IMG/VR virus record: IMGVR_UViG_3300013901_000005
Span: 32,001-96,000 of that record
Source of the DNA: a virus
Lineage: Duplodnaviria; Caudoviricetes
DNA length: 64,000 bases
Reading direction: 5' to 3' (one strand)
In this document: positions 1 through 64,000 of the stretch, one piece after another
How positions within the stretch are numbered: the stretch's first letter is position 1
How the letters are laid out: each line of letters starts with the position of its first letter
Translations under genes and position numbers: made by a program
Notes under the pieces: model-generated
The model's input: only the letters and a program-made list of their open reading frames with translations
The model's database searches: none
Told to the model about the DNA's origin: nothing

Positions 1-2
1 AA

Positions 3-692
3 GACAAGCCCAATCTTATACTAGGTACAAATAACGGGAAATTACAATTTGATTATTATGATGACAACAGAAATCTTATATGGTCTCTTGGGTAGAATGG
101 GTTTGTACAGTATATAACATGGGGAAATCTTGATAGAAAGAAACAATTTATTATTTTGGATTTAAAAATTGGAAAGCTAAAATCAAACGAAGTTGGCATC
201 GAAAAAGGAGATCTTTTAGATTCTAGCTCTTTCTGGTATATAGATTCTCCAGGACAAGCCGGATCTGCAATACCTGGAACAGCTGTTACTTGTTATCAAT
301 ATGTAGCCCCAAACAATAAAGGAGCTATAATGGAGGATAAAAATCACAGCCTTTCTTCTGAGGAAGCTGCAGAATATAATTATAAATGGTTTTGTCTTAC
401 ATCTGGATCTACTTATAATGAAACTAATATCTCAACTTGGAATTTAAAAGACACACAAAATATATAGCTTGTTGGTTCTAATAGTTTAGGTACTTTAAAT
501 ATAAATAAAGCTGTTGTCGAAAGTGGGTCTATATGGCAATCTGTTTCCCCAATTTCAAATGATTATAATATTATAAATATCGGATCAACAGACATAAAAA
601 AAATAAATTCAAATCCAACAAGTTAGGATAATGCTCTAATAGATGCTGGAATTATATATTGTAATAGTGTTAGTCAGAATATAAAATCATAA
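3..692 (+). CDS. C-terminal part of a probable tail/fibre-type structural protein (5' truncated by the window)
   Basis: Frame is open from nt 3 to TAA 690-692 when three in-frame TAGs are read as Gln; contains track ORF 156..467. Function is a guess from position and composition. Confidence 0.55.
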
Positions 693-704
693 TAATTTAA
701 AAAA

Positions 705-986
705 ATGAAAAAGATAATTAAAATATTTTCTGATATGCAACATAATTTACCGCTTTGTTTATTGGTTAGTATCTTAATTTCATTTGTTTTTTCAAGATAT
801 TTTTATGGAATTACTGACCGGAAATTATTTAGCTGTTATTGCGGATTTACGATTTCAATATTTATAGGAATTATAATAAAAGAATATTTTATAGATAAAA
901 TTATTAAACGTGAATTAATAAACAAACAAAATATATATAATGATATTATAGGCTCGTTCATAGGGTCTCTAATGTGTTATTTATGA
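705..986 (+). CDS. small membrane protein (hypothetical)
   Basis: 93-aa ORF with 2-3 hydrophobic segments; ATGA overlap with the next gene. Confidence 0.7.
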   Translation: MKKIIKIFSDMQHNLPLCLLVSILISFVFSRYFYGITDRKLFSCYCGFTISIFIGIIIKEYFIDKIIKRELINKQNIYNDIIGSFIGSLMCYL

Positions 987-1306
987 ATAAGAAACAACAG
1001 GAGCTGGAGCGGATTACGAAAATAGTAATCGACTGTTGTGCGATGGAAATAGATGATGAAGGAAAGACAAATATTACAATAAAAGATGTGACTGGGAAGT
1101 CAAGAAAAACAAATTTGGTTATGACGAGATGTATTCTCGCAGCGAAGATTCTTTCTCACGGCTTTTCCATCGACACAATAGCAAATCTGCTCAATAGATC
1201 AGTTTCTGCTGTAAGGCATTTATTAAAACTGGGACACTGGTTTAAAAGAACCTCAAAAGCATATAATATAGCAAATAAGGAGGTTGAAGAAAAATGCGAA
1301 AAATAA
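983..1306 (+). CDS. HTH protein resembling the DnaA C-terminal/TrpR-like DNA-binding domain
   Basis: GKSRKTNLVMTRCILA...IANLLNRSVSAVRHLL pattern; ATG 983 overlaps the upstream stop. Confidence 0.6.
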   Translation: MNKKQQELERITKIVIDCCAMEIDDEGKTNITIKDVTGKSRKTNLVMTRCILAAKILSHGFSIDTIANLLNRSVSAVRHLLKLGHWFKRTSKAYNIANKEVEEKCEK

Positions 1307-1315
1307 AAACAAAAT

Positions 1316-1357
1316 AAAAAGGTGATAACTCTGTCAAAATAGGGTTGTCACCTTTTT
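1316..1357 (+). terminator. intrinsic terminator
   Basis: GGTGATAACTCTGT-caaa-ATAGGGTTGTCACC stem followed by a T run, with an A run on the 5' side. Confidence 0.8.
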
Positions 1358-1386
1358 CTGTTTATATATATTATTAATTAAATTTG
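1357..1386 (+). promoter_or_regulatory. possible Bacteroidota sigma-A type promoter
   Basis: TAAATTTG (-7 box, TAnnTTTG) at 1379-1386; imperfect -33 box (TCTG). Confidence 0.45.
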
Positions 1387-1435
1387 CAATAGATAGCTAT
1401 CAATAAAGTATTTATTAATTTAATTTTAATTTTGT

Positions 1436-2362
1436 ATGGACAGTAAAGTTTTTATGTTTCCAGAATCAAGCAACGGCAATTTGGCTTCAATGTTAGCACC
1501 GTTGCTTCAGTAGAGAGGTGTAGATCCAAATATGCTGCTCGCAATGAATAAAAATAACGGCTTCGGAGGAGAAGGCGGATGGTTCATGTGGGTTATTTTC
1601 CTTTTCTTCCTTATGGGATGGGGAGAAAATGGCTGGGGAGGCTTCGGTAGATAGAATGGTTTGGCTAATGAAATAAATAATGATTATGGTCGAGATTTAC
1701 TTATGCAAGCAATTAATGGTAATGGCAATTCTATTAATTCTCTGGCTACGAACCTCAACTGCTCAGTAGGATAGGTATAGGCAGCAATAAATAATGTTAT
1801 GGGCCAGATTTCCGGTGTTGGGAATCAATTGGGATTGACAGGACAGCAGGTTATAAATGCAATACAGCAAGGCAATACAAATATTGCACAGCAAATCTGT
1901 GACTGTTGCTGCAAGACAAATAATAATATAACAACACAAGGTTATGAAAGTAAATTGGCAATATGCCAGTAGACGCATAGTCTGAATGACACAGCAAATA
2001 CAAATGCAATTATGCTTAGAGATGCTGGCCAGGCCAATACAAATGCCATATTAGGCAAATTAGACCAGATGACCACACAAGCTTTATAGGATAAGATTGA
2101 TTCGCTTAGAGAGAAAAACAGTACACTTATGTCTACTTTGAGCAATGAGCATCAGACAGCATAGATACAGCAAAGTCAGGCACAGCAGTTAATACCAATA
2201 AATGCGGCATTAACGGATCTTAGTAGCAGACTTGCAAAGATAGAGTGTAATCAGCCGGAAGTTGCGAAGGTTCCATATACGCCGGCAATGGGAGGTTTTA
2301 TACCGGTTAATTATGGTGTAAATGCCGCAAGTCTAGCAACAGGTAATTGTGGCTGCGTATGA
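1436..2362 (+). CDS. 308-aa membrane-anchored Asn/Gln/Gly-rich coiled-coil protein with CDCCC motif (TAG=Gln)
   Basis: MDSKVFMFPE...GGWFMWVIFLFFLMGWG...QQICDCCCK...GNCGCV; open only with TAG read-through; ends in TGA. Confidence 0.8.
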
Positions 2363-2745
2363 TAGTTGGTATGTTTCCATATTGGTATTCACCAGTTATA
2401 ATCCCGTTTGGTTTTAGAAATAATATTAAAAGGCTAGATCAGAATGGTATTTTTGTAGTAGAAACGGATAGTGTTTCTCTGAATACTGGTTCTAGTGTAG
2501 ATTATGGAATAAAGGAATCCATTTATAATCAATTACCTTGTGAGTGTATTATATTATTAAAAATAAAATCAGCTGTTCCTACTGGCGGTGCGGCATTGCC
2601 AGTTACGATTGCCGGATCAAAACCAGTAGTTGATAGCCAGGGATCGAATATTACTGGAAAAGATATTGAGACAGAAACTGAGAGATTGGCTTATTTAAAT
2701 AAAAAGAGTGGTTTATTGCGTTTTATGGAATATACCGCAGCTTAA
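2359..2745 (+). CDS. hypothetical protein (cassette gene 2)
   Basis: ORF with ATGA overlap to the upstream stop; alternative start at 2371. Confidence 0.75.
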   Translation: MIVGMFPYWYSPVIIPFGFRNNIKRLDQNGIFVVETDSVSLNTGSSVDYGIKESIYNQLPCECIILLKIKSAVPTGGAALPVTIAGSKPVVDSQGSNITGKDIETETERLAYLNKKSGLLRFMEYTAA

Positions 2746-2756
2746 TTTATTAATTT

Positions 2757-3236
2757 ATGTTTTCAGCGCTTAGAAAGGGAAGTCAGGTATATGTATTGAC
2801 AAAAGACGGTATACCGGAATTGATAAAAGGAGTTATTGAATCAACGACATATCCGACATACAATACGAATTATTATAATGGGCAGACAATGGATATTAAT
2901 ATAAGAACTGACAATGATAATATGGAATTTAAGAATATAGTCCCTACACTTTCTGTAGTTGATTATAAAAATATTATATTGTCAGAAACGAAAGAATTAT
3001 TAATACCAGAAGTGGAGAATATGTTACAGAACAGCAAAAGTATTGTTGAAAATGTCGAATATCATAGAAATGTCGTATAGCAATGCGAAAAGATGTTAAA
3101 AGATTTAAGTCCTAAATATGCCAAAGAGATACAGCATGATGAGGATATAAATAATTTAAAGTCAGAAATGGGAGGGATAAAGTCAAAGATTGATACAATT
3201 ATACAAATGCTTTCTAAGTCTGGCAATAACAATTGA
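2757..3236 (+). CDS. hypothetical protein with C-terminal coiled coil (TAG=Gln)
   Basis: Track ORF 2757..3080 continues through TAG to TGA 3234-3236; 159 aa. Confidence 0.78.
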
Positions 3237-3241
3237 ATATT

Positions 3242-3412
3242 ATGAGAGGAATGATTGAAATTAAAGAGGATACATATGATGACACAATAGAACATCTGAA
3301 AAGAATTAAGACAATTGCTTGCAAATTAATGAAGGCATTGGAAGAACATTCTGATATTTATGATGACGAAGAGGATGGTCGTCGAAGAAGTAGGAATAGA
3401 TACGATTATTAA
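3242..3412 (+). CDS. small hypothetical protein (56 aa)
   Basis: MRGMIEIKEDTYDD...RRRSRNRYDY; lies between the previous stop and a terminator. Confidence 0.65.
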   Translation: MRGMIEIKEDTYDDTIEHLKRIKTIACKLMKALEEHSDIYDDEEDGRRRSRNRYDY

Positions 3413-3419
3413 TTGATAA

Positions 3420-3457
3420 GGCGGCAATATTAATTTATTGTCGCCGTTTTTATTTTT
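3420..3457 (+). terminator. intrinsic terminator
   Basis: GGCGGCAATA/TATTGTCGCC stem followed by a T-rich tail. Confidence 0.8.
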
Positions 3458-3462
3458 ATATT

Positions 3463-3822
3463 ATGGAGGATTTTACTGAATACGATATTAAGCCAAAAGG
3501 TTTTGTTAATTATTTAAGATATCATGGACATCATCTGAATAAAGAATTATGCGAGTACATTTGCAGATAGTAGTTTGATAACCAATATACAAAAGATGAT
3601 TATATGAATTTTTGTACAAATAATAACGCTATATGCGAAGAGAAAAATATTTATGATAAAGTTTATCTGTATAATTATTATCGACATTTAAATCTAGATG
3701 ACTAGATTATATTATAGATAATATGCGCAATATTGGAAAAAGAACCGAATATGATATTTAATAGGGTATTGGCAGATTCTGCAAAACTCGGAATATCAAT
3801 TGATTGGGAAGATTTTATATAA
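3463..3822 (+). CDS. hypothetical protein (119 aa, TAG=Gln)
   Basis: MEDFTEYDIKPKGFVNYLRYHGHH...GISIDWEDFI; four in-frame TAGs. Confidence 0.72.
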
Positions 3823-3831
3823 AAAAAATAT

Positions 3832-3862
3832 TTTGATTATTTAAAATAAATAATTAAATTTG
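3832..3862 (+). promoter_or_regulatory. Bacteroidota sigma-A type promoter
   Basis: TTTG-N19-TAAATTTG, an exact match to the -33/-7 consensus. Confidence 0.7.
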
Positions 3863-3864
3863 TG

Positions 3865-4195
3865 ATGATAGGATTCAAGACCCGGGAATCTCAATCGCCC
3901 TCATTCCGATGCAACGATCAAGGGGAGGGCCGGACTAGGGTAGTAGGTGCGCGGTTGAAATAATATCGAAACATAGCGCTGAGGTTCAAATCTAGCTGTC
4001 AAATTCATACATATAAACGAAAAGCAGTACGCCTGCGAGTCAAAGGTTGGGGGCACAAAGGTACTTTTAGGTTAGGAAATCTTATTTCCGAGACACCTTT
4101 TCGGGAAGTTGTATGATTAGGGGAATTAGCGATTTTTCCCCTGTAAAACTACTAGGGCGAATTATATCTATACTTTTTTAGTATAGATATATGTA
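3865..4195 (+). ncRNA. candidate structured non-coding RNA, family not recognised
   Basis: GC-enriched intergenic block between a promoter and a terminator, with several stems and no long ORF. Confidence 0.5.
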
Positions 4196-4202
4196 AAATA
4201 TT

Positions 4203-4249
4203 GACTATCAATTATTTACGTAAAAAATAGATAATTGATAGTCTTTTTT
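4203..4249 (+). terminator. intrinsic terminator
   Basis: GACTATCAATTATTTA/TAGATAATTGATAGTC 16-bp stem followed by T6. Confidence 0.7.
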
Positions 4250-4251
4250 AT

Positions 4252-4282
4252 TTTGATAATTAATAAAAAATAATTATATTTG
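4252..4282 (+). promoter_or_regulatory. Bacteroidota sigma-A type promoter
   Basis: TTTG-N19-TATATTTG, ending 4 nt before ATG 4287. Confidence 0.7.
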
Positions 4283-4286
4283 TAAT

Positions 4287-4754
4287 ATGGAATTACTTTT
4301 AAAACGTATTGCCAAAAAGAAAGAATATACAATTGGAAAGTTGTATATTGATAATAAGTATTTCTGTGATACACTTGAAGATACTGATAGAAATCTGAAA
4401 TAGTCAATGTCAGAAAGCGAGATTAAGAAAATAAAGATTCCTGGAAAAACAGCAATCCCTATCGGAATATATAGAATAAATATGAATGTTGTAAGTCCGA
4501 AGTTTGGAAGTAAGGCTTTTTACAAAGCTGTTTGTAATGGGAAAATTCCTAGATTAATGGAAGTCCCTGGATTTCAAGGAATTCTAATACACTCTGGAAA
4601 TGGCTCATCTGAAACTGACGGATGTTTACTCGTAGGAAAAAATAAAGTTATAGGGAAAGTATTAGAATCACAGAATACTTTTACAAGATTAGTACGGGAT
4701 TATTTAATCCCAGCCAATAAAAGAAACGAATCAATTAAAATAGCAATTCAATGA
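4287..4754 (+). CDS. DUF5675-family protein (putative cell-wall enzyme/endolysin; TAG=Gln)
   Basis: MELLLKRIAKKKEYTIGKLYIDNKYFCDTLED...TAIPIGIY...GILIHSGN...TDGCLLVG; one TAG at 4401. Confidence 0.8.
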
Positions 4755-5086
4755 ATTGGTTAAAAGAAAGTAATCGTACTGAGCATTTAAGATACGGTTA
4801 TATATTAGCCTGTTACCTTTCTGTAGTATTTACGGCAGGTTGTGCTGTAGGTATGGAATTTAAGGATTGGCAATATGGTGGTAAGTTTGACTGGCTGGAT
4901 ATTGCCGCTACTATTATCGGTGGTATTTTAGGTTAGGTTATTCAGTTAGGATGGATATTATTATTGTGTTTAACAATAAAATATAGTAGTGTATGGTATT
5001 GTATTGGATTATTCTTTTATTTATATGCAATATCCAATATAAACTATAGGCTATTTAAGAATGGACAGATAAAGAAAGAGAGATAA
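4751..5086 (+). CDS. multi-pass membrane protein, possible holin (TAG=Gln)
   Basis: Track ORF extends through TAG 4934 to TAA 5084-5086; several hydrophobic helices; adjacent to DUF5675. Confidence 0.65.
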
Positions 5087-5120
5087 GATTTAATATTATT
5101 TAATTAAATGTTTTATGTAA

Positions 5121-6143
5121 ATGGCAGAGAATTTAGTAGATGATATCGATGACGATTTGGATGGAGTCGAATCACCGTAGGATTCAAAGGATGACACAAC
5201 CACAACAACAGATACGACTCCGGAAGATAATTCTGGAGAACAAACAGATTTCATAAGTCAGTTGCTGAAAGATCGTGGAATTGAGGATAAGTCTCAGATT
5301 CAGTTTGAGGAAGACGGGGTTATAAAGAATGTTAATTGGGATGACCTTACGGATTAGGACAAACTGAATATTATCAGAACTTCCAGTCCAGTGCAAAAAA
5401 GCAATTCCGATGATCTCGATCAGGCGGAATTAAGTCTGATTAATCATATTAGGGAAAGTGGTATGTCGCCAAGTGAGTATATTGACTATGCTACCGCACA
5501 GGCGATAAGTAATTACCAGAATGATAATTCGGTACCACAGTATTCCATTGATCAGTATGATGATGATTCGTTGTATATCGCAGATTTTATGAGTCGTATA
5601 CAGGGATCTACAGAGGAAGAGGCTAGAGAGGCATTGGAACAAGCTAAAAGTAATGAGGACTTATGGAAAAGACAGATTGAGTCTATCAGAAATCAGTATA
5701 AGACGATTGAGGACGAGACACGTATGCAACAGCAATCAGAACAAGATGCAATAGCACAGGAACGTTTCAATCAGTTTTCTGATCAGGTAGTAAATGAGAT
5801 TAATGGACTGAAGACATATTCCGGATACGATCTGAATCTTCAGGATGATGACATGCAGGAGATTTATGATTTTATCACCAGTACGGATGCTGCCGGTAAC
5901 AACTATTTTGCAAAGGCATTGGCAGATCCGAAGATTTTGGTTAGAACAGCCTGGCTTACTCTTCATGGCGAGGATATGCTGGATGATATTACAGACTATT
6001 ATCAGAAAGCCATAACGAAGGCAAGACAGGAAGGATATGAGAAAGGTCTTAAAGATAACGGAAATAGAAAACCAGATGTAGTGTATCAGCCCAAGCACGC
6101 CGCCAAAGGAGCGGAAATTTATGATGACTTGGATGATTTTTAA
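5121..6143 (+). CDS. acidic protein upstream of the capsid gene, putative scaffold (crAssphage gene 77-like; TAG=Gln)
   Basis: 340 aa, very D/E-rich and helical; two N-terminal TAGs; directly precedes the MCP. Confidence 0.75.
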
Positions 6144-6168
6144 TCTAAACTAAATTTTTATAATTAAT

Positions 6169-9100
6169 ATGTTAGTTGCTAGTTTTACATCAAGAATCCC
6201 TACAATGGGTGAAGTTGTTTGCCCATTTAAAATTCTGTGGATTGCTGGGAACCCTCCGATATACTAACATATTTTATTTGGGTAATCAGCAGCCTAGTAT
6301 TTTTAAATAAAGGTTCAACGACTACTAAGCGCAGAATAATATAATGATATAGTCTGATCTTATAAAATGGTAAATTATAAGTTAACAAAATGCAAACTAA
6401 GACATATGAGGATTGGTCAAAGTATCTCGGTGCTCGTCCGAAGCGCCTGGGTGTTGTAGCCCGTATGTACACTGATAACACTTTGAGTTATCTTACCGAT
6501 GGTTTGCGTAATATTTTCTATAAGGATGAGAAGGCAAATACCTTCCAGATTTCTGATTCACTTCTTTTTGAGTGGCAGACAGAGGTAAATAATATTAAGC
6601 ATGTTGAGTTTGCTGACCGCCCGTCTACCGATGGCGCAAATGGTTCGGAAATCACAATGGCATTTGTCGAGAACTATTATAATAAGTTTGATATCTTCCG
6701 TATTGACGGAAGCCGTCAGCAGTGTATCGTAGTTTCTCATCCTATTCGCAAGCGTGATAAATATTTCCAATAATTGTCTCGCTTTAAATAAATTCTTTAA
6801 ATTGCTGGAAAGCATTTATTGTAACCAGCAGCGTGATTGTTGTAACAATAGCGTTCAACGACTAGATGAAAATCATAAATTAATTTTAAAAACTGAATTA
6901 CAAATGAAATATATAGTATTTTTAACAACCGGTCTGAAAACAAATAGAAATCTTGTAGGAGTGCATAAGACAAATACACCTGATATTTTTGATGGATATT
7001 TAGGAGATGGAGTTGAGGCAGACAAAGCCAGTTCATTTATGTATCCGAAATCAGCATTTCAGTATGACGTTAAGATGACCGGAAGTAAGAGTTACCGTAG
7101 AATAACCATTGCAACCTGCGATACATATAAGGAAGCCTGTGCTAAGGCAAATAAGATTATCGACAATATTATAGATGATACATCATATTATAATTTTGAA
7201 AGAATTGATTCCCGTACAGTATATCAGTATGATCTTGTTGGAAAGTTAAAGAGAAAATGGAATTTTATGGAAATTGCAGATTTCTATAATTATCCGCAGG
7301 AAAGAATTAAGTGCTTTATTGATTTAAAAGTATCTTTTTCCGATTCTTTTTGGTCTTTTGATAAGTATATTGATATTAATGAATATAATGATAATTTTAT
7401 AAATCATGTTACATATATTTATAATAAGAACGGGAAACTGATAAAGGTTTACAGCAATTATGATGATGCGATAAAGTTTTTAAATTGTCCGGTAAAACAG
7501 GCGCTGGATGCGATAAAGACACAGAGAGACATAAACGGATATTATATTTCCAATAAACTATACAGCCTTTTTGAACCGAAACCAAGGAGACAGAATAAGT
7601 CACAGATATTCCACGTTTATAAGGATACCGGGGAATATCTCGGAGCGTATAAAGGAAAGACCGTAATGAAGGTTATCAATCAACATTCATGGAAAAAGAT
7701 CTCGAATACTTTCAACCTATATGGTGGGTGGTATAAGGACTTTTATCTTTCACTGGTTACTGTGGATAAAATCCCAGAAAGGCCATGGAAAAAGAAGGTA
7801 GAGGTTTACGACAAGGATGGAAAGCTAATTGAGACTGTTTATAATCTAAATATACTTGGATCAAAATATAAAGTTCCTAAAAACAAAATTGTCGATATTC
7901 AGCAGGGAAATAAATATTATGGTGATTATATATTTAAATACTATAGTAAATGATATAGTCTAAATGAATTATTGGGAGCTCCAGGTACGTCTCATAGATA
8001 ATACCTATGATACTACCTTGGATCTCAATTATTGTAATCCGGGTGATACTACCACTTTCCAATCGGTAGCACAACCTGAATTAAGCGAGGAAGGCGAAGT
8101 AGTTGAAAATGAGTTACTTTCCTCCGTTAATATTAATATTTAACGAAAAATTAAATAAATATTCTTAATTGCTGGAAGGCTGAATTATGCTAATCAGCAG
8201 CGATTCTCTAAATAATAAACAAAGAGAACGTTCAACGACTAATCCAAATGGATGTAGGGGAGGTAACCCCGAAATGGAATAAATCTAAAATTTGAATACT
8301 GCGTCAAGGCAGGATATAAAAACGCAAAACAAGTCACCTTGGGCAAACGAAACGTTTGTAAAGGTTTTGTATTTAAATATTTAGATTAAGATATAGTCTG
8401 AACAATATGGAAACATATTGATTAACACAAATTGTACTCAAAGTTCCAGTCCAATATGGAACTTCATCGCAACTATATGACAACCTTCCGTTGTGACGCA
8501 AGCTGGTCTAGCCTCTACGCACTTCAGGAAGATGTATTTATGCGTATTGCTGACGATACGGATAAATCAAAGGGCGAAGGTGTTTACAAGATGTTGAAGA
8601 AGGAGAAGGAACTCCTCGATACATTTATGTACGCCATGAATACAGGGTTGAGAATAACAGCTCTGTCTAAATTCTTCTAATTGCTGGGAAAACCATTTAA
8701 TGGTTTATCAGCAGCTAAGATATTTAAATTAGTGGGAAACAATTTTTATATAATGTTCAACGACTATCCGAGTAAGGGTAGGTATTTAAAATACCAAAAT
8801 GGAGAATAATTTAAAATATATTGTATATCAAACAATAAATATAGTAAATAATAAAATATATATTGGAATCCACGGAACAAAAGATCCAATGAGATTTGAT
8901 GGATATATAGGAAATGGCGTTAATATAAATTATCCATCAACTTATATGAATCCAAAATTTCCATTTCAATTTGCAGTAAAAAAATATGGAACTTCAAATT
9001 TCAAAAGAAGTGTATTGTATATATATAATACAGAAATTGAAGCTCTTTTAAAAGAAGAGGAAATTGTAAATGAAGATTTTATAAAAAGGAACGACACATA

Positions 9101-12100
9101 TAATATTGCGATTGGCGGCAAAAAACGGCCATACGTTCCTATATACAATAAAATATATCAATTTAATGAAAACGGCAAATTATTAAAAGTATGGAATAAT
9201 ATTTATGAGATTTCTGATTTTTTTGAAACGTGGAAGCAATCAATTTATAGTGCAATTAATAATAAACAAAGATTGTATGGTTTTTATTGGAGTTATCAAA
9301 AAGAAATATGCATAAAAGATTTTTCAAATTCAAATAAAAACAGAAAGGTTTACCAATATTCAAAAGATGGAAAATGTATTGCAATTTATAATAGTATTGG
9401 AGAAGCTAGTAAGATTCTGAATATTTCTTCATCAAATATTATAAATAATGTAAACAATGGGTCTTTAACAAAAAACGATTATTATTTGTCATACAAATTA
9501 TATGATCAATATGTTTGTAGACCAAGAATGGATTTAAAAAATAAAATATTGTATTTGTATGATTTAGACGGAAATTTCATAAATAATACAACATCAAAAG
9601 ATTTCAAAAAAAAATACAATATTCATTCATATAAAGAATTAGAAAATGCAATATTAAACAATAAACCAATTCAAAAAAACCAAATAAAATTAGAAAAGTT
9701 TAATAAAATAGAAAAATATATTCCAATTAATAAAAAGAAAAAAGTTGAGATTTATAAAACAAATAGAGATTTTGTCGCAGAATTTGACAGTGTATCAAAT
9801 GCATGTAGACAATTAAAATTAGACCGCTCAACAATTTCAAAAATATTAAGAGGATGTGCCAAACGAACAAAAGGATATACAATTAAATATAAAAATTAAA
9901 GATATAGTCTACTCTTTATAGTAATATAAAGTATTTAAGTGTTATTAAATAAAGGAAATGTGGATTAATTAATAGTTCACAAAAAATTTCTCTAATTGCT
10001 GGAAAACCTTTAGTGAGACAACCAGCAGCTAAAAATGAAAATCATTTTGGGTTCAACGACTAATTGAAAAATAATAATAAATAAAAAGGGAAATAAATTA
10101 TGGAATATATAGTTTACAAAACAATAAATAAAATTAATAATAAATTTTATATAGGAGTTCACAAAACTGAAAATTCTAAAATATTTGATGGATATATAGG
10201 ATGTGGAATATATATTAATAAAGCAAAATATATCAAATCGCCAAATACATATTTTTTAAAAGCAATTAAAAAGTATGGTACTGATAATTTTTATAGAGTA
10301 GTTTTAAAATCTTTTAATAATTATAATGATGCTCTAGATCTGGAAAGATGGCTAGTTACTGAAAAGTTTATTAAAGATAATAATAATTATAATTCTGCTA
10401 TTGGTGGAGGGTTGTCTCCAAAAAATAATAAAGAAATATATCAATATGACTTAAATGGTAAATTAATTAAAAAGTGGAACTCTATGGTTGATATTAATAA
10501 TGCATTTAAAACCCATATTCAAATGAGTTATATTATTAATAATAGAAGAAGTTTTGCCGGATTTCTTTGGTCATTTAATAAGAATATAAATATTGATGAG
10601 TATATTTTGCATAATAATAGAGGGTTTATATCTCAATATGATTCTAAATTTAATTTTATCAGAAAATTTAAATCTTCTAAAGAAGCATCTAAAATTTTAA
10701 ACATACCCTTAGGATCAATAATTTCTAGTGTTTTTAGAAGAAAAAAAATAGACGGTTTTTATTTTTTAAAAGCTGATTTTGATATTGACGAACTTTTTAA
10801 AGATGAAATAAATTATGTTTATCGACAAACAAAAATATTTCAATATAATGATGATGGGGACTTTATAAATGTATATAAATCGATTTTAAATTGTTCAAAA
10901 GAATTAAATTTATCCTATAATAAAATAAAAGAAATTATTAATAAAAAGGAAAAGTTTAATAATTATTATTTATCATATAGATATGATACATCATATTTTA
11001 ATATAAAATTTCCAAATAAAAAAGTAATAATAAAAGTTTTGCAATATGATAAAAATAATCGGTTTATTAAAGAATGGGATGATATTAAACAATTATTAAA
11101 AGAATACCCAGAAGCACTAAAAGTTTGTAGAAACAAATTAAAGACACATAAAAATTATATATTCAAATATAAAATAATTTAAAGATATAGTCTGATCTTT
11201 GCAGTAATGTAAAGTTAACATAAATGGTTAATGGCAAGGCAACAATCGTAGAGCCTGATACTCAGAGACCTATAAAAATATATGTAGGGGTAATCAGTGA
11301 TGATTATTATAAAATCTTTTGAATTGCTGGAAATCCAAATGGATAATCAGCAGCTATATTGATATATCAGTAAAGTTCAGAGACTATCCGGTTATGGAAT
11401 ACATAAAATATGGAAGCAAAAGATAACTCATAAAAATTAAATAAAGTAATTTATGAAATATATAGTATATTGTACAATAAATTTAATTAATAATAAAATT
11501 TATATTGGAGTTCACAAAATTGATCCCAAACAAGTTAATGATTATTATTTAGGTTGTGGATGTTTTAGCAATAGTCCAAAATCGTATAATAAAAGAAATA
11601 CTGCTTTTTGCTGTGCAGTCTCAAAATATGGGCCATCAAATTTTAAAAGGGAGACAATTAAAGAATTTGACACATTAGAAGAGGCGCTTGAACTAGAAAA
11701 AGAAATTGTTAATAAAACATTCCTAAAAAGAAAAGATATTTATAACCAAATAGAAGGTGGTGGTTATCCACCAACTTTAGAAAAAAAAGTGTATCAATAT
11801 AATTTAAATGGATACTTTATGATGGAATGGAAATCTATAAAATCTATTACTAATTATTTTAATATAAATAAAGATAGAATAAATATGGTTATAAAATCAA
11901 AACGATCTTTTAATGCTTGTTATTGGTCATATAAATACGTAATACGCTTAGATACCTCTAATTATCGACCGAGTTCAAGAGGCAGTATAAGAGTCTTTTC
12001 TAAAGATAAAAAATTATTATATAATTTTGAGAATACAACAAAAGCAGCAGAATTTTTAAATATTAGACGAGAAAAAATAACAAATGCTATATATGGTAAA

Positions 12101-14141
12101 TATGCAACAAATAATTATTATTTTTTAAAAGAAGACGAAGATATTGAAACATATTTAAGTAAAAATAATAAAAATCAACATATATTTCAATATGATGAAA
12201 ATGGAAGTTTATTAAACGAATATAACAATGTTGCAGAAATAAGAAAAAATATAAATATAATAAAAATGATTTAAAAAGAGCAGTTAAAAATAATAGTTTA
12301 TTAAATGGTTTTTATTGGTCTTATTTTAAATGTAATAACATATTAAATAATGAGTTAATGATATAGTCCGACACTACTAGTAATAGTAGATAACAGAGAA
12401 TGATATATAGGCGAGGGAGCAATCCCTCAGATTGAGGCCGCAGCCAACAAATACGTTTATAATGACAAGCCCAGTCTGCCGTTGTTCAATATGATTATGG
12501 CAGATATGTCAGACAAGTGTCAGAGCGATACAGGCAATCACTACGCTTTTGTGGTGAATCGAATTCTTTGGAATGATATTAACCTCGTTCTTGGTGAGTT
12601 CCTTTCACACTATCGCACTGATGGTTCATTTATGTACTCAAAGTCAGCTAACCAGGGCAAGGGTGGTTACGTAAAAGTAGGTGCCACATATGATACATAT
12701 GAGTTCGCTAGTTAATGCCGGCGAATAAAAATTTATTAAATTGCTGGAAAATTATATAAAAATATAAACTATAACATAATTGGAAACAGTATGTGTGAAT
12801 GTTTAAAAATTATATTTTATAATAACCAGCAGCAAACTTCCTAAACAATAAAATTGCATGGAAGCTGTTCAACGACTATTTTAACAAAATAAGAAATATC
12901 TAAAAGAATAAACGTTATGAATTTAAAATATATATTATACATTACAATTAATACTATTAATGGAAAGTTTTATATTGGTGTACATAAAACAAATCCAGAA
13001 GTTTTTGATGGATATATTGGAAATGGAATATATCGTCAATCAGAAGCTGTGAAAAATACACCATTCCATAAAGCAGTAAAGAAATATGGGTATGATAATT
13101 TTAAAAGAACTATTATAAAAATTTTTCCATTTGATGAACAAGGATATACTGATGCATATAAATTAGAATCAATTTTAGTTAATGAAACTTTATTAAAAAA
13201 CAAAAATTGTTATAATTGTTCACTAGGCGGATTTGGTAGTATAAATAATGATAATTTAAAAAAAATTTATAAATTTGATTTAAATGGAAATTATTTAAGA
13301 AGTTTTAAGTCTGTTAGAGAAGCTGCTTTATCTATTAATCCAGAAAACATTTATAATACAATCAAATCAATAAGAAATAATTGTTTAGGTATATCAAAAA
13401 GTAGTTTTGGATATTATTGGAGCTATATAAAGCAATTTAATTATTCAAATAACAATAGCAAAAAAATATCTCAATATACTTTATCTGGAAAATTTATTAA
13501 AAACTATAATAGTATTGAAGAAGCACAATTTGATTTACATTTAAATTCAATTGCATAGGCGATTTCAAAGCATTATAATTGTGGAGGTTTTCAATGGAGA
13601 TTTTATAATGGATCTACAAAAGATATCACTCCTTTAATAAACGAACGAAATAAGAATAAAATATTACCAATATTAATGATAGATATAAAAACTGGAAATA
13701 CAAAAAAATATAGTAGTATTCAAGAATGTGTAATAAAAAATCCTCAATTAAGAAAAACTCAAATAAACAGAGTTATAAAAAAAATAATTAAGTCACATAA
13801 AGGATTTTATTTTAAATATGATAACGATAATATAGTCTAAATTGGGCAACTCTATAACCTTTATGGTTGATAGAGCACTCACTCGCGAATATCCTACAAA
13901 GGGATATGGTGTATGTATCGACTTGACCGCTGACAAGACAACTGGTATGCCAGCTATTGGCAAATTTAGTCTTACCGGAAAAGACTTTATGACAAATAAG
14001 GTCATTGGTGTAGGCGGTTATGACGGAAAAACCTCTGGTGAGGTAGCCAGCAATGTGGCTGGCAGTAAGCTGATAATGAGTGGGTATGCAGGTATTGCAT
14101 GCTTTGCTCCGTATCGTTCAGTTATTTTGCGTCAGGCTTAA
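6169..14141 (+). CDS. major capsid protein, 8 exons / 7 group I introns, 475 aa after splicing
   Basis: join(6169-6210,6393-6758,7967-8095,8435-8648,9940-9965,11227-11273,12403-12709,13845-14141) = 1428 nt, one open frame of crAss MCP-like sequence; junctions supported by P1 (and mostly P10) pairing. Confidence 0.88.
6211..6392 (+). mobile_element. group I intron 1 (182 nt, no ORF)
   Basis: P ATTGCTGGGAA, Q AATCAGCAG, R GTTCAACGACTA, S GATATAGTC; exon ATGGGT pairs with GCCCAT (U.G at the splice site); ends in G. Confidence 0.88.
6393..6758 (+). CDS. major capsid protein exon 2
   Basis: QTKTYEDWSKYLGARPKRLGVVARMY...HPIRKRD. Confidence 0.85.
6759..7966 (+). mobile_element. group I intron 2 (1208 nt)
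   Basis: P/Q/R/S motifs; P1 AAGCGTGAT/GTCTCGCTT; perfect 9-bp P10 CCAATAATT/AATTATTGG. Confidence 0.9.
6904..7953 (+). CDS. intron-encoded GIY-YIG-like protein with NUMOD1-type repeats (degenerate active site)
   Basis: MKYIVFLT...LVGVHKT...FDGYLG aligns with the sibling endonucleases; VYQYDLxGKL repeats. Confidence 0.8.
   Translation: MKYIVFLTTGLKTNRNLVGVHKTNTPDIFDGYLGDGVEADKASSFMYPKSAFQYDVKMTGSKSYRRITIATCDTYKEACAKANKIIDNIIDDTSYYNFERIDSRTVYQYDLVGKLKRKWNFMEIADFYNYPQERIKCFIDLKVSFSDSFWSFDKYIDINEYNDNFINHVTYIYNKNGKLIKVYSNYDDAIKFLNCPVKQALDAIKTQRDINGYYISNKLYSLFEPKPRRQNKSQIFHVYKDTGEYLGAYKGKTVMKVINQHSWKKISNTFNLYGGWYKDFYLSLVTVDKIPERPWKKKVEVYDKDGKLIETVYNLNILGSKYKVPKNKIVDIQQGNKYYGDYIFKYYSK
7967..8095 (+). 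CDS. major capsid protein exon 3
   Basis: NYWELQVRLIDN...QPELSEEG. Confidence 0.82.
8096..8434 (+). mobile_element. group I intron 3 (339 nt, IA2-like, endonuclease remnant in P8)
   Basis: P/Q/R/S motifs, P7.1/P7.2 hairpins, GAAA-capped P9; P1 GAGGAAGGC/ACTTTCCTC. Confidence 0.85.
8435..8648 (+). CDS. major capsid protein exon 4
   Basis: YSKFQSNMELHRNYMTTFRCD...YAMNTG. Confidence 0.85.
8649..9939 (+). mobile_element. group I intron 4
   Basis: P1 ACAGGGT/GCTCTGT; P10 AATAACA/TGTTATT; P/Q/R/S motifs. Confidence 0.9.
8799..9899 (+). CDS. GIY-YIG homing endonuclease with NUMOD1-type repeats
   Basis: YIVY...KIYIG, FKR, EALLKE, YN motifs; C-terminal HTH and KGYTIKY. Confidence 0.88.
   Translation: MENNLKYIVYQTINIVNNKIYIGIHGTKDPMRFDGYIGNGVNINYPSTYMNPKFPFQFAVKKYGTSNFKRSVLYIYNTEIEALLKEEEIVNEDFIKRNDTYNIAIGGKKRPYVPIYNKIYQFNENGKLLKVWNNIYEISDFFETWKQSIYSAINNKQRLYGFYWSYQKEICIKDFSNSNKNRKVYQYSKDGKCIAIYNSIGEASKILNISSSNIINNVNNGSLTKNDYYLSYKLYDQYVCRPRMDLKNKILYLYDLDGNFINNTTSKDFKKKYNIHSYKELENAILNNKPIQKNQIKLEKFNKIEKYIPINKKKKVEIYKTNRDFVAEFDSVSNACRQLKLDRSTISKILRGCAKRTKGYTIKYKN
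9940..9965 (+). CDS. major capsid protein exon 5 (26 nt)
   Basis: Gives (L)LLNKGNVD in frame between introns 4 and 5. Confidence 0.8.
9966..11226 (+). mobile_element. group I intron 5
   Basis: P1 TGTGGAT/GTTCACA; P/Q/R/S motifs; GTAA-capped P9; terminal G. Confidence 0.88.
10100..11182 (+). CDS. GIY-YIG homing endonuclease with NUMOD1-type repeats
   Basis: YIVY...FYIG, FYR, DALDLE, YN motifs. Confidence 0.88.
   Translation: MEYIVYKTINKINNKFYIGVHKTENSKIFDGYIGCGIYINKAKYIKSPNTYFLKAIKKYGTDNFYRVVLKSFNNYNDALDLERWLVTEKFIKDNNNYNSAIGGGLSPKNNKEIYQYDLNGKLIKKWNSMVDINNAFKTHIQMSYIINNRRSFAGFLWSFNKNINIDEYILHNNRGFISQYDSKFNFIRKFKSSKEASKILNIPLGSIISSVFRRKKIDGFYFLKADFDIDELFKDEINYVYRQTKIFQYNDDGDFINVYKSILNCSKELNLSYNKIKEIINKKEKFNNYYLSYRYDTSYFNIKFPNKKVIIKVLQYDKNNRFIKEWDDIKQLLKEYPEALKVCRNKLKTHKNYIFKYKII
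11227..11273 (+). CDS. major capsid protein exon 6 (47 nt)
   Basis: VNGKATIVEPDTQRP(I). Confidence 0.8.
11274..12402 (+). mobile_element. group I intron 6
   Basis: P1 CCTAT/GTAGG; P10 ATATAT; R variant GTTCAGAGACTA; S GATATAGTCC. Confidence 0.88.
11453..12274 (+). CDS. GIY-YIG homing endonuclease (C-terminus probably frameshifted)
   Basis: YIVY...IYIG, FKR, EALELE, YN motifs; repeat-like coding continues in another frame after about 12250. Confidence 0.85.
   Translation: MKYIVYCTINLINNKIYIGVHKIDPKQVNDYYLGCGCFSNSPKSYNKRNTAFCCAVSKYGPSNFKRETIKEFDTLEEALELEKEIVNKTFLKRKDIYNQIEGGGYPPTLEKKVYQYNLNGYFMMEWKSIKSITNYFNINKDRINMVIKSKRSFNACYWSYKYVIRLDTSNYRPSSRGSIRVFSKDKKLLYNFENTTKAAEFLNIRREKITNAIYGKYATNNYYFLKEDEDIETYLSKNNKNQHIFQYDENGSLLNEYNNVAEIRKNINIIKMI
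12403..12709 (+). CDS. major capsid protein exon 7
   Basis: YIGEGAIPQIE...YVKVGATYDTYEFA. Confidence 0.85.
12710..13844 (+). mobile_element. group I intron 7
   Basis: P1 TTCGCT/GGCGAA; P10 TGCC/GGCA; extended P5 region; R GTTCAACGACTA; S ATATAGTC. Confidence 0.88.
12917..13840 (+). CDS. GIY-YIG homing endonuclease (one in-frame TAG=Gln)
   Basis: Track ORF 12917..13558 continues through TAG with CGGFQWRFY...HKGFYFKY to TAA 13838-13840. Confidence 0.85.
13845..14141 (+). CDS. major capsid protein exon 8
   Basis: GNSITFMVDRALTREYP...APYRSVILRQA, then stop. Confidence 0.85.
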   Translation, partial: GNSITFMVDRALTREYPTKGYGVCIDLTADKTTGMPAIGKFSLTGKDFMTNKVIGVGGYDGKTSGEVASNVAGSKLIMSGYAGIACFAPYRSVILRQA

Positions 14142-14185
14142 TAATAACGATACAATAAATTAAAAAAATAGAAAATGAGATAAAC

Positions 14186-14217
14186 CCGGAGGAGCACAGT
14201 CTCCTCCGGTTATATTT
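14186..14217 (+). terminator. hairpin/terminator after the capsid gene
   Basis: CCGGAGGAG-cacagt-CTCCTCCGG, with a weak T tail. Confidence 0.6.
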
Positions 14218-14233
14218 AATGTTAAATGTATTA

Positions 14234-15106
14234 ATGATGGTAGCAAATAAGAAAGTCACAAAAGCAGATATTGTTTTTGATGATAAAATAATAACATTAA
14301 AAAGCACATATGACAAGGCTGGAATTAAATATTTCCTACAACCTTGTAAGAACAAATATGGCTAGTTTCCACCCTGTATTAAGAAAGTGAATTCACAGGG
14401 TGATATGATTATGAGTGAGAAGGAGCGCGACGCATATTCTGAAGGTCGTGCAGTATTCTTTCCAGAAAATCATATTTTTGTAGTTCAGAGCGGAAAGACT
14501 TATAATCTTGATGATCCCTACGATAAGGCGGAATGGGAGGCAATTGAGAATTGTCCTTTGATTGCGAAGAGCCGCGATGAGAAAGACGCAAACGGAAATC
14601 TTATTATTGATGGCCCACGTTCTACGGCATTACATCCGGCAAGATATGGTGTCGCAGAATTGTATGTCGATCGTCCTGGAGTTCAGGCACAGCGCCGAGT
14701 AACTCGTAAACAACTTATCCATAAGGCAGAATCGTTTATCTATGATGATCCTAGAGGTCTTGATGGACAGATGAATATTGCCCGTATTTTGGGTAAGGAT
14801 ATGAGAAATCAGCCTATTGCTGACGTTCTTGATTATCTATTGGATGTTGCAGATAAGGATCCGCAGAGAATTATTAATATCTATTCTGATGATATTTCAA
14901 CACAATTGATGTTTCTTGATGCAAAGGAGAAGCATATTATTGTTTTGAGAAACAAGCTATATTTCTATGGAGATAATATTGTCCTCGGTGCAACTGATGA
15001 GGCAGCACTTGCCTGGTTGCGAGAACCGAAGAATCAGAAGATAGTAGAACTGATAAAGAGAGACGTATATCCTGAGTTCTATTCGGAAGATAAGAATAAA
15101 AAGTAA
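14234..15106 (+). CDS. conserved crAss head-module protein (gene 75-like; TAG=Gln)
   Basis: Track ORF 14387..15106 extends upstream through one TAG; directly follows the MCP; start could be 14219, 14234 or 14237. Confidence 0.75.
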
Positions 15107-15125
15107 TAATTAAAATTATACCGCA

Positions 15126-16043
15126 GTGACATCTAGAGAGGCGTATAAAAATCTTTTAATTGAATTAAATAAGGTTAATGCATCTCCTATTTTATTGGAT
15201 GATTTTAACTATTTAATCAATAAGGCCATAATTTAGGTGGCTAACAAGAGGTATAATATCTATGATACTTCACAGCAGGTTGCCGATGATTTACGCGTAT
15301 TAAAATCTACAGCATTTTTAAAGAAAGAGGAAAAAGATTTTAATGCTATCGATGATATTACAGCATATGGTTTAACGGGTACTTCTTATGTTGTCCATTT
15401 TCCTTTGGATTATTTTCATCTGTTAAATTGCATATGTGTTTTTAAGATTAAAGGAAATTCGGTAAACTGCAAAAAAGACGGAGAGCTGGTTTAGTTCGCC
15501 GCAAAAAGGGTTACTTCTGATTCATGGCCTGTTATTAATTCAAATTATTATTTTAGACCAAGACCAGAATAGCCATATTATTTTATTCACAATATAAATA
15601 CCTCTACAGAACTACCTACAAATAAAATTGAAGTTGAAAATCTGACTAGGGACACTGATGGCACTGATACAAGTATTCCTTCTACTTTTACTTTTAATGG
15701 ATAGGAAATATCTACAAAGAAAAAGCAATAGGAAGTACGATATGGGAATTATTCAAGTATTCGGTGTGAGATACGGTGTGGTTCAGATACTTCTAAATAT
15801 GAGCCAGTAGGGGTAGTTATAGATTATCTGAAAGTTCCTAAGTATGTGAAACTAACCTAGGATGAGTTAGATATGGTTGAGGATAATTCGTAGGTACTGG
15901 AATTTCCAGAACCTTTATGTTTTGAGATAATGAATGAACTGGTGCATTTGGCAATGGAAAATATTGCCGAACCAAGATTATAGACACATATTCCAGTTAC
16001 AGCGTCGGTTGCAAGTCCAGTTCAGCAGTCGACAAAAAAATAA
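15126..16043 (+). CDS. virion ring/neck protein (gene 74-like; TAG=Gln)
   Basis: GTG start; LIELNKVNASPILLDDFNYLINKAI...IDYLKVP...LEFPE; 305 aa. Confidence 0.75.
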
Positions 16044-16058
16044 TAAAATTTTATAATT

Positions 16059-17030
16059 ATGTTTCAATTTACAACTACTAATGTAATTAATTCTTTAAAG
16101 GATCTTACTACCGGTAAGGATCTTATTGTTACAACCGGCACAAATGGTGCAGAGCTTACCGATGAGGTTATTATCAAGCGAATTGGCGATTTCAAGAAAG
16201 CCAATGTATAGGATATCTATTATACACCTGGTTCTGAGGCTGAGCTTGCCGCTGTTTGTTTTGATATGACTGGTCTTGAAGCCGATGGTAAGTATCGTTT
16301 GAATCTTTATATTGGTCTTACCCAGGGTTCTGCTGACAGTCGTTATGCAAATGATCTTTATCATAAGGGTAAGGCTTTCTCGATTGATTTTGTTGCCGAT
16401 GCAGACGCTGCTAAGACAGCAGAGAATCTTGTCAATATTCTTAATAAGTATGATATTCTTGTTTATGGCGATCGTCAGTTGAAGGCTAGTGCAAAGACTG
16501 CATTTGTTGCTATCGAGGCAGTAAACGAGTATCAGCGTTTTGTTCGTGCAAATATCGAGAAGTTCGATCCTACTGCTTATTTTGAGATGGGCGATTATAA
16601 GGTTGTTAAGAGCCTTGCTGATCTTAAAGTAGCAGAGCATGATAAAGTTGTTAAGGATGGTGCTCCTGTAGGGGCTGGTAAATTCCTTGGTAAGGAAGGC
16701 TTTGGTACGTATTCGTATCTTCTTCACAATCTTCGTCTCCCGACTTCTGCCCGTTCTGAGGCATTTGCCTGGAATAAGGAAGAGAGTCCTGTACCTGGTG
16801 TTGTCTATGACGAGTATGTACTTCATTATTGTGCTGATCGTGGCGAGCTTGGTATGAACGCTGTCGGTGATACCGTTAAGTCGGTTACTACCCACGTATT
16901 CTATGTACCCAATACTTTAAAGAAGGAGTTCTAGACTGCTTTGAAGAGAGTTGGCACAATTATTGATAATACAACTGGTTAGGCTGTTGCTGAGCAATCA
17001 GCTACTGGTGGTAAGAGTGTAAAGGCTTAA
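16059..17030 (+). CDS. auxiliary capsid-type structural protein (TAG=Gln)
   Basis: MFQFTTTNVINS...EGFGTYSYLLHNLRLPT...SVTTHVFYV; biased codon use suggesting high expression; followed by a terminator. Confidence 0.75.
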
Positions 17031-17051
17031 TTAAGTTTAACTAAATAATTT

Positions 17052-17090
17052 AGGCGAAAGCGAGATGATCGCCTTCGCCTTTATTTTTTT
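17052..17090 (+). terminator. intrinsic terminator
   Basis: AGGCGAAAGCGA/TCGCCTTCGCCT stem followed by a T run. Confidence 0.8.
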
Positions 17091-17096
17091 ATATAT

Positions 17097-17786
17097 ATGT
17101 ATAGTTAGGTTGAGAAACTAGCTTCTGCCGTTTATAATGATATTGTAAGCGGTTTATAGGGATTCCATATAAATTCCAGTATCAATATGGAATAGCTTAT
17201 TGATGATATAATATCAGAAAGGCTATAGGTTATTAAGGAATATGCGATAAAGGGTATTCTTCCAGTTGATGATTTATATGTATCAATAAACTGTATTCCA
17301 GTAGAGTGTGGAAATATTGATAAATGTTCGTGCCGTTCTGATTATTAGGATCCGAATGATCTGCATTTGCATTTTGAGATACCATAGCTTCTGAATGATT
17401 ATTAGGATTTATCAATAGCATATATAGGATCTGTTGATAAATAGCTTCCTTTTATTTATTATACATCGCCATAGGCAATGAGAATATAGAAATATAGGAA
17501 GAGAGGAAAGGATAGGCCATATGTATGGATTGACACTTCCCCGAATGAGAATGGAATGTATGATTGTTGGGCGTTCAATGCACCGCTTTTAAAAACCATA
17601 TCTATTACTGGTATTTTTAAGGATCCCAGACAACTGGAAAAATATTCCTGTTGTATAGAGAATTCAGATGACAATTTGTCATTTATAGATAATGAGGTTA
17701 AGAAAAGGCTTACTTCAAAAAAGATATAGTATTATAGATAGCTTGCTGCACAGCCGCTTCCTAATACCTAGACATACACAGCATGA
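17097..17786 (+). CDS. tail ring protein (TAG=Gln)
   Basis: 229 aa, open only with about a dozen TAG read-throughs; KLASAVYNDIVSGL...GIFKDPRQL. Confidence 0.72.
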
Positions 17787-18478
17787 TAGCGAATAATGAT
17801 TTTCACTACGCATAGTTTCTTCTTGATGAATTATATGGTATTAAAATGCCGGATGAGAAATTTGAGGAAATTGGACTTATTGCATTTGATAGAATAGGCA
17901 ATAAAAGAATGAGAATATATAGATATACCATTCATTTGGATGATTGCGTAAACTATGTAGATCTTCCGTGCAACTGTGATTAGCTTGAAGCTGTTACAAC
18001 TGGTTTTGAGGATTGGAATTATTCAACAAATGATACACCAAACGGTGATATCAGCTCTGCCTTTACCGAATAGTATATTGAATATAGGAAGCATAATATG
18101 GATAAAATGTATATTCCTGGAAAATATATTAAATATGAGCTAGTTGGAGATAGGCTTTATTTTAAAGAGCATTGGCCGATAATCAATATATTATATAGAG
18201 GATAGGAGGTTGATGATAATGGCCTACCAAAACTTACGGATAAAGAGGCAGTTGCAATTGCTACGTTCTGTGCTTATATTACGAAATATAAAGAAGGGTT
18301 AAAGACGATGAATACATAGATAGTATAGCTAGCCGAGTCACTTAATGCCAAATGGCTTTTACAATGCGATTAGGCTAGAATACAGCATATGACACAGAAT
18401 GATTTTGATGAAATCTTAGATGCAAAAACTGCTTGGGGCAGAAAATAGTATAGGAAATCTTTTAAATTAAATCAATGA
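17783..18478 (+). CDS. tail ring/tubular protein (TAG=Gln)
   Basis: 231 aa; FEEIGLIAFDRIGNK...VDLPCNC...DDNGLPKLTDKEAVAIATFCAY; ATGA overlaps at both ends. Confidence 0.72.
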
Positions 18479-19473
18479 GATAGTTGGCACAGGGTTTTGC
18501 TTTTAATGCAAAGGAATTAATGGCAAATATGAATATGAAAAGGTTGACTTTTTTAGGCAAAGACTGTATTCCATATACTCACGATAAACACAAAGATGAA
18601 TTTAGTGCAAATGTTTTTCTTACGCATTTCTTTTTGGTTGTAAATGATATTATAGAAAGAAATGTTACATATCATATTTTTAGAAGAACTGGAGCTAAAG
18701 GTCTTTTAAAGACTAGAATTATTAGAGGTCATCGTTTTAAAAAGTTATATAATGTTGGTTTTTTTAAAGGTCTTGATCCTATGAAAACCTATTTTACAGG
18801 AGCCGAGTTAATTGTAAGTATATATTGTTATAAAAAGCCTTTCATTCAACCAGTTTATCTAAATGAGTTCTTATAGAAAGATTTAATAAAAAAGTTGAAT
18901 GAAGGAAAGCAATATGGGGACGGAAAAATAGAAACTACGTGGAGAGATTATATGGATAAAATATATGAAAAATATTCAAATATTCCACGGAAGGATCTTA
19001 ATTATATTGTTTGTACTGGATGGTCAAATTTTTTACAATTAAAATTAAGAGGAGCGGATATTTCCCTTTTACAAAGACCAGCAAAGGCATATATAGGAAA
19101 GCTTTTCAAAGATGAATTGGATCATTTTGAATATTACAAAAAAAAGATGCTTTTCAAAATGATGTTTCTTGACAGAAAAAAACATAAATTAAAATTGGGA
19201 GATAAATGGTATATTTATCTTACTAAATCACAACTTGAAAAGCTAAAGCAAGGTACTTGTACGATGAATCTGAAAGCATATAGGACAAGAGAACTGGCCG
19301 ATTTGGGAACAAGTTTAGGTACATACGTATATTCAATAAAAAGAGAAGAAGAGTCCAATATATATAGTAGAAGTTTTGAACAAGAAGATTTTAAAAATAT
19401 GGTATTTGAATGTGAGAGAAAAGCAACCACATTTAAATATATTTAGGATAATTTAAAGAAATACAAAGTATGA
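18475..19473 (+). CDS. basic hypothetical protein, possibly IHF-like (joins two track ORFs; TAG=Gln)
   Basis: Track ORFs 18484..18876 and 18895..19446 are in the same frame and separated only by TAG; ATGA overlaps at both ends. Confidence 0.7.
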
Positions 19474-22400
19474 GTGTCAAAGTAGCGACTAACTAGTTTT
19501 CTAATGGTTTGATCTGCGATTACAATGAATATTTAGTATAGCAAGACAAGACATTAACAAATGCACTCAATGCTACTTTTATATCTAATATCGGAGAAAT
19601 GGGAGCCATACAAAATGATATGGGAAATTTAGAAATCCCAGATGAATTAAAGGATGGAAGCGTAAAACTCTCAGATGGTTTTTAGCCAATAGGTATAAAA
19701 GAGCATAATGGTATAATATATATAGCATCGATAAATGAAAAAGGCGAATGTGAAATAGGAAGTTATCCATCGCCGAATTATAAAAAGATAGAAGCATAGA
19801 GCCTTGACGCAATAGAAGTGAAAGAGCAAGAAGTTAATTTGGTAGAATCATATCAACCTTTAATGAATTGCGTAAATACAGATGTAGATGGATAGAAAAA
19901 ATTGTATTATACAAGTTAGATGGATCAAGGAGGTGTTTAGATAAAACCATGTAGAACAGTTCTTTTTAATTGGGATATTAACCACCCAGTTGATATATAG
20001 ATATAGCCATCATATGACGGATCGGTTAATTTGTTGATTAATGATAATAAAAACATACCTAGATTAATAAATACTAGGTTTAGTGTTACTTCTTCTGGAA
20101 AGGCAAAGATACCAAACAGAATGAAGAATAATGCTAATTTATATAGAATAATTCCAAAGCTCGAAAATGAATAGGAGTTTGATTAGGATAAATTTGATAT
20201 TGATACATCGCTTATTAAGCGCGTAAATAAATTTCCAATTATAGATTATGAGGGACAGCTAGAAAACGGAAATTTGAATGTTGGTAATTATGTATTTTAT
20301 ATTAAATATTGTGATTATGATAAAAATGAAACAGATTGGGTTGCCGAATCTGGTATTATTTCTGTGTTTAAAGGTACAGACGCAGATCCATTTACAATAA
20401 ATGGAGGAATTGAGAATGAAAATGCGAATAAAACAATATAGTTAAAATTAAATAATTTTGACACATCATATGATTTTATAAAAGTATATTATACTAAAAG
20501 TTCCTCATAGGCAAATATAGAACCTGTTCCAGAAGCATACGAAATTATAGATCCAATATTTGTTTCAGATGATTGTATAATATCAATTACTGGAAACGAA
20601 GATAAAAAATAGATAGGACTGGATTATATTCAGACTAGCTATTCTACAATTGAATATGCAAAAACATAGGCTTAGATTTAGAATAGGATGTTTTTTGCCA
20701 ATATAAAAGAACCAGATTTACTATATAAGGATTTAACCGATATTAGCCTACATATTAATCCATATGTTAATAAAATAAAATCAAAAGATAAAATAGGTCA
20801 TATAAGCCAAAAGGATTATAGTGAGGATTCCGAAATAAAAGAATCAACAGAAAAACATATATTTAAAGGTGAATATTATAATACAAAGAATATTTATTAT
20901 AATGTAGGATATTGGAATGAGGAATATTATAGATTAGGTATTGTTTATATAAATAAAGATGGATCTAATTCTCCTGTATTTAATCTTCCTGGAGGAGAGA
21001 TTACTGGATTTACCGATAATAAAAATACTGTATATTTGCATACTGTTATGTTAAAGAACGAATGTCCGAGTATTTTTGCATAGTCGACAAAAAGCCGCCA
21101 ATCATTCATAATAGATGGAAATTATATACAAAAAACCAAAATCAACACAAAGGGTGTTATACATATAAACGATAAGTAGATATCATACACAAATGATGAT
21201 TATATTTATTCACTGGGAGTATAGATATCACCTGAAATATAGAATTATCTTTTTGAACTGGGAATAAAGGGTTTTTTTATTGTAAGAAAGAAAAGAATAA
21301 AAACAATATTGGCATAGGGCTTTACGATGCCATGGGATAAAGAATCCCATTTACCTGTTGTTGAATATTGGGCAAAAAGTTTTCCGTATGTGAATGGCGG
21401 AAGTAAAATGGCTGGATTTGAATTAAACAAAAATAGCCTTAGTTATGTATTAAACAACAAAGACAACAATGATACAGTATCAATTGCTGGATCTTTCAGT
21501 AAATACATTGAAAATGTCGGAGGATATAATTCAAAGTCGGATAAAAAAATGATGTGGTTTCCACACTATTTTGTTGAGAGCTTTCTTACACAAACCGGAC
21601 AGGATACTAGAGATTGGAGAAAAACCGGTGATTCTACCAAAGACGGTTCTGTTGTAGGAGAAAGCTATCTTCTTACTAGGTGTCTTACAAATAGCTATTT
21701 GCCTAGGCTACACAATATACTTCCGTGTTGTATTGACGAGAAAATGGTTGACTGGCAAAGTACGGATAAAGATTGGTTATACAGACAATATAATCTTAAA
21801 GGATATTTTGTATTGACAAAGGATCCAAATGTGGCGTTTCAACCTGATTTTATAAATACTACATTTACTGATTTCGAAAGTGCCTTTGAATATTTATTGA
21901 TGGGACTTGGTGATTAGGACTAGAACCCAAATTATTTTACAGAATTACGATTTAGACTTTTTAATAATTTAAGTGAAACTAGTACGAGTGTTCAACTTAT
22001 AGATACTGCGAACCTTGTTGCATATTTAAAAAAATTTGAAGCCATTGATTTTACTTGCAAAAACAATCTTACAATTTTATAGTAGTTATAGTATGCCATA
22101 AAAGTGGATTCGTTTAATTATTAGTATAATTTTAAATTTGGGGATAATGATAACGAAAAGGTTTATTCTGATTTCAACGATATTATATATGATTATGTAA
22201 AATAGCTCGGAGAATCCGACAATAAAGAATATACTATTAATTTCAAATTAAATGTAAAAGTTCTAAATTAGAATAATACTATAATAGAGAGCTTTGAAGA
22301 ATTTATTAATAATTAGTTTTATAATAAAAATTACGGAGAGCTTTCTTACAAAGGGGAGAAACCGCAATATACTACATAGCAAAAAGGAGCGCCAGATTCT

Positions 22401-25253
22401 GGATATGCATATTCGTCAAATACAGATTATTATTATACGCCATAGCTATGTTTAAGAGAAGATGGATCAATCCCAATTTTCCCAAACGATTCCACAAATA
22501 AGTATTTAGCAAATGAATTATACGAATCGAAATGCTATTACTCGAGTTATATAATTACAAATGGAAAGGAGAAAGGCCCAGAAAAGGAGAAGCCACAATA
22601 TTTCTATATGCATTGGTATAATAGATATAAGTATTGTGACGGGAATTAGCTTACGGCAATATGTCCAGAATTTGAAGTTAATCAGACGGATTTTAATTAG
22701 TTCTTTACAGGATAGGAGCTTTCAATTAAGTATACAGCTTTCCAATAGGGTATGCCAATTAGGGATACGGAAAATGAAAGACATTATTATCCATATTATA
22801 AGTATTCTGAAGACCGGAAAGAGAATTCTGGAAAAGTGTATGAATACGATAACGATTATTTAAACAAGGAACTTAAATACAAGATTATAGGGGTTACAGA
22901 AAATCTTCCCACAGTAGGTATTGATCATACTATATTTACTTCGTTAGCTGGAAATGCGCAGGAGGCATATCGTACTAGTTTTATAAATGAACAGCATTCC
23001 GCAGAAAGAGGTAATATGAATGGAGAGGATTTTAATAGCAAAAATGATCAAGATTTTAATTTCGTGAGAGGAATCTATTCACCATATTTAGGAATTGTTG
23101 CAAAGCAATATAATAACTCTTCAGAGAAAGACAGAGGCTATAGTTATACTTTTAACATATATGCGAAAGGGACATAGTTCTGGGATGAAAATGGCGAGGA
23201 TCCAAATCTTTTAATAAGGTTTAATGATAATTCACCATATTATCCAATATCAAATAGAATAGAATTTAATGATAAAGGAGAGAATATTGAATAGGATATA
23301 TTTAGAGGAGATTGCTTCTTATGCACTTTTACGCATAGGGTAAATAGGAACTTTTAGGATTCTACTGCGCCTACAAATGATGTTATACTATATCCTGAAA
23401 CATGGGAAAAACATTATAAAGGTGATGGTTCTGAAAATGACAAAATCCAAAGAGGAGATATCAATGCTGTTAAATTAGGAAGTTGGATTACGATTAAAAT
23501 AAAATCTACAAATAATCTTTCAATAAGAACTGTTGATGAGTCAAATAGGGATGAGATGGCGATATTTGGACATGGAAGACGGTTTTATCCAATAGAACCT
23601 ATATCTGCAGAAGGCGGTACAAAGATTGCAACATCATATATTTCAAATAATGGATTTAAAACAAATTTGGGATTAAAAAGGTTTGTCGGGTATAAAGATT
23701 CTGCATATATAAGAAATGAATTTAAAAACAGAATAATATATTCAGATGTAAATACAACAGATTCATTTATTAATGGATATAGAGTTTTTAAAACAGGAAA
23801 TTACCAAGATTATTCAAAACAATATGGTGAAATAACAAAACTCATACCATTAGGGAATAATTTAGTTTGTATTATGGAGCATGGTGTTGGTTTAATACCA
23901 ATTAATGAAAGAGCTCTTGTAGCAAATGGAGATGGTGGAGAAGTATTTATAAATAACAAAACAATCCTTCCGGAGAATATAGTAATGATTAATGAATCGT
24001 ATGGTTGTCAATGGCCAGAAGCAGTTATTTCAACACCATATTTTATATTTGGCTTAGACGCATCAGAAAGGAAAATATGGACTACAGATGGTACAAAATT
24101 ACAAATAATATCTGATAATAAAATTTCTAAATTTTTACAGGAAAATATTTCATTTAAGGAAAATGAAGTTGATATTAATATAATAAATTCAAATATTAAA
24201 ACAACTTACAATGCAAAGAAAAACGATGTAATGTTTACGGTATGGAATACAAAAGAGAATAAAATTTGGAATGTTTGCTATAATATTACGTTTGGTAATT
24301 TCTCGACTTTTTATTCGTGGATACCATCATATTCTGTTAATATAGACAATACGATGTATTCATTTGAATACCATATTCCAAAAGATAATAAAGATTTCTG
24401 GGATCATGATAATCATATATGGAAACACGGAAATTTAAAAGATTAGTATGTAAAGCCGACAAATTGGTATGGAAATACTTATCCTTTTGAATTTGAGTTT
24501 ATTGTAAATGATTCTATCTATTTATAGAAAATATTTTAGAATTTAAAAATAATAGCAAATAACGTGGAACCAGAATCTTTTCATTTTACCGTTTCTGGAG
24601 ATGCATATTCTTTTAAGGATGATTTGAAAAATATTTATTATAGATAGGAAGCAACCAGGGATCTTATGAATGGGCTGGGTTCGAATATTGAATATGATAA
24701 ATAGTATTCAAATACTGAATTGGATCAATAGAAAAAATCTGTTAAATTTACAGAATATTATAAAAAGGAAAAGCCAATATATTATATGTATGAGATTTAT
24801 AAATAGTTAACAGGAGATGGAAAAAATTACGATAATCTTTCTGGTACGGAAGTAGTAAAAAATAAACTTACAGATCATTATGAGATTTCTACGCATATTA
24901 AGAACACTTCTATAGAGAAAGATAATCGTTTAAGAGGTAATTCCCAATACAAAGAAAATGAATGGCATATACAGATTCCTTCTATAAATTTTAGGGAAAA
25001 GAATGAGGATAAATGGAAAGTACCACCAATAGTTTTACCGAAAAGCTCCGATAATTATGATATAAAATCCACAAACATAAATAAGTTACCGGCTGGATAT
25101 CGTTTTTCCGATATTGACACTGAAGATAGCTGGTCTGACAGAGAAGAAGCAAAAATTAGAGATAAATATATTAAGATTAAAATACGATATAATGGAAACA
25201 AGCTAGCCACAATATACAGTATTTTAACAATGTTTCAATTAAGTACATCATAA
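19470..25253 (+). CDS. tail muzzle/stabilisation protein (~1927 aa; TAG=Gln)
   Basis: LTNALNAT...QNDMGN, CEIGSYPSP, FRGDCF, PFEFEFIVN, IRDKYIKIKIRYNG motifs; track fragments 20688, 21327, 22752 and 23556 share one frame. Confidence 0.8.
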
Positions 25254-27412
25254 TGGCATATATAGATAGAAATTTTACACCAAAAAATCTTTCCAATTAG
25301 CCGCTTTTCCAATTACCAAAATCAGTTTTTTCTACGTAGTTTGACTAGCAATTATCAAACAAATTACGTAAACAACAATAGCATCAATATAGAGTATAGG
25401 CTTGGAAGAATGTGGGAAATACTTATTTAGGAGCCGCAGCACAATAGGCATTATCGATGTTTGGAAATAATATTTTCGGAGATTCGGAAGTTGGAAATAT
25501 GGCAAGCCAGGCAGTAGGTAATGTTGTTAATGATATGTTTAATTCCAATGGATTAAAATCTGGAATTGGTGATACCGTAATGGGAATAACAACTTCTGGT
25601 TTGTCAAATAGCAAAAATGCTGGAGCAAGAGCTGCTGGATCCGTATTGAATAGTGTCGGTTCTTAGGCGATAAACAATGTAGTTGGAAAATCCAATCTTC
25701 TTTCTGGATTTAATGGATATACGGGAGCTGGTATAGCGATAGGTGCTGTAAATGCCGCACTTAAACCGAAAACAGAATATAATGGTGAAAAAGGAAAGAT
25801 AACACAAGGTTTAGATACTATTGATTCGGTTGGTACTGCGGCTCTTTCTGCTATTCCAGTGGTTGGCCCAATTCTAGGATTGGCAAAATCAGCACTAGAT
25901 ACTGGTTTTAAGGCTCTTAATAATGCTGGCTATGGTACTGATGGCTAGACTACGGTAGATGCGCTTTTAGGAAGTAATATGATTGGAGAAGCCCTTTTGC
26001 CACTTTCTTTAATTAATGGTAAAAACGGAAAGACAACCTTAAAGCTAACCCCTAGGACATTTCAAGAAAATCAAGATCTTTCAAAAATAGAATCTGCTTA
26101 TACAGATACTGTATAGCAAGGATAGACAGCATGGAAACGGCAAGGGAAGAAATATGGTATGCTTTCTCACGGAGCATATAATAAAGCAAATAAACTCATT
26201 AATTGGTATGGAAATGCCAATGAAGCCCTTTTAAATATGGATCAATAGAATAAAATAGCAGATGCTAGGCAATAGGCAAATGGATTGGGAAACATCCAAT
26301 ATAATATTGATTTACAGGGTGGTTTAGACCCATAGACCTTAGTAGCAAAGGATGGAGCAAAAATAGAAAAGCCAATGCAGATTATCGAAGAGGTTATTCC
26401 ATAGTCAATTATTGATGATGTTGTTCCACAATTTTAGGGAGGAGGATAGCTTTTAGAAGAGGTTGTTATTCGGCCATCTGAAGACGATATGAAAGGAATA
26501 ATAGCAAAACGATGGCCTGCGATTAAAAATACTTCTGAATATCATATTTATAGGGATCCGGAATTTACAAAAGACAAAACCGGTTTAGGTTCAATAGAAT
26601 ATATTGCAGAACCTGAGATAAAATATAAAAATGGCTTTATTTTAAAGAATCCAAATAATACGCCAACAATAGTGTTTAATCCAGATACAAATACGATAGA
26701 TGATATTTAGTTGGATGTCCTTCACCATTTTAGAAATACCGATTAGAAATATCAATAGGTATTAAAGCAATTTTAGGATTATATTCTAAAAAATAGAAAA
26801 GGTGATGTTTTCTGGAATAGCGAATTAGGTTAGAAATTTAGAGAGTCAAAACAATCACCAGATAAATACAAAGATTTTATAGATAATAATATAAATGATT
26901 AGTATATTATTTAGGGGATAGACGGAGTTCTTCGAGATTTGATGGCTTCTGATAAAACTAGAAAGAAATCAGATTATCAAGCAAAAGAGGACGCTGAAAA
27001 ACAATGGTTGTTTGACGATACTGCAAAACAATTATATTAGAATATAGTTGATTATTTAAGTACTGGAGAGTTAAAACCATAGTAGTTTAAAAATGGCGGT
27101 GAGTTAAATATAATACCAGAAGGTGCGCTTCATAAGAATCTTCATCATATGGAAGATGACGAAAATATTACAAAAAAAGGTATTCCTGTTGTTGGTGAGG
27201 GGAATAATGGAGAGCGTGAGCAATTTGCCGAGATAGAAAGGTCTGAGATTATTCTTAGAAAAAGCCTTACAGAAAAACTCGAGAAAATGTTTAGAAAATA
27301 TAAGTCTGATATTTCTTAGTCAGAAAAAGACTAGGTGGCAACAAAAGCAGGCGAAATCTTAGTAGATGAATTATTGAATAAAACAATTGATAATACAAAA
27401 GAATTATTATGA
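25253..27412 (+). CDS. virion cargo protein with Gly/Ala-rich hydrophobic N-half (719 aa; TAG=Gln)
   Basis: FKNGGELNIIPEGALHKNLH...TKKGIPVV...AEIERSEII motif typical of crAss cargo proteins. Confidence 0.72.
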
Positions 27413-28260
27413 ACAAAGCAATTAAAGCATAGTGGGGAGTTGTTGTACCTAGAGTTCTGCCTATTATTGGGTAGTTTATCGAATCTTTACCGTCATTGGC
27501 CGCAGCTGCAGGAATAGCTGGAAGTTTTGTAGATGCAAAAGTTAATGACCATTCAGATAGTAAAAAATAGCTTAGATAGCAAGTAGCGCAACTAGCATAG
27601 CAAAGAAGACATCAGATGGCTGTTGCTGCTGCTAGGAATTTTACAGCTCCAACTTTAAATAATACACAATCTTCAGATGCGACACGGATAACTAGACCAG
27701 TTGTTGTTTCTACTACCCGACCTACTTCACTTAATCTTCATAGAACCGCAACAACAAAAGTACATCCAATAGCAATTACCAGGACAATGAGTGCTGCTTA
27801 GGATTCTACAGGAACAGCACCTAGAGATACTACAAATACAGCACCACGAGATACAACAGGAACCGCAACACCAGCAACAACAGAAACAGACAATCGTAGT
27901 TTGAGAGAGAAACTTGGTGACAGAATTGCTGGAAGAGGTCGGTAGAAACCGAAGCCAAAGCCATAGCAAAATCAAAATACGGAAAACCCAGAACCATTTT
28001 GGAAAAAATATTGGAAAGGACTTGCAGCTGGTGGAGTAGCAGGTGCTCCGTGGATATATAAAGGTGGAAAACGAGTTGTCAATGAATGGTTTAATGCATG
28101 GGGAGACGGAAACGAAAATCCAAAAGATAGTACTACGGTTGTTAAGTCTGTAAATACTTAGCCTATTAATAATAATCAACAGTAGGATACTATTTCTGTT
28201 AATGATAATGATGCATTATTGTTTTAGTCTGCCGCTGAAGATGATAAGTTGATAAGATGA
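27409..28260 (+). CDS. Thr/Ala-rich low-complexity putative membrane/cargo protein (TAG=Gln)
   Basis: 283 aa; ATGA overlaps at both ends; TAPRDTT repeats; two hydrophobic stretches. Confidence 0.68.
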
Positions 28261-28835
28261 TAACAATATATATTAATGATAAAGAATATAAGATAAAAGA
28301 GGCAAAAACTGAAGAAGAAAAAAGAAAAGGACTTTAGGGTATTAAAAAACTTCCAGAAAATGAAGGTATGCTCTTTTATTTTAATGACAATGAAAAACCG
28401 CAAATGTGGATGGACAAGGTAAATATTCCACTGGATATTATTTTTATAGATAATGATATGGAGGTTATTTATGTTTATCACGCGAAACCAAATGACAAGG
28501 CTTTGGTATCATACCCAGACACAAAATATGTGTTGGAATTAAATGCTAATAGTGGTGTTGTAGTAGGAGACGATATAGAATTTGATGATGAATCAGCACC
28601 AGTCATGAAGGTTCTAGCATAGGACGGTTCTTCATAGATGGATTTGTGGGGAGGAGAGAGAATATTCAGAAGAGCTTTCACGAAGCAATTAATTGAATGG
28701 GCAAAGAAAGCCGAAGAAAACAAAAACAACACTGAATTATTTGAAAAAATATGTAGGAGAATAGGTAAGAAAATGTTCAGGGAAATTAATGCATAGAATA
28801 ATAGAAAGCCAGAATATGTAGATACCCCAAAATAA
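28257..28835 (+). CDS. DUF192-family protein (TAG=Gln)
   Basis: AKTEEEKRKGLQG...EGMLFYF...MWMDKVNIPLDIIFID...YVLELNA. Confidence 0.8.
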
Positions 28836-28847
28836 GATAAAATTTAT

Positions 28848-28878
28848 TTTGATTTATTAAAAAAAATAATTAAATTTA
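28848..28878 (+). promoter_or_regulatory. probable promoter, same motif as 3832 and 4252
   Basis: TTTG-N19-TAAATTTA (one mismatch), with the same AATAAT spacer end. Confidence 0.5.
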
Positions 28879-28909
28879 TTCAGTAAATTTAATTTAATTA
28901 ATAATTATT

Positions 28910-29227
28910 ATGAGAATTATACCACGTAAGTTTTAGGATGGTGGTGCTGTTGATGCACCACAGGAGGAGGCCGTAGATCAGGGTGCTCCGGTAGAGGGAA
29001 CTACTCCAGAGGAGCAGGCACCCCAAGGTTAGGAAGATCCAATGATGCAGATTGTTCAGATGTTTGCTGAAGGTCTGCAGAAACAAGATTGTCAACTTTT
29101 GGCGCAGGGAGCACAGATGTTCCTTTAGCTCGTCCAGCAGTCGCAGGGCGGAGCAGCCCCACAAGAGGAACAAGGACAACCAGTATTTAAAAAGGGTGGT
29201 ATCCTTGTTCGTAGAATTAAGAAGTAA
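28910..29227 (+). CDS. small Gln/Ala/Glu-rich virion (cargo-type) protein (TAG=Gln)
   Basis: MRIIPRKFQDGG...QGQPVFKKGGILVRRIKK; 105 aa. Confidence 0.75.
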
Positions 29228-29240
29228 TTTTATTTAATAC

Positions 29241-29282
29241 ATTGGGGAAGGTATGTTGTATACTTTCCCCAATTTTTGTTTT
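29241..29282 (+). terminator. intrinsic terminator
   Basis: TTGGGGAAGGTAT/ATACTTTCCCCAA stem followed by a T run. Confidence 0.8.
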
Positions 29283-29290
29283 ATAGAAAA

Positions 29291-32263
29291 ATGGAAACAC
29301 CGAAAACATACAAATTTAACGATAAGAATTATAAATTATCAGATTTTCAGTCTTCTTCAAATGAGGGCTGGGATGAATACAGAAGTGCTTTGAGAGATGG
29401 AGAGAAAAATCAAGATGCTTTGAATTAGGCATATGATTATATGATAGACGGTATTAATAATGGAACAATAACAATTAAAGATGGGAACTTTTATACAAAT
29501 GATGAAAATATATTAAATAATAAATAGTTATATGGAGAGGTGACATATTATTTGAAAAGACAATTAGGCAAATCAAATGAATATATATCACCAGAAGAAA
29601 AAAGAAAGGTTGCATTGACAAATTCAGCTTTTGCAAATAATTTCAATAACTATATGTTTAATAGCAATGCATTTAATACAGAAGATTTTATAAATCTTGA
29701 TACACCGGATGAGAAAACTGGAAAGAGAGCAACGACAAATCGGGTTGCGGCAATCGGTAATTATCTAAACCAAATTGATCTTGATAGGGATTTTAAAGAT
29801 TTTGATGATGTAACTAGACAACGATACGCACAATATATTGACGATGCAAAAAAGGCCGTTGCTGACGGAACGATAACTTCAAATGAGTATCTAGCATTAT
29901 CTAGACTTTTTGGACAACAGGGAAATTGGAAAAATATTTTTACAACTGAAAAAAATCTTTCTACTACCGATTCAGATGATAATCAAACAACCGGAACCGA
30001 AACAACTGCTGCTCAACAAACTCCACAATAGGTTTTGGAAAATTATATGACAACGGAAATACCAGAATATACTGGAAAGGAAGAATCTTATAATGTTGAT
30101 ACAAACCTGAAATTTGGAAAAGGAACACAATAGATTTGGGGTAATATGATGCGTATTATCTCAAATGAGGCATTGATAAAAATGTTGTTATTATTAAATA
30201 ATGATCCTAAACTAACTTTAGATAAATTTGATTATATATAGAGAGCTGCAAAGCAAACCGGTGCTGATAAATTACGTTTTGTAATGCCAACAAGTGATTA
30301 GGCAAAATATCTGATTTTAGGGAATTTAAAATCTAGAAATCTTCTTACTGATATTGGTGATGGCAAATATATGTATTATATAAATAAATCACCATATGCG
30401 CTTATTTGGGATACAAAATAGAAGAAGTTATTTAAGACTGCTGCAAGAAATGTTGAATATATTGTAAGGGATAAATTGAATCAGTTTAGAAGTTCAAATG
30501 GAAATGCTTCTGACAACTGGTATACAAAATATATGTAGGATAATAATACTTCATAGGTTGAAAGCGATAAAAAAGGCGGTGTGCTAAAGGCTCAGACAGG
30601 AATGAAGGCGTTATTTGATTATTCGTTAAATTTTAAACCATAGGCTCCAGATTTTATGAGCTATTCACCAAGTTCTAGTTGGTTTACAAAATATTATGAT
30701 ACAAATCTTCCTAGTGGTGGATATACAGGATCTGACTACAATAAAGCTGTTTTTTATACTGATGATGATTTAAAAAATACAAATAGATATCGCAGATGGT
30801 ATAATCCAGAAACAAAACAATATGAATTATAGAATAGAGGTGATGCTGCGTCTACTGATAATATATCAGCTGGGAATGGATTATATGATGTAGAGGGGAT
30901 TGATGGATCATAGACACCTGACGAGAATCTCGAAGCAATGTCTTGGAATAGCGATTGGATACAACGTTTGATTACTAATGAAAAACTAGCAGAATCTTTT
31001 GCTAGACGATATAAGGATTTAAATGGATCAACAAATGGCGCATAGGCTTCAAATTGGTTTAATCCAGATGGGACTTTTAATTTTGAAAAATTCAAATAGG
31101 AAATACCAAATGGAAACGGAAAACTTTTTGTATGGTCTGATAAATTAAACGGTATAGGCCACGATGTATATAAAGGAAGAATGTATGGCATTTTTGACCC
31201 AAGTATAAATCAGGTTGTATATTATAATAATATACCAGAAGGATATAAGGTTAACGGAGACGCTAAATCATTTAATGATATTACTGATTTATATATGTTA
31301 GAAAAGGATCCGAGCTATAAAGCAAAAGGAAATGACGGAAAGCAAATAGGATCAACAAATAATATAAAAGATCTATAGGTAGATAACCCATATGACAAAC
31401 TAGGAAAGGCTGATTTGTTAGCTTTAAGCCGTTTAAGAATGGTATTGGATAACAATAAAAGAAATGCCGATATATTAAAAAGAGGTCTTACCCCAGTACA
31501 ATATGATACTTATAGGGAAAATTCACCTATCACTGGAGCATATACAACAATGTCCCAATATGGGAATATGGCTGCAAAAATCAATAGCCAAATGGCGGAT
31601 ATGCAGTCCGCTGACGGACGGGCTAGAATATTGGCATAGCTTAAAGGCGCATCATAGGCTGATGAATTAAGATAGAAAGGTATTGCAGCGGATGTTGCAG
31701 AACGGGCCCGTACAGAGCAATTATCCAGACAATATGAAAACCAGAATAAGGAACGTAGGCAGACAATAGCAAATAAAAATATTGATAATCTTGCTGCTTA
31801 TAGAAAAGAGCTTTCAAGTATTGATGCTAATAGAAATATGGCTGATTTTACAAGTAAGGATACTTATTTGAAATAGTATGAAGCTGATTATAGATAGAAG
31901 CAACTTAAAAAGAAACAAATGTATGATAATTATATCAAATCAATTGCTGATGCTGAGATTACATCATTCTATGCTGACGAAATGAAAAAAGCATCTAATG
32001 ATTTTAATAACTGGTATTCACAGCAGTCTACTGTAAATTAGAACGATGCTTCTTTGTTGAAAATGCAACCAGAATACTAGAAATATGAAAAAATAATGAG
32101 TGATATTAAAATCAAACAAAATGCCAAAGCATTATAGACGTATATGGCAATTACGGGTCAAAATTACATACCAGATAATTATTGGATAAAACCAAAAAAT
32201 TTATAGGATAAAAAATATAAGACTGGAGGAAAACTAATTCCTAAAAATAAGTTTTTGAAATGA
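29291..32263 (+). CDS. large cargo-type protein (990 aa; TAG=Gln)
   Basis: Track fragments 29540, 31181 and 31415 share a frame; ends YKTGGKLIPKNKFLK. Confidence 0.72.
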
Positions 32264-34119
32264 AAATAATACCAAAATATCAATAGGGAGGTTATGCCTC
32301 TTATTTTGCACAATATACAGCAGTTCCTTTTCCGACTACTTAGCAATAGAAAGCTGTAGCTTCGGAAAAGGAGCCTGTTACAACTAAATCAAAAGATACA
32401 AAAGATGAGAATATATCATAGAAAGATATATTAGATTTAATGAAAAATACAAAAGGTCTTGCAAATGAGATGCAGTAGACAATGTCTGGACTTGTCAATT
32501 CAATGAAATTGTCATCAATGCTTGGCGCTACATCTGATGATATGCTTCGTATTTATGCATAGTTTAAAGTATAGAGCGAGATAATGGCAAATAATAAGGT
32601 TGAGTTTGACAAAGCCGTTGATCAATTAAAAAAAGACGGATCACTTACTGATCCAGCTATTTCCACTACAGGAAATCTTTTATATCAAAAAAGAGATGGA
32701 TCACTAGGTGAAGTTTCCGTTTAGGCATATTTATCAAATCCGAAAAACTACACAGTAATATCAAATGATCAATTTACTAAACTTAGGCAATACAGTTCTA
32801 GTATGGCTTTTGATAAAGACTATATAAATGTATTGGATAATTCAATGAGTGCATAGAAGTTTAATAAAATAGTCAAAGATTTAAAAAATGATATTGGAGA
32901 GTCGAATACGTCATTTAGTGGTGTAGCAAATTATAATTAGAATTTAAAAGAAGGACTTACTGCACTTAACAATCTTTCAGATGAGGATAAAAGCAGAATT
33001 TTAAGTAATTTTAGTAAGACTGGAATATATGATTTTACTGTTGTTCATAATTCAAATGCAAAACAAATACAATAGGTTATAAAGACAATTACTGATCTAA
33101 TGCCAGACAATGCGAAAACCTGGGCTGCATATAAAGTAGGCAAAAAAGACAAGGAAGCCGCCACGATGGCAGTTGTAGCTGGATTACTGCTTGGGGGAAT
33201 AAAGACAACAGATACTTACGATGTCAAATATGGAAAAACAAAAGATGGAACTAGCTCATAGGGCGGAGGTTCTGATAGTGATGATGTTAAAATAAATACA
33301 GCGACTAAATTTGTGATTGGTGGAGGAAACCCAACATAGTTTATTATACATTCCGATGGTGGTTCTGGCATTTAGGTTTCTGCTAGAGTTATGCCACTAA
33401 CTACAAATAATGGAGATTATCTAGGCACAAATGCTACTGCATAGAGTGCCTTTTCTGGGCAGTTTAGCCCTGTTCTTGATGCATAGAATATTACGGTTGC
33501 GGGAAAGCATATTGATACTGCTCTTTTAAATGAGATAATTGTAAGAGATGGAAATATTGCTTCGGTAGATTTTCCTATTATTAGAGATTAGAATGGAGAT
33601 ATCAGACCTGATCTCAGTTTGGAAACTGTTTCAAAGAAATTAAAAGCAGATAAAGAGCTTTAGAGAATGGGAATAAATATTAATGATCCAGAATAGGTTA
33701 AAAACAATATAGATAAAATTAATTAGGTTTATCAGAAATGTTAGTTGCCACCAGCATACAATTAGGATGGAACTCCAAATAATACGACTTGGATGAGATT
33801 TGGTGTTATGAATGTTCAGACAACAGAAAATGTAATTGGCGACGATGTTGATCAAAGGCTAGTTTAGGAAATATAGGATAAAAATATTATTAACAATTTT
33901 AAACGAATAATGAAGGGCGTAGATAAAAATTATCAATTTCCTTCTGGTATTTTTAGCACTGATACAGTGTATAACACTGAATTATGGGTACCTCTTAAAG
34001 TTGATGTTAATACGTCAATGGCTAATGAAAAGATAAAACCTGGTCAATTTAATGATATAGAAGCAAAACAATAGGCTGCTCAAAAGCATGCCTAGTTAAC
34101 AAATAGTAGAATATACTGA
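32260..34119 (+). CDS. cargo-type protein (619 aa; TAG=Gln)
   Basis: MKIIPKYQQGG start with ATGA overlap; same frame as TGA 34117-34119. Confidence 0.72.
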
Positions 34120-34120
34120 T

Positions 34121-37100
34121 ATGGACGAGAAAAAATATGACTTGTTTACAAATATGGCATATAATTAGAATTTTTCATATGATGATCTTATATCAGCTGG
34201 ATTAAATTCTAATAACACAGAGTTGAAAGATAAAGATACTTATAAGAATAGTGAAAAGGTCTAGGAGATGTTTAAGAATGATAGCGGCTAGTTCGATGAA
34301 TAGAAATTTAACAATTTCTACAATACAGCCTTGTCATTTTATAATCAAATGGCAACTTCTGATTATGAGACCTCCGTTGCAAAATCTGCAATATACCATA
34401 GGGATAATATATTTGCACCGGCAGAATAGCGACAACAAGGGCCGTAGTTTTAGATGTATTAGACAATAAATCCATGGCATACAACAGAAGGTCTTACGGA
34501 GTTAGGAAAAATAAATGAATCACCATTATCTCTTTCTGAATTAGCCCAGAATTATAAAGTTTTATTAAACCCCGTTGAGGCAGAGAATAATCCTTCAAAA
34601 GCAAAATGGGGAGATGCTCCAAATGATAATTTTATGGGTTATTTCTTTGACACACTTGTCCTTGCTACTTATGATAAAGATACTATTGAAACTGATCCAA
34701 TAACAGGTGAATAGAAAAAACATTTTAAAGGAGAGCCAAAGACAAGCCCAGAAGGTGAGTTCTATTACGAAAGATTGGATGGACGGGATCCATATGGGAA
34801 ATAGGTTTTAAATAAAATGAATATTCTCACAAAAGATGGATCAGCTTGGAATAGATTCGATATATTCGATTCTGATGATAAAGACAATGGATGGGTTAAA
34901 ACAATTTTAAAGAATACGGCTCTTGTTGGAGCCATGTTTCTTCCGTATGTTGGTGGATTCTTTAGAGGGGTAAGTGTGCTTACGCAGTCTGTAGGTTTAT
35001 TAGGTACTTTAGGAAAAATCGCTGTTGGTAGTGATAGTGATTTATTTAACAATATGGAAGGATGGTCGATGTCAGTTAATAGACAGACCGCTCGTTCAGA
35101 ATATGCACAGCAGAATGTTTGGTGCGTAGAAAATATGATAAATCTTATAGGTGATGCTGTAGCTTAGCTTGCTGAATAGAGATGGATATTTGAAAAAGGA
35201 TCTTCACTTATCTCTGGAGCAGATATCATAACAGAAGCTGGATAGGCTAAAAAACAAAAACAATTATTAGACTAGATATTAAAAAACAATCAAATAAAAA
35301 TAGATGCTATTCTGAAAGACCCAAAAAATATTGGAAAAGCCATGGAGGCATCTGCAATATTAACAAAACACGCTGAACTAGAGGCTGCCAATCAATTAAA
35401 AAACTTGGTTAAAAGTTCATAGAATATTTCTAGTATTATTAGTAAAGCATACATGACTGGTATTACGGTAAAAGATATGTATGGTGAAGCCAAGGCAGCT
35501 GGAGCATCCGATACTGATGCTGCTCTTTTAACTATAGGGTATGCAGCCGCTGAGTACGCACTTTTAAGTACAGGTCTTGGTGAATTGGTATTGCCAGAAC
35601 TACGAGCTGGCCGATATAGAATTGAAGCAATTAACAAAGCTCTTTTCCAAAAGAAAAACGAAGCTCTTAAATCAATAACAAATTAGTTTGGAAATACAAC
35701 AACAGAATAGGCTAAAAGAGCATATGTATCAAAAATGATACAATTTGGAAAAGACATTGTTTCTGGAGTAAAAGTTACTGGAGCAAAAACTGCAAATGCT
35801 ACTTTTGCTGCTGCTTTAGGAGAGGCTACAGAAGAAACTTCTGAAGAAGTATTAGCTGATTTTATGAGAAGTTGCCACAATATATCATAGTGGCTTTAGG
35901 GTAAAGACGATTATATGAAAGCGTTTGGATATGATACGACCACTGGGAAATTTGATATGGATGATATATCTTCGAGATATGGAATGTCATTTATAGGAGG
36001 TTTTATAGGAGGTGGTGTAGCAAATGCAGGAATGAATTACAAAGCAATACACTAGGCAATCTCGTATACTCCAGAAACCGCAATGAGAGAACTGGTTAAT
36101 ATGACCAGAAATAATGAACTTGATGAATATAAGAAATACACAAATAAATAGATATTAGGAAATCCGAATTTATCAGCAACAAATTATGATGTTATTGATG
36201 GAAAAATAATTTGGCAATAGGGAACGAAATCGGATAATCAAAATATTGCTGCACACAAAGCACTGGATAAACAACTTGAAATTATTTAGAGTATTTTAAC
36301 AGCAAATGGTGCAAAATCAGATAATGAGTTTTTGGATACAAATACTCTTGGTGATTTTCGTTTTATGGCACTGCACGATTCAACAACAGCTGGAGCATAT
36401 CTTGATCATTATAATAAATTAAATGTTGATTTAGTAAAATCAATGTCAGAATTAGAAACCTTAATAAATACAAAGGCTGATATAAATAATGATGGAGTCG
36501 TAGAGGATAAAGAAAAACGAAATGCATAGAAAGACAAATAGGATGATACACCATCAACTGAAAGAATAAATCAACAAATTGAATAGAAGAAAAAGCAAAT
36601 AGAAGACATTAAAAAAGAATTACAGGATTTACAAGAAGGTAAATATGCATATAAATTTATCGCACAGTCATTATTTGAAATGACTACAGCGTTAAGCAGT
36701 AATTTTACCTCACCAATATATGCAATATATGCCGAAAGAAAATATCACAAAAAATATGATGATTTAAGTGATGAAGAAAAGTAGAAAGCTCTTGACGAAT
36801 GGAAGAATTTCTCAAATCTTGATGGATCAATACGTTTTCAGACTCTTACTGATATGTATCTTGATATTGCAAAAAAGGCAAGTGATGTCATAAAACAACA
36901 CAGTGAGAAGTATCTTTCCGAAGATAAAAATTTTGGAAAATTTGATGCATATTTATCTAGGATTTTTAATTTTAACGCAAAATCTGAAGAAGATTGGATA
37001 GAGAATCTTTCAAAAGCACTTGCAGATCCAAATGAAGTCAATCAACTTGGAATGGCATTACATAATGTCTTCCTTAATGATGAATTGTTTAATCTTTTAA

Positions 37101-40100
37101 AAAACGTTAAAAGTAAATATAAACTTGAAGAACCGAAAGTAGCAGATCCTAAAAATCCAACACAAGATGAACAATTAGCCATAGATGCTTATCAAACAGC
37201 ATATGAATCAATGCAAAAAGAAATGTTAAATACTTATAATCAGTATTTAACTAATAATTTATAGCCGATTTTACAAAAATATATTGATAGGGGATATGCT
37301 ACATAGACTACAAAAGACGCTTTATTAAAGATAATATATAGTAGAATTAATTTTTTAGAAGAAAATGAAGAGTTCGATTTACTTGATTAGCTTAATGACT
37401 TACAAGCTAAAATACAGAATTTAAATCGTACCCCATTTGAGGAAAACTTAGATTAGTTCGCAATATCCGTTGGAAAGAAAGCAATTAAATTAACGGATTT
37501 GATAAATAAATTATAGAAATCTCTTAATACAAATAGAAATAGTATTGAGAGTTTTTAGATGTCAAATGAATTATTTAAAGAGTTAAATAATGCGTTAAAG
37601 TTAATATCATTATATAAAGCAGCAATAGAGGGTGCATAGACTGATAATGCAAATCTTGGAAATCTTTTTGGATTTAACGCTACACTTAATGAAGTTGCAA
37701 AGAAGGTAGGTGATACTGAATTTGATGGACTTGCAGAAATAGACGATAATACAGCGTAGATATTATTGCGTGATTTGGAAGTAAATTATCAAAGACTTCT
37801 TACTATTAAATAGTTATATTTATATAATAGAGGATAGAAATTACAATTATAGGATAGGGTAGCACTTAATTTTAATAGTATTTTATATAAGAAATTTAGA
37901 TATATAATTTCAATTCTTGATAAAGAAAAATTTAAGGATTGGGATAAAATTGATCTTCTTAAAAATGCAATTACAAATAGCGCAATTCATCAAAAAACAA
38001 TTGATGATAATTTAAAAACACTTACATAGGAATAGGAAAAACAATACATAAGAGAATAGATTGATATTGAAAATGCAGTATTTGATGTATTTAATTCAAA
38101 TATTGATAAAATATAGGATTTTATTGAAGAATTAGATATTTTTAATTCTGACGAAAAATTGCTTACTGAAGAATTAGATTCGATTACCGACAAAGAGTTT
38201 ATATGGTATTTGGCGAGTAGGACTGCTGTTAAATCAGAATAGTTTTATACTTTATATAAAGACGTAATTGATCCAGAATCAAAAAAACCAATAGCGCCAT
38301 TGATTACATAGGAACTTGGTATTTACAATCAGTTTGCTAGTATTGTTAATGGAAATATTTTTTCTCAGTTTAGAAAAGCAACAAATAATGCAATATTAAA
38401 TAAATTCCATAAATTATCAGAAGATGATAAGAAAAAAGTCCTTGGAAATACATATGATATTTATTCAAAATCAAAAAATTATGGTGGAGATAAAATAATA
38501 GGAACTTTATTGAATCTTACAAAATTTGATGGATTTGCATTAGTTGAGGGAGCCGCTGGTACTGGCAAAACAAAGGCAATTGATTTTGTTACTGTTTAGA
38601 TGCTAAAAAACTATGCCTCTGATAAAAATAATCCGTTAAGTCATGTTGCAATAGTTCATGGAGGATCGAAAGCCTCTGCAATTGATATTTAGTCTTCAAT
38701 AAATATTGAAAAAAGTGAATCTTTTGGGAAATAGGATTTCATGAAAATAATGAACCCAAATTGGAAAGAATTAGAATGGGATGATAAATCTCAATCATTT
38801 AAAATAGATCCTTCAAAATATTAGATAAATAGCCAAGGATTATTCGTATCAACAGACTAGGCAGCTGCTAGCTCGAATCCGTTTAGTCTTATTATTATTG
38901 ATGAGATTCAATAGTTTAGTACTTTTGATATGGATATTATTATGGATTATGCAAATAAGCATAATATATCCGTAGTAGTATCTGGTGATTTTGACTAGTA
39001 GGGAGTAGAATCTTCAATATAGTTAGATAATTCTAACATATATAATGCTGGATTAACAGAACAGGAATTTATCCATTCTCCAAAATTGGGTGTGATAATG
39101 AGAACCGATAATGAACTAAAATCATAGAATACTATTGGTTTCTAGGCTTTCATGAATGACGAAACACTTCAGCACAATCCTTTTGAATTTAATTATTATG
39201 AAGATGAGAATGGTCTTTGGGGAGATAAAGTGATATATCATGAACATAATAAGATCGAAGAAGAAGATATAAAAGAATTGGATAAATTGTTTAATTATTT
39301 AAATGAAAGTGAGAAAATCGGATTTATATATGACGACGAAACTTCTAAGTTATACTAGCTTTTACAAACTGAAAAATATAAGAATAAAGTTGATTTTAAA
39401 AAAGGTAGTTCTGCTCTTGGTTTAGAAGCTAGATATTATATAATTGAGACAAATCCTAATTCATTAAATAGATATTTAAAAAACATATATACTGGTATTA
39501 CGAGATCTACATAGGGAAGCCTTTTATTTGCTCCATCATCAACTACTAAATAGGGCAAGTAGATCTAGTTGATGAACAAAAAATCTAATGAACTTATTTA
39601 GGAACCTTTGCCTATATCATAGGTTAGGAAGTATGCAAATAAACGAAAAACAATATTAACAGAAGTATTAAATGCTACTGAGAAACCGTAGCTCATACCG
39701 AGAACTGCCGAATAGAAAAAATCACCAGTAAATAATCAATAGACAACACAATAGAAAAAAACATATAATTTTGCAACTGGCTCTGTTTTAGGGAAAAATT
39801 CTAATTATACTAATATTGACGCTTCTAGTTTTACAGAATTTTCAACCGATGAATAGGAATCTCTTTTTGGTGAATTATGGAAATAGAATAAAATCAACGA
39901 TGCAGATATAAAATCATTTACTTTTGTTGGAGATATTGGTAATGGACAATAGAGAGGATAGACAAAAGTAATATATTATAATAATGAATATTATCTAGTA
40001 ACTTCAAAAGGAACTGCAAGATGGGATAAGTCAACAAATTTCTGGAGTTTTGCCAAAAATAATTCTACATCTAATGAAGAGGCAATAAAAATTTTACAAA

Positions 40101-43100
40101 CATTAAACAGTTCTGATAGCGTATTTAGAAAAGGGGTTATCGCAGTTGATTTTGGTGCTTTAGACAAAAGTAATTCTTTTAATTTTTTGAATTACACAAA
40201 TACTTTTACTAATAATGATTATTTAGATGAATCTAAATATCAAAGTAAACAAAACGTTACCCATGGAAATCAAGCTGACCCAAATTATTCACAAAAAGAA
40301 TTAATCGATAGGTTTGGAGATTTATATTCATCTAATCAATTATCATTATTCGGATTTGAAGAGATTGGAAAAACCGGACAAACACCAATTATAAAATCCG
40401 ATGGTGATTATTATGCTATTGATGCATATGAACCAATAGTATATAAATGGAATAATGGAAAATGGGATGTTCTTGATGGCTTTTCCGTATAGCCAGAAAG
40501 AGCATTAGAACGATTGTAGGAAATAAATAGTTTAGATTCTAGTAATGCTATTGATAATGCTGTTGATTATAATCTATTAGTAGATAAGGATAGAATTGCA
40601 TTTTATTCATTTATAAAGAATTTTAATATTAATAAAACACTTTCTGAATAGGATATTATATAGATTACAAATAATTCCAAACCAAGTGATTTAGAAGTTT
40701 TACAAGATATTGCAACAGGAGTTTCTGTATAGGAAAATCAGCAATAGGTTGATACTGATAATGATGATAGGGTATTACCAACAGTAAATATTGATAATAG
40801 TAGTTAGGCTATAAATATAAATTCTATTTTATTTTCTTTTAACACTTTTGAATTAGGAGTAAGATTGGATTAGAATGGAAATCCAATCACCGATGAAAGT
40901 ACACCATATCGTATAGATGGATATAATGGATTAAGTAAAATAAATCCAAATATTTCTGTTTAGGATATAATTAATACACTGAAATTGTTAAGAGAAATTT
41001 TACTTTCTGGTAATGACTAGAAAACTATGGAAAATCTTATTAAAAGTGTATTAATAGCAAATGGTTATTTCGATAATAATTCTGATCCATATATACGTTT
41101 CGCATTTAAGTTCTCTGCAATACTTTCTAAAGGAAAAGAATTTGCAAGTAAAGGAGACAATTTAATATATGAAAAAGGTGCTGATGAGCGTTCTATTTAT
41201 AATGGTAATAATCAAGGTGATAGATCTGGGGAAGTAAATAGACATACAATAGTGGCTATAATAGGAGATAAAAAATCAAGTAAAATAGTTGAAATACCAC
41301 TTTTATCATTAACTTCTCCATTTACTTTAGCATATCAGACTGACTAGAATGGATCTTATATATTCCCAGAAATTGTAGATTATATTGAAACATATCGTCA
41401 AAATAATGCTAATGATATATCACTTCATGAATTATCTAGTAAGATAGTGGAAACATTTGACAATAATCAATATGCAAAATACAAGAGTTTAATTAATTTA
41501 TTTAAATTATTCAATGTTGGTAGCAATACAATAGTTTATCTAAATTATGATAAAAATTCTTTTATGCCTAATATGACAAGACTTGGCCCATAGGTTTCTG
41601 TAAAAAGAGGAGATTATAGTATTGCTGAAGGATTTGAGTATGATTCAAATGACGACGCAAATGAAAAACCAATTTCTGAAATTATAGCAGAATCACCATT
41701 TAACTTTTTATCTGCGCCAATAACACTAATATAGGATAACCCAAATCTACCAGTAAAAAAAGGTTCTCCAATTATGTTGTTTTCGGATTCTTCATTTTAT
41801 ACTTCTGATGAATAGATAATTCAGAGATTTATAGAAGAACAGAGTAATCCATCTCTTCCAAAACATATTAATTATTTTTATGTAAATCCACCTAAATATA
41901 ATATTAGAGATTATTTTATAAACAAATTTAATATTATTAGTAATAATGCATATGTTCCATCTCTTGGAAATCCATTAACTACTTTTAATATATTAGATAA
42001 AATATTTTCAAGTCAAGCGTGTCTTGCTAGATTTAAACAATATTTTAACAATGATGAATATTTTTAGAAAATTAAAAATATATATGATTAGGCGAAGCAA
42101 TTAGACAATATTAAAGACAGAGTTGGATTTTTAATGGGAGTAGATCCTGATGAAAAGTATTCCAGAACTGGATTAATTGATAGGTATATAGTTAATTCAT
42201 TTAGATCTTATCTTTCTGCAACAGATGAAATTTCGGCCAATCTAAATGATCTAGTCTCAATTTGTTAGGATGCTGGAATTTCAGAAGTGTATGTGCATAC
42301 TACTCTTATGAAGGGTTCTGAATATAATGGATTTGTAAAAGTAAATTCATCGAATTACCAATATAATCAAATACCTTTTACTGCAAGGATTAAATTAGAT
42401 TAGACTACTTTCTAGGGAGATGTAAATGGTATGGTTGAGCATGTACTAAAAAATCTCCATTATGACAAATCAACTAAACAATATTGGTCTAATTACGATA
42501 AATCATACAAACAACATGATTGTTCAATTCGGTCTACACCTAATAATAATATTACAATTGATTTAGGCTACATATATCAAAATGCAAATACAATTGCAAA
42601 TAATCATACTTTGTTATAGTAGACAATACAATATTTAGATAATATATATAAAACTACTGGTGAATATATTTTCTTATTTAAAGATATTTCTGGAAAATAC
42701 TGTGCAAAATCGTTAGGCAAAATAACGAATCCGGAAAAAATTCCTGTTGCTTCTGAATATTATAATAAAGAGGAAATAAAAAATCATAAATTTGATCATA
42801 CAGTTTTATTTAAAACTACAGATGAAAGAGGAAGGACGGTATATGTTGAGATAAATAGTATTTCAGCAAAATCATATACAATTGCGAATAATCCAAATAT
42901 AGAAAATTAGGAAAATTAGGAAATATTCGATATTATTAATATAAGTTCATTAGATTCAATAATTGGAAATAAACTTATTAATAATTCACAATATAAAAAT
43001 GAAATAGAATATTTTATGATGGATGATGCGCAATATAATAATATGCTAGCTACACGCTTACAATACGAAGAAGATCCTACAGATAATCAAAATGATCAAT

Positions 43101-43384
43101 AGTAGGTAATTGATCAAGAACAACAACAAAAATAGTTTAAAGAAGACATTAATGCTTTGCTTAGCTTGTTTAATGATGATGTAATAAAGCACGAAATTGA
43201 AGCAAACCGTTTTTATCAAGAAGACATTGAGGCTTGTAGCAATTCAATAGATGATTTTAAATCATTTTTGTCAGCAGCTGGAGTAGATGAATTCAGAAGA
43301 ATATTACAAAAATATATAGGAAAACACAATATAACCAAAGAACTTATAGATAGATTAACAAGAATAGATGGAACTTGTTCATAA
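34121..43384 (+). CDS. giant virion protein (~3087 aa) with SF1 helicase-like P-loop domain (TAG=Gln)
   Basis: Nine track fragments share a frame; GAAGTGKT 38549-38572, IIIDE about 38891, SGDFDQ, YTGITRS about 39488; N-terminal hydrophobic Gly/Ala segments. Confidence 0.8.
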
Positions 43385-43399
43385 TAAAATAAATATAAT

Positions 43400-46300
43400 A
43401 TGATAACTTGTGCAATAACAATTCCGGCGATAATCGGAAAAGCAAGAATAATTTGTAAGTTATATGAATAGAATAACAGATCTGATGCTCGAAAATTAAT
43501 ATTTGAATTATGCCAATAGATAAAAAACAGTTCAAATAATGACGAATAGAGAAATCAATTTGTTAATAGTTTGATAACTTCTTTAAAAAGAAATGGTTCT
43601 ACAGTAATTGATCCAAATATCACATTTTAGTATTTAACTAATGTGATAATGTCTGATAACAGTTCAATGGAACATTTTGTAAGACAAAGCCGTACTAGCC
43701 AAATTTTTGATGATCCTGAAGAATTTTCAAATATTCAATAGGCTCCATTTAAATTTTTGGAAGATGCTTATGGAGGATCAAGTGCGAAAAAACCAGCTCT
43801 TAGTGAATAGGAGAATAATTTAATAGATGTGATTTTATTTGGGAGGCAAGGATTAAACTTGCCTCACCAAAGAGTTTTGAATATGACTCAATTAAATGAG
43901 AATATAAGAGCTTATCAAGAATATCTTTTTTAGAATATTGTAAAATATTTTGAATATTTGAAAGATAATATATTATAGAATAAGGCAAAAGCAAATATTG
44001 AAACTGATTTAAAAGAAATATTTGATTTTCCGCGTTTGTATATATCAAATGGCGGTTCTTTTGTAAATTCTGGACAATTAGATGTGTTACAGAAATATAT
44101 ATAGACTTATCTTAATTTATCACCAGACGCTCTTACGGATTTATACAATAATACTGCATATAAGAATGATGGTAGTTTTGATAAATTGAAATTAGATGCA
44201 TATAATTCATATGTCTTTTTATAGAATTACGATCATTTCCTTTTAAGTATTTTTGGAAAAAGTATTTAGATAAATGATTTTGGAAAATTAACTGGAAAGG
44301 ATAAATATACTTTAAATAAAGGAACTGGTAGGAATACTTCAAATTGGAATACTGATAATATGGATGTCTCTGAGTAGGCTGATGTACTCACCAAGTTAGT
44401 ATTGAACCATACACCATATTATAAAAACGGCTCAAATTCTCCAGTTATTGGAAAATTTATTTCATTTTAGAATTTTTAGCATATAACTGGAAAAATAAAG
44501 TCATTATATTTCAATCCTATATTTGCAACATTAGATTTTAAAAATCCTATTATACTTGCATAGTTTGGTTTATCAGAGGATGCATGGAAATATTTTGCTG
44601 GGAAAACTTTTAGATAGGCTCTCGCTGAAGTTAAATATAATTATAGGGACAGAATAGGATATATATATGAATTATTATTAAATAATCAATTTTATAATTA
44701 GTATAATAAAGTATTGAATAATCTTTTTACGGAAGATGAATTTAATATATTATATTCTACTTATAAAGAGATTTATCAGAAGGGTGCGAATAGTATTTTT
44801 GAATTATCCAAAATGCAAGGGTTATTTGATATGGCATCATATATATCGTCAACGGCAGTTGATATATATAATAACGAATTAGTATAGTTTTATCGTTCTT
44901 CAGATAATGATATTGTTGCTAGAACGCTTTCGGATTAGTCTGTTTCAAATATAAAAAGGCAATTCGAGGTTTCCCTACAATTATGGAATATGAAAGATCG
45001 TTTTTTAGATTATGATTTGTATTTAGGAAAACATTTTAGACAAATAACGGAAGAAATGACAAAGTCTGGAGTAAAGACAATAAAATTTGTTACAACTGAT
45101 GGATACACAATTAGTTATACGCCTTCTACTTTAAATGTCAATACAATGATTGATGATAAGAGGAAGTGGGATTTAATTAATCTTATTTTAAACCCATTAA
45201 ATTTAAATAACAATATTGATTTTTATAATTCATTTATATAGAAATATGATTCAAGAGAATAGGCCAATAGAGTTCTTTTTGGTCTTGCTATAAATGTTCT
45301 TGGAAATTCATATATATCAGCAAAATATATAGAGCCACTTAATAACAAAACAGATATAAATAATAAAATAACTGAATATTTTGGTACAAAAAGTGCCCCA
45401 AAATTTAACAATAAAACTCTTGATTTTATACATGGATATAATACAAAAGCACTTTAGAATCTAGCCAATACATAGGCTGATTTATCTGGTTTGACAACTG
45501 CTACTTTAGTTAAAAGTGGTGATAAGAAAAACCAAAATAAACAAACGCTTAGCCGATTATTTGGTTCATTTTTTGAGCAATTTGAATTATAGGATAAACA
45601 AGAGACATCAGCAGTACGCACACTTACTTTGTTGTCAAGCCCAAATTATTTTAAAGGAATTTTCTAGGCAAAAGAATATTTTGATTTCTTTGGAAATACA
45701 AAAGAAATTACAGATATGAACGCAGCAGAAATGTTTTTTCCAATGTTTATTACAAATTATATGACTTAGTATTCGCCGAATGGGAATTTCTTAGGTAATG
45801 GATTGGGCGCATTTCTTATTTCTGTAAATTCCGATAAACCTAATATAAGTTGTATGACAACTGATTTAAATGCAATAATATATAATGGGAAATCAATAAA
45901 CTAGATGTCTTCAGAAGAGCTAGATTAGCTTATTTCAAATGATTTTGGAAATGTATATTAGAATATTATAGAAAATGTATTATAGGATTTCGATACTTTT
46001 TATAATGCATTAAAAGTACAGGGAAATTAGGAAATTAGATTAATTTGGAAAAATAAAGCTGAATTGAGAAAAGACTTTTTTGATAATTTTTAGAAATTTA
46101 ATGCATATTGCAATGATAATAATATTTCTCCTAGTAACAAAATGTATGAATTACGAAGAGAATATGAAGATATTGATTAGCATGAGCCAATCAATTTCAT
46201 AGACCAAATTCATTACTATTCTGATAAATCTGGAAATATATGTTCAAATAAAACTTTAATAAGTCAATTATATAGATTTAAACCAGAGTATTTTAACAAA

Positions 46301-49300
46301 ATGAAAAAATCAGTTACAGAAGGAATGGCTGATTATAAATCTTTTTGGAAATACAAAGAATCTGAATTGCTATAGGGAATATTACGATATAATATAGATA
46401 TTAATACAATAGATTCTTTATAGGAAGGAATAAAGCAATTAAAAAATAGGTCTCATCCAACTGACCAAAACTTAGAAAATAGATGGATTGATAAAGCTGG
46501 TGATATTATATGGGCAAAATATCGCGAAAATGATGGAACTGTATATAATTTAACAAATTAGGATGACCTTAATAATTTAATTAATAGTTTAAGAGCAAAA
46601 TTTAAAACAAATTACGATGTTTCTACAATATTAACATATGATGGTTTTGGATCTTTAGATCTTCATCCTGAATTAAGGAAATACAATAAAATAGCGTATT
46701 TTAATTCGTAGTCATTTATGCTTTCAACAGTAGGTACCTTTGCTGCTCATCCTGGAAAAGGAAAATTTGCAAATGTGCTAGAAGAGGAAGCAGCTAGATT
46801 TAATGCTTAGCACAAAAGGAATGTGTCAATGACAGCAGCAATGCACTCATTCCTTTTAAATACAATAAATGGTGTACCTACAAAATATAATATAGCAATT
46901 ATAGAGGATGTAAATGATTATGCTTCTACAGTACATGGAGAAACATCAAAAATAACTGCATTTGATGGTGCTACATTTGTAAATCCTTTTATGGTAATTT
47001 TGGAAAATAATTCACTAGAAGGAAGTGCAGCTGGTGTTACGAAAAAATAGTTTGTACATTATTATAATAAAGAATATGGTACTGGTGGTATTATAAAAAC
47101 TGCTGGATTTGGTCTTACAAATGACTGGATAAGAAATTCTCCATATCTTTAGAGAATGATGGAAAAAATGACTGATAGGACCTGGCCTAGCATGATTGAT
47201 ATTATGGATAGTCGTTCGTATTATAGGGGTTTGGATCCAAAATCATTGTATAAACCAATATTCTTCAAAAGAGACGGAAAGTATTATACGATTGATTTAA
47301 ATTCTGTTCAAATGGATTCTCCATATCATTATAAATATACTATATGGTAGGTAGCTGAAAATGGAGAACCAATAAATGGAACTGATACAGATGGTGAAAC
47401 AAATATAACGTCAAATTATGATCTATGGAAATTCTTTGGTGGAGAATATTCAATGGAATTAAAAAATGGAATATTAAAATATTCTAATATTTCTGTTGAA
47501 TAGGTTGTTACCGCAATGAATGAAATTGGAACTGTATTAAATCCAAATACAAATACAAATACTGTTCTTACATAGGATGAAGTTTATCAACCATTAAAAC
47601 ATACTGATATTCATTATATTCCAACAAAAGGAGCTGTTAAATTTGGTGGCGCAAATATAAATACTGTTGAAACTTTCGAATCTGATGATTAGCCGTTGTC
47701 AACAACTAAAATAGAAATATTATAGGCTGGTATCTAGCTAGACAAAGAGCATCATGCCGATGATGCAGAAATATCACTTATGACGTAGGTTATTAGTGCT
47801 TGTGCTTCTTTGGGTTATACATATGATGCCGCGTCAAAAGTCTATTAGGCTTTAGCTGCTGCAAATATTAATAATACAAAAGAATATTACCAAGGACTTG
47901 TTTCACTATTTAATGGTGATAATTCACAAATAAAAGAGCTGATTAATAAAACCTTAATTGAAGAACTTGCAAATAGTAAAAGTGATAGTATTGCAAAAAG
48001 TATGGCATTATCATTATAGGAAAAGTTACGGAATGGAGAAGTAAAGATTTCTGATAATTTATTACCTTTAAGTGATAACACAATATATGCAAAACTTTTA
48101 TCTACAATTAATTCTTTCCTTACAAATTCTGGTATAAAATCAAAGATTCCAGGTATCCTTTCCGTTTTAACAACTAGTTTTAAAATAAACAAATTATATG
48201 CTGGAAAGAAATACGAACAATTTGATAATCCAGAACAGGAGTTAGAAATATTACAATAGCAAAAAATAAATAATCCAGAATTTGAAGACAATCTTCGATT
48301 AAAATCAGAAAACGAGACAGACGAAGAATATTATAATTATAGAAAATAGGAAATATTAAAAAACAATCCATTTGCAGGTCTTCGTTTTGGAACCACATAT
48401 ACAGTTAATTTCAAAGATGGTCAAACTATCCAATTAGAATTGGATACAATAGAAAAATATTAGAAATTAAAAAAAGATGTATTTTCTGGAAATGTTAGTA
48501 GCTTTTATGAAAATGTAAAAGTAGGAAGAAATCTAGCACCATATAATTCAAGGTTTGAAATATATGGTGATGGAGAAGAATCAATAAAAGCACAATTATG
48601 GGATATTGATTCAATTAATGATCTAAATAGGATTAACCATGCAATTAAGAAAAATGATATTGAAACAATAAATCAAATAGCACAATATTATTTAAGTGAA
48701 AATACAATTAAAATATTAAATGATGACTAGAAGATTAGATTACTTGTTAAGCGTGTAAATGCAAGACTTTAGCAGGATTTGTTAAATCTTTCTACTAATG
48801 TAAATTAGATTTATGATTAGTTTAAAGAAGCAGTTTAGATATTCCAAAATAAAGAAAATCCAGATATTAAAGATCTCTAGATGCTTTAGGATAAAATATG
48901 TATTTTATTCCGGTTAAACCCAAAAAGCAATCCAATAATTAAAAATGGAGAATTAGATAGAGCGGAATTTAATCGGATAGCACAATAGGCATTAAATACA
49001 CAAAAAGTTTCGATAGGCAGAAAATATTATAATATTAATAAAGATTCTATACAAATAGAACCATATGAAGTTATAATGTCTAAAACGTTCTAGTCTGCTT
49101 TTGGATTAGAAGATGATGTGTAGTTAAGTGATATAGTAAATGATCCATTATTCTTTTTAAAACAATATCAAAAAAATATTTAGGCAAAAGTAGATGATGC
49201 AAATTATGATATTGCATTTAAAATGTTTAATGGTAAGCATGTTTATATTATAAATCGAAATAGAGCAAATTTCCAAGATGCTACACAAATCATTCCAATG

Positions 49301-52300
49301 ACAACGAGAGATGATGAGGGAAATATATGGAGATTGGATTCAAATTACAATAAAATGTATTAGATGAATCCAAATGATATTATATATGAAAAAGATGGCT
49401 AGGGAATTATAGTTACAGATAATATTGATCAATATATCAATAATTTAAATTATGATGTTATATAGTTTTCTAGAGGTATTACCCAAAATTCGGAAAATGC
49501 AATAGAAACTTTACAAAATTATTTGAATTTATTAAAAGAATCAAATAATAATACTGCAAATAATATTTATAATGAATTAAATTACGAACTATATGATAGT
49601 GGTGTATTTAGCGCAAATTATGAGGATTAGTTTTTTGAAAATGTTAACAGAATTAATACTACAGATTTAAGTGATACTACTAGTTTTCTATATAAACGTA
49701 GTTAGGAAAAGTATAATTCGTTCTTAACAGCTTTAAATATTGTAGCAGCTCGTGTTCCAGCATAGTCAATGTAGTCATTCATGGCAATGAAAATAGTTGC
49801 TTTTGAAAACGCGGATGTCAATACAGTATATGTCAATACAATGTAGCTTCTTTTACAAGGTTCAGATTTTGATATTGATACAGTAAATCTTGTTACATAT
49901 GATATTAATAGCAATGGATTAATAGATTTGCCATCACCTTTTGCAAAAATAGATTCATAGGAACATATAATGTAGTCTTTTAGTCTTCCTTTCCCAACTG
50001 GAAGAACAATCTCTCTTGATGAAAAAATAAATTCATCAGATGCGATATATAGTATATTATCAAAATACAGAGGATTATTTACATTGAGTTTCCAGCAAAA
50101 TAAAGATGGATCCCTTAATTTTGAAAATGCAAATATAAATATTAATCCAGAGCAACTTGATTTGTTAGCTGAGTTCTTAAAAGATGGATCTGAATTGAGA
50201 TTGCTTGATGAAAATAATTTGGGAATTTCGTTTGAAAATCAAAATTATAATATTATATTTGGTCAAGACGAACAACAGTTTAATATTAATAATACACATA
50301 ATCTTAATATTATATTAAAAGCGCTTATATTACAAGTAGTTAACAAACATAATTTGTATTTTAACACATTATCTTATAATAAAATAGAAAGAATCGTAAA
50401 TAACTATTCAACAGCAAATATGATTGCAACTATACGGACTCCAATTAACCAATGGTAGGGTCACGTATCAGTAGATGGAACGACAGGCCCAATAAAAGAA
50501 ATTGGAAATCAATCAAATAATTCAAAATTGGTAAAAGAAAGAACCGCTGGTAATTTCTTAAATCAGATTGAAAGTATAACGGATAATTAGATTGGTAAAA
50601 AATGTATTGGTATTTGTGCCGTTGCCCTTAAATCGTTTTTTGCAACTACGCATTATTGCAATACAATATTAAATAATGGGAATTTAAATGAATAGTTTAG
50701 CCTTTATAATAATATTGCATTTACTGACAAAAATGGAAGACAAAACTATTACAAAGTAATTGCAAATATACGTGCTAAAAATGTAAATTCAATAACAAAT
50801 CAAGAATTATTAAGTGCAATTGCAACAGCACAATATAATGAAGAAGATGCAGCAGTATTATTAAGTGCCTTACTTTCTCTTAGTACGGATAATGCAAAAG
50901 AGCTTACACTGGCAAAATTAAATGCTGTTTAGTAGATGATTTCTTTATATTTGTATGGAATATCAATTGGAATACCATTTTCTGATCTTGCAAATACAAT
51001 TATGTCTCCTGCTGGAGATATTGTTATAAAAGCAATGTAGGGAAATATGTTTACTGGAAAAAGTGATTTTATGCGCATTTCTGATCCTGTATTTACTTTT
51101 ATAGAAAGTTGTGAGGACAAGAATTTATTGATGTTCAATAAAAGTTATCTTTCTACTAGTGATCGTATAATACCTGCATATAATAAATTGTTAGAATAGT
51201 TAAGAATAGAATATGATGATTAGCAATTTAAAAATAAATCTCTTGGCAGTATATTAGGTATATTGGTGTATTCTGGTAATAGTCCAAAAGATATAAGTGA
51301 ATTAATTGATAAACAAATTCATATAATATTAAGTAATGCTCCAAAAAATACAAAATAGCTACAATCAGTACAACAATTATATGCTTTAAAAAAACGGGCA
51401 ATGTAGGCAGTAGATAATCTGTATACTCTCGTATAGGATCCGGTATAGTCTAGAAATTATGATAATATAAAAACTCTTACAGAAGGAGCTTCGGAAATTT
51501 ATGTTTTAGGTAGACTATTAGGATTGAATTAGGGTATTAGAACAGAAGGTGCTAGGTATATTAGTTAGTTAAATACATTGAAGTATGCAGTTTATAATAA
51601 AAAAGTTGCTTAGGATCGAAGTCATGACGATATTATTGATATTGAAAAATATTGTGTAGATCCAGAATATAGAGCATAGTGTATTAAAGAATATGAATCT
51701 GTAAAAACTGCAATAAATATTCTTGATGTGCTTAATAAAAGTCCACATTTTAGTTCTTATCTTGCAAATCTAGCAGAAAGTTTAGCGATACATAAGTAGG
51801 GATATAAATTTAGAACTATTTATAATAATGTATTACAATTATCAGAAGAATTTAAAATTCCATAGGATTAGGCTACAAGAGGATTAACAAATCTTATAGG
51901 AGATACAATAATCAACAATTATTTATAGGGAAATAATATATCTGTTGTAATAGATGCTGGAGCAAGATTATTTACATCGGAAGAATCTTCTGTTATTGTT
52001 TAGGCGCCTAGTAAAATAAGACTTGGAAATTCATTGAATAATGCCACTTTTAAAAATTGGGTAGAAACTAATCTTATTGCAGAATTAAAAGAACGGCCTG
52101 AGTTAAAAGATAATAAATTTATTTAGGATTTAGTATATGATTTAAATACTAGGACAATTTCTCATAATCCAGAAAATATAATAACCCTTCCATCGACAAT
52201 GCTTCCAAGAACAGATGCGGAAAGGACTTTGTTTAATGAATATAAATAGGCATTTAATCAGTTATCAATATATACTAAAAATGGAATTCCACTTACAGAT

Positions 52301-53014
52301 ATATTTATTTTATATGGAATGATTGTAAATAAATGGAAACTTTCAGAACGTTCTTTAGTTCCTTTGTTTTAGGATTTTAAAGGCACTGGGCTTATTAATA
52401 AATTTTATAAATACGAAACGGATCTAGATGCCAGTGGCGATTCTTTGGATATAGAAAATATGAATGAAAATTTAAAGGCTGCTTATTTAGCGAAACCAGA
52501 AAGTCCTTATTATTCCAGAGCAAAATACATATGGTATAAAGATCCAGAGTCGAAGTTATATAAATTAATGAAACATGTATTTGTGGACACATCTACATAT
52601 GGAGAAGACTTTTAGGATTTTGATTTTTCAGATTTTGATCTGATGGATACTGATTTTAGCCCAATAGATGAAAACAACCTAGGAAGGGTAATACCAAAAG
52701 ATTGGGAGATAATGTAGGAAATTCCAAATCCAAAGAAATTCCCTACTGGTGATTTGTTTAAAGAAAGTACAATTATTAAGCGTATAAATAATGAAGCTGG
52801 ACTTGGTATTGGAATAGAATATTATAATAATGGAGATATTAAACGTATCCAAAAATTTGAGCGTAAAAATGGTCATTGGGTTGTATCTAAAGAAATTTCT
52901 GATTTATATATTAATAAAAATAAATTATTAATGCGAGATCCTGGAACAAACTAGATAGTACCAAATGAAGAATTAATATAGAATATGATTTAGGAAAATT
53001 CTTGTAAATTATGA
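43400..53014 (+). CDS. virion RNA polymerase of crAss-like phages (~3204 aa; TAG=Gln)
   Basis: ARVPAQSMQS and GSDFDID (49865-49879) catalytic motifs; also FDGATF, GIQLDKEH and LSLSTDNAKEL. Confidence 0.88.
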
Positions 53015-54069
53015 GTTGTATAAATACAAAAACCAGCGAGTACCAGACCCTCGAAAAGAGGGCTGGTAACTCTGCTTTATATCTTGAAGGCTAGAGTTCT
53101 AGATATATGGATAAATATGGAAGGCTCCCATATCTTGATGAAGTTATGGGAGCAGATTCTAGTAAATTTCTAAAAAAAGAATTAAATATTAAAGGAAGAA
53201 GTACAGATATTAAAAATATATTAGATTATACAAAATCAGATAGTATAGAAGAATCAGTAATAAAAATTAATGATTAGTTTAGAGACTAGGAAACACAGAT
53301 TCTTCCGATGAATAAAAAGGCACTTGTCATATAGACAAAAAGGCCAGAGGTTGGATTGGATATTGATGATAATTTAAAATAGATAGACACTGCTTCTTCT
53401 AGTCCACTTATCATGAATAATATGCTATAGAAACTTTCCGATTTATATGGTATTAAATTTCACGAAATATCAAATTAGGAACTTTTATCAGATGAATGGG
53501 CAGATAAAATAGAAAATGGCCATTTAGTCAAAGGATTTGTTTATAATGGGGAAATATATATAAATATAGATAATGCTACAGTAGACACAAAAATTCACGA
53601 ATTAATGCATATATTTGTTGGAGCAATGAGATTTTAGGATCCAAATATATATTAGCAATTAGTAGATTCTGTATAGAGTTTTGAAAATTACGATTATTTG
53701 GTTAGCTAGTTTCATAATCGTACAAGATCAGATATTAATGAGGAGATTTTTGTAGAGGAAGTATCAAAATATATTGCAGGATAGCCTTCAAAAATAAATG
53801 AGTTATCTGAAAAACTAAGGCATGAAATAGAATATAATGTAAATAGAGTGTTAGATTCTTCGCTTATGGGGAGCTATACTGTAAAAGCAATATAGAAAAA
53901 TAGAATTGGAAATTTAACTTTAAAATAGGCTGCAAAAATTACAAATTCTGAATTATGTTAGAACAGAACGGAATAGATAATTGAATTAAAAAATTCTGAA
54001 TTACATAGAAAATTAAATAATATAAAATCAGAATTACTAGAAAATGGATCATTAATAGAATAGTGTTGA
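53011..54069 (+). CDS. zincin-like metallopeptidase-domain protein (352 aa; TAG=Gln)
   Basis: KGFVYNGEIYIN...HELMH (53596-53610)...EEIFVE. Confidence 0.75.
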
Positions 54070-54070
54070 T

Positions 54071-57000
54071 ATGGCTTGTGTATATTTATATAAAAATCAT
54101 ATATTTAAAAATGAGAATGAGCTAGATGATTTTATATTAGACTCATTACCTTATGAATCAAAATATGGAGATTTAGTATTTTAGGTTACAAAGGAATAGA
54201 TGCGGGTTATAGATTAGATAGAATAGATTAACACAACAAATAAATAGTTAAAAGAAAAAGCCAAAGAATGGCGTAAAAATAATAAATATATATATGGAGA
54301 GGATGGCGAAATGACTATTTCCGATCCACCCTATATTGGTGTTACCAGTTTCCTTTCTGGTTTAAAAAATTCAAAAGGAGAACTTCTTTTCCCAGAATTT
54401 AGGGAAAAAGAATATTGGGAAAGAGAATTTCAAAATTGGGAAACTGGAAAATTCAGTGATTCCGAAATAGAGGAATTTGGAATTGATAAGGATAATCCAC
54501 CAAAAATAACAGATCGTGTAGAATAGGAAGCGAAAATGAACCAAATGAAAAATAGGTGGAAAAATCAGGCAGAAATAGGTACTGCAATCCATAATGTTTT
54601 TCAAATTATTTTTCAAAAAGATGGTGATAATTATAATTTTACAAAATCAGAAAATGATTTAAAATTATATATATTAAAAAATTTAGAACAAAAAAACAAG
54701 AAATTTATTACAGATAATGTATTAAATAATACAATTAAATACGCATTAGAATTTAAAGATAAATTATAGAAAGAATTAGATGATGAAGATTTACAATTTT
54801 ACACAGAGCTCTAGTTGGCATAGGATGCGGTAAATCCAGAAACTGGTAAAACGTAGACGCTTTTTGGTATTATTGACCTATTGATTGTAGATAGTAAAGG
54901 CAAATGCCATATTCTCGATTATAAAACTTCTGTGCATAATTATGCAGATTTTGGTGCTCCAAAAAAATATGCGTATAGTTATCAGATAGCTACTTACCAG
55001 CGTATGCTAGAAAGATAGGGCATAAACTCATATGAAGGAAAATTATTTATAGCTCCAGTCCATTTATTAGGATTTAAAAAGAATGGAAACGAATATTCAA
55101 TAGATGGAATTGATACAGAATCTGTTCTTATAAATCAAGGGTTAGAAATGTCATAGGAAAAAGTGTTAGAAAATATAGAAGACTTTATGCCAGCACCTTT
55201 TTCAGTAAATGTAGGAACAAAAGATATAAACGAGACTGACTCTAAATTTATGTCTGCATGTTTTAAAGACTATTCTGATTCTAGAGTTGTTGATGAAAAA
55301 TCAACAATAAAATTTCTTAAAGATCGCGGTATTCTTACACCAAATGAAAATGGATTATATAGATTTTATAAACATGATAAAGATTCGGTTATCGAAACAA
55401 ATGATGAGGAATCTTTTATTAAATAGGTTACTACTTATTTTAGAACACTTCCAAAAAAACGTTTAGTACTTACTGGGCAGATAAAAGACGCTCTTAAAAA
55501 GGGAATGAAAGATGGTTATAAATCGATGGATTTACCAAGTATCCGGTATAAAGACAATGCCAAAGACTTGAATTGGCTATAGGATATGCTTAAAATATAT
55601 TGTGATGGAAATTGGGAAGTTGTTGATAAACCAGAAATAGAAGGTTTTGGTCTTATAATGTTAAAAACAAAAGGAGAACCAAAATAGATTGACTTTCTTA
55701 GAGTATGTACAAATAACCTATCTGAAAATTATACTACATATATGCAAAAAGACAATCCATTTCGTTCCAGAACTGGACTAACTGGAGCTTTTTAGACTGA
55801 TATTGAAGCTATTTCAAAAGGCGGAAACATACGTATGCATGATGGATTTAACATATCAGAATCAAAAACACTTATGGCTGAAGCAACATAGGGAAATATA
55901 GAACTTATGGAATCAATGGCAATTATTAATTGCCTTACTGGATTGGAAGGGCATATTATAGGACGTATATAGGCAGTAAATCCTGTATATGGAAATGGTA
56001 TGTCACTTTCAAACGAATAGCTTATGTATTGTTTTTCAGAACTTACAAAACTAGATCCGACACATTCTATAGAAAATAATAAATTTGATACTGGAGAATT
56101 AAAATTAGCCACTAAATACGAAATAGCAAAATAGGATTTCAGACTTATAATGTAGGCAGCAGAAAACCATGATTATAAGGATGAATACGCAGGATTATAG
56201 AAATTTAAATCAGCAATACCAGTATTTTTATAGGATATAGAAGGTAATACACAAAAGAAAATAGAGGCGCTTTAGAAAATTTTGGATAAATTAAATGGAG
56301 ATAGGACAATAGCTTCGAAATTGCAAAGATATTCTACGCATTTTTCTGAAAATAATGAGGCTTACAGACAGTTATATAATGATATATTAATTGCAATAGC
56401 ATAGTTAAAAGGTATTAATTTCAGATAGCAAATTTCCGATAATAGTAAATTTATTGAATCTATAAGAATATGGGAAAACGGTCTTTCCGGAACAAATATA
56501 GACAATCCTGGAAATATGAAGTCCGAAACTTTAAATTCAATACAATAGTTATTAAAAGAGGCATATTAGAACACTAGAAACGAAATGCAGAAATTCAGAG
56601 TAGAAGTAGAGGAAAAATTACATAATTTCAAAAAAGCAAAAGATTTTTCTGCTATTAAATAGAGAGCATTTGGAAATTAGACAAAATTATATACTGATTT
56701 ATATAGGGAAACTAAGAATGGAGATCTATTATTTAAACGTGAAGATGAACTTTAGGATGATGCATCAAAAAGGCTGCTTAGATATGCGCTTGATATTATT
56801 AATCATAATAGATATCCACTTAAATCTGAAAAAGAACTGCAACAAATGAGAGATAATGGAGATTATGATTATTATAAAGTTCCTCTTCTTATAGGAGATA
56901 GATAGTCTAGAATTGCCTTAAAAGGCATAGTATATGGATTTAAAGATTTTTTAAAAATTCTTAATCCACACGAGGCATATCGTAGAACAAGACAAAGGTT

Positions 57001-58858
57001 TGAAGGATTAGGAGAAGACTTTGAAAAAGCCGATAGAGATTCTAGTAAAAACTAGGAATTGTATTTCAAAATGACAAATATGTTTGATGAAGGAGAAGAT
57101 TATGATAGATTAGCAGCAATAACAAGAGCAGGAGGAGTTTAGAATATTGAACGAAATTTAGAGACAATATTGTTTAAACACCAATTAGCATATTCAATTT
57201 AGAGGAATGTAGACTAGGTATTCCCTATTATTAAAGCTGCTACCATTTCACTTACAATGGATGGAAATGTCTAGAATAAATCTTTTGATGATACTCTCGA
57301 ATATATTGAAGAATTTATTAAAAACAAAATACAAAATAAATCAATTGTTAACCCAAAATTCAGAATTGCCGATTAGATATTACGTTCATTTAGAGGGTTT
57401 GCGTCAAAGGCTACATTAGCTTTTGCACCAGTATAGTTGTTTTATTAGCCTTTATAGGGATTATGGTAGAGTATAAGCCTTTTTATAAGAAAGCCAGATG
57501 GATCACACGCTTTTACATTATCTAATTTAACAAAGGCATATAAATTGGCATATTCGGATTTAGGTCATTTCTCAGAAAATCCATCTTTTTGTCAGTTAAT
57601 AAATTAGACTTTTGGATTAAATGATATGGATATAAATGATTATAATAACCGTATTTCGGAAAGTAAACGAGGAATATGGAACTTCGAGTAGCTTATGATG
57701 AAATTTTCACAAAGACCTGATTATTATAATCGTTTGGTTATATTTCTATCATAGATGATGGGTGATGGTTGTATTGATGCTTATTCAGTAGAAAACGGAC
57801 AATTAAAATATGATTGGAAAAAAGATAAACGTTTTAATCTTTTTGCAAATGGAATAAATAAAGGGAGTACAGAATACAACAAATAGAAGGCTTTGTATTA
57901 TGCGATTGCAAAACAATTTGTAAATGAGCATGCAAAAAATGCCGATGGTACTAATTTTGAATTAAATATGGATAATCCAATGGCTCTTCCATCAGCATAT
58001 ACAGTATAGCAGGCAGAAAGCTACAAATCTTTGGCAGATGACATTTATGGTTATTATTCTCATGAAAATAAATCATTGGTATAGTCAACTTTAGTAGGTG
58101 CATTATGGATGCAATTTAAAACTTATTGGTCTGGAAAGAAAAATCAATATTTAGCTCCAGGAGGAATAAAAATGAGAGGAAGTTGGCAACAATATGAAGA
58201 AAATGGCAAAAAATATTATTATCAAGTGGATGGATCTGGTAATATATTATTTGATTAGCCATTAACAACTGACGAAACTTCTGCTCCATATATGATATGG
58301 AAAGGATAGTGGTAGGAAGGAATTGTATTGACAATACATGATTTTGCAAAAAATGCAATATAGAAAAAATCTATAAAAGATGCATGGACTGAGATGTGGA
58401 ATAATGACAATGAGATGCTAAAAAATGTCCATAGAAGTAATATAAAATAGTTAGGATATGACTTATTTATGTTTGCCGTAATGGGTAATATTATTGCTTT
58501 CCTTTTAGGTGGATTATTGGACGACCAAAAGAAAAAAGCAAAAGAATCTAGAAATATACGAGATGGTCTTTTGGCAGCCGCTTTAAATGTTATGGTAATG
58601 TCATCAAAAAGTTCATTTAGCGATCTTAATGCAATGACATCAATTGGAAATCCAGTATTTCAGTGGACACCATTTACATTTGAATGGGGTTAGCAAAAAC
58701 TAAAAACTTTATATAAAGTAGCAATAGGAGATGAAGATTTCCAAGATGGTGTTGTAAATTCATTTGGAGCACTTCGATAGATTAAACCATTATTAGATAC
58801 AGTTAAACCAGAAATGTTTAGAACAGAGCGTGAAGGTGGAACCTTCGATGCAGATTAA
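54071..58858 (+). CDS. giant virion protein (~1595 aa) with PD-(D/E)xK nuclease-like domain (TAG=Gln)
   Basis: GTAIH, GIIDLLIVD...ILDYKTS and YQIATY motifs; hydrophobic helix near the C-terminus. Confidence 0.8.
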
Positions 58859-58914
58859 AAAAAATAAGCCCGACAGCAAAGGATTTTACTCCAATGCTGT
58901 CGGGCTTTCTTTAT
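58859..58914. terminator. bidirectional terminator between convergent gene blocks
   Basis: AGCCCGACAGCA/TGCTGTCGGGCT 12-bp stem, with an A run on the left and a T-rich tail on the right. Confidence 0.85.
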
Positions 58915-59192
58915 ATTAGTTTTTGTGCTTTAAATTTCTCAATAATAATTGAATAATCATCTGGTTTTATAGAAAAAATATATTCTGAATCTTTTTGCTT
59001 CAAAAGAATAGTTTTACTGAATTCAGATTGACATATATCTATATCATCACATATTTCTGCAGCACATATAATTGCGTTAATACTTATTCCAGTTACATCA
59101 ACTCTTTTTTCTACATTATTTAACAATCCATATAAACCACATTTTAGATATTTCAATCCATTATCAAAATCGTGTGTATACATATTATTCAT
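58911..59192 (-). CDS. hypothetical protein
   Basis: 93-aa ORF in a tightly packed operon. Confidence 0.7.
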   Translation of the reverse strand: MNNMYTHDFDNGLKYLKCGLYGLLNNVEKRVDVTGISINAIICAAEICDDIDICQSEFSKTILLKQKDSEYIFSIKPDDYSIIIEKFKAQKLI

Positions 59193-59514
59193 AAGTTATA
59201 TAATTTATCATAATTGAATCAATCATATGTACTATTATTTTATCATCCTCAATAGTTAACACATAAAAATTATATCCATATATACATATAATATTATTGT
59301 CTTTTTTAGATATTATAGTAATTGTTTTATCACTTTTTATAATACCATAAACAATATCAAAATTTATGTTTTTTATAGTTACTTCCAAAGGATTATCTGG
59401 ATTTATTGACTTATAAAATAGTATATTGCGAATACCTTTCTGTAATTTACCAATACCATCTTTTATTTCATATGAATATTTATAATCCCTCGTTAAGCTG
59501 TCTAATCCGTTCAT
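59185..59514 (-). CDS. hypothetical protein
   Basis: ORF overlapping both neighbours; start uncertain. Confidence 0.65.
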   Translation of the reverse strand: MNGLDSLTRDYKYSYEIKDGIGKLQKGIRNILFYKSINPDNPLEVTIKNINFDIVYGIIKSDKTITIISKKDNNIICIYGYNFYVLTIEDDKIIVHMIDSIMINYITYE

Positions 59515-59764
59515 TACAAATATGTATAATTTTATTATAGTCCATAATTCTAGAATCTCTTTCTGGTATTCCAGGTTCTTTTTTTGTCCTTAAAACCCTT
59601 TTAATAATATCTGCATCCCAGGCATTTAGATTATAATCAATCCAAATTGACCATGGTTGGATAATATGTTCAGAATAATTGCTATTACCGATATTACCAT
59701 CCCTAATACCAGTATTATCAATTATTCCAAGCTGTTCAAGCCTTTTTTCAAATTCGTCAATCAT
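59480..59764 (-). CDS. DUF3310-like phage protein
   Basis: IGNSNYSEHIIQPWSIW...LNAWDADIIKRVLR...DYNKIIH. Confidence 0.65.
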   Translation of the reverse strand: MIDEFEKRLEQLGIIDNTGIRDGNIGNSNYSEHIIQPWSIWIDYNLNAWDADIIKRVLRTKKEPGIPERDSRIMDYNKIIHICNERIRQLNEGL

Positions 59765-59815
59765 CTCCTCTGGCGTATATTATTAATACAAATATTAATA
59801 TAATTAAAATTGCGG

Positions 59816-60472
59816 TTACCATTGTATCCAGGTTAAACAATTTACGTTATTCTGTATCTGATATTCTATTTTTGATTTTAATTCCAAAAATGATATTGGC
59901 CTATAATAGTTAAAATCAACTCCTACGTCATATTGATTTGGGAAAAGTAATTTTAACCTTTCGAAATCCTTTCCAGTATTCTTATCTTTAAATACATTTA
60001 AATGAACGTGGCCAAATAATTGCCAAGGCTGATTATTCTTTTTATATGTACCATCAAGGCATAAATATGGATAATGATTTAAATATATTTTTTGATCATC
60101 AATTATAAGTGTCATTTGCTCACTAACTCCATCAAAAAGTTTCATTGTTTTCTCTCCAGGATATCGACTTCGATCGTGATTTCCTAAAATTAGATAATGA
60201 TAACCATTTAATTGATTCAAAAGTTCTTTCCAGCGCCCGTTTGAAGCAAATGCAAAATCTCCTAAATCAAACACGATATCATTAGGTTTGACAAATCTAT
60301 TCCAGTTTTGAATAATATTTGAATCCATATCCTCGGTTGTTTCCCAAGGTCTTTGACAAAACTTTAGAATGTTTTTATGTCCAAAATGCAGTTACAGGTC
60401 GGAGGTGAACCATATATTCACCTCCGACGACTTCAAAATTAAAGGTTTAACATTTTTAAATATATTTTCCAT
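59816..60472 (-). CDS. calcineurin-like metallophosphoesterase interrupted by an in-frame TAA (recoded gene or pseudogene)
   Basis: MENIF...IWFTSDL*LHFGHKNI...LGDF...GNHD...NHYP...GHVH; all other metal-binding motifs are intact. Confidence 0.82.
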
Positions 60473-61331
60473 AAATTTTTATAATTTTAGTTATATTAGA
60501 TGTGGATGTATTAAATTTTTTCGATATATCTTTATTTCTTATTCCAGCTTTATAAGCCTATAAGACTTTTTCTCTTAATCTAGATGCGATAACATATTTA
60601 CTAGTATAATTTAAATTAATAATATCCCATTTTCTAGTTAAAATAGGTATATTTAAACTAAGTATTTTAATTTTTAATTTTTTTAGATCTTCTGTATTTG
60701 AAATTACAAGATTAGCATATCCGCTAGAATTTAATCTAGTTAAATTTTTATCAGAAATCATATTATTAAATTCTTTTAAAATAGATATCCAACTAGAATG
60801 ATTTTTTATTGTTAAATAAAAATCTTTTCTATTGAATTGATTTTTAATGCTACCATCACCATCTATAAACCCTGCTAATAAAGCATAAGTTAAATCTATA
60901 TTAAATTTTAATATCGTATTTGGAGGATTATATGTTTTCTTATCCTTAATATCAAATTTTTCTTTTATTTTACTAACTGTATCTATATCTTTATAAGCTA
61001 TTGAAATAGATTTATCTGTAACACGAATCATTCCAGTATAATTTATAAATTTAGCAAATTTATATAAATGATTAGAATCTTTAATACTTAATGTCAATAC
61101 CAATCTATTATTACAAAAACATCCATCTGCTAGCAAAAACCCCATCCAATAAAATGCCTCTGGAGTATCTAACAATAAATTAGATAAGTTTGCACAATGT
61201 TTTTCTTTCTATTTTTCTTTGCCAGCACAACTTTTGCATATAGAATTGGCTTTAATAGCATGATTATATGTTATTTCATTTTTATATATTAATCTTTTTC
61301 CACAACTTAGACAAATTCTTTCAAATTTCAT
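60456..61331 (-). CDS. free-standing double-motif LAGLIDADG homing endonuclease with N-terminal CxxC..CxxC and C-terminal HTH-like tail (TAG=Gln)
   Basis: YWMGFLLADGC and LLAGFIDGDGS motifs; frame extends through two TAGs to ATG 61331 and TAA 60456. Confidence 0.82.
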
Positions 61332-61415
61332 AACATTTATATTTTAGCATATAAAAAATAAAATTATTTATAAATAATCAATTTGTTATTTGTGACAAAA
61401 AATATTCTTCATTTG

Positions 61416-61658
61416 TCATTTTACCCATTCTTTTATTTTATCAACTGTCATTACTCCAGTAAATTTATCAACGACTTTATTATTTTCTATTTTTACAAGA
61501 GTTGGGATACTATGAATTTCATATTTATCAACAATATCTTCAGATGATGGATCTGTAGCATCTATTGATATATATTCTATTCCAGCTGATTTTAAATTCA
61601 TATCAAGGGCTTTGCATGGCCCACAGGTTGGTGAGAAAAATTTAATTATTGTTGCCAT
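61416..61658 (-). CDS. thioredoxin/glutaredoxin-like protein
   Basis: KFFSPTCGPCK and SIPTL motifs. Confidence 0.88.
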   Translation of the reverse strand: MATIIKFFSPTCGPCKALDMNLKSAGIEYISIDATDPSSEDIVDKYEIHSIPTLVKIENNKVVDKFTGVMTVDKIKEWVK

Positions 61659-61827
61659 TTTCTTTGTTAATTTCTACTACTTTTTTTAATGTTTCAATTG
61701 TTTCTGCAAATAAAGATATATATTCTTCTGGTATATTAAGAAGTTCTTTATCTATCTGCATATTTAAATAATCTACAAAATGATTTCTTAAATCATTTGT
61801 ATATTTTCCAGGATAGTATTTTGGCAT
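61642..61827 (-). CDS. hypothetical protein
   Basis: 61-aa ORF coupled to both neighbours. Confidence 0.65.
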   Translation of the reverse strand: MPKYYPGKYTNDLRNHFVDYLNMQIDKELLNIPEEYISLFAETIETLKKVVEINKENGNNN

Positions 61828-62411
61828 TATACAAAATCTTTTAATATTACAATATGTTCTGCTTTTTTATCTTTTAATTCATCGAAATAATTGGAATAAT
61901 TCTTTTCCTTTAATTTATTAAAAAGATATGGTCCTAATATCCATTCATACCAATGTTTTGCGTCTACTGAATAATGTTTTTCCTGTAATACAAAACTAGA
62001 TGGTATATATTCTTTCCAATCCCAGAAAGTTATTGCATTATCTAATTTTAAATCAAAGTTTTTACTAATAAATTTTATTATTTCCTTAAATAATTCAGAT
62101 AGTCTATCCGCATTTTCTGGCTTTTCTCTATAATCCAATAAAATCCGAATACTAACATCCTGATAATCTATTTCTTCTAGAGCTTTGAATAATCTTTCTT
62201 TATAAATCACATTATTATGGCAAATCCATGGAATATAACCTATATTCGTATCATCTATTTTAATCCTAAAATCAAAATATCTGACACCTTCATTATACTG
62301 TTCTTTTAATGTTTTATTTTGACATTTAGTCCATGGACGAAGAATCGTCATCCACCATTTCTTTTCTTTTAGATAAGTTGCGGAATTATGACTTCCTATC
62401 ATTTTTAACAT
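61827..62411 (-). CDS. PI-PLC X-box-like phosphodiesterase
   Basis: IGSHNS, CQNKTLKEQYNEGVRYFDFRI and ICH motifs. Confidence 0.75.
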   Translation of the reverse strand: MLKMIGSHNSATYLKEKKWWMTILRPWTKCQNKTLKEQYNEGVRYFDFRIKIDDTNIGYIPWICHNNVIYKERLFKALEEIDYQDVSIRILLDYREKPENADRLSELFKEIIKFISKNFDLKLDNAITFWDWKEYIPSSFVLQEKHYSVDAKHWYEWILGPYLFNKLKEKNYSNYFDELKDKKAEHIVILKDFV

Positions 62412-62428
62412 ATATTAATTAATAATTG

Positions 62429-62593
62429 TTAATCTATTAAAATCTTTCCTCGCAATCTTTCAGACCATTTATTATTTAGTATTTCGACCCTACTTACTGT
62501 TGCATAAGCAGGGCCGTCAAATACTATAACATCACGATTTAATTCACTTTCAGAAAGTTTTTGTAATTCCTTTATAAGTTCTTTTCCTGTCAT
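62429..62593 (-). CDS. small hypothetical protein (54 aa)
   Basis: MTGKELIKELQKLSESELNRDV...; ATGA overlap with the upstream gene. Confidence 0.65.
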   Translation of the reverse strand: MTGKELIKELQKLSESELNRDVIVFDGPAYATVSRVEILNNKWSERLRGKILID

Positions 62594-62826
62594 ATTTCTA
62601 TTATTTTAGAAACGCAAGTTTCAAATAATTTTTTACCATTATCTAGTTGTAAAACATAATAAAGATCTTCCTCTGTCTCGCACATTCCAATAAGTGTTCC
62701 CTTGATATTTCCATATGTTTTATATCGTTTTCCTATATTTTTCCCAAACTCTATAAACCAATCTGGTAACTCCTTGTGGTTTTTTAAATCTTTGTACGAC
62801 GAGTAAATAATTTCATATTGTTTCAT
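62590..62826 (-). CDS. hypothetical protein
   Basis: 78-aa ORF in the operon. Confidence 0.7.
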   Translation of the reverse strand: MKQYEIIYSSYKDLKNHKELPDWFIEFGKNIGKRYKTYGNIKGTLIGMCETEEDLYYVLQLDNGKKLFETCVSKIIEI

Positions 62827-62829
62827 ACT

Positions 62830-62988
62830 TTAATTGGTAAATTCTGTTGTAACATAATCATTTGAATTTAATACAATTTGTTCATTTTTATATAATTCCT
62901 TTGCTATACGAATTGCTTCATGTTCATCGTCAGCTTTTATTGGAACTGTTCTTGAAAGTGTTTCGGTTATTTTAATATAATATTTCAT
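62830..62988 (-). CDS. DpnD/PcfM-like small protein (52 aa)
   Basis: MKYYIKITETLSRTVPIKADDEHEAIRIAKELYKNEQIVLNSNDY. Confidence 0.7.
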   Translation of the reverse strand: MKYYIKITETLSRTVPIKADDEHEAIRIAKELYKNEQIVLNSNDYVTTEFTN

Positions 62989-62990
62989 AA

Positions 62991-63512
62991 TCAACTAAAT
63001 TCTGTAAATGCTGAAAATCTCAAACCATCCGAAAAGAAATAATTTCCTATTTGACTAATTCCTAATTCTGGTAACAAATTGTTATATTGAATATATTCAT
63101 TACTATTGGTTCCATCTTCCCCATCTGGACACCAATTTATAGCCATATTCATAAATTCTTCTGGTGTAAATTCATGTTCAGATTTATTGTTATCGTATTT
63201 CCAATATTCATCTATTATTTTTATATTTGGTTTTGATAAAAACTCCAATATTGATTTTTTGTTAAAATCATAATAAGTTTTTATTTTGCCGTTATATTTA
63301 TAAATATTTGGATCCCATAAGAATTTCCATCCTGAAGAACGTTTTCCTAAATGTAGTATTCCATAATTACTGGGATTGTAATTATCAATATCACGATATG
63401 ATATATTATACAATTCCTGTATATTGTCAATATCGTCATTTTGAATTGCATTTATTAATTTTTGCTTTCTTTCTTTTGTTGGTAAAATTACCGCATAATA
63501 ATTTGTTCCCAT
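62991..63512 (-). CDS. hypothetical phage protein
   Basis: 173 aa; MGTNYY...LHLGKRSSGWKFLW...EFS. Confidence 0.75.
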   Translation of the reverse strand: MGTNYYAVILPTKERKQKLINAIQNDDIDNIQELYNISYRDIDNYNPSNYGILHLGKRSSGWKFLWDPNIYKYNGKIKTYYDFNKKSILEFLSKPNIKIIDEYWKYDNNKSEHEFTPEEFMNMAINWCPDGEDGTNSNEYIQYNNLLPELGISQIGNYFFSDGLRFSAFTEFS

Positions 63513-63513
63513 A

Positions 63514-64000
63514 TTATTTCTTTAAAAGTTTTCTGACATTTTTTGCCAATTCTCTAGCCATAGGATGAGCGTGCGGATTATCTCTTCTATATAAAAAATT
63601 ATTCCAGCAATCATCAAATCCGCATAATACCAATTCTGATTTTACAGATAATGGCAAAAGTTGTCTAGCTTGTTCTGCTTTCCATCCAGATTTTAATAAT
63701 ATCATATATTCTGATTCCGCAGATCTTAATCCTAAAAGAAAATTATTTATTGCTAAATTTTCATCATACGATCTTGGTATGTCATTCTCATCACACCATT
63801 GCCCTCCAAAATGTCTATATTCACCTTCTGGAATGTTAATCCAATTTGGTATAACAAATGTTACCTCGTTTCCAAATTTATCCTTATTATATGAACAAAA
63901 CCTAGTAGATTCTGCTATACTTGACATTCCAACATGCGTTCTAAAGGAATCCATTGTCACCCTATCGGTTATAAAATGGATTGTATGCCTCTCTGGAAAT
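63514..64000 (-). CDS. thyX: FAD-dependent thymidylate synthase (5' truncated by the window)
   Basis: ESTRFCSY, AEQARQLLPL and RRDNPHAHP motifs. Confidence 0.82.
   Translation of the reverse strand, partial: FPERHTIHFITDRVTMDSFRTHVGMSSIAESTRFCSYNKDKFGNEVTFVIPNWINIPEGEYRHFGGQWCDENDIPRSYDENLAINNFLLGLRSAESEYMILLKSGWKAEQARQLLPLSVKSELVLCGFDDCWNNFLYRRDNPHAHPMARELAKNVRKLLKK

Follow-up and report, generated by a model that had tools for sequence, protein, structure and literature searches.

Several group I introns in one gene are known from the Staphylococcus phage Twort, whose orf142 carries three, and from fungal mitochondria, where cox1 can hold up to about 19, with endonucleases that are mostly of the LAGLIDADG type and often act as maturases. 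In phage T4, the td, nrdB and sunY genes have one group I intron each, with endonucleases of the I-TevI type (GIY-YIG) (reviewed in PMC2988022). Among crAss-like phages, Yutin et al. (2021) described members of the Zeta group with intron-dense genes for the major capsid protein (MCP) (PMC7886860), and the published examples have three or four introns (PMC7886860; review PMC10136315). The intron endonuclease gp210 of phage PhiPA3, which is encoded in one intron of an RNA polymerase gene, has been shown by experiment to interfere with a co-infecting phage (PMC11620839).

Here we describe a locus that very probably extends this series. The window, i.e. the whole 64-kb stretch of DNA that was analyzed, comprises bases 32001-96000 of a complete IMG/VR virus record of 155,233 bp, a metagenome assembly from an uncultured virus. 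Its source is a crAss-like gut phage of about 155 kb. With a probability of about 93%, the locus at 6169-14141 (plus strand) represents the phage's sole major capsid gene, into which seven related mobile group I introns have moved. An earlier reading of the sequence alone (the original prediction) had pointed to known intron-rich crAss lineages, and such lineages are indeed on record for the Zeta group (PMC7886860). The present phage probably belongs to this group as well; indirect indications are its genome length (Zeta- and Delta-group genomes span 145-192 kb), a high density of introns and a tRNA that suppresses TAG.

Results

The capsid gene is divided into eight exons

The plus-strand open reading frames between 6169 and 14141 are short frames that look like pieces of one protein, alternating with five long ORFs, each of which opens with a KYIVY...YIGVH motif. 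Homology, reading frame and group I rules together set the junctions, with about 25 relatives from a scan of IMG/VR (L numbers) as the reference sample. The 7973 nt resolve into eight exons and seven introns, the exons being the following:

6169..6210, plus strand: MCP exon 1, 42 nt, codons 1-14; 80% identity to L009 (no introns) at the N-terminus, 95.7% nucleotide identity to L003
6393..6758, plus strand: MCP exon 2, 366 nt; tblastn against intron-less homologues E 1e-59; pN/pS 0.064 against L003
7967..8095, plus strand: MCP exon 3, 129 nt; 78.6% amino acid identity to L009 residues 138-179
8435..8648, plus strand: MCP exon 4, 214 nt; 83% amino acid identity to L009 residues 180-251, 96% nucleotide identity to L003
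9940..9965, plus strand: MCP exon 5, a 26-nt micro-exon; codes for (L)LLNKGNVD, compared with LLLNKGNID in L009
11227..11273, plus strand: MCP exon 6, a 47-nt micro-exon; matches L009 residues 260-275
12403..12709, plus strand: MCP exon 7, 307 nt; tblastn match to L009 residues 276-377, 90% nucleotide identity to L003
13845..14141, plus strand: MCP exon 8, 297 nt including TAA; 81.6% amino acid identity to L009 residues 378-475

Joined, the exons give 1428 nt, or 475 codons and a TAA, with no internal stop; the homologues are also 475 amino acids long, and the frame is exactly the one that had been predicted. The introns, 182 to 1291 nt in size, make up 6545 of the 7973 nt, or 82.1%, where 82% had been claimed. 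A spliced alignment at the nucleotide level with the intron-less L009 coding sequence as query, which is independent of the first map, reproduced all eight exons, with boundaries shifted by no more than 1 nt. In the DNA of intron-less alleles, none of the seven joins is interrupted. Across the junction of exons 5 and 6, the site of intron 5 in the window, L003 has a contiguous and identical join, and in exon 6 a split codon (AU/A) restores ...RPIYIGEG. An ATG at 6390, which would place intron 1 in the leader, was rejected as the start, since the conserved N-terminus seen in the homologues has its counterpart in exon 1. Reading through from the exons into the introns leads to a stop after 0-18 codons, the tails ending in Y, Q, I, F, D, F and S, and none having an ssrA-like Ala-Ala end.

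The spliced product is a major capsid protein under purifying selection

Aligned with the 475-residue proteins of intron-less L009, L013, L015 and L005, the spliced product is colinear, without a single gap column, at 76-78% identity. The capsid annotation itself comes from the intron-less homologues, which carry the family profile matches: Pfam PF23898 Crass_capsid ("Crassvirus major capsid protein") recognizes L001 with 52.2 bits and L009 with 47.7 bits (cut-off 27), and L009 also matches PHROG 11589, "major head protein". The spliced product and L009 share 77% of their residues in a gapless alignment, and on this basis the identification as major capsid gene in the original prediction stands. 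Taken alone, the single exons of the locus match nothing in Pfam or PHROGs. With tblastn, the pieces find two uncultured fecal phages, MT835470 and MT835492 (unannotated), which have the protein uninterrupted within about 1.4 kb at 51-58% identity and are the only GenBank phage records to share it; megablast of the locus against GenBank phages gave no match. Searches of the MCP homologue and of the intron 5 endonuclease against solved structures gave no sequence match.

No second MCP copy was found in the genome, and the exons have pN/pS values of 0.03-0.10 against L003 (which itself has seven introns), indicating strong purifying selection. Given a single-copy gene whose exons evolve under such selection, a seven-intron layout predicts that capsid synthesis must depend on all seven splicing events. 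This dependence had been proposed from the start, and the lack of any other MCP copy in the genome supports it.

Seven group I introns interrupt the gene

The introns are listed below; half-core scores refer to the Rfam group I model RF00028, for which the threshold is 50 bits, and P/Q/R/S positions mark the core elements.

6211..6392, plus strand: intron 1, group I, 182 nt, no ORF; RF00028 full model 62.6 bits; terminal G at 6392
6759..7966, plus strand: intron 2, group I, 1208 nt, endonuclease gene; Rfam 5' core 34.6 bits; P/Q/R/S at 6800/6825/6853/7953
8096..8434, plus strand: intron 3, group I, 339 nt, no ORF; RF00028 full model 68.3 bits
8649..9939, plus strand: intron 4, group I, 1291 nt, endonuclease gene; Rfam 36.9 (5') and 25.3 (3') bits; P1 ACAGGGU/GCUCUGU
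9966..11226, plus strand: intron 5, group I, 1261 nt, endonuclease gene; Rfam 32.4 (5') and 23.2 (3') bits; P1 UGUGGAU/GUUCACA
11274..12402, plus strand: intron 6, group I, 1129 nt, endonuclease gene; Rfam 45.9 (5') and 20.4 (3') bits
12710..13844, plus strand: intron 7, group I, 1135 nt, endonuclease gene, enlarged P5; P/Q/R/S at 12739/12826/12867/13830; P1 UUCGCU/GGCGAA

The R element GTTCANVGACTA occurs exactly seven times in the 64-kb window, always on the plus strand and inside the locus, where 0.01 occurrences would be expected by chance; for the combined P-Q-R pattern the count is six against an expectation of zero. P, Q, R and S follow each other in order in all seven introns, and GACUA (in R) can pair with UAGUC (in S) to form P7 in each of them. 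Every intron ends in G, and six of the seven are immediately preceded by a U. In six introns, inspection by eye gives a P1 of 5-9 bp with U.G at the splice site; in intron 1, for instance, P1 is AAUGGGU/GCCCAUU, with the final U of exon 1 paired to G. Solitary P or S motifs elsewhere in the window (at 2935, 4398, 21482, 27924 and 32867) were set aside as parts of no complete core. Hairpins resembling P7.1/P7.2 are seen in introns 3, 4 and 6.

Covariance searches agree for six of the introns. RF00028 scores introns 1 and 3 above threshold as a whole, and it detects the 5' half-cores of introns 2, 4, 5 and 6 (32-46 bits, E 1e-5 to 1e-9) and the 3' ends of introns 4, 5 and 6 (20-25 bits), the match being split in these four because an ORF lies between R and S, in P8. 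Intron 7 has no Rfam match, because its P5 is about 80 nt long; it was assigned to group I by its motifs and a hand-read fold with P1, P4, an extended P5 and P6, in which P3 (UUUAUU/AAUAAA) and P7 are also recognizable by eye. Our own covariance model, built from the other six cores, found intron 7 weakly (28.1 bits, E 0.026), and it found no further introns of the same family elsewhere in the window. The claim of seven P/Q/R/S cores and seven group I introns is thus borne out by P1, core motifs and terminal G in all seven, while the group I model search recovers six of them, two above threshold as whole introns, and leaves intron 7 unmatched. From these features we infer that the seven introns are probably self-splicing. 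The exact 46-nt join of exons 4, 5 and 6 was not found in metagenome contigs, a result that is uninformative on splicing.

Intron 3 has an unusual pair at its 5' splice site

In the 8-bp P1 of intron 3, C8095 faces A8116, so that C.A takes the place of the near-universal U.G. Seven relatives (L007, L010, L012, L017, L019, L020 and L036) have an intron at the same site, all with U.G. Among these orthologues the guide strand covaries with synonymous exon variants (GAAGAGGGU/GCUCUCUUC, GAGGAAGGU/GCUUUCCUC, GAGGAGGGU/GCUCUCCUC), which supports P1. All three contigs with the same P1 as the window have T/G, and C.A was seen in the present genome only. C.A is the best-tolerated stand-in for U.G at the 5' splice site (PMC11417360), and the double change suggests that the wobble geometry is being kept; intron 3 could nevertheless splice less well with this pair. 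Alternative 5' splice sites after U8103 or U8104 were discarded: one disrupts the reading frame, the other inserts three residues found in no homologue, and both ignore the 8-bp P1 register common to the orthologues.

Five introns carry related endonuclease genes

ORFs of 273-366 codons are found in introns 2, 4, 5, 6 and 7, and none in introns 1 and 3. The five are paralogous putative homing endonuclease genes (HEGs, numbered by intron), 26-40% identical to each other and all with a NUMOD1 domain:

6904..7953, plus strand: HEG2 (intron 2), 349 aa; NUMOD1 3e-07; 29% identical to HEG4, E 7e-34
8799..9899, plus strand: HEG4 (intron 4), 366 aa; TIGR01453 "group I intron endonuclease", 60.6 bits (cut-off 56.05)
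10100..11182, plus strand: HEG5 (intron 5), 360 aa; PHROG 314 "homing endonuclease" 2e-19; NUMOD1 7e-12
11453..12274, plus strand: HEG6 (intron 6), 273 aa; N-terminal domain Pfam GIY-YIG (PF01541), 25.7 bits (cut-off 22.6); NUMOD1 2.6e-12
12917..13840, plus strand: HEG7 (intron 7), 307 codons, interrupted once in frame by a TAG (13556-13558)

HEG4 has NUMOD1 and I-HmuI NUMOD-like domains in addition, and HEG5 reaches 7.5e-06 with TIGR01453, under the cut-off. For HEG7 the catalytic-domain match has a significant E-value and lies under the cut-offs; HEG2 gave no match to the GIY-YIG catalytic domain, its motif being degenerate. The ORFs start in or just after P3' (the ATG of HEG4 at 8799 is inside P3') and stop at or inside the 3' strand of P7, through which the HEG7 ORF passes.

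TAG is probably read as glutamine in this phage, because the genome encodes a tRNA with anticodon CTA and codon 15 of the MCP gene is TAG in relatives and CAA here. Some of the endonucleases may be inactive, as HEG2 has lost recognizable GIY-YIG motifs and HEG7 has an in-frame TAG. Endonuclease activity and homing as such are predicted from the gene sequences.

Close relatives differ in intron number, position and endonuclease content

The number of introns in the MCP gene ranges from zero to about nine among the relatives:

L009, L013, L015, L001 and others: no MCP introns
L006, L010, L012 and L036: one MCP intron
L003 and L004: seven MCP introns, including a 14-nt micro-exon, at sites partly different from those of the window
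L007: probably about nine MCP introns

The original prediction had called seven introns in this gene extreme. This holds against the published three or four (PMC7886860, PMC10136315), but not against the phage's own relatives, as L003 and L004 have seven and L007 about nine. Across the sample, the 1428-nt frame has roughly 15-20 insertion sites, an approximate count. L003 and L004 are the closest relatives, and one of their sites is 9 nt upstream of the intron 3 site of the window and has its own P1. Their orthologues of introns 1 and 2 are 88.7% identical and 78% identical (over 1202 nt), respectively. Intron 4 has an orthologue in L004 (90.5% over 1287 nt), intron 6 in L014 (69% over 1106 nt), and intron 7 in L007 (68% over 1149 nt) and L006, while intron 5 has none at the same site among the sampled relatives.

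The same site can be occupied by an intron with or without an ORF, as seen for intron 3 in comparison with L010 and for introns 4 and 6 in comparison with L003, where both copies lack the ORF. Intron 3 of the window corresponds to the L010 intron minus an ORF of about 650 nt, the endonuclease gene, and the 3' parts are 95.6% identical. At the nucleotide level, exon 3 has only about 70% identity with every sampled relative; for the remaining exons, identity to L003/L004 is 85-96%. Homing in which adjoining exon sequence is co-converted is expected to leave a mosaic of this kind.

Discussion

Together, our data are best explained by selfish homing introns that have accumulated in a gene both conserved and essential. 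In the model that we propose, the gene would be transcribed as a precursor of about 8 kb, and in each intron P1 would arise by pairing of the last 5-9 exon bases with an internal guide. Free guanosine would attack after the wobble-paired U (in intron 3, after C paired with A), and the terminal G of the intron would then direct exon ligation, so that the 475-codon frame would exist only once all seven introns have been excised. The five endonucleases, putatively of the I-TevI-like GIY-YIG/NUMOD kind and encoded in P8, most likely cleave capsid alleles that lack the intron in relatives infecting the same cell, and repair would copy the intron with flanking exon sequence into the cut allele. Such a homing cycle would explain both the build-up of introns and the differences between sister phages.

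It is possible, by analogy with PhiPA3 gp210, that the endonucleases have a competitive role. The HEG-bearing introns might jointly serve as a weapon, or as a block that excludes rivals, when sister phages infect the same cell, conferring a competitive advantage rather than acting as pure parasites. This would apply especially to the cluster at coding positions 751, 777 and 824, whose members are spaced by exons of only 26 and 47 nt: each endonuclease would cut the intron-less capsid alleles of rivals, neighboring insertions would destroy each other's target sites, and the cluster would spread as one unit by co-conversion. We put this forward tentatively and consider it rather unlikely.

The original prediction also saw in the seven splicing events a possible timing checkpoint. 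In this reading they would have evolved, beyond parasitism, as a gate on the timing or dosage of capsid synthesis. The single-copy gene with its need for all seven splicing events would suit such a gate; translation and ribozyme folding could compete, given that the HEGs start in or next to P3' and the HEG7 ORF runs through P7; and HEG7 would need TAG read-through by the phage tRNA. However, close relatives make the same protein with 0, 1, 3, 7 or about nine introns at differing sites, no given intron and no intron number is conserved among them as one would expect of a regulator, and the pattern of HEG presence and absence is that of a selfish homing cycle. We have found nothing that supports a checkpoint, and regard it as very improbable; the polymorphism of introns and HEGs appears to fit selfish homing elements better.

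It is scarcely credible that the locus is a chimera put together from strain variants during assembly, or that it belongs to a defective phage whose MCP gene is decaying into a pseudogene: the record is an uncultured IMG/VR assembly and exon 3 has a history different from the other exons, but the eight exons are ordered, complete, free of stops and frameshifts and gapless against homologues, pN/pS is 0.03-0.10, comparable genes with 7-9 introns occur on independent contigs from other samples (L003/L004 from one dataset; L007, L059 and L061 from others), and there is no other MCP copy.

Selfish homing introns thus remain our preferred reading, and the locus is a very intron-rich case of a published phenomenon with an ordinary mechanism. 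With four-fifths of its length intron, the locus illustrates the load of presumably self-splicing introns that an essential phage gene with very high expression can bear while selection on the protein stays intact. For the annotation of capsid genes in large crAss-like phages it means that base-level exon maps are needed, because gene callers and protein-domain searches miss small exons and ORF-less introns. The sister genomes, with zero to about nine introns at about 15-20 sites, form a natural series for the study of intron gain, HEG loss and exon co-conversion, and the C.A pair of intron 3 provides a natural test of wobble geometry at this position.

Like Twort orf142 and mitochondrial cox1, the capsid gene is conserved, highly expressed and packed with several group I introns, the set of which varies by strain; Twort has fewer introns, and cox1 is organellar with mostly LAGLIDADG endonucleases. 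With the T4 introns it shares the conserved core, probable GIY-YIG endonucleases with separate DNA-binding modules, the P7.1/P7.2-like hairpins (introns 3, 4 and 6 here) and an in-frame stop soon past the 5' splice site, whereas T4 has one intron per gene and the present phage seven within 1.4 kb of coding sequence, with the ORFs in P8. Like PhiPA3 gp210, which is encoded in an intron of an essential gene and is able to cleave a related phage's allele that has no intron, the endonucleases described here might act on the alleles of relatives. The closest match is with the MCP genes of Zeta and Delta crAss-like phages (PMC7886860, PMC10136315), which have in common with ours the Crass_capsid family, HEG-bearing group I introns and TAG recoding. 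The published example consists of five fragments, with three introns recognized by protein domains; here eight exons and seven introns are mapped at base level, and the map takes in two ORF-less introns and micro-exons of 26, 42 and 47 nt, which protein-domain searches would miss.

Reading of TAG codons

Sequence evidence argues for glutamine as the probable reading of TAG: a tRNA with the anticodon CTA, a single in-frame TAG in the endonuclease gene of the seventh intron (I7) of the major capsid protein (MCP) gene, an MCP codon 15 that is TAG in the relatives L005, L008, L016 and L018 versus CAA in this genome, and four in-frame TAGs in the MCP gene of MT835492.

Window 13556-13558, in-frame TAG in the I7 endonuclease gene
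Whole genome (G000) 151589-151662, outside the window, tRNA with anticodon CTA
L002:2456-3874, MT835492 MCP gene with the four TAGs

Exon 3 and intron ends

Exon 3 (window 7967-8095) has only about 70% identity to each sampled relative, whereas its neighbouring exons share 89-96% with L003 and L004, a contrast that points firmly to a recombination mosaic with a donor outside the sampled relatives.

AAUG forms the 3' end of four introns out of the seven:

Window 6388-6392
Window 7962-7966
Window 11222-11226
Window 12398-12402

In the phase-0 introns I1, I2 and I5, the AUG of this tail shares its frame with the following exon, and unspliced RNA could in principle, to take I1 as the example, give a capsid protein started at 6390 and lacking the first 14 residues. 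Probably, the AAUG ends are no more than a conserved 3' tail (UAACAnAAAUG) in this family of introns.

Introns elsewhere and in relatives

The genome has three more group I intron matches, all outside the window and on the opposite strand, one of which exceeds the Rfam threshold:

G000 98597-98784(-)
G000 109197-109413(-)
G000 119387-119553(-)

Both closest relatives have a 14-nt micro-exon, flanked by two introns, near codon 455:

L003:13381-13394
L004:15609-15622

In L011 (IMGVR_UViG_3300045988_125590), the MCP frame, otherwise intron-less, contains one additional stop codon in frame at about codon 315 (L011:10898-10900). The MCP gene of L007 (IMGVR_UViG_3300017569_000030; L007:9717-17785) has micro-exons of about 23-33 nt and appears to hold some nine group I introns. 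Our own covariance model supports seven of them, while the support for two comes from motifs together with a spliced alignment.

Follow-up and report, generated by a model that had tools for sequence, protein, structure and literature searches.

Cysteines paired across gene boundaries suggest a head-to-tail disulfide chain among the cargo proteins of a crass-like phage

The cargo block of an uncultured crass-like gut phage, contained in a stretch of 64,000 nucleotides (positions 32,001 to 96,000 of IMG/VR record IMGVR_UViG_3300013901_000005; hereafter the window), encodes four consecutive proteins, P1 to P4, which carry a cysteine at all six termini that face an internal junction and at neither of the two outer termini (the N-terminus of P1 and the C-terminus of P4). 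The best-supported reading of this arrangement, and one that we consider rather likely, is that the four proteins are joined head to tail by disulfides. The pattern suggests, but does not prove, that the proteins are linked up by such bonds as a single thread that is packaged and injected. No description of the terminal-Cys pattern in crassviruses was found in the literature; terminal cysteines are not mentioned in the phi14:2 RNAP paper, in Yutin 2021 or in the crAss001 atlas, and the RNAP paper does not mention a disulfide.

ORF calls for the cargo region contain no long ORFs under translation table 11 and lack the giants under table 4 as well, while reading TAG as Gln yields four consecutive ORFs on the plus strand (Table 1). 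This reassignment is supported by a tRNA with a CUA anticodon encoded by the genome and by an excess of Gln at aligned TAG codons, as Gln makes up 21.9% of the residues that standard-code relatives align to TAG codons of the window against a background of 2.9%. The termini quoted in the initial annotation are reproduced exactly by these translations. Its statement that terminal Cys occur only at the three internal junctions of otherwise Cys-poor proteins also holds, with 8 Cys in the 3087 residues of P1, 15 in 3204 for P2, 3 in 352 for P3 and 9 in 1595 for P4 (0.42% overall). The interval 43376-54079 runs from the codon of the first inner Cys, in P1, to that of the last, in P4. The window has 25 further ORFs, and a Cys lies at most four residues from the end at only 1 of their 50 termini. 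Chance is excluded as the origin of the pattern because the analytic probability of a Cys at all six inner termini is 2.3e-11, and none of 200,000 permutations reached even four of the six.

Table 1. Proteins of the cargo block and its upstream context, as translated with TAG=Q
Feature	Coordinates	Strand	N-terminus	C-terminus	Remarks
Upstream 995-aa protein	29276..32263	+			0 Cys; context only, outside the chain
Upstream 619-aa protein	32260..34119	+			1 Cys, none terminal; context only
P1, 3087-aa helicase-like giant	34121..43384	+	MDEKK..., no Cys	...DGTCS, Cys3086 (43376-43378)	candidate first link
P2, 3204-aa putative virion RNA polymerase	43400..53014	+	MITC..., Cys4 (43409-43411)	...NSCKL, Cys3202 (53003-53005)	candidate second link
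P3, 352-aa HExxH (zincin-like) protein	53011..54069	+	MSC..., Cys3 (53017-53019)	...IEQC, Cys352 (54064-54066)	candidate third link
P4, 1595-aa PD-(D/E)XK nuclease-domain giant	54071..58858	+	MAC..., Cys3 (54077-54079)	...TFDAD, no Cys	candidate last link

The labels helicase, RNAP, zincin and nuclease, which the initial annotation had given to P1 to P4, are reasonable, though their basis consists of motifs and weak domain matches. P1 matches Pfam AAA_30 over residues 1468-1627 (E=2.5e-8) and P4 matches PDDEXK_1 over residues 165-343 (E=2.7e-8); P3 has no Pfam match, and none of the four proteins has a match in PHROGs. P2 contains the catalytic motif LQGSDFDID at residues 2152-2160, of which Q-G-S-D-x-D-x-D is unchanged across 10 homologues. 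Neither phmmer nor a 10-sequence profile returns a PDB match for P2, and its alignment to the phi14:2 RNAP is confined to the catalytic DFDID segment (P2 2110-2165 with RNAP 1314-1370; hhalign E=4.9e-4, probability 32%, 56 columns). The virion RNAPs of crassviruses are extremely divergent among themselves (Yutin 2021). P3 carries the motif HELMH at residues 196-200, and its AF2 model (pLDDT 86.7) places both terminal Cys in flexible coil tails outside the fold; Foldseek finds no significant match for P3, and its similarity to Zn-peptidases is weak (probability at most 0.44). By synteny, P1 to P4 are presumably carried in the virion and ejected into the host, and homologues of the block proteins in crAss001 and phi14:2 have been detected in virions by MS. 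Judged by its position, the upstream 995-aa protein is probably a first-ejected cargo protein and may be equivalent to crAss001 gp45, and its homologues in relatives also lie upstream of the block and have 0 Cys. The position of the 619-aa protein is that of a cargo-protein-2-like gene, and across 15 relatives its homologues are free of Cys, apart from one with a single Cys, and never have a terminal one.

No phage record was matched by the region in megablast, only 2-3 unannotated phage records were returned when P3 and P4 were used in tblastn, and P3 alone as a pattern query gave no viral loci, while an alignment used as the query succeeded. The N-terminal alignment of P2 diverges too much to serve as the seed of a locus search, and the upstream regions of the relatives were retrieved via their genomes; cultured crassviruses were reached using crAss001 gp50 as the probe. 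Some of the loci (L056-58) use the standard code. Across relatives at 13-46% identity the terminal Cys are conserved, forming alignment columns as invariant as those of the catalytic residues, and they are paired by adjacency as in the window. Among 38 non-redundant loci, the C-terminal Cys of P2 is present in 37 of 37 cases, the N-terminal Cys of P3 in 36 of 38 (both misses are start miscalls) and its C-terminal Cys in 37 of 38, while P4 has an N-terminal Cys in 35 of 35 non-redundant relatives and a C-terminal one in 1 of 35. In L003/4, L032 and L053, start calls at the first ATG had masked the N-terminal Cys. P1 has a Cys at most 10 residues from its C-terminus in all 16 relatives examined, at offsets that range from -1 to -10, and never at its N-terminus; with the exception of P1, the C-terminal Cys of the block lie at -1 to -3. 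In a 10-sequence alignment of P2 (22-37% identity), C4 and C3202 are invariant columns, as are C3, C352, H196, E197 and H200 among 31 homologues of P3, and both terminal Cys are kept in 120 database homologues of P3. Among the other ORFs in the loci of relatives, a C-terminal Cys occurs in 11 of 35 when a 10-residue window is applied, a high background that is due in part to intron-split gene fragments and Cys-rich endonucleases.

The comparative checks put forward in the initial annotation all turned out in its favour. Terminal Cys are gained and lost with gene fission and fusion across the families of the Crassvirales. The blocks of phi14:2, crAss001 and DAC15 comprise three proteins and two Cys pairs, and those of Intestiviridae, Suoliviridae and FpV1 comprise two proteins and exactly one Cys pair, with no pair at the fused junctions. 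In phi14:2 the only Cys of gp078 is its last residue, gp077 has two (position 3 and -2) and gp076 has one (position 3), which amounts to four Cys in 5,398 residues, every one of them terminal; these proteins correspond to gp67, gp66 and gp65 of the RNAP paper, gp66 being the solved RNAP (PDB 6VR4 family). crAss001 gp47 has one Cys (-3), gp50 has Cys5 and a Cys at -9, and gp49 has one (position 5), an arrangement shared by DAC15, and FpV1 gp33 has a single Cys in 4401 aa, at -2. Like the window, crAss001 (gp47-gp50-gp49) and phi14:2 have the block after the tail genes, two Cys-free cargo proteins (with the exception of the 619-aa protein of the window), a giant RNAP with a GSDFDxD motif, a zincin domain in the block and the same terminal-Cys topology. 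The window differs in that its block is split into four, with the zincin as a separate link that has Cys at both ends, and in the additional presence of helicase and PD-(D/E)XK domains; its sequence similarity to cultured crassviruses is confined to the catalytic segment. The C-terminus of crAss001 gp47 aligns to the P3 profile without significance outside the HExxH helix (hhalign), and a P1+P3 fusion is therefore not claimed for gp47 by homology. A further cargo-like protein with a lone terminal Cys and no obvious partner is seen in the Intestiviridae (crAssphage gp47 at -2; crAss002 gp30 at -8).

The same Cys signature is found in a system where the bond has been seen. In the pre-ejectosome of the cyanopodophage A4 (Anabaena phage A-4L), cryo-EM reveals a disulfide between gp27 Cys1715 and gp26 Cys5 (PNAS 2025, PMC12002296). 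A-4L gp27 contains a single Cys, three residues from its C-terminal end (...DNPCQF), as does gp26, where it occupies position 5 (MSKHC), and the two genes are adjacent. As in the block of the window, these are capsid-internal ejection proteins from adjacent, co-directional genes, and in both systems an upstream C-terminal Cys is followed by a downstream Cys at positions 3-5 in otherwise Cys-poor proteins. The local motifs also resemble those of crassviruses (NPC at the C-terminal end; MSKRC, MAKKC and MGKC at the N-terminal end). A4 differs in having one link between two proteins, where the crassvirus chain would have up to three, in that the linked pair includes neither an RNA polymerase nor enzymes, and in its family (Saffermanviridae) and its oxygenic host. 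Its bond is described as stabilising a ring and not as an ejection thread (PMC12002296). A4 gp26-29 have no detectable homology to the cargo of the window or crAss001 (best BLASTP E=0.11), so that A4 is a precedent by analogy, and its resemblance, judged from sequence, is functional or convergent and not one of family membership.

We infer the bond itself, its partners, the place and time of oxidation and a role in packaging, ejection and release from these patterns, and the mechanism may be envisaged as follows. The six cysteines would be boundary-specific tethering residues that form the disulfides P1 Cys3086-P2 Cys4, P2 Cys3202-P3 Cys3 and P3 Cys352-P4 Cys3 in the virion, and thereby join helicase-like protein, RNAP, zincin and nuclease as a single pseudo-polypeptide, unbranched and 8,238 residues long. 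Being chained, the four would be co-packaged at 1:1:1:1, and the link would allow the proteins to be drawn through the tail channel one by one, and thiol reductants of the host would then free the individual enzymes in the cytoplasm. Since the remainder of the proteins is depleted of Cys, as are other ejected phage proteins, no further cross-links would hinder unfolding. The structural disulfides present in crAss001 virions favour the chain, as does the P3 model with both terminal Cys in its tails. T7 (gp14/15/16) and N4 (gp50 vRNAP/gp51/gp52) likewise have proteins that are packed in the capsid and pass through the tail in unfolded form, either before the DNA or together with it, in N4 with a giant virion RNAP among them. 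T7 gp15 and gp16 and N4 gp50 (3500 aa), gp51 and gp52 have 0 Cys; the two phages differ from the crassviruses in the absence of terminal Cys pairs, and any ordering of ejection there is therefore non-covalent. The RNAP functions of N4, in a further difference, reside in a single polypeptide. Against the chain stands the reducing nature of both host cytoplasm and gut, such that oxidation would have to take place within the capsid or follow release; the lone Intestiviridae Cys, the variable offset in P1 and the analogical standing of the A4 precedent also weigh against it.

A metal clasp (Zn, Fe or Cu) or other thiol chemistry, with conserved acidic or polar neighbours completing the site, would preserve the head-to-tail topology and, unlike a disulfide, could arise in a reducing cytoplasm. 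The L-x-E-x-C at the C-terminus of P3, in which E350 is at least 90% conserved, and the N-P-C at the C-terminus of P2 are in line with such a site. We nevertheless regard it as unlikely because each terminus offers just one Cys, with no His/Cys cluster; moreover, the four terminal Cys of phi14:2 are its only ones, and A4, the only solved example of this signature, is linked by a disulfide.

Equally unlikely in our view are disulfides with other partners, namely middle proteins cyclised from N- to C-terminus, homotypic dimers or anchors in the portal or capsid interior. The assignment of partners is not unique, as equal numbers of N- and C-terminal Cys also fit cyclisation plus one P1-P4 link, and the lone Intestiviridae Cys implies that some terminal Cys lack a neighbour in the block. 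Virions of crAss001 hold structural disulfides, including inter-subunit ones in portal-vertex and tail proteins, and the cargo is not resolved in the maps (crAss001 atlas). However, homotypic pairing and anchoring leave unexplained the Cys-free first N-terminus and last C-terminus found in every architecture, the C/N pair is still present in two-protein phages, which lack a middle protein that could cyclise, and the link in A4 is intermolecular, from C- to N-terminus.

Slightly less probable again is that the terminal Cys do not cross-link at all and act as signals for packaging into the procapsid, as sites trimmed or sensed by the zincin, or as redox sensors that activate the enzymes after entry. 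The block is never without a zincin domain, and the RNAP has been proposed to need activation after ejection (phi14:2 RNAP paper), but a mark of this kind gives no reason for the strict alternation of C- and N-terminal Cys or for their double loss upon gene fusion, and the sequence that flanks the Cys is poorly conserved between families. Negligible probability attaches to chance or a nucleotide-level by-product of start and stop contexts in overlapping, translationally coupled genes: all six codons in the window are TGT, five within TTGT beside tightly packed junctions, but the comparative data refute this reading, since relatives use TGT or TGC at varying offsets, the Cys are conserved at the protein level below 30% identity, and the crAss001 gp47 and gp50 genes are convergent and ~11 kb apart, which rules out start/stop-codon context or a translational-coupling motif. 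Split inteins with trans-splicing, in which Hint halves would flank the junction and Cys would be the first intein and the +1 extein residue, were rejected, as P1 to P4 contain no Pfam Hint or intein domain and Cys 1-3 residues from the extreme ends leave no space for intein halves. A bacterial lipobox, in which a signal peptide of about 15-25 residues would lead up to L-x-x-C, was also rejected; the N-terminal Cys at position 3-5, right after Met and in many cases with Lys or Arg before it (MSKRC, MGKC), makes a hydrophobic leader impossible.

With regard to its wider meaning, the head-to-tail disulfide chain leads to a proposal that we advance tentatively, at a little under even confidence. 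Crassviruses and FpV-like Flavobacterium phages would deliver their whole early enzyme set, including the virion RNAP, as a disulfide-stitched pseudo-polyprotein whose links are cut by the reducing cytoplasm in a redox-triggered release and activation, the number of links being re-tuned with each fusion or split, and A4 would have reached the same solution independently. If true, terminal-Cys chaining would be a general device of podophage ejectosomes that is detectable from sequence alone. Such a rule would predict which ends join, making the organisation of the megadalton capsid cargo and its passage through the tail testable at the bench. It would also suggest a redox-controlled release step for the virion RNA polymerase and would explain why gene boundaries in the block are so puzzlingly fluid. 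In recoded genomes it would serve as a criterion by which the real ends of proteins can be told apart from breaks at introns or inteins and from wrongly called starts. Breaks of the RNAP gene at the catalytic motif have LAGLIDADG endonuclease ORFs and lack terminal Cys; Rfam detects no intron there, and on the basis of these ORFs and of Yutin 2021 the breaks are read as mobile-element insertions. Among starts, the one annotated for crAss002 gp33 probably lies 32 codons upstream of the true one.

The region encoding P1 to P4 contains no long ORFs under the standard genetic code, and ORF calling with TAG read as glutamine yields four consecutive plus-strand genes. The recoding of TAG to glutamine is real, since the 155-kb genome holding the window encodes a tRNA with a CUA anticodon and the window's TAG codons are enriched 7.5-fold for glutamine in aligned standard-code relatives (21.9% vs 2.9%). 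The tRNA(CUA) gene adjoins tRNA-Thr, tRNA-Gln(UUG) and tRNA-Leu genes, and the window itself is devoid of tRNA genes. The use of TAG as a glutamine codon is confined to the late/structural block, where a gene can hold as many as 102 of them in frame; genes that are presumably early contain none to two. P1 harbours an AAA_30 helicase-type domain, and P2 the crAss-type RNAP catalytic motif LQGSDFDID in a segment that can be aligned to the DFDID stretch of phi14:2 RNAP, a crystallised enzyme. The HExxH motif is invariant in P3, and P4 carries a PD-(D/E)XK nuclease domain.

Coordinates of the genes and features discussed (window numbering unless a locus or genome is named)
Feature	Location	Strand	Detail
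P1	34121-43384	+	3087 aa
P1 C-terminus	43340-43384	+	one residue beyond Cys
P2	43400-53014	+	3204 aa
P2, first 38 residues	43400-43516	+	C4, C19, C38
P3	53011-54069	+	352 aa
P4	54071-58858	+	1595 aa
ORF with near-terminal Cys	1436-2362	+	308 aa, 7 in-frame TAG
Late/structural block	15126-58858	+	TAG as Gln
Presumably early genes	8799-15106	+	0-2 in-frame TAG
Presumably early genes	59816-64000	-	0-2 in-frame TAG
Thioredoxin ORF	~61419-61670	-	85 aa; PF00085, 47 bits, E=2.9e-13
tRNA, anticodon CUA	G000:C1:151589-151662		outside the window
RNAP-gene break with LAGLIDADG ORF	L001 14512-15216		
RNAP-gene break with LAGLIDADG ORF	L009 5770-6474		
RNAP-gene break with LAGLIDADG ORF	L060 2043-3134		
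RNAP-gene break with LAGLIDADG ORF	L062 2986-4053		
crAssphage gp47	L108 5588-8161		only Cys at -2
crAss002 gp30	L111 6393-8066		only Cys at -8
cr8_1 gp90	L117 1354-4902		Cys5, among five Cys

Cysteine makes up only 0.42% of the 8,238 residues of P1 to P4. The initial annotation had placed the terminal cysteines exclusively at the three internal junctions, and the translated termini match this exactly: P1 ends in DGTCS, P2 starts with MITC and ends in NSCKL, P3 starts with MSC and ends in IEQC, and P4 starts with MAC and ends in TFDAD. From composition alone, cysteines at all six inner termini would be expected with a probability of 2.3e-11, and not one permutation out of 200,000 placed cysteines at four or more of them. 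Among the remaining ORFs of the window a cysteine lies within four residues of the end in one of 50 termini, which belongs to a cysteine-rich (2.9%) protein ending in GNCGCV.

Tabulation of the termini in orthologous blocks, as proposed with the original observation, found the cysteines to be conserved. In 80 viral loci anchored on P3, which reduce to 38 non-redundant gene blocks, cysteine is present at the P2 C-terminus in 37/37, the P3 N-terminus in 36/38, the P3 C-terminus in 37/38, the P4 N-terminus in 35/35 and the P4 C-terminus in 1/35; the exceptions stem from errors in start or code calling, or from a truncated ORF. Both TGT and TGC codons are used and the offsets from the ends vary. 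Database sequences homologous to P3 (120 proteins at 36-95% identity) start with M-x(0-3)-C-[IV]-N-K and end in L-x-E-x-C-x(0-1), and an alignment of 31 P3 sequences shows C3 and C352 to be invariant alongside H196, E197 and H200. Some P3 homologues, 520-600 aa long (P0017, P0019, P0021, P0032, P0037 and others), are enlarged by roughly 200 inserted residues that match Pfam PF18760 and keep both terminal cysteines; the small zincin link thus tolerates an additional domain with its ends intact. A full-length alignment of P2 (22-37% identity) reveals Cys4 and Cys3202 as invariant and none of the 13 other cysteine positions; of the three cysteines near the N-terminus of the window's P2, relatives conserve only C4. 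The P1/P2 junction was sampled in the upstream DNA of 15 diverse relatives and locus L001, where all 16 P1 homologues have a cysteine within the last ten residues (at -1, counted from the C-terminus, in one clade) and none has an N-terminal cysteine. Two cargo-like proteins encoded upstream of P1 are essentially cysteine-free. Most relatives' P1 ends in C-P-x-x-I-K-I-K-F with an eight-residue strand-like tail after the cysteine; the window's P1 (GTCS) lacks this tail, which is therefore dispensable or was lost in its lineage.

The partition of the block differs among families and the number of cysteine pairs equals that of the protein boundaries, as the proposed comparison of gene fusions and fissions bears out: four, three or two proteins have three, two or one pairs. 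The window and its relatives have four proteins and three pairs. Three proteins with two pairs are encoded by phi14:2, where gp078 ends in its only cysteine, gp077 (the RNAP of known structure) has two, at position 3 and -2, and gp076 one at position 3, amounting to four cysteines in 5,398 residues; by crAss001 (gp47 with one cysteine at -3, gp50 with Cys5 and one at -9, gp49 with one at position 5); and by DAC15 and IAS virus in the same pattern. Two proteins with one pair are found in prototype crAssphage (gp45 ends in SFSCM, gp44 starts with MSC), crAss002, cr8_1 and cr271_1, in the Suoliviridae cr50_1, cr1_1, cr109_1, cr60_1 and cr7_1, and in Flavobacterium phage FpV1, which stands outside the ICTV order (gp33, 4401 aa, has its single cysteine at -2 and gp34 starts with MAC). 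Fused junctions have no cysteine pair. The terminal-cysteine observation is confirmed and holds in every Crassvirales family sampled, Intestiviridae and Suoliviridae among them. In some genomes one polyprotein reportedly comprises the entire block. Intestiviridae encode, upstream of the block, another cargo-like protein (crAssphage gp47, crAss002 gp30, cr8_1 gp90) that has a terminal cysteine without an obvious partner terminus, for which a simple chain model offers no explanation.

The pattern calls for a thiol at the C-terminus of one protein and the N-terminus of the next and none outside, and a heterotypic disulfide is the simplest function that fits it. A solved precedent is provided by cyanopodophage A4, where cryo-EM shows Cys1715 in the C-terminal helix of gp27 disulfide-bonded to Cys5 of gp26, both being ejection proteins (PMC12002296). 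In the A-4L genome the two genes are adjacent and each protein has one cysteine (gp27, 1717 aa, ends in DNPCQF; gp26, 1114 aa, starts with MSKHC). This signature is identical to that of the crass proteins. The A4 proteins have no detectable homology to them, and the precedent, which supports a heterotypic disulfide, is therefore one of analogy or convergence. In the P3 model (pLDDT 86.7) both cysteines are predicted in coil tails outside the fold, a placement that also supports a disulfide. Further support comes from crAss001 virions, whose tail and portal vertex contain disulfides, and from the homologous giants, which are virion cargo by MS but unresolved in the maps (crAss001 atlas). Apart from T7 gp14 and N4 gp54, the T7 and N4 ejection proteins examined lack cysteine, which implies that ejected proteins are generally purged of it and that retained terminal cysteines are likelier to be functional. 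The only cysteine of T7 gp14 (L122) is its second residue (MCW), and gp54 (L124), the tail-tube protein of N4, starts with MSC. The crAss001 atlas, the phi14:2 RNAP preprint, Yutin 2021 and the N4 ejection paper make no mention of crass terminal cysteines, and a targeted literature search on this theme returned the A4 and crAss001 papers and nothing further.

The interpretation offered initially, that such bonds chain the proteins together, is partly supported, and a head-to-tail disulfide chain of the cargo proteins, which may be regarded as a new, multi-link version of the A4-type bond, appears moderately probable. The C-terminal cysteine of each protein would bond the N-terminal cysteine of its successor, and the chain may serve to set the stoichiometry of packaging, to order ejection or to allow release by reduction. 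Host and gut are reducing, which bears on where and when oxidation would take place. The same termini could possibly engage in alternative pairings, and a metal bridge between the terminal thiols is likewise possible. The window encodes a thioredoxin among its minus-strand genes, and thioredoxins are also annotated in prototype crAssphage and cr8_1; that they help to make or to reduce the proposed disulfides of the cargo is speculative.

In crAss001 the genes for the first and second links converge at a distance of about 11 kb, which excludes an artefact of start/stop context or translational coupling. The RNAP gene of many relatives is broken exactly inside the catalytic motif (LQGS/DYDID) by LAGLIDADG homing-endonuclease ORFs, and these pseudo-boundaries have no cysteines. 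At gathering score, Rfam gave no hit to a group I or group II intron at the breaks, so that this control rests on protein evidence. Intron-encoded endonucleases have been described in this block, with the splicing mode left open for the Zeta group (Yutin 2021). Some of the LAGLIDADG ORFs interrupting the RNAP gene also carry HTH domains.

Follow-up and report, generated by a model that had tools for sequence, protein, structure and literature searches.

The window analysed here, 64,000 nt of a 155,233-bp gut phage record in IMG/VR (IMGVR_UViG_3300013901_000005, positions 32,001 to 96,000), carries on its minus strand a metallophosphoesterase (MPE) gene that is broken by an in-frame stop codon, reading ...NIWFTSD-CTG-TAA-CTG-HFGH, and whose start is overlapped by 17 nt by a free-standing homing endonuclease gene (Table 1). 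Uninterrupted homologues read KPLKLNSSEVDIWFTSDLHFGH, and the N-terminus encoded in the window matches them, so that the gene is a normal MPE gene with six extra bases, TAACTG or CTGTAA, placed inside the D-x-H metal-binding motif. Beyond the interruption the frame stays open (LHFGHKNIL...) until a stop at 59818-59816, and the part after the interruption by itself matches PF00149 (Metallophos; 22.8 bits, cut-off 21.5) and phrog_547 'phosphoesterase' (E = 5e-43); a search of NCBIfam returned no family, and the nearest solved structure is 1XM7, whose N-terminus is MYFISDTHFYH. The motifs D-x-H, GD, GNH[DE], H and GHxH follow each other in order, the D-x-H motif being complete only if the 6 nt are skipped, and the existing gene call covers 170 residues that do not include the catalytic Asp. 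Judged from its sequence, the window gene codes for a normal calcineurin-type metallophosphoesterase with a 6-nt coding gap in the first metal-binding motif. A preliminary description of this DNA had reported a TAA between identical Leu codons, a 12-bp inverted repeat beside it and an otherwise intact gene; all of these, with their coordinates, were confirmed on the minus strand, including the open frame to 59816 and the catalytic motifs. The succession of hairpin, codon, stop and matched codon occurs once in the 155-kb genome and not at all in three shuffled genomes.

The endonuclease gene (61331-60456) has two LAGLIDADG motifs in one chain, GFLLADGCF and AGFIDGDGS, with no intron or intein context, and its product matches PF00961 with 23.3 bits (cut-off 23.1). 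The reading frame contains two in-frame TAGs, at 61211-61209 and 60560-60558, and is intact only if both are sense codons, in keeping with the code of this genome; relatives have Glu at the position of the second. The endonuclease may be made only once TAG suppression is active.

Table 1 Features of the interrupted MPE locus
Feature	Position	Strand	Basis or remark
MPE start codon ATG	60472-60470	-	Coordinates re-checked on the sequence
MPE 5' coding segment, ATG to take-off codon, 26 codons, MENIFKNVKPLILKSSEVNIWFTSDL	60395..60472	-	
Candidate stimulatory hairpin, 12-13 bp, ending at the Asp codon	60398..60428	-	Folding and covariation
Hairpin 5' arm, GTCGGAGGTGAA	60428-60417	-	
Hairpin loop	60416-60410	-	
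Hairpin 3' arm, TTCACCTCCGAC, coding for F-T-S-D	60409-60398	-	
Take-off codon CTG (Leu)	60395..60397	-	Read from the sequence; co-varies with the landing codon across lineages
In-frame stop TAA, followed by C	60392..60394	-	TAG-only recoding; TGA in L002-L006, L018, L025
Landing codon CTG (Leu)	60389..60391	-	Directly 5' of the resume codon CAT
Resume codon CAT, His of D-x-H	60388-60386	-	
MPE 3' coding segment, HFGH to stop; motifs GD, GNHD, H, GHxH intact	59816..60388	-	PF00149, phrog_547
Free-standing LAGLIDADG gene: Zn-ribbon, two LAGLIDADG motifs, C-terminal HTH	60456..61331	-	PF00961
Possible remnant of a displaced MPE 5' end, ATGAAGAATATTTTT...	61386..61412	-	Aligns with the L002 MPE start; tentative

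Both the stop and the sequence around it are genuine. Reading TAG as sense lengthens the longest open reading frame in the genome from 612 aa (code 11) to 3208 aa, and the genome encodes a tRNA with anticodon CTA (C1 151589-151662) and no tRNA that reads TAA or TGA. Because only TAG is recoded and TAA has no tRNA, the TAA at 60394-60392 is a true stop, and its decoding as a sense codon is ruled out by the ORF statistics together with the tRNA set. The identical site is present in three further independent assemblies (L007, L008 and L009), four in all, which argues against an assembly error and led us to reject that explanation. Nor is the insert peculiar to this genome, a possibility raised earlier: besides these assemblies it is found in diverged relatives, among them a sister lineage (L002-L006, L018, L025) that reads GAC CTG TGA CTG CAT behind the same hairpin, has no endonuclease gene and has a downstream MPE protein about 20% diverged from that of the window.

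The interruption recurs in MPE genes of many other phages. A scan for F-T-S-D, any nine bases and H-F-G-H, which left the content of the spacer unconstrained, returned six viral loci, all of the form CTN-stop-CTN, and 26 metagenomic loci, comprising 20 true MPE genes and six unrelated chance matches with random spacers. All 20 MPE loci are codon-stop-codon, never with a sense codon in the middle; the three stop codons are all represented, and one lineage reads CAA TGA CAG (D-Q-stop-Q-H). At the same D-x-H site, variable-gap scans and the sampling of 80 relatives uncovered gaps of other lengths, namely +5 (ACC TAA CT, ACT TGA CT, ACT TAA CT and TCC TAG CT), +7 with take-off from a His codon (CAC TGA C CAT and CAT TAG C TAC), +8 (ACC TAG TG ACC, ACC TAG GT ACT, ACC TAG TA ACC, ACC TAG GC ACT and ACG TAG TT ACG), +9 (TCT TGA AAA TCC, in a bacterial MAG), +11 (ATC TAG CGAGG ATC, in L137) and +12 and +14 (ACC TAG ... 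ACT); a scan for gaps of 15-44 nt with the same flanks gave only the +12 and +14 cases. Altogether the scans gave about 23 distinct gaps of +5 to +14 nt across dozens of diverged phages, many loci being near-copies, so that counts of loci overstate the number of independent events. A search for related loci with a single protein gave nothing, and blastn against GenBank phages gave only weak matches, to Lak phages and others, with no cultured phage carrying the gap identified.

Nearly all of these gaps share one organization. In the final count, the stop follows the first codon immediately in 20 of 21 distinct real gaps (L127 is the only one without a stop), and in 19 of the 21 the landing codon shares the first two bases of the take-off codon, compared with one stop and no combination of stop and codon match among about 54 chance matches. 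In all the real gaps the landing codon lies directly 5' of CAY-TTY-GGN-CAY, and skipping the gap restores D-x-H-F-G-H. The take-off and landing codons co-vary as CTN/CTN, CAA/CAG, ACC/ACT, ACG/ACG, ATC/ATC and TCT/TCC, and the amino acids concerned are Leu, Gln, Thr, Ile, Ser and His; the exceptions, matching in two of three bases only, are L129 (TCC to GCT, positions 2-3) and L124 (CAT to TAC). The +8 clade retains the stop and its matched Thr codons, whereas its two spacer bases vary freely (TG, GT, TA, GC, TT). In agreement with what the preliminary description had proposed to look for, the NNN-stop-NNN arrangement is thus retained across very diverged phages with co-varying flanking codons.

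The hairpin that precedes the take-off codon is the other recurrent element. RNAfold lengthens the perfect 12-bp inverted repeat (60428-60398) to 13 bp, and a 111-nt stretch folds with -28 kcal/mol (z = -4.5), a stability that none of 200 shuffles equals. In nearly all interrupted lineages the hairpin has the F-T-S-D codons as its 3' arm and ends exactly at the Asp codon, while the interrupted genes of L020, L131 and L142 have no clear hairpin. Compensatory changes in the stem, suggested earlier as a check, were found: in 13 sequences with a 10-bp form of the stem, 98.5% of cells are paired and four of the ten pairs have changed on both sides, giving a covariation score of 0.42, compared with 0.20 in shuffles, none of 500 of which attains it, and sliding the pairing partner in this alignment abolishes the pairing. 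On the sense strand several of the pairs are G-U, an indication that the folded molecule is RNA. Moreover, for the 45 nt ending at the Asp codon the median folding energy is -18.4 kcal/mol among 36 distinct interrupted sequences and -5.8 kcal/mol among 51 uninterrupted ones; in a slightly different de-replication, of 33 interrupted and 46 uninterrupted sequences, hairpin strength differs with a Mann-Whitney p = 2e-10 that is not corrected for relatedness. At equal locus GC, 3.3 of the 4 F-T-S-D codons end in G or C (GC3) in interrupted genes, compared with 1.0 of the 4 in uninterrupted genes. From these comparisons the hairpin is under selection.

The hairpin is not exclusive to interrupted genes and was also seen in 6 of 46 distinct uninterrupted sequences (L010, L012, L050, L089-L092). 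These are the uninterrupted genes nearest to the interrupted clades, and their hairpin is weaker, sits at the same place and shows compensatory changes; it may either pre-date the gap or outlive its loss. The SD-like GGAGGTG that had been pointed out in the 5' arm is indeed there, with a perfect match, although a role for it does not follow, since this sequence is the forced complement of the F-T-S-D codons. Together with an ATG in the loop it opens a 12-codon ORF in another frame (60375-60413, minus strand; MVHLRPVTAFWT, then a stop), which is probably a by-product of the stem sequence and in which the change from TAA to TGA is synonymous. We rejected this alternative frame as the functional product because it codes for nothing conserved and would lose D-x-H. 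A function of the hairpin as a DNA palindrome recognized by the endonuclease is likewise unlikely in view of the sense-strand G-U pairs, the three nuclease families involved and the occurrence of the hairpin at nuclease-free loci.

Taken together, the comparative data make a hairpin-assisted, programmed +6 hop of peptidyl-tRNA-Leu the most likely reading of the window MPE. In our model, the ribosome would translate 26 codons and come to a halt, its P site occupied by peptidyl-tRNA-Leu paired to CUG and its A site by UAA, in a context that would be poor for termination, with C after the stop and Asp at position -2. The 3' arm of the hairpin, formed by the 10-13 nt that immediately precede the P site, would at this point lie inside the ribosome with the 5' arm and the loop already outside; zipping of the hairpin would pull on the mRNA, and the anticodon would release its codon and re-pair with the next CUG 6 nt downstream. 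Decoding would then resume at CAU, reading nine bases as one residue and yielding the product ...FTSD-L-HFGH... with the junction peptide SSEVNIWFTSDLHFGHK, while ribosomes that fail to hop would release a 26-residue peptide. The distance over which stem zipping could draw the mRNA would be roughly one arm length at most; gaps of +5 to +11, the commonest, fall within it, and the two longest, +12 and +14, are a little longer than the 10-bp arm found in their clade. We infer the hop, its efficiency and the driving role of the hairpin from the observed anatomy, conservation and co-variation. The base after the stop is C in most variants, and C in this position makes a weak termination context, as in the RF2 gene prfB, where a programmed, autoregulatory +1 frameshift at CUU UGA C is stimulated by an SD 3 nt upstream. 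In prfB, too, peptidyl-tRNA-Leu slips at a stop followed by C in a weak termination context, but it moves by +1 onto an overlapping codon with an SD as stimulator, whereas landing in the MPE would be non-overlapping with the hairpin as candidate stimulator.

That the stop is bypassed rather than read through, as had been proposed, is supported by the comparative tests of codon matching, gap length, stem covariation and selection. Read-through or recoding of the stop would make D-L-X-L-H, an active site longer by two residues, and the in-frame gap of the window and the recoding of TAG already present in this genome would both suit it. Gaps that are not a multiple of three (+5, +7, +8, +11 and +14) put the two halves of the gene in different frames and exclude read-through for the genes concerned; for the window, where the frame is maintained, the exclusion rests on relatives. 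There, any of the three stops occupies the site, depending on the lineage, the unbiased scans never have a sense codon in the middle, and the D-x-H spacing is invariant in 79 uninterrupted loci; in the phage itself, UAA and UGA are without a cognate tRNA. We hold read-through to be extremely improbable. The production of two polypeptides, that is, the 26-residue N-peptide and a C-fragment re-initiated at or after the landing codon, which might assemble non-covalently or give the C-fragment a different function, has in its favour that bacteria do terminate and re-initiate at an adjacent codon and that CTG is a possible weak start. The landing codons of relatives, however, include CTC, CTA, CTT, CAG, ACT, ACC, ACG, ATC and TCC, none of them a start codon, the matching of the flanking codons would be left without a reason, and a C-fragment lacking strand beta-1 and the Asp ligand would be unlikely to fold or bind metal, as the MPE fold and the alignment with 1XM7 indicate; we hold this reading to be very unlikely.

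Just as slim is the chance that the 6 nt are removed before translation or absent from part of the population, through RNA processing or editing, polymerase realignment between the CTGs or DNA heterogeneity. Short direct repeats do flank the stop, but polymerase realignment would need a repeat longer than 3 nt, the third base is frequently not shared between take-off and landing codon, excision of 5-14 nt is not known from any bacterial or phage system, and the gap is present in all assemblies, which come from many samples. A knock-out allele, in which the six inserted bases, possibly left by the repair of an endonuclease cut, inactivate a dispensable gene and are tolerated because they make the site uncleavable, with no full-length enzyme made, strikes us as improbable, if less so than the other three readings. 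It would account for the endonuclease genes that adjoin many interrupted copies, it fits an enzyme that is not a universal phage gene, and synthetic stop-hops are indeed inefficient. Against it, dN/dS within interrupted clades is 0.04-0.18 where dS is estimable, dS being saturated in most pairs, so that the downstream part has not come under the relaxed selection that had been considered beforehand; for the 3' segment of the window gene against relatives the values are 0.09-0.18. Ten interrupted genes that are only 28-38% identical to that of the window keep all catalytic residues invariant, ORFs of 170-225 codons remain open in AT-rich DNA, the N-terminal codons are still in frame with the start codon, and the stop identity, the landing match and the hairpin are conserved or co-vary while spacer bases drift. 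On these substitution patterns, both halves of the interrupted MPE genes are under purifying selection.

The interruption of MPE genes is linked to homing endonuclease genes. In a tblastn survey with 11 endonucleases as queries, all taken from interrupted loci, an upstream endonuclease gene was present in 23 of 42 interrupted loci with enough flank and in 1 of 79 uninterrupted loci, many loci being near-copies. The 23 comprise 18 LAGLIDADG, four HNH-like and one GIY-YIG gene; Pfam confirmed the LAGLIDADG and GIY-YIG assignments, and the HNH/NUMOD matches were weak. Homologues of the LAGLIDADG gene of the window lie upstream of interrupted MPE genes in L015, L021, L110, L126, L134, L136 and others. 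The co-occurrence of interruption and endonuclease gene that had been expected is thus borne out as a strong link, and not as a constant presence, for the sister lineage lacks the endonuclease. Among interrupted relatives of the window lineage, the first ~85 nt of the MPE gene are 91-100% identical and the rest 50-85%; the C-terminal parts of those genes do not form one clade (AU p = 8e-5), and in a tree of 192 sequences interrupted and uninterrupted genes are intermingled. We lean slightly towards an origin, inferred from these patterns, in which the upstream homing endonuclease would lose its target site to the gap, and a 5' cassette of about 85 nt containing the gap would spread by co-conversion and outlast loss of the endonuclease gene.

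Several loci bear possible traces of the traffic of endonuclease genes. In the window, the possible remnant of an MPE 5' end (61412-61386) lies directly after the stop of a thioredoxin gene and aligns with the MPE start of an endonuclease-free relative. In L137, an HNH-like gene is preceded on its 5' side by a stranded fragment, ...IIFISDLHFGHF, and followed on its 3' side by the working MPE copy, whose 11-nt gap contains GAGG; by analogy with MobA/gene 60 cassettes, the fragment looks like the displaced original 5' end. L021 and L026 have an interrupted MPE that is broken again ~230 nt past the hop site, right after the GNHE motif, by an insert coding for another LAGLIDADG protein; the insert may represent a group I intron, or else a codon block for a catalytic motif may have been invaded by an endonuclease a second time. 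The only uninterrupted MPE with a related LAGLIDADG gene upstream is that of L060; its motif is FFVSDTHWSH, and it may escape cleavage through substitutions instead of a gap.

In our literature search, gene 60 homologues and a phiHau3 terminase candidate were found and nothing on stop-hops in MPE genes. The closest parallel is bacteriophage T4 gene 60, with its 50-nt bypass and MobA cassette, which has matched take-off and landing codons and a stop directly after take-off (10.1101/2022.08.31.505936; 10.1101/2024.12.09.627546), a 5' stem-loop formed by the mRNA exiting the ribosome, and an adjoining free-standing homing endonuclease gene in a cassette with its own copy of the flanking coding sequence of the host gene. 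In gene 60, pairing of the exiting mRNA has been proposed to drive forward bypassing (10.1101/2024.12.09.627546). The MPE system differs in its gap of 5-14 nt instead of 50 (20 in one clade), which is too short to hold a take-off stem-loop of the gene 60 type and contains none (the gap has 6 nt in the window, and the spacer 3-11 nt in relatives), and in that the MPE hairpin abuts the take-off codon. In addition, no KKYK-like motif is visible in the nascent chain, whose 12-26 residues are the enzyme's own N-terminus, and the mini-SD 5' of the landing codon is absent from the window gap and found only in L137 (TAG CGAGG ATC). The host gene codes for an MPE rather than a topoisomerase, and the endonucleases are LAGLIDADG, HNH or GIY-YIG proteins rather than MobA.

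CTG-TAA-CTG is exactly the design of stop-hops made synthetically in E. coli (Weiss et al. 1987; O'Connor et al. 1989), as covered by a 2016 review (PMC5009743), and the same review states that such constructs work in E. coli and that no natural occurrence is known (PMC5009743). The synthetic sites were engineered and hopped at a low level without a dedicated stimulator, whereas the MPE site is natural, conserved and coupled to a selected hairpin. Synthetic stop-hops have also been described as low-efficiency events (10.1101/2022.08.31.505936), so the yield at the window MPE may be small. The terminase gene of Streptomyces phage phiHau3 is a candidate for bypassing of 7-10-nt inserts at rare UUA codons, and it resembles the MPE genes in its short gaps at a conserved junction of a phage gene, its slow A-site codon and its proposed 5' stem-loop (PMC10732093). 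Its trigger, however, is a rare sense codon tied to regulation of the host tRNA and not a stop, although a UUA to UAA switch allowed recoding in E. coli, and the inserts are confined to one phage group, in which 3 of 100 genes have them and no link to homing endonucleases has been reported, unlike the MPE gaps with their many lineages and hosts (PMC10732093). The mobile 'byp' elements of Magnusiomyces capitatus mitochondria, as cited in the 2016 review, are likewise many short inserts in coding sequence made harmless by matched-codon bypassing, but they are mitochondrial, consist of 27-55 nt with GC-rich hairpins inside the gap and are not tied to one catalytic motif (PMC5009743).

Ribosomes most likely hop over the MPE gaps, as the sequence comparisons indicate, by a mode of decoding so far known only from T4 gene 60 and from synthetic constructs. 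We also think it likely that the gaps constitute a family of minimal, portable bypass elements in phage MPE genes and the first natural stop-hops, each with a 10-13-bp hairpin that abuts the take-off codon, followed by a stop and, after 0-8 spacer bases, by a matched landing codon. Such elements would operate in hosts of several bacterial phyla with no nascent-peptide signal, would owe their origin and spread to the immunity that they confer on the target sites of at least three unrelated homing endonuclease families, and would use the hairpin as a mechanical spring that sets the maximum length of the hop. Programmed bypassing has long rested on T4 gene 60, as one well-studied case, and on yeast mitochondrial elements. 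If our reading is correct, a selected series of gaps of 5-14 nt with a simple hairpin as the only obvious stimulator provides a minimal, tunable system in which it could be asked why the ribosome releases its codon, how far it slides and how the landing site is chosen, and homing endonucleases can repeatedly drive recoding into host genes. Because gene callers split or shorten interrupted MPE genes, annotation pipelines miss enzymes that are predicted to be active.

Finally, we note two unusual loci. In L127, 14 nt (ATTCATTTTTTATC) separate D from H-F-G-H with neither a stop nor a hairpin, a CATTTT stretch is duplicated and a LAGLIDADG gene lies on the opposite strand; the gene could be dead, or be expressed through a frameshift or a hop from Phe. 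A pattern scan of 185,579 prokaryote genomes gave 36 chance matches and one real case, L180, on a Capsulimonadaceae MAG chromosome, where the +9 gap TCT TGA AAA TCC stands behind a hairpin of -24 kcal/mol; this locus is probably a prophage.
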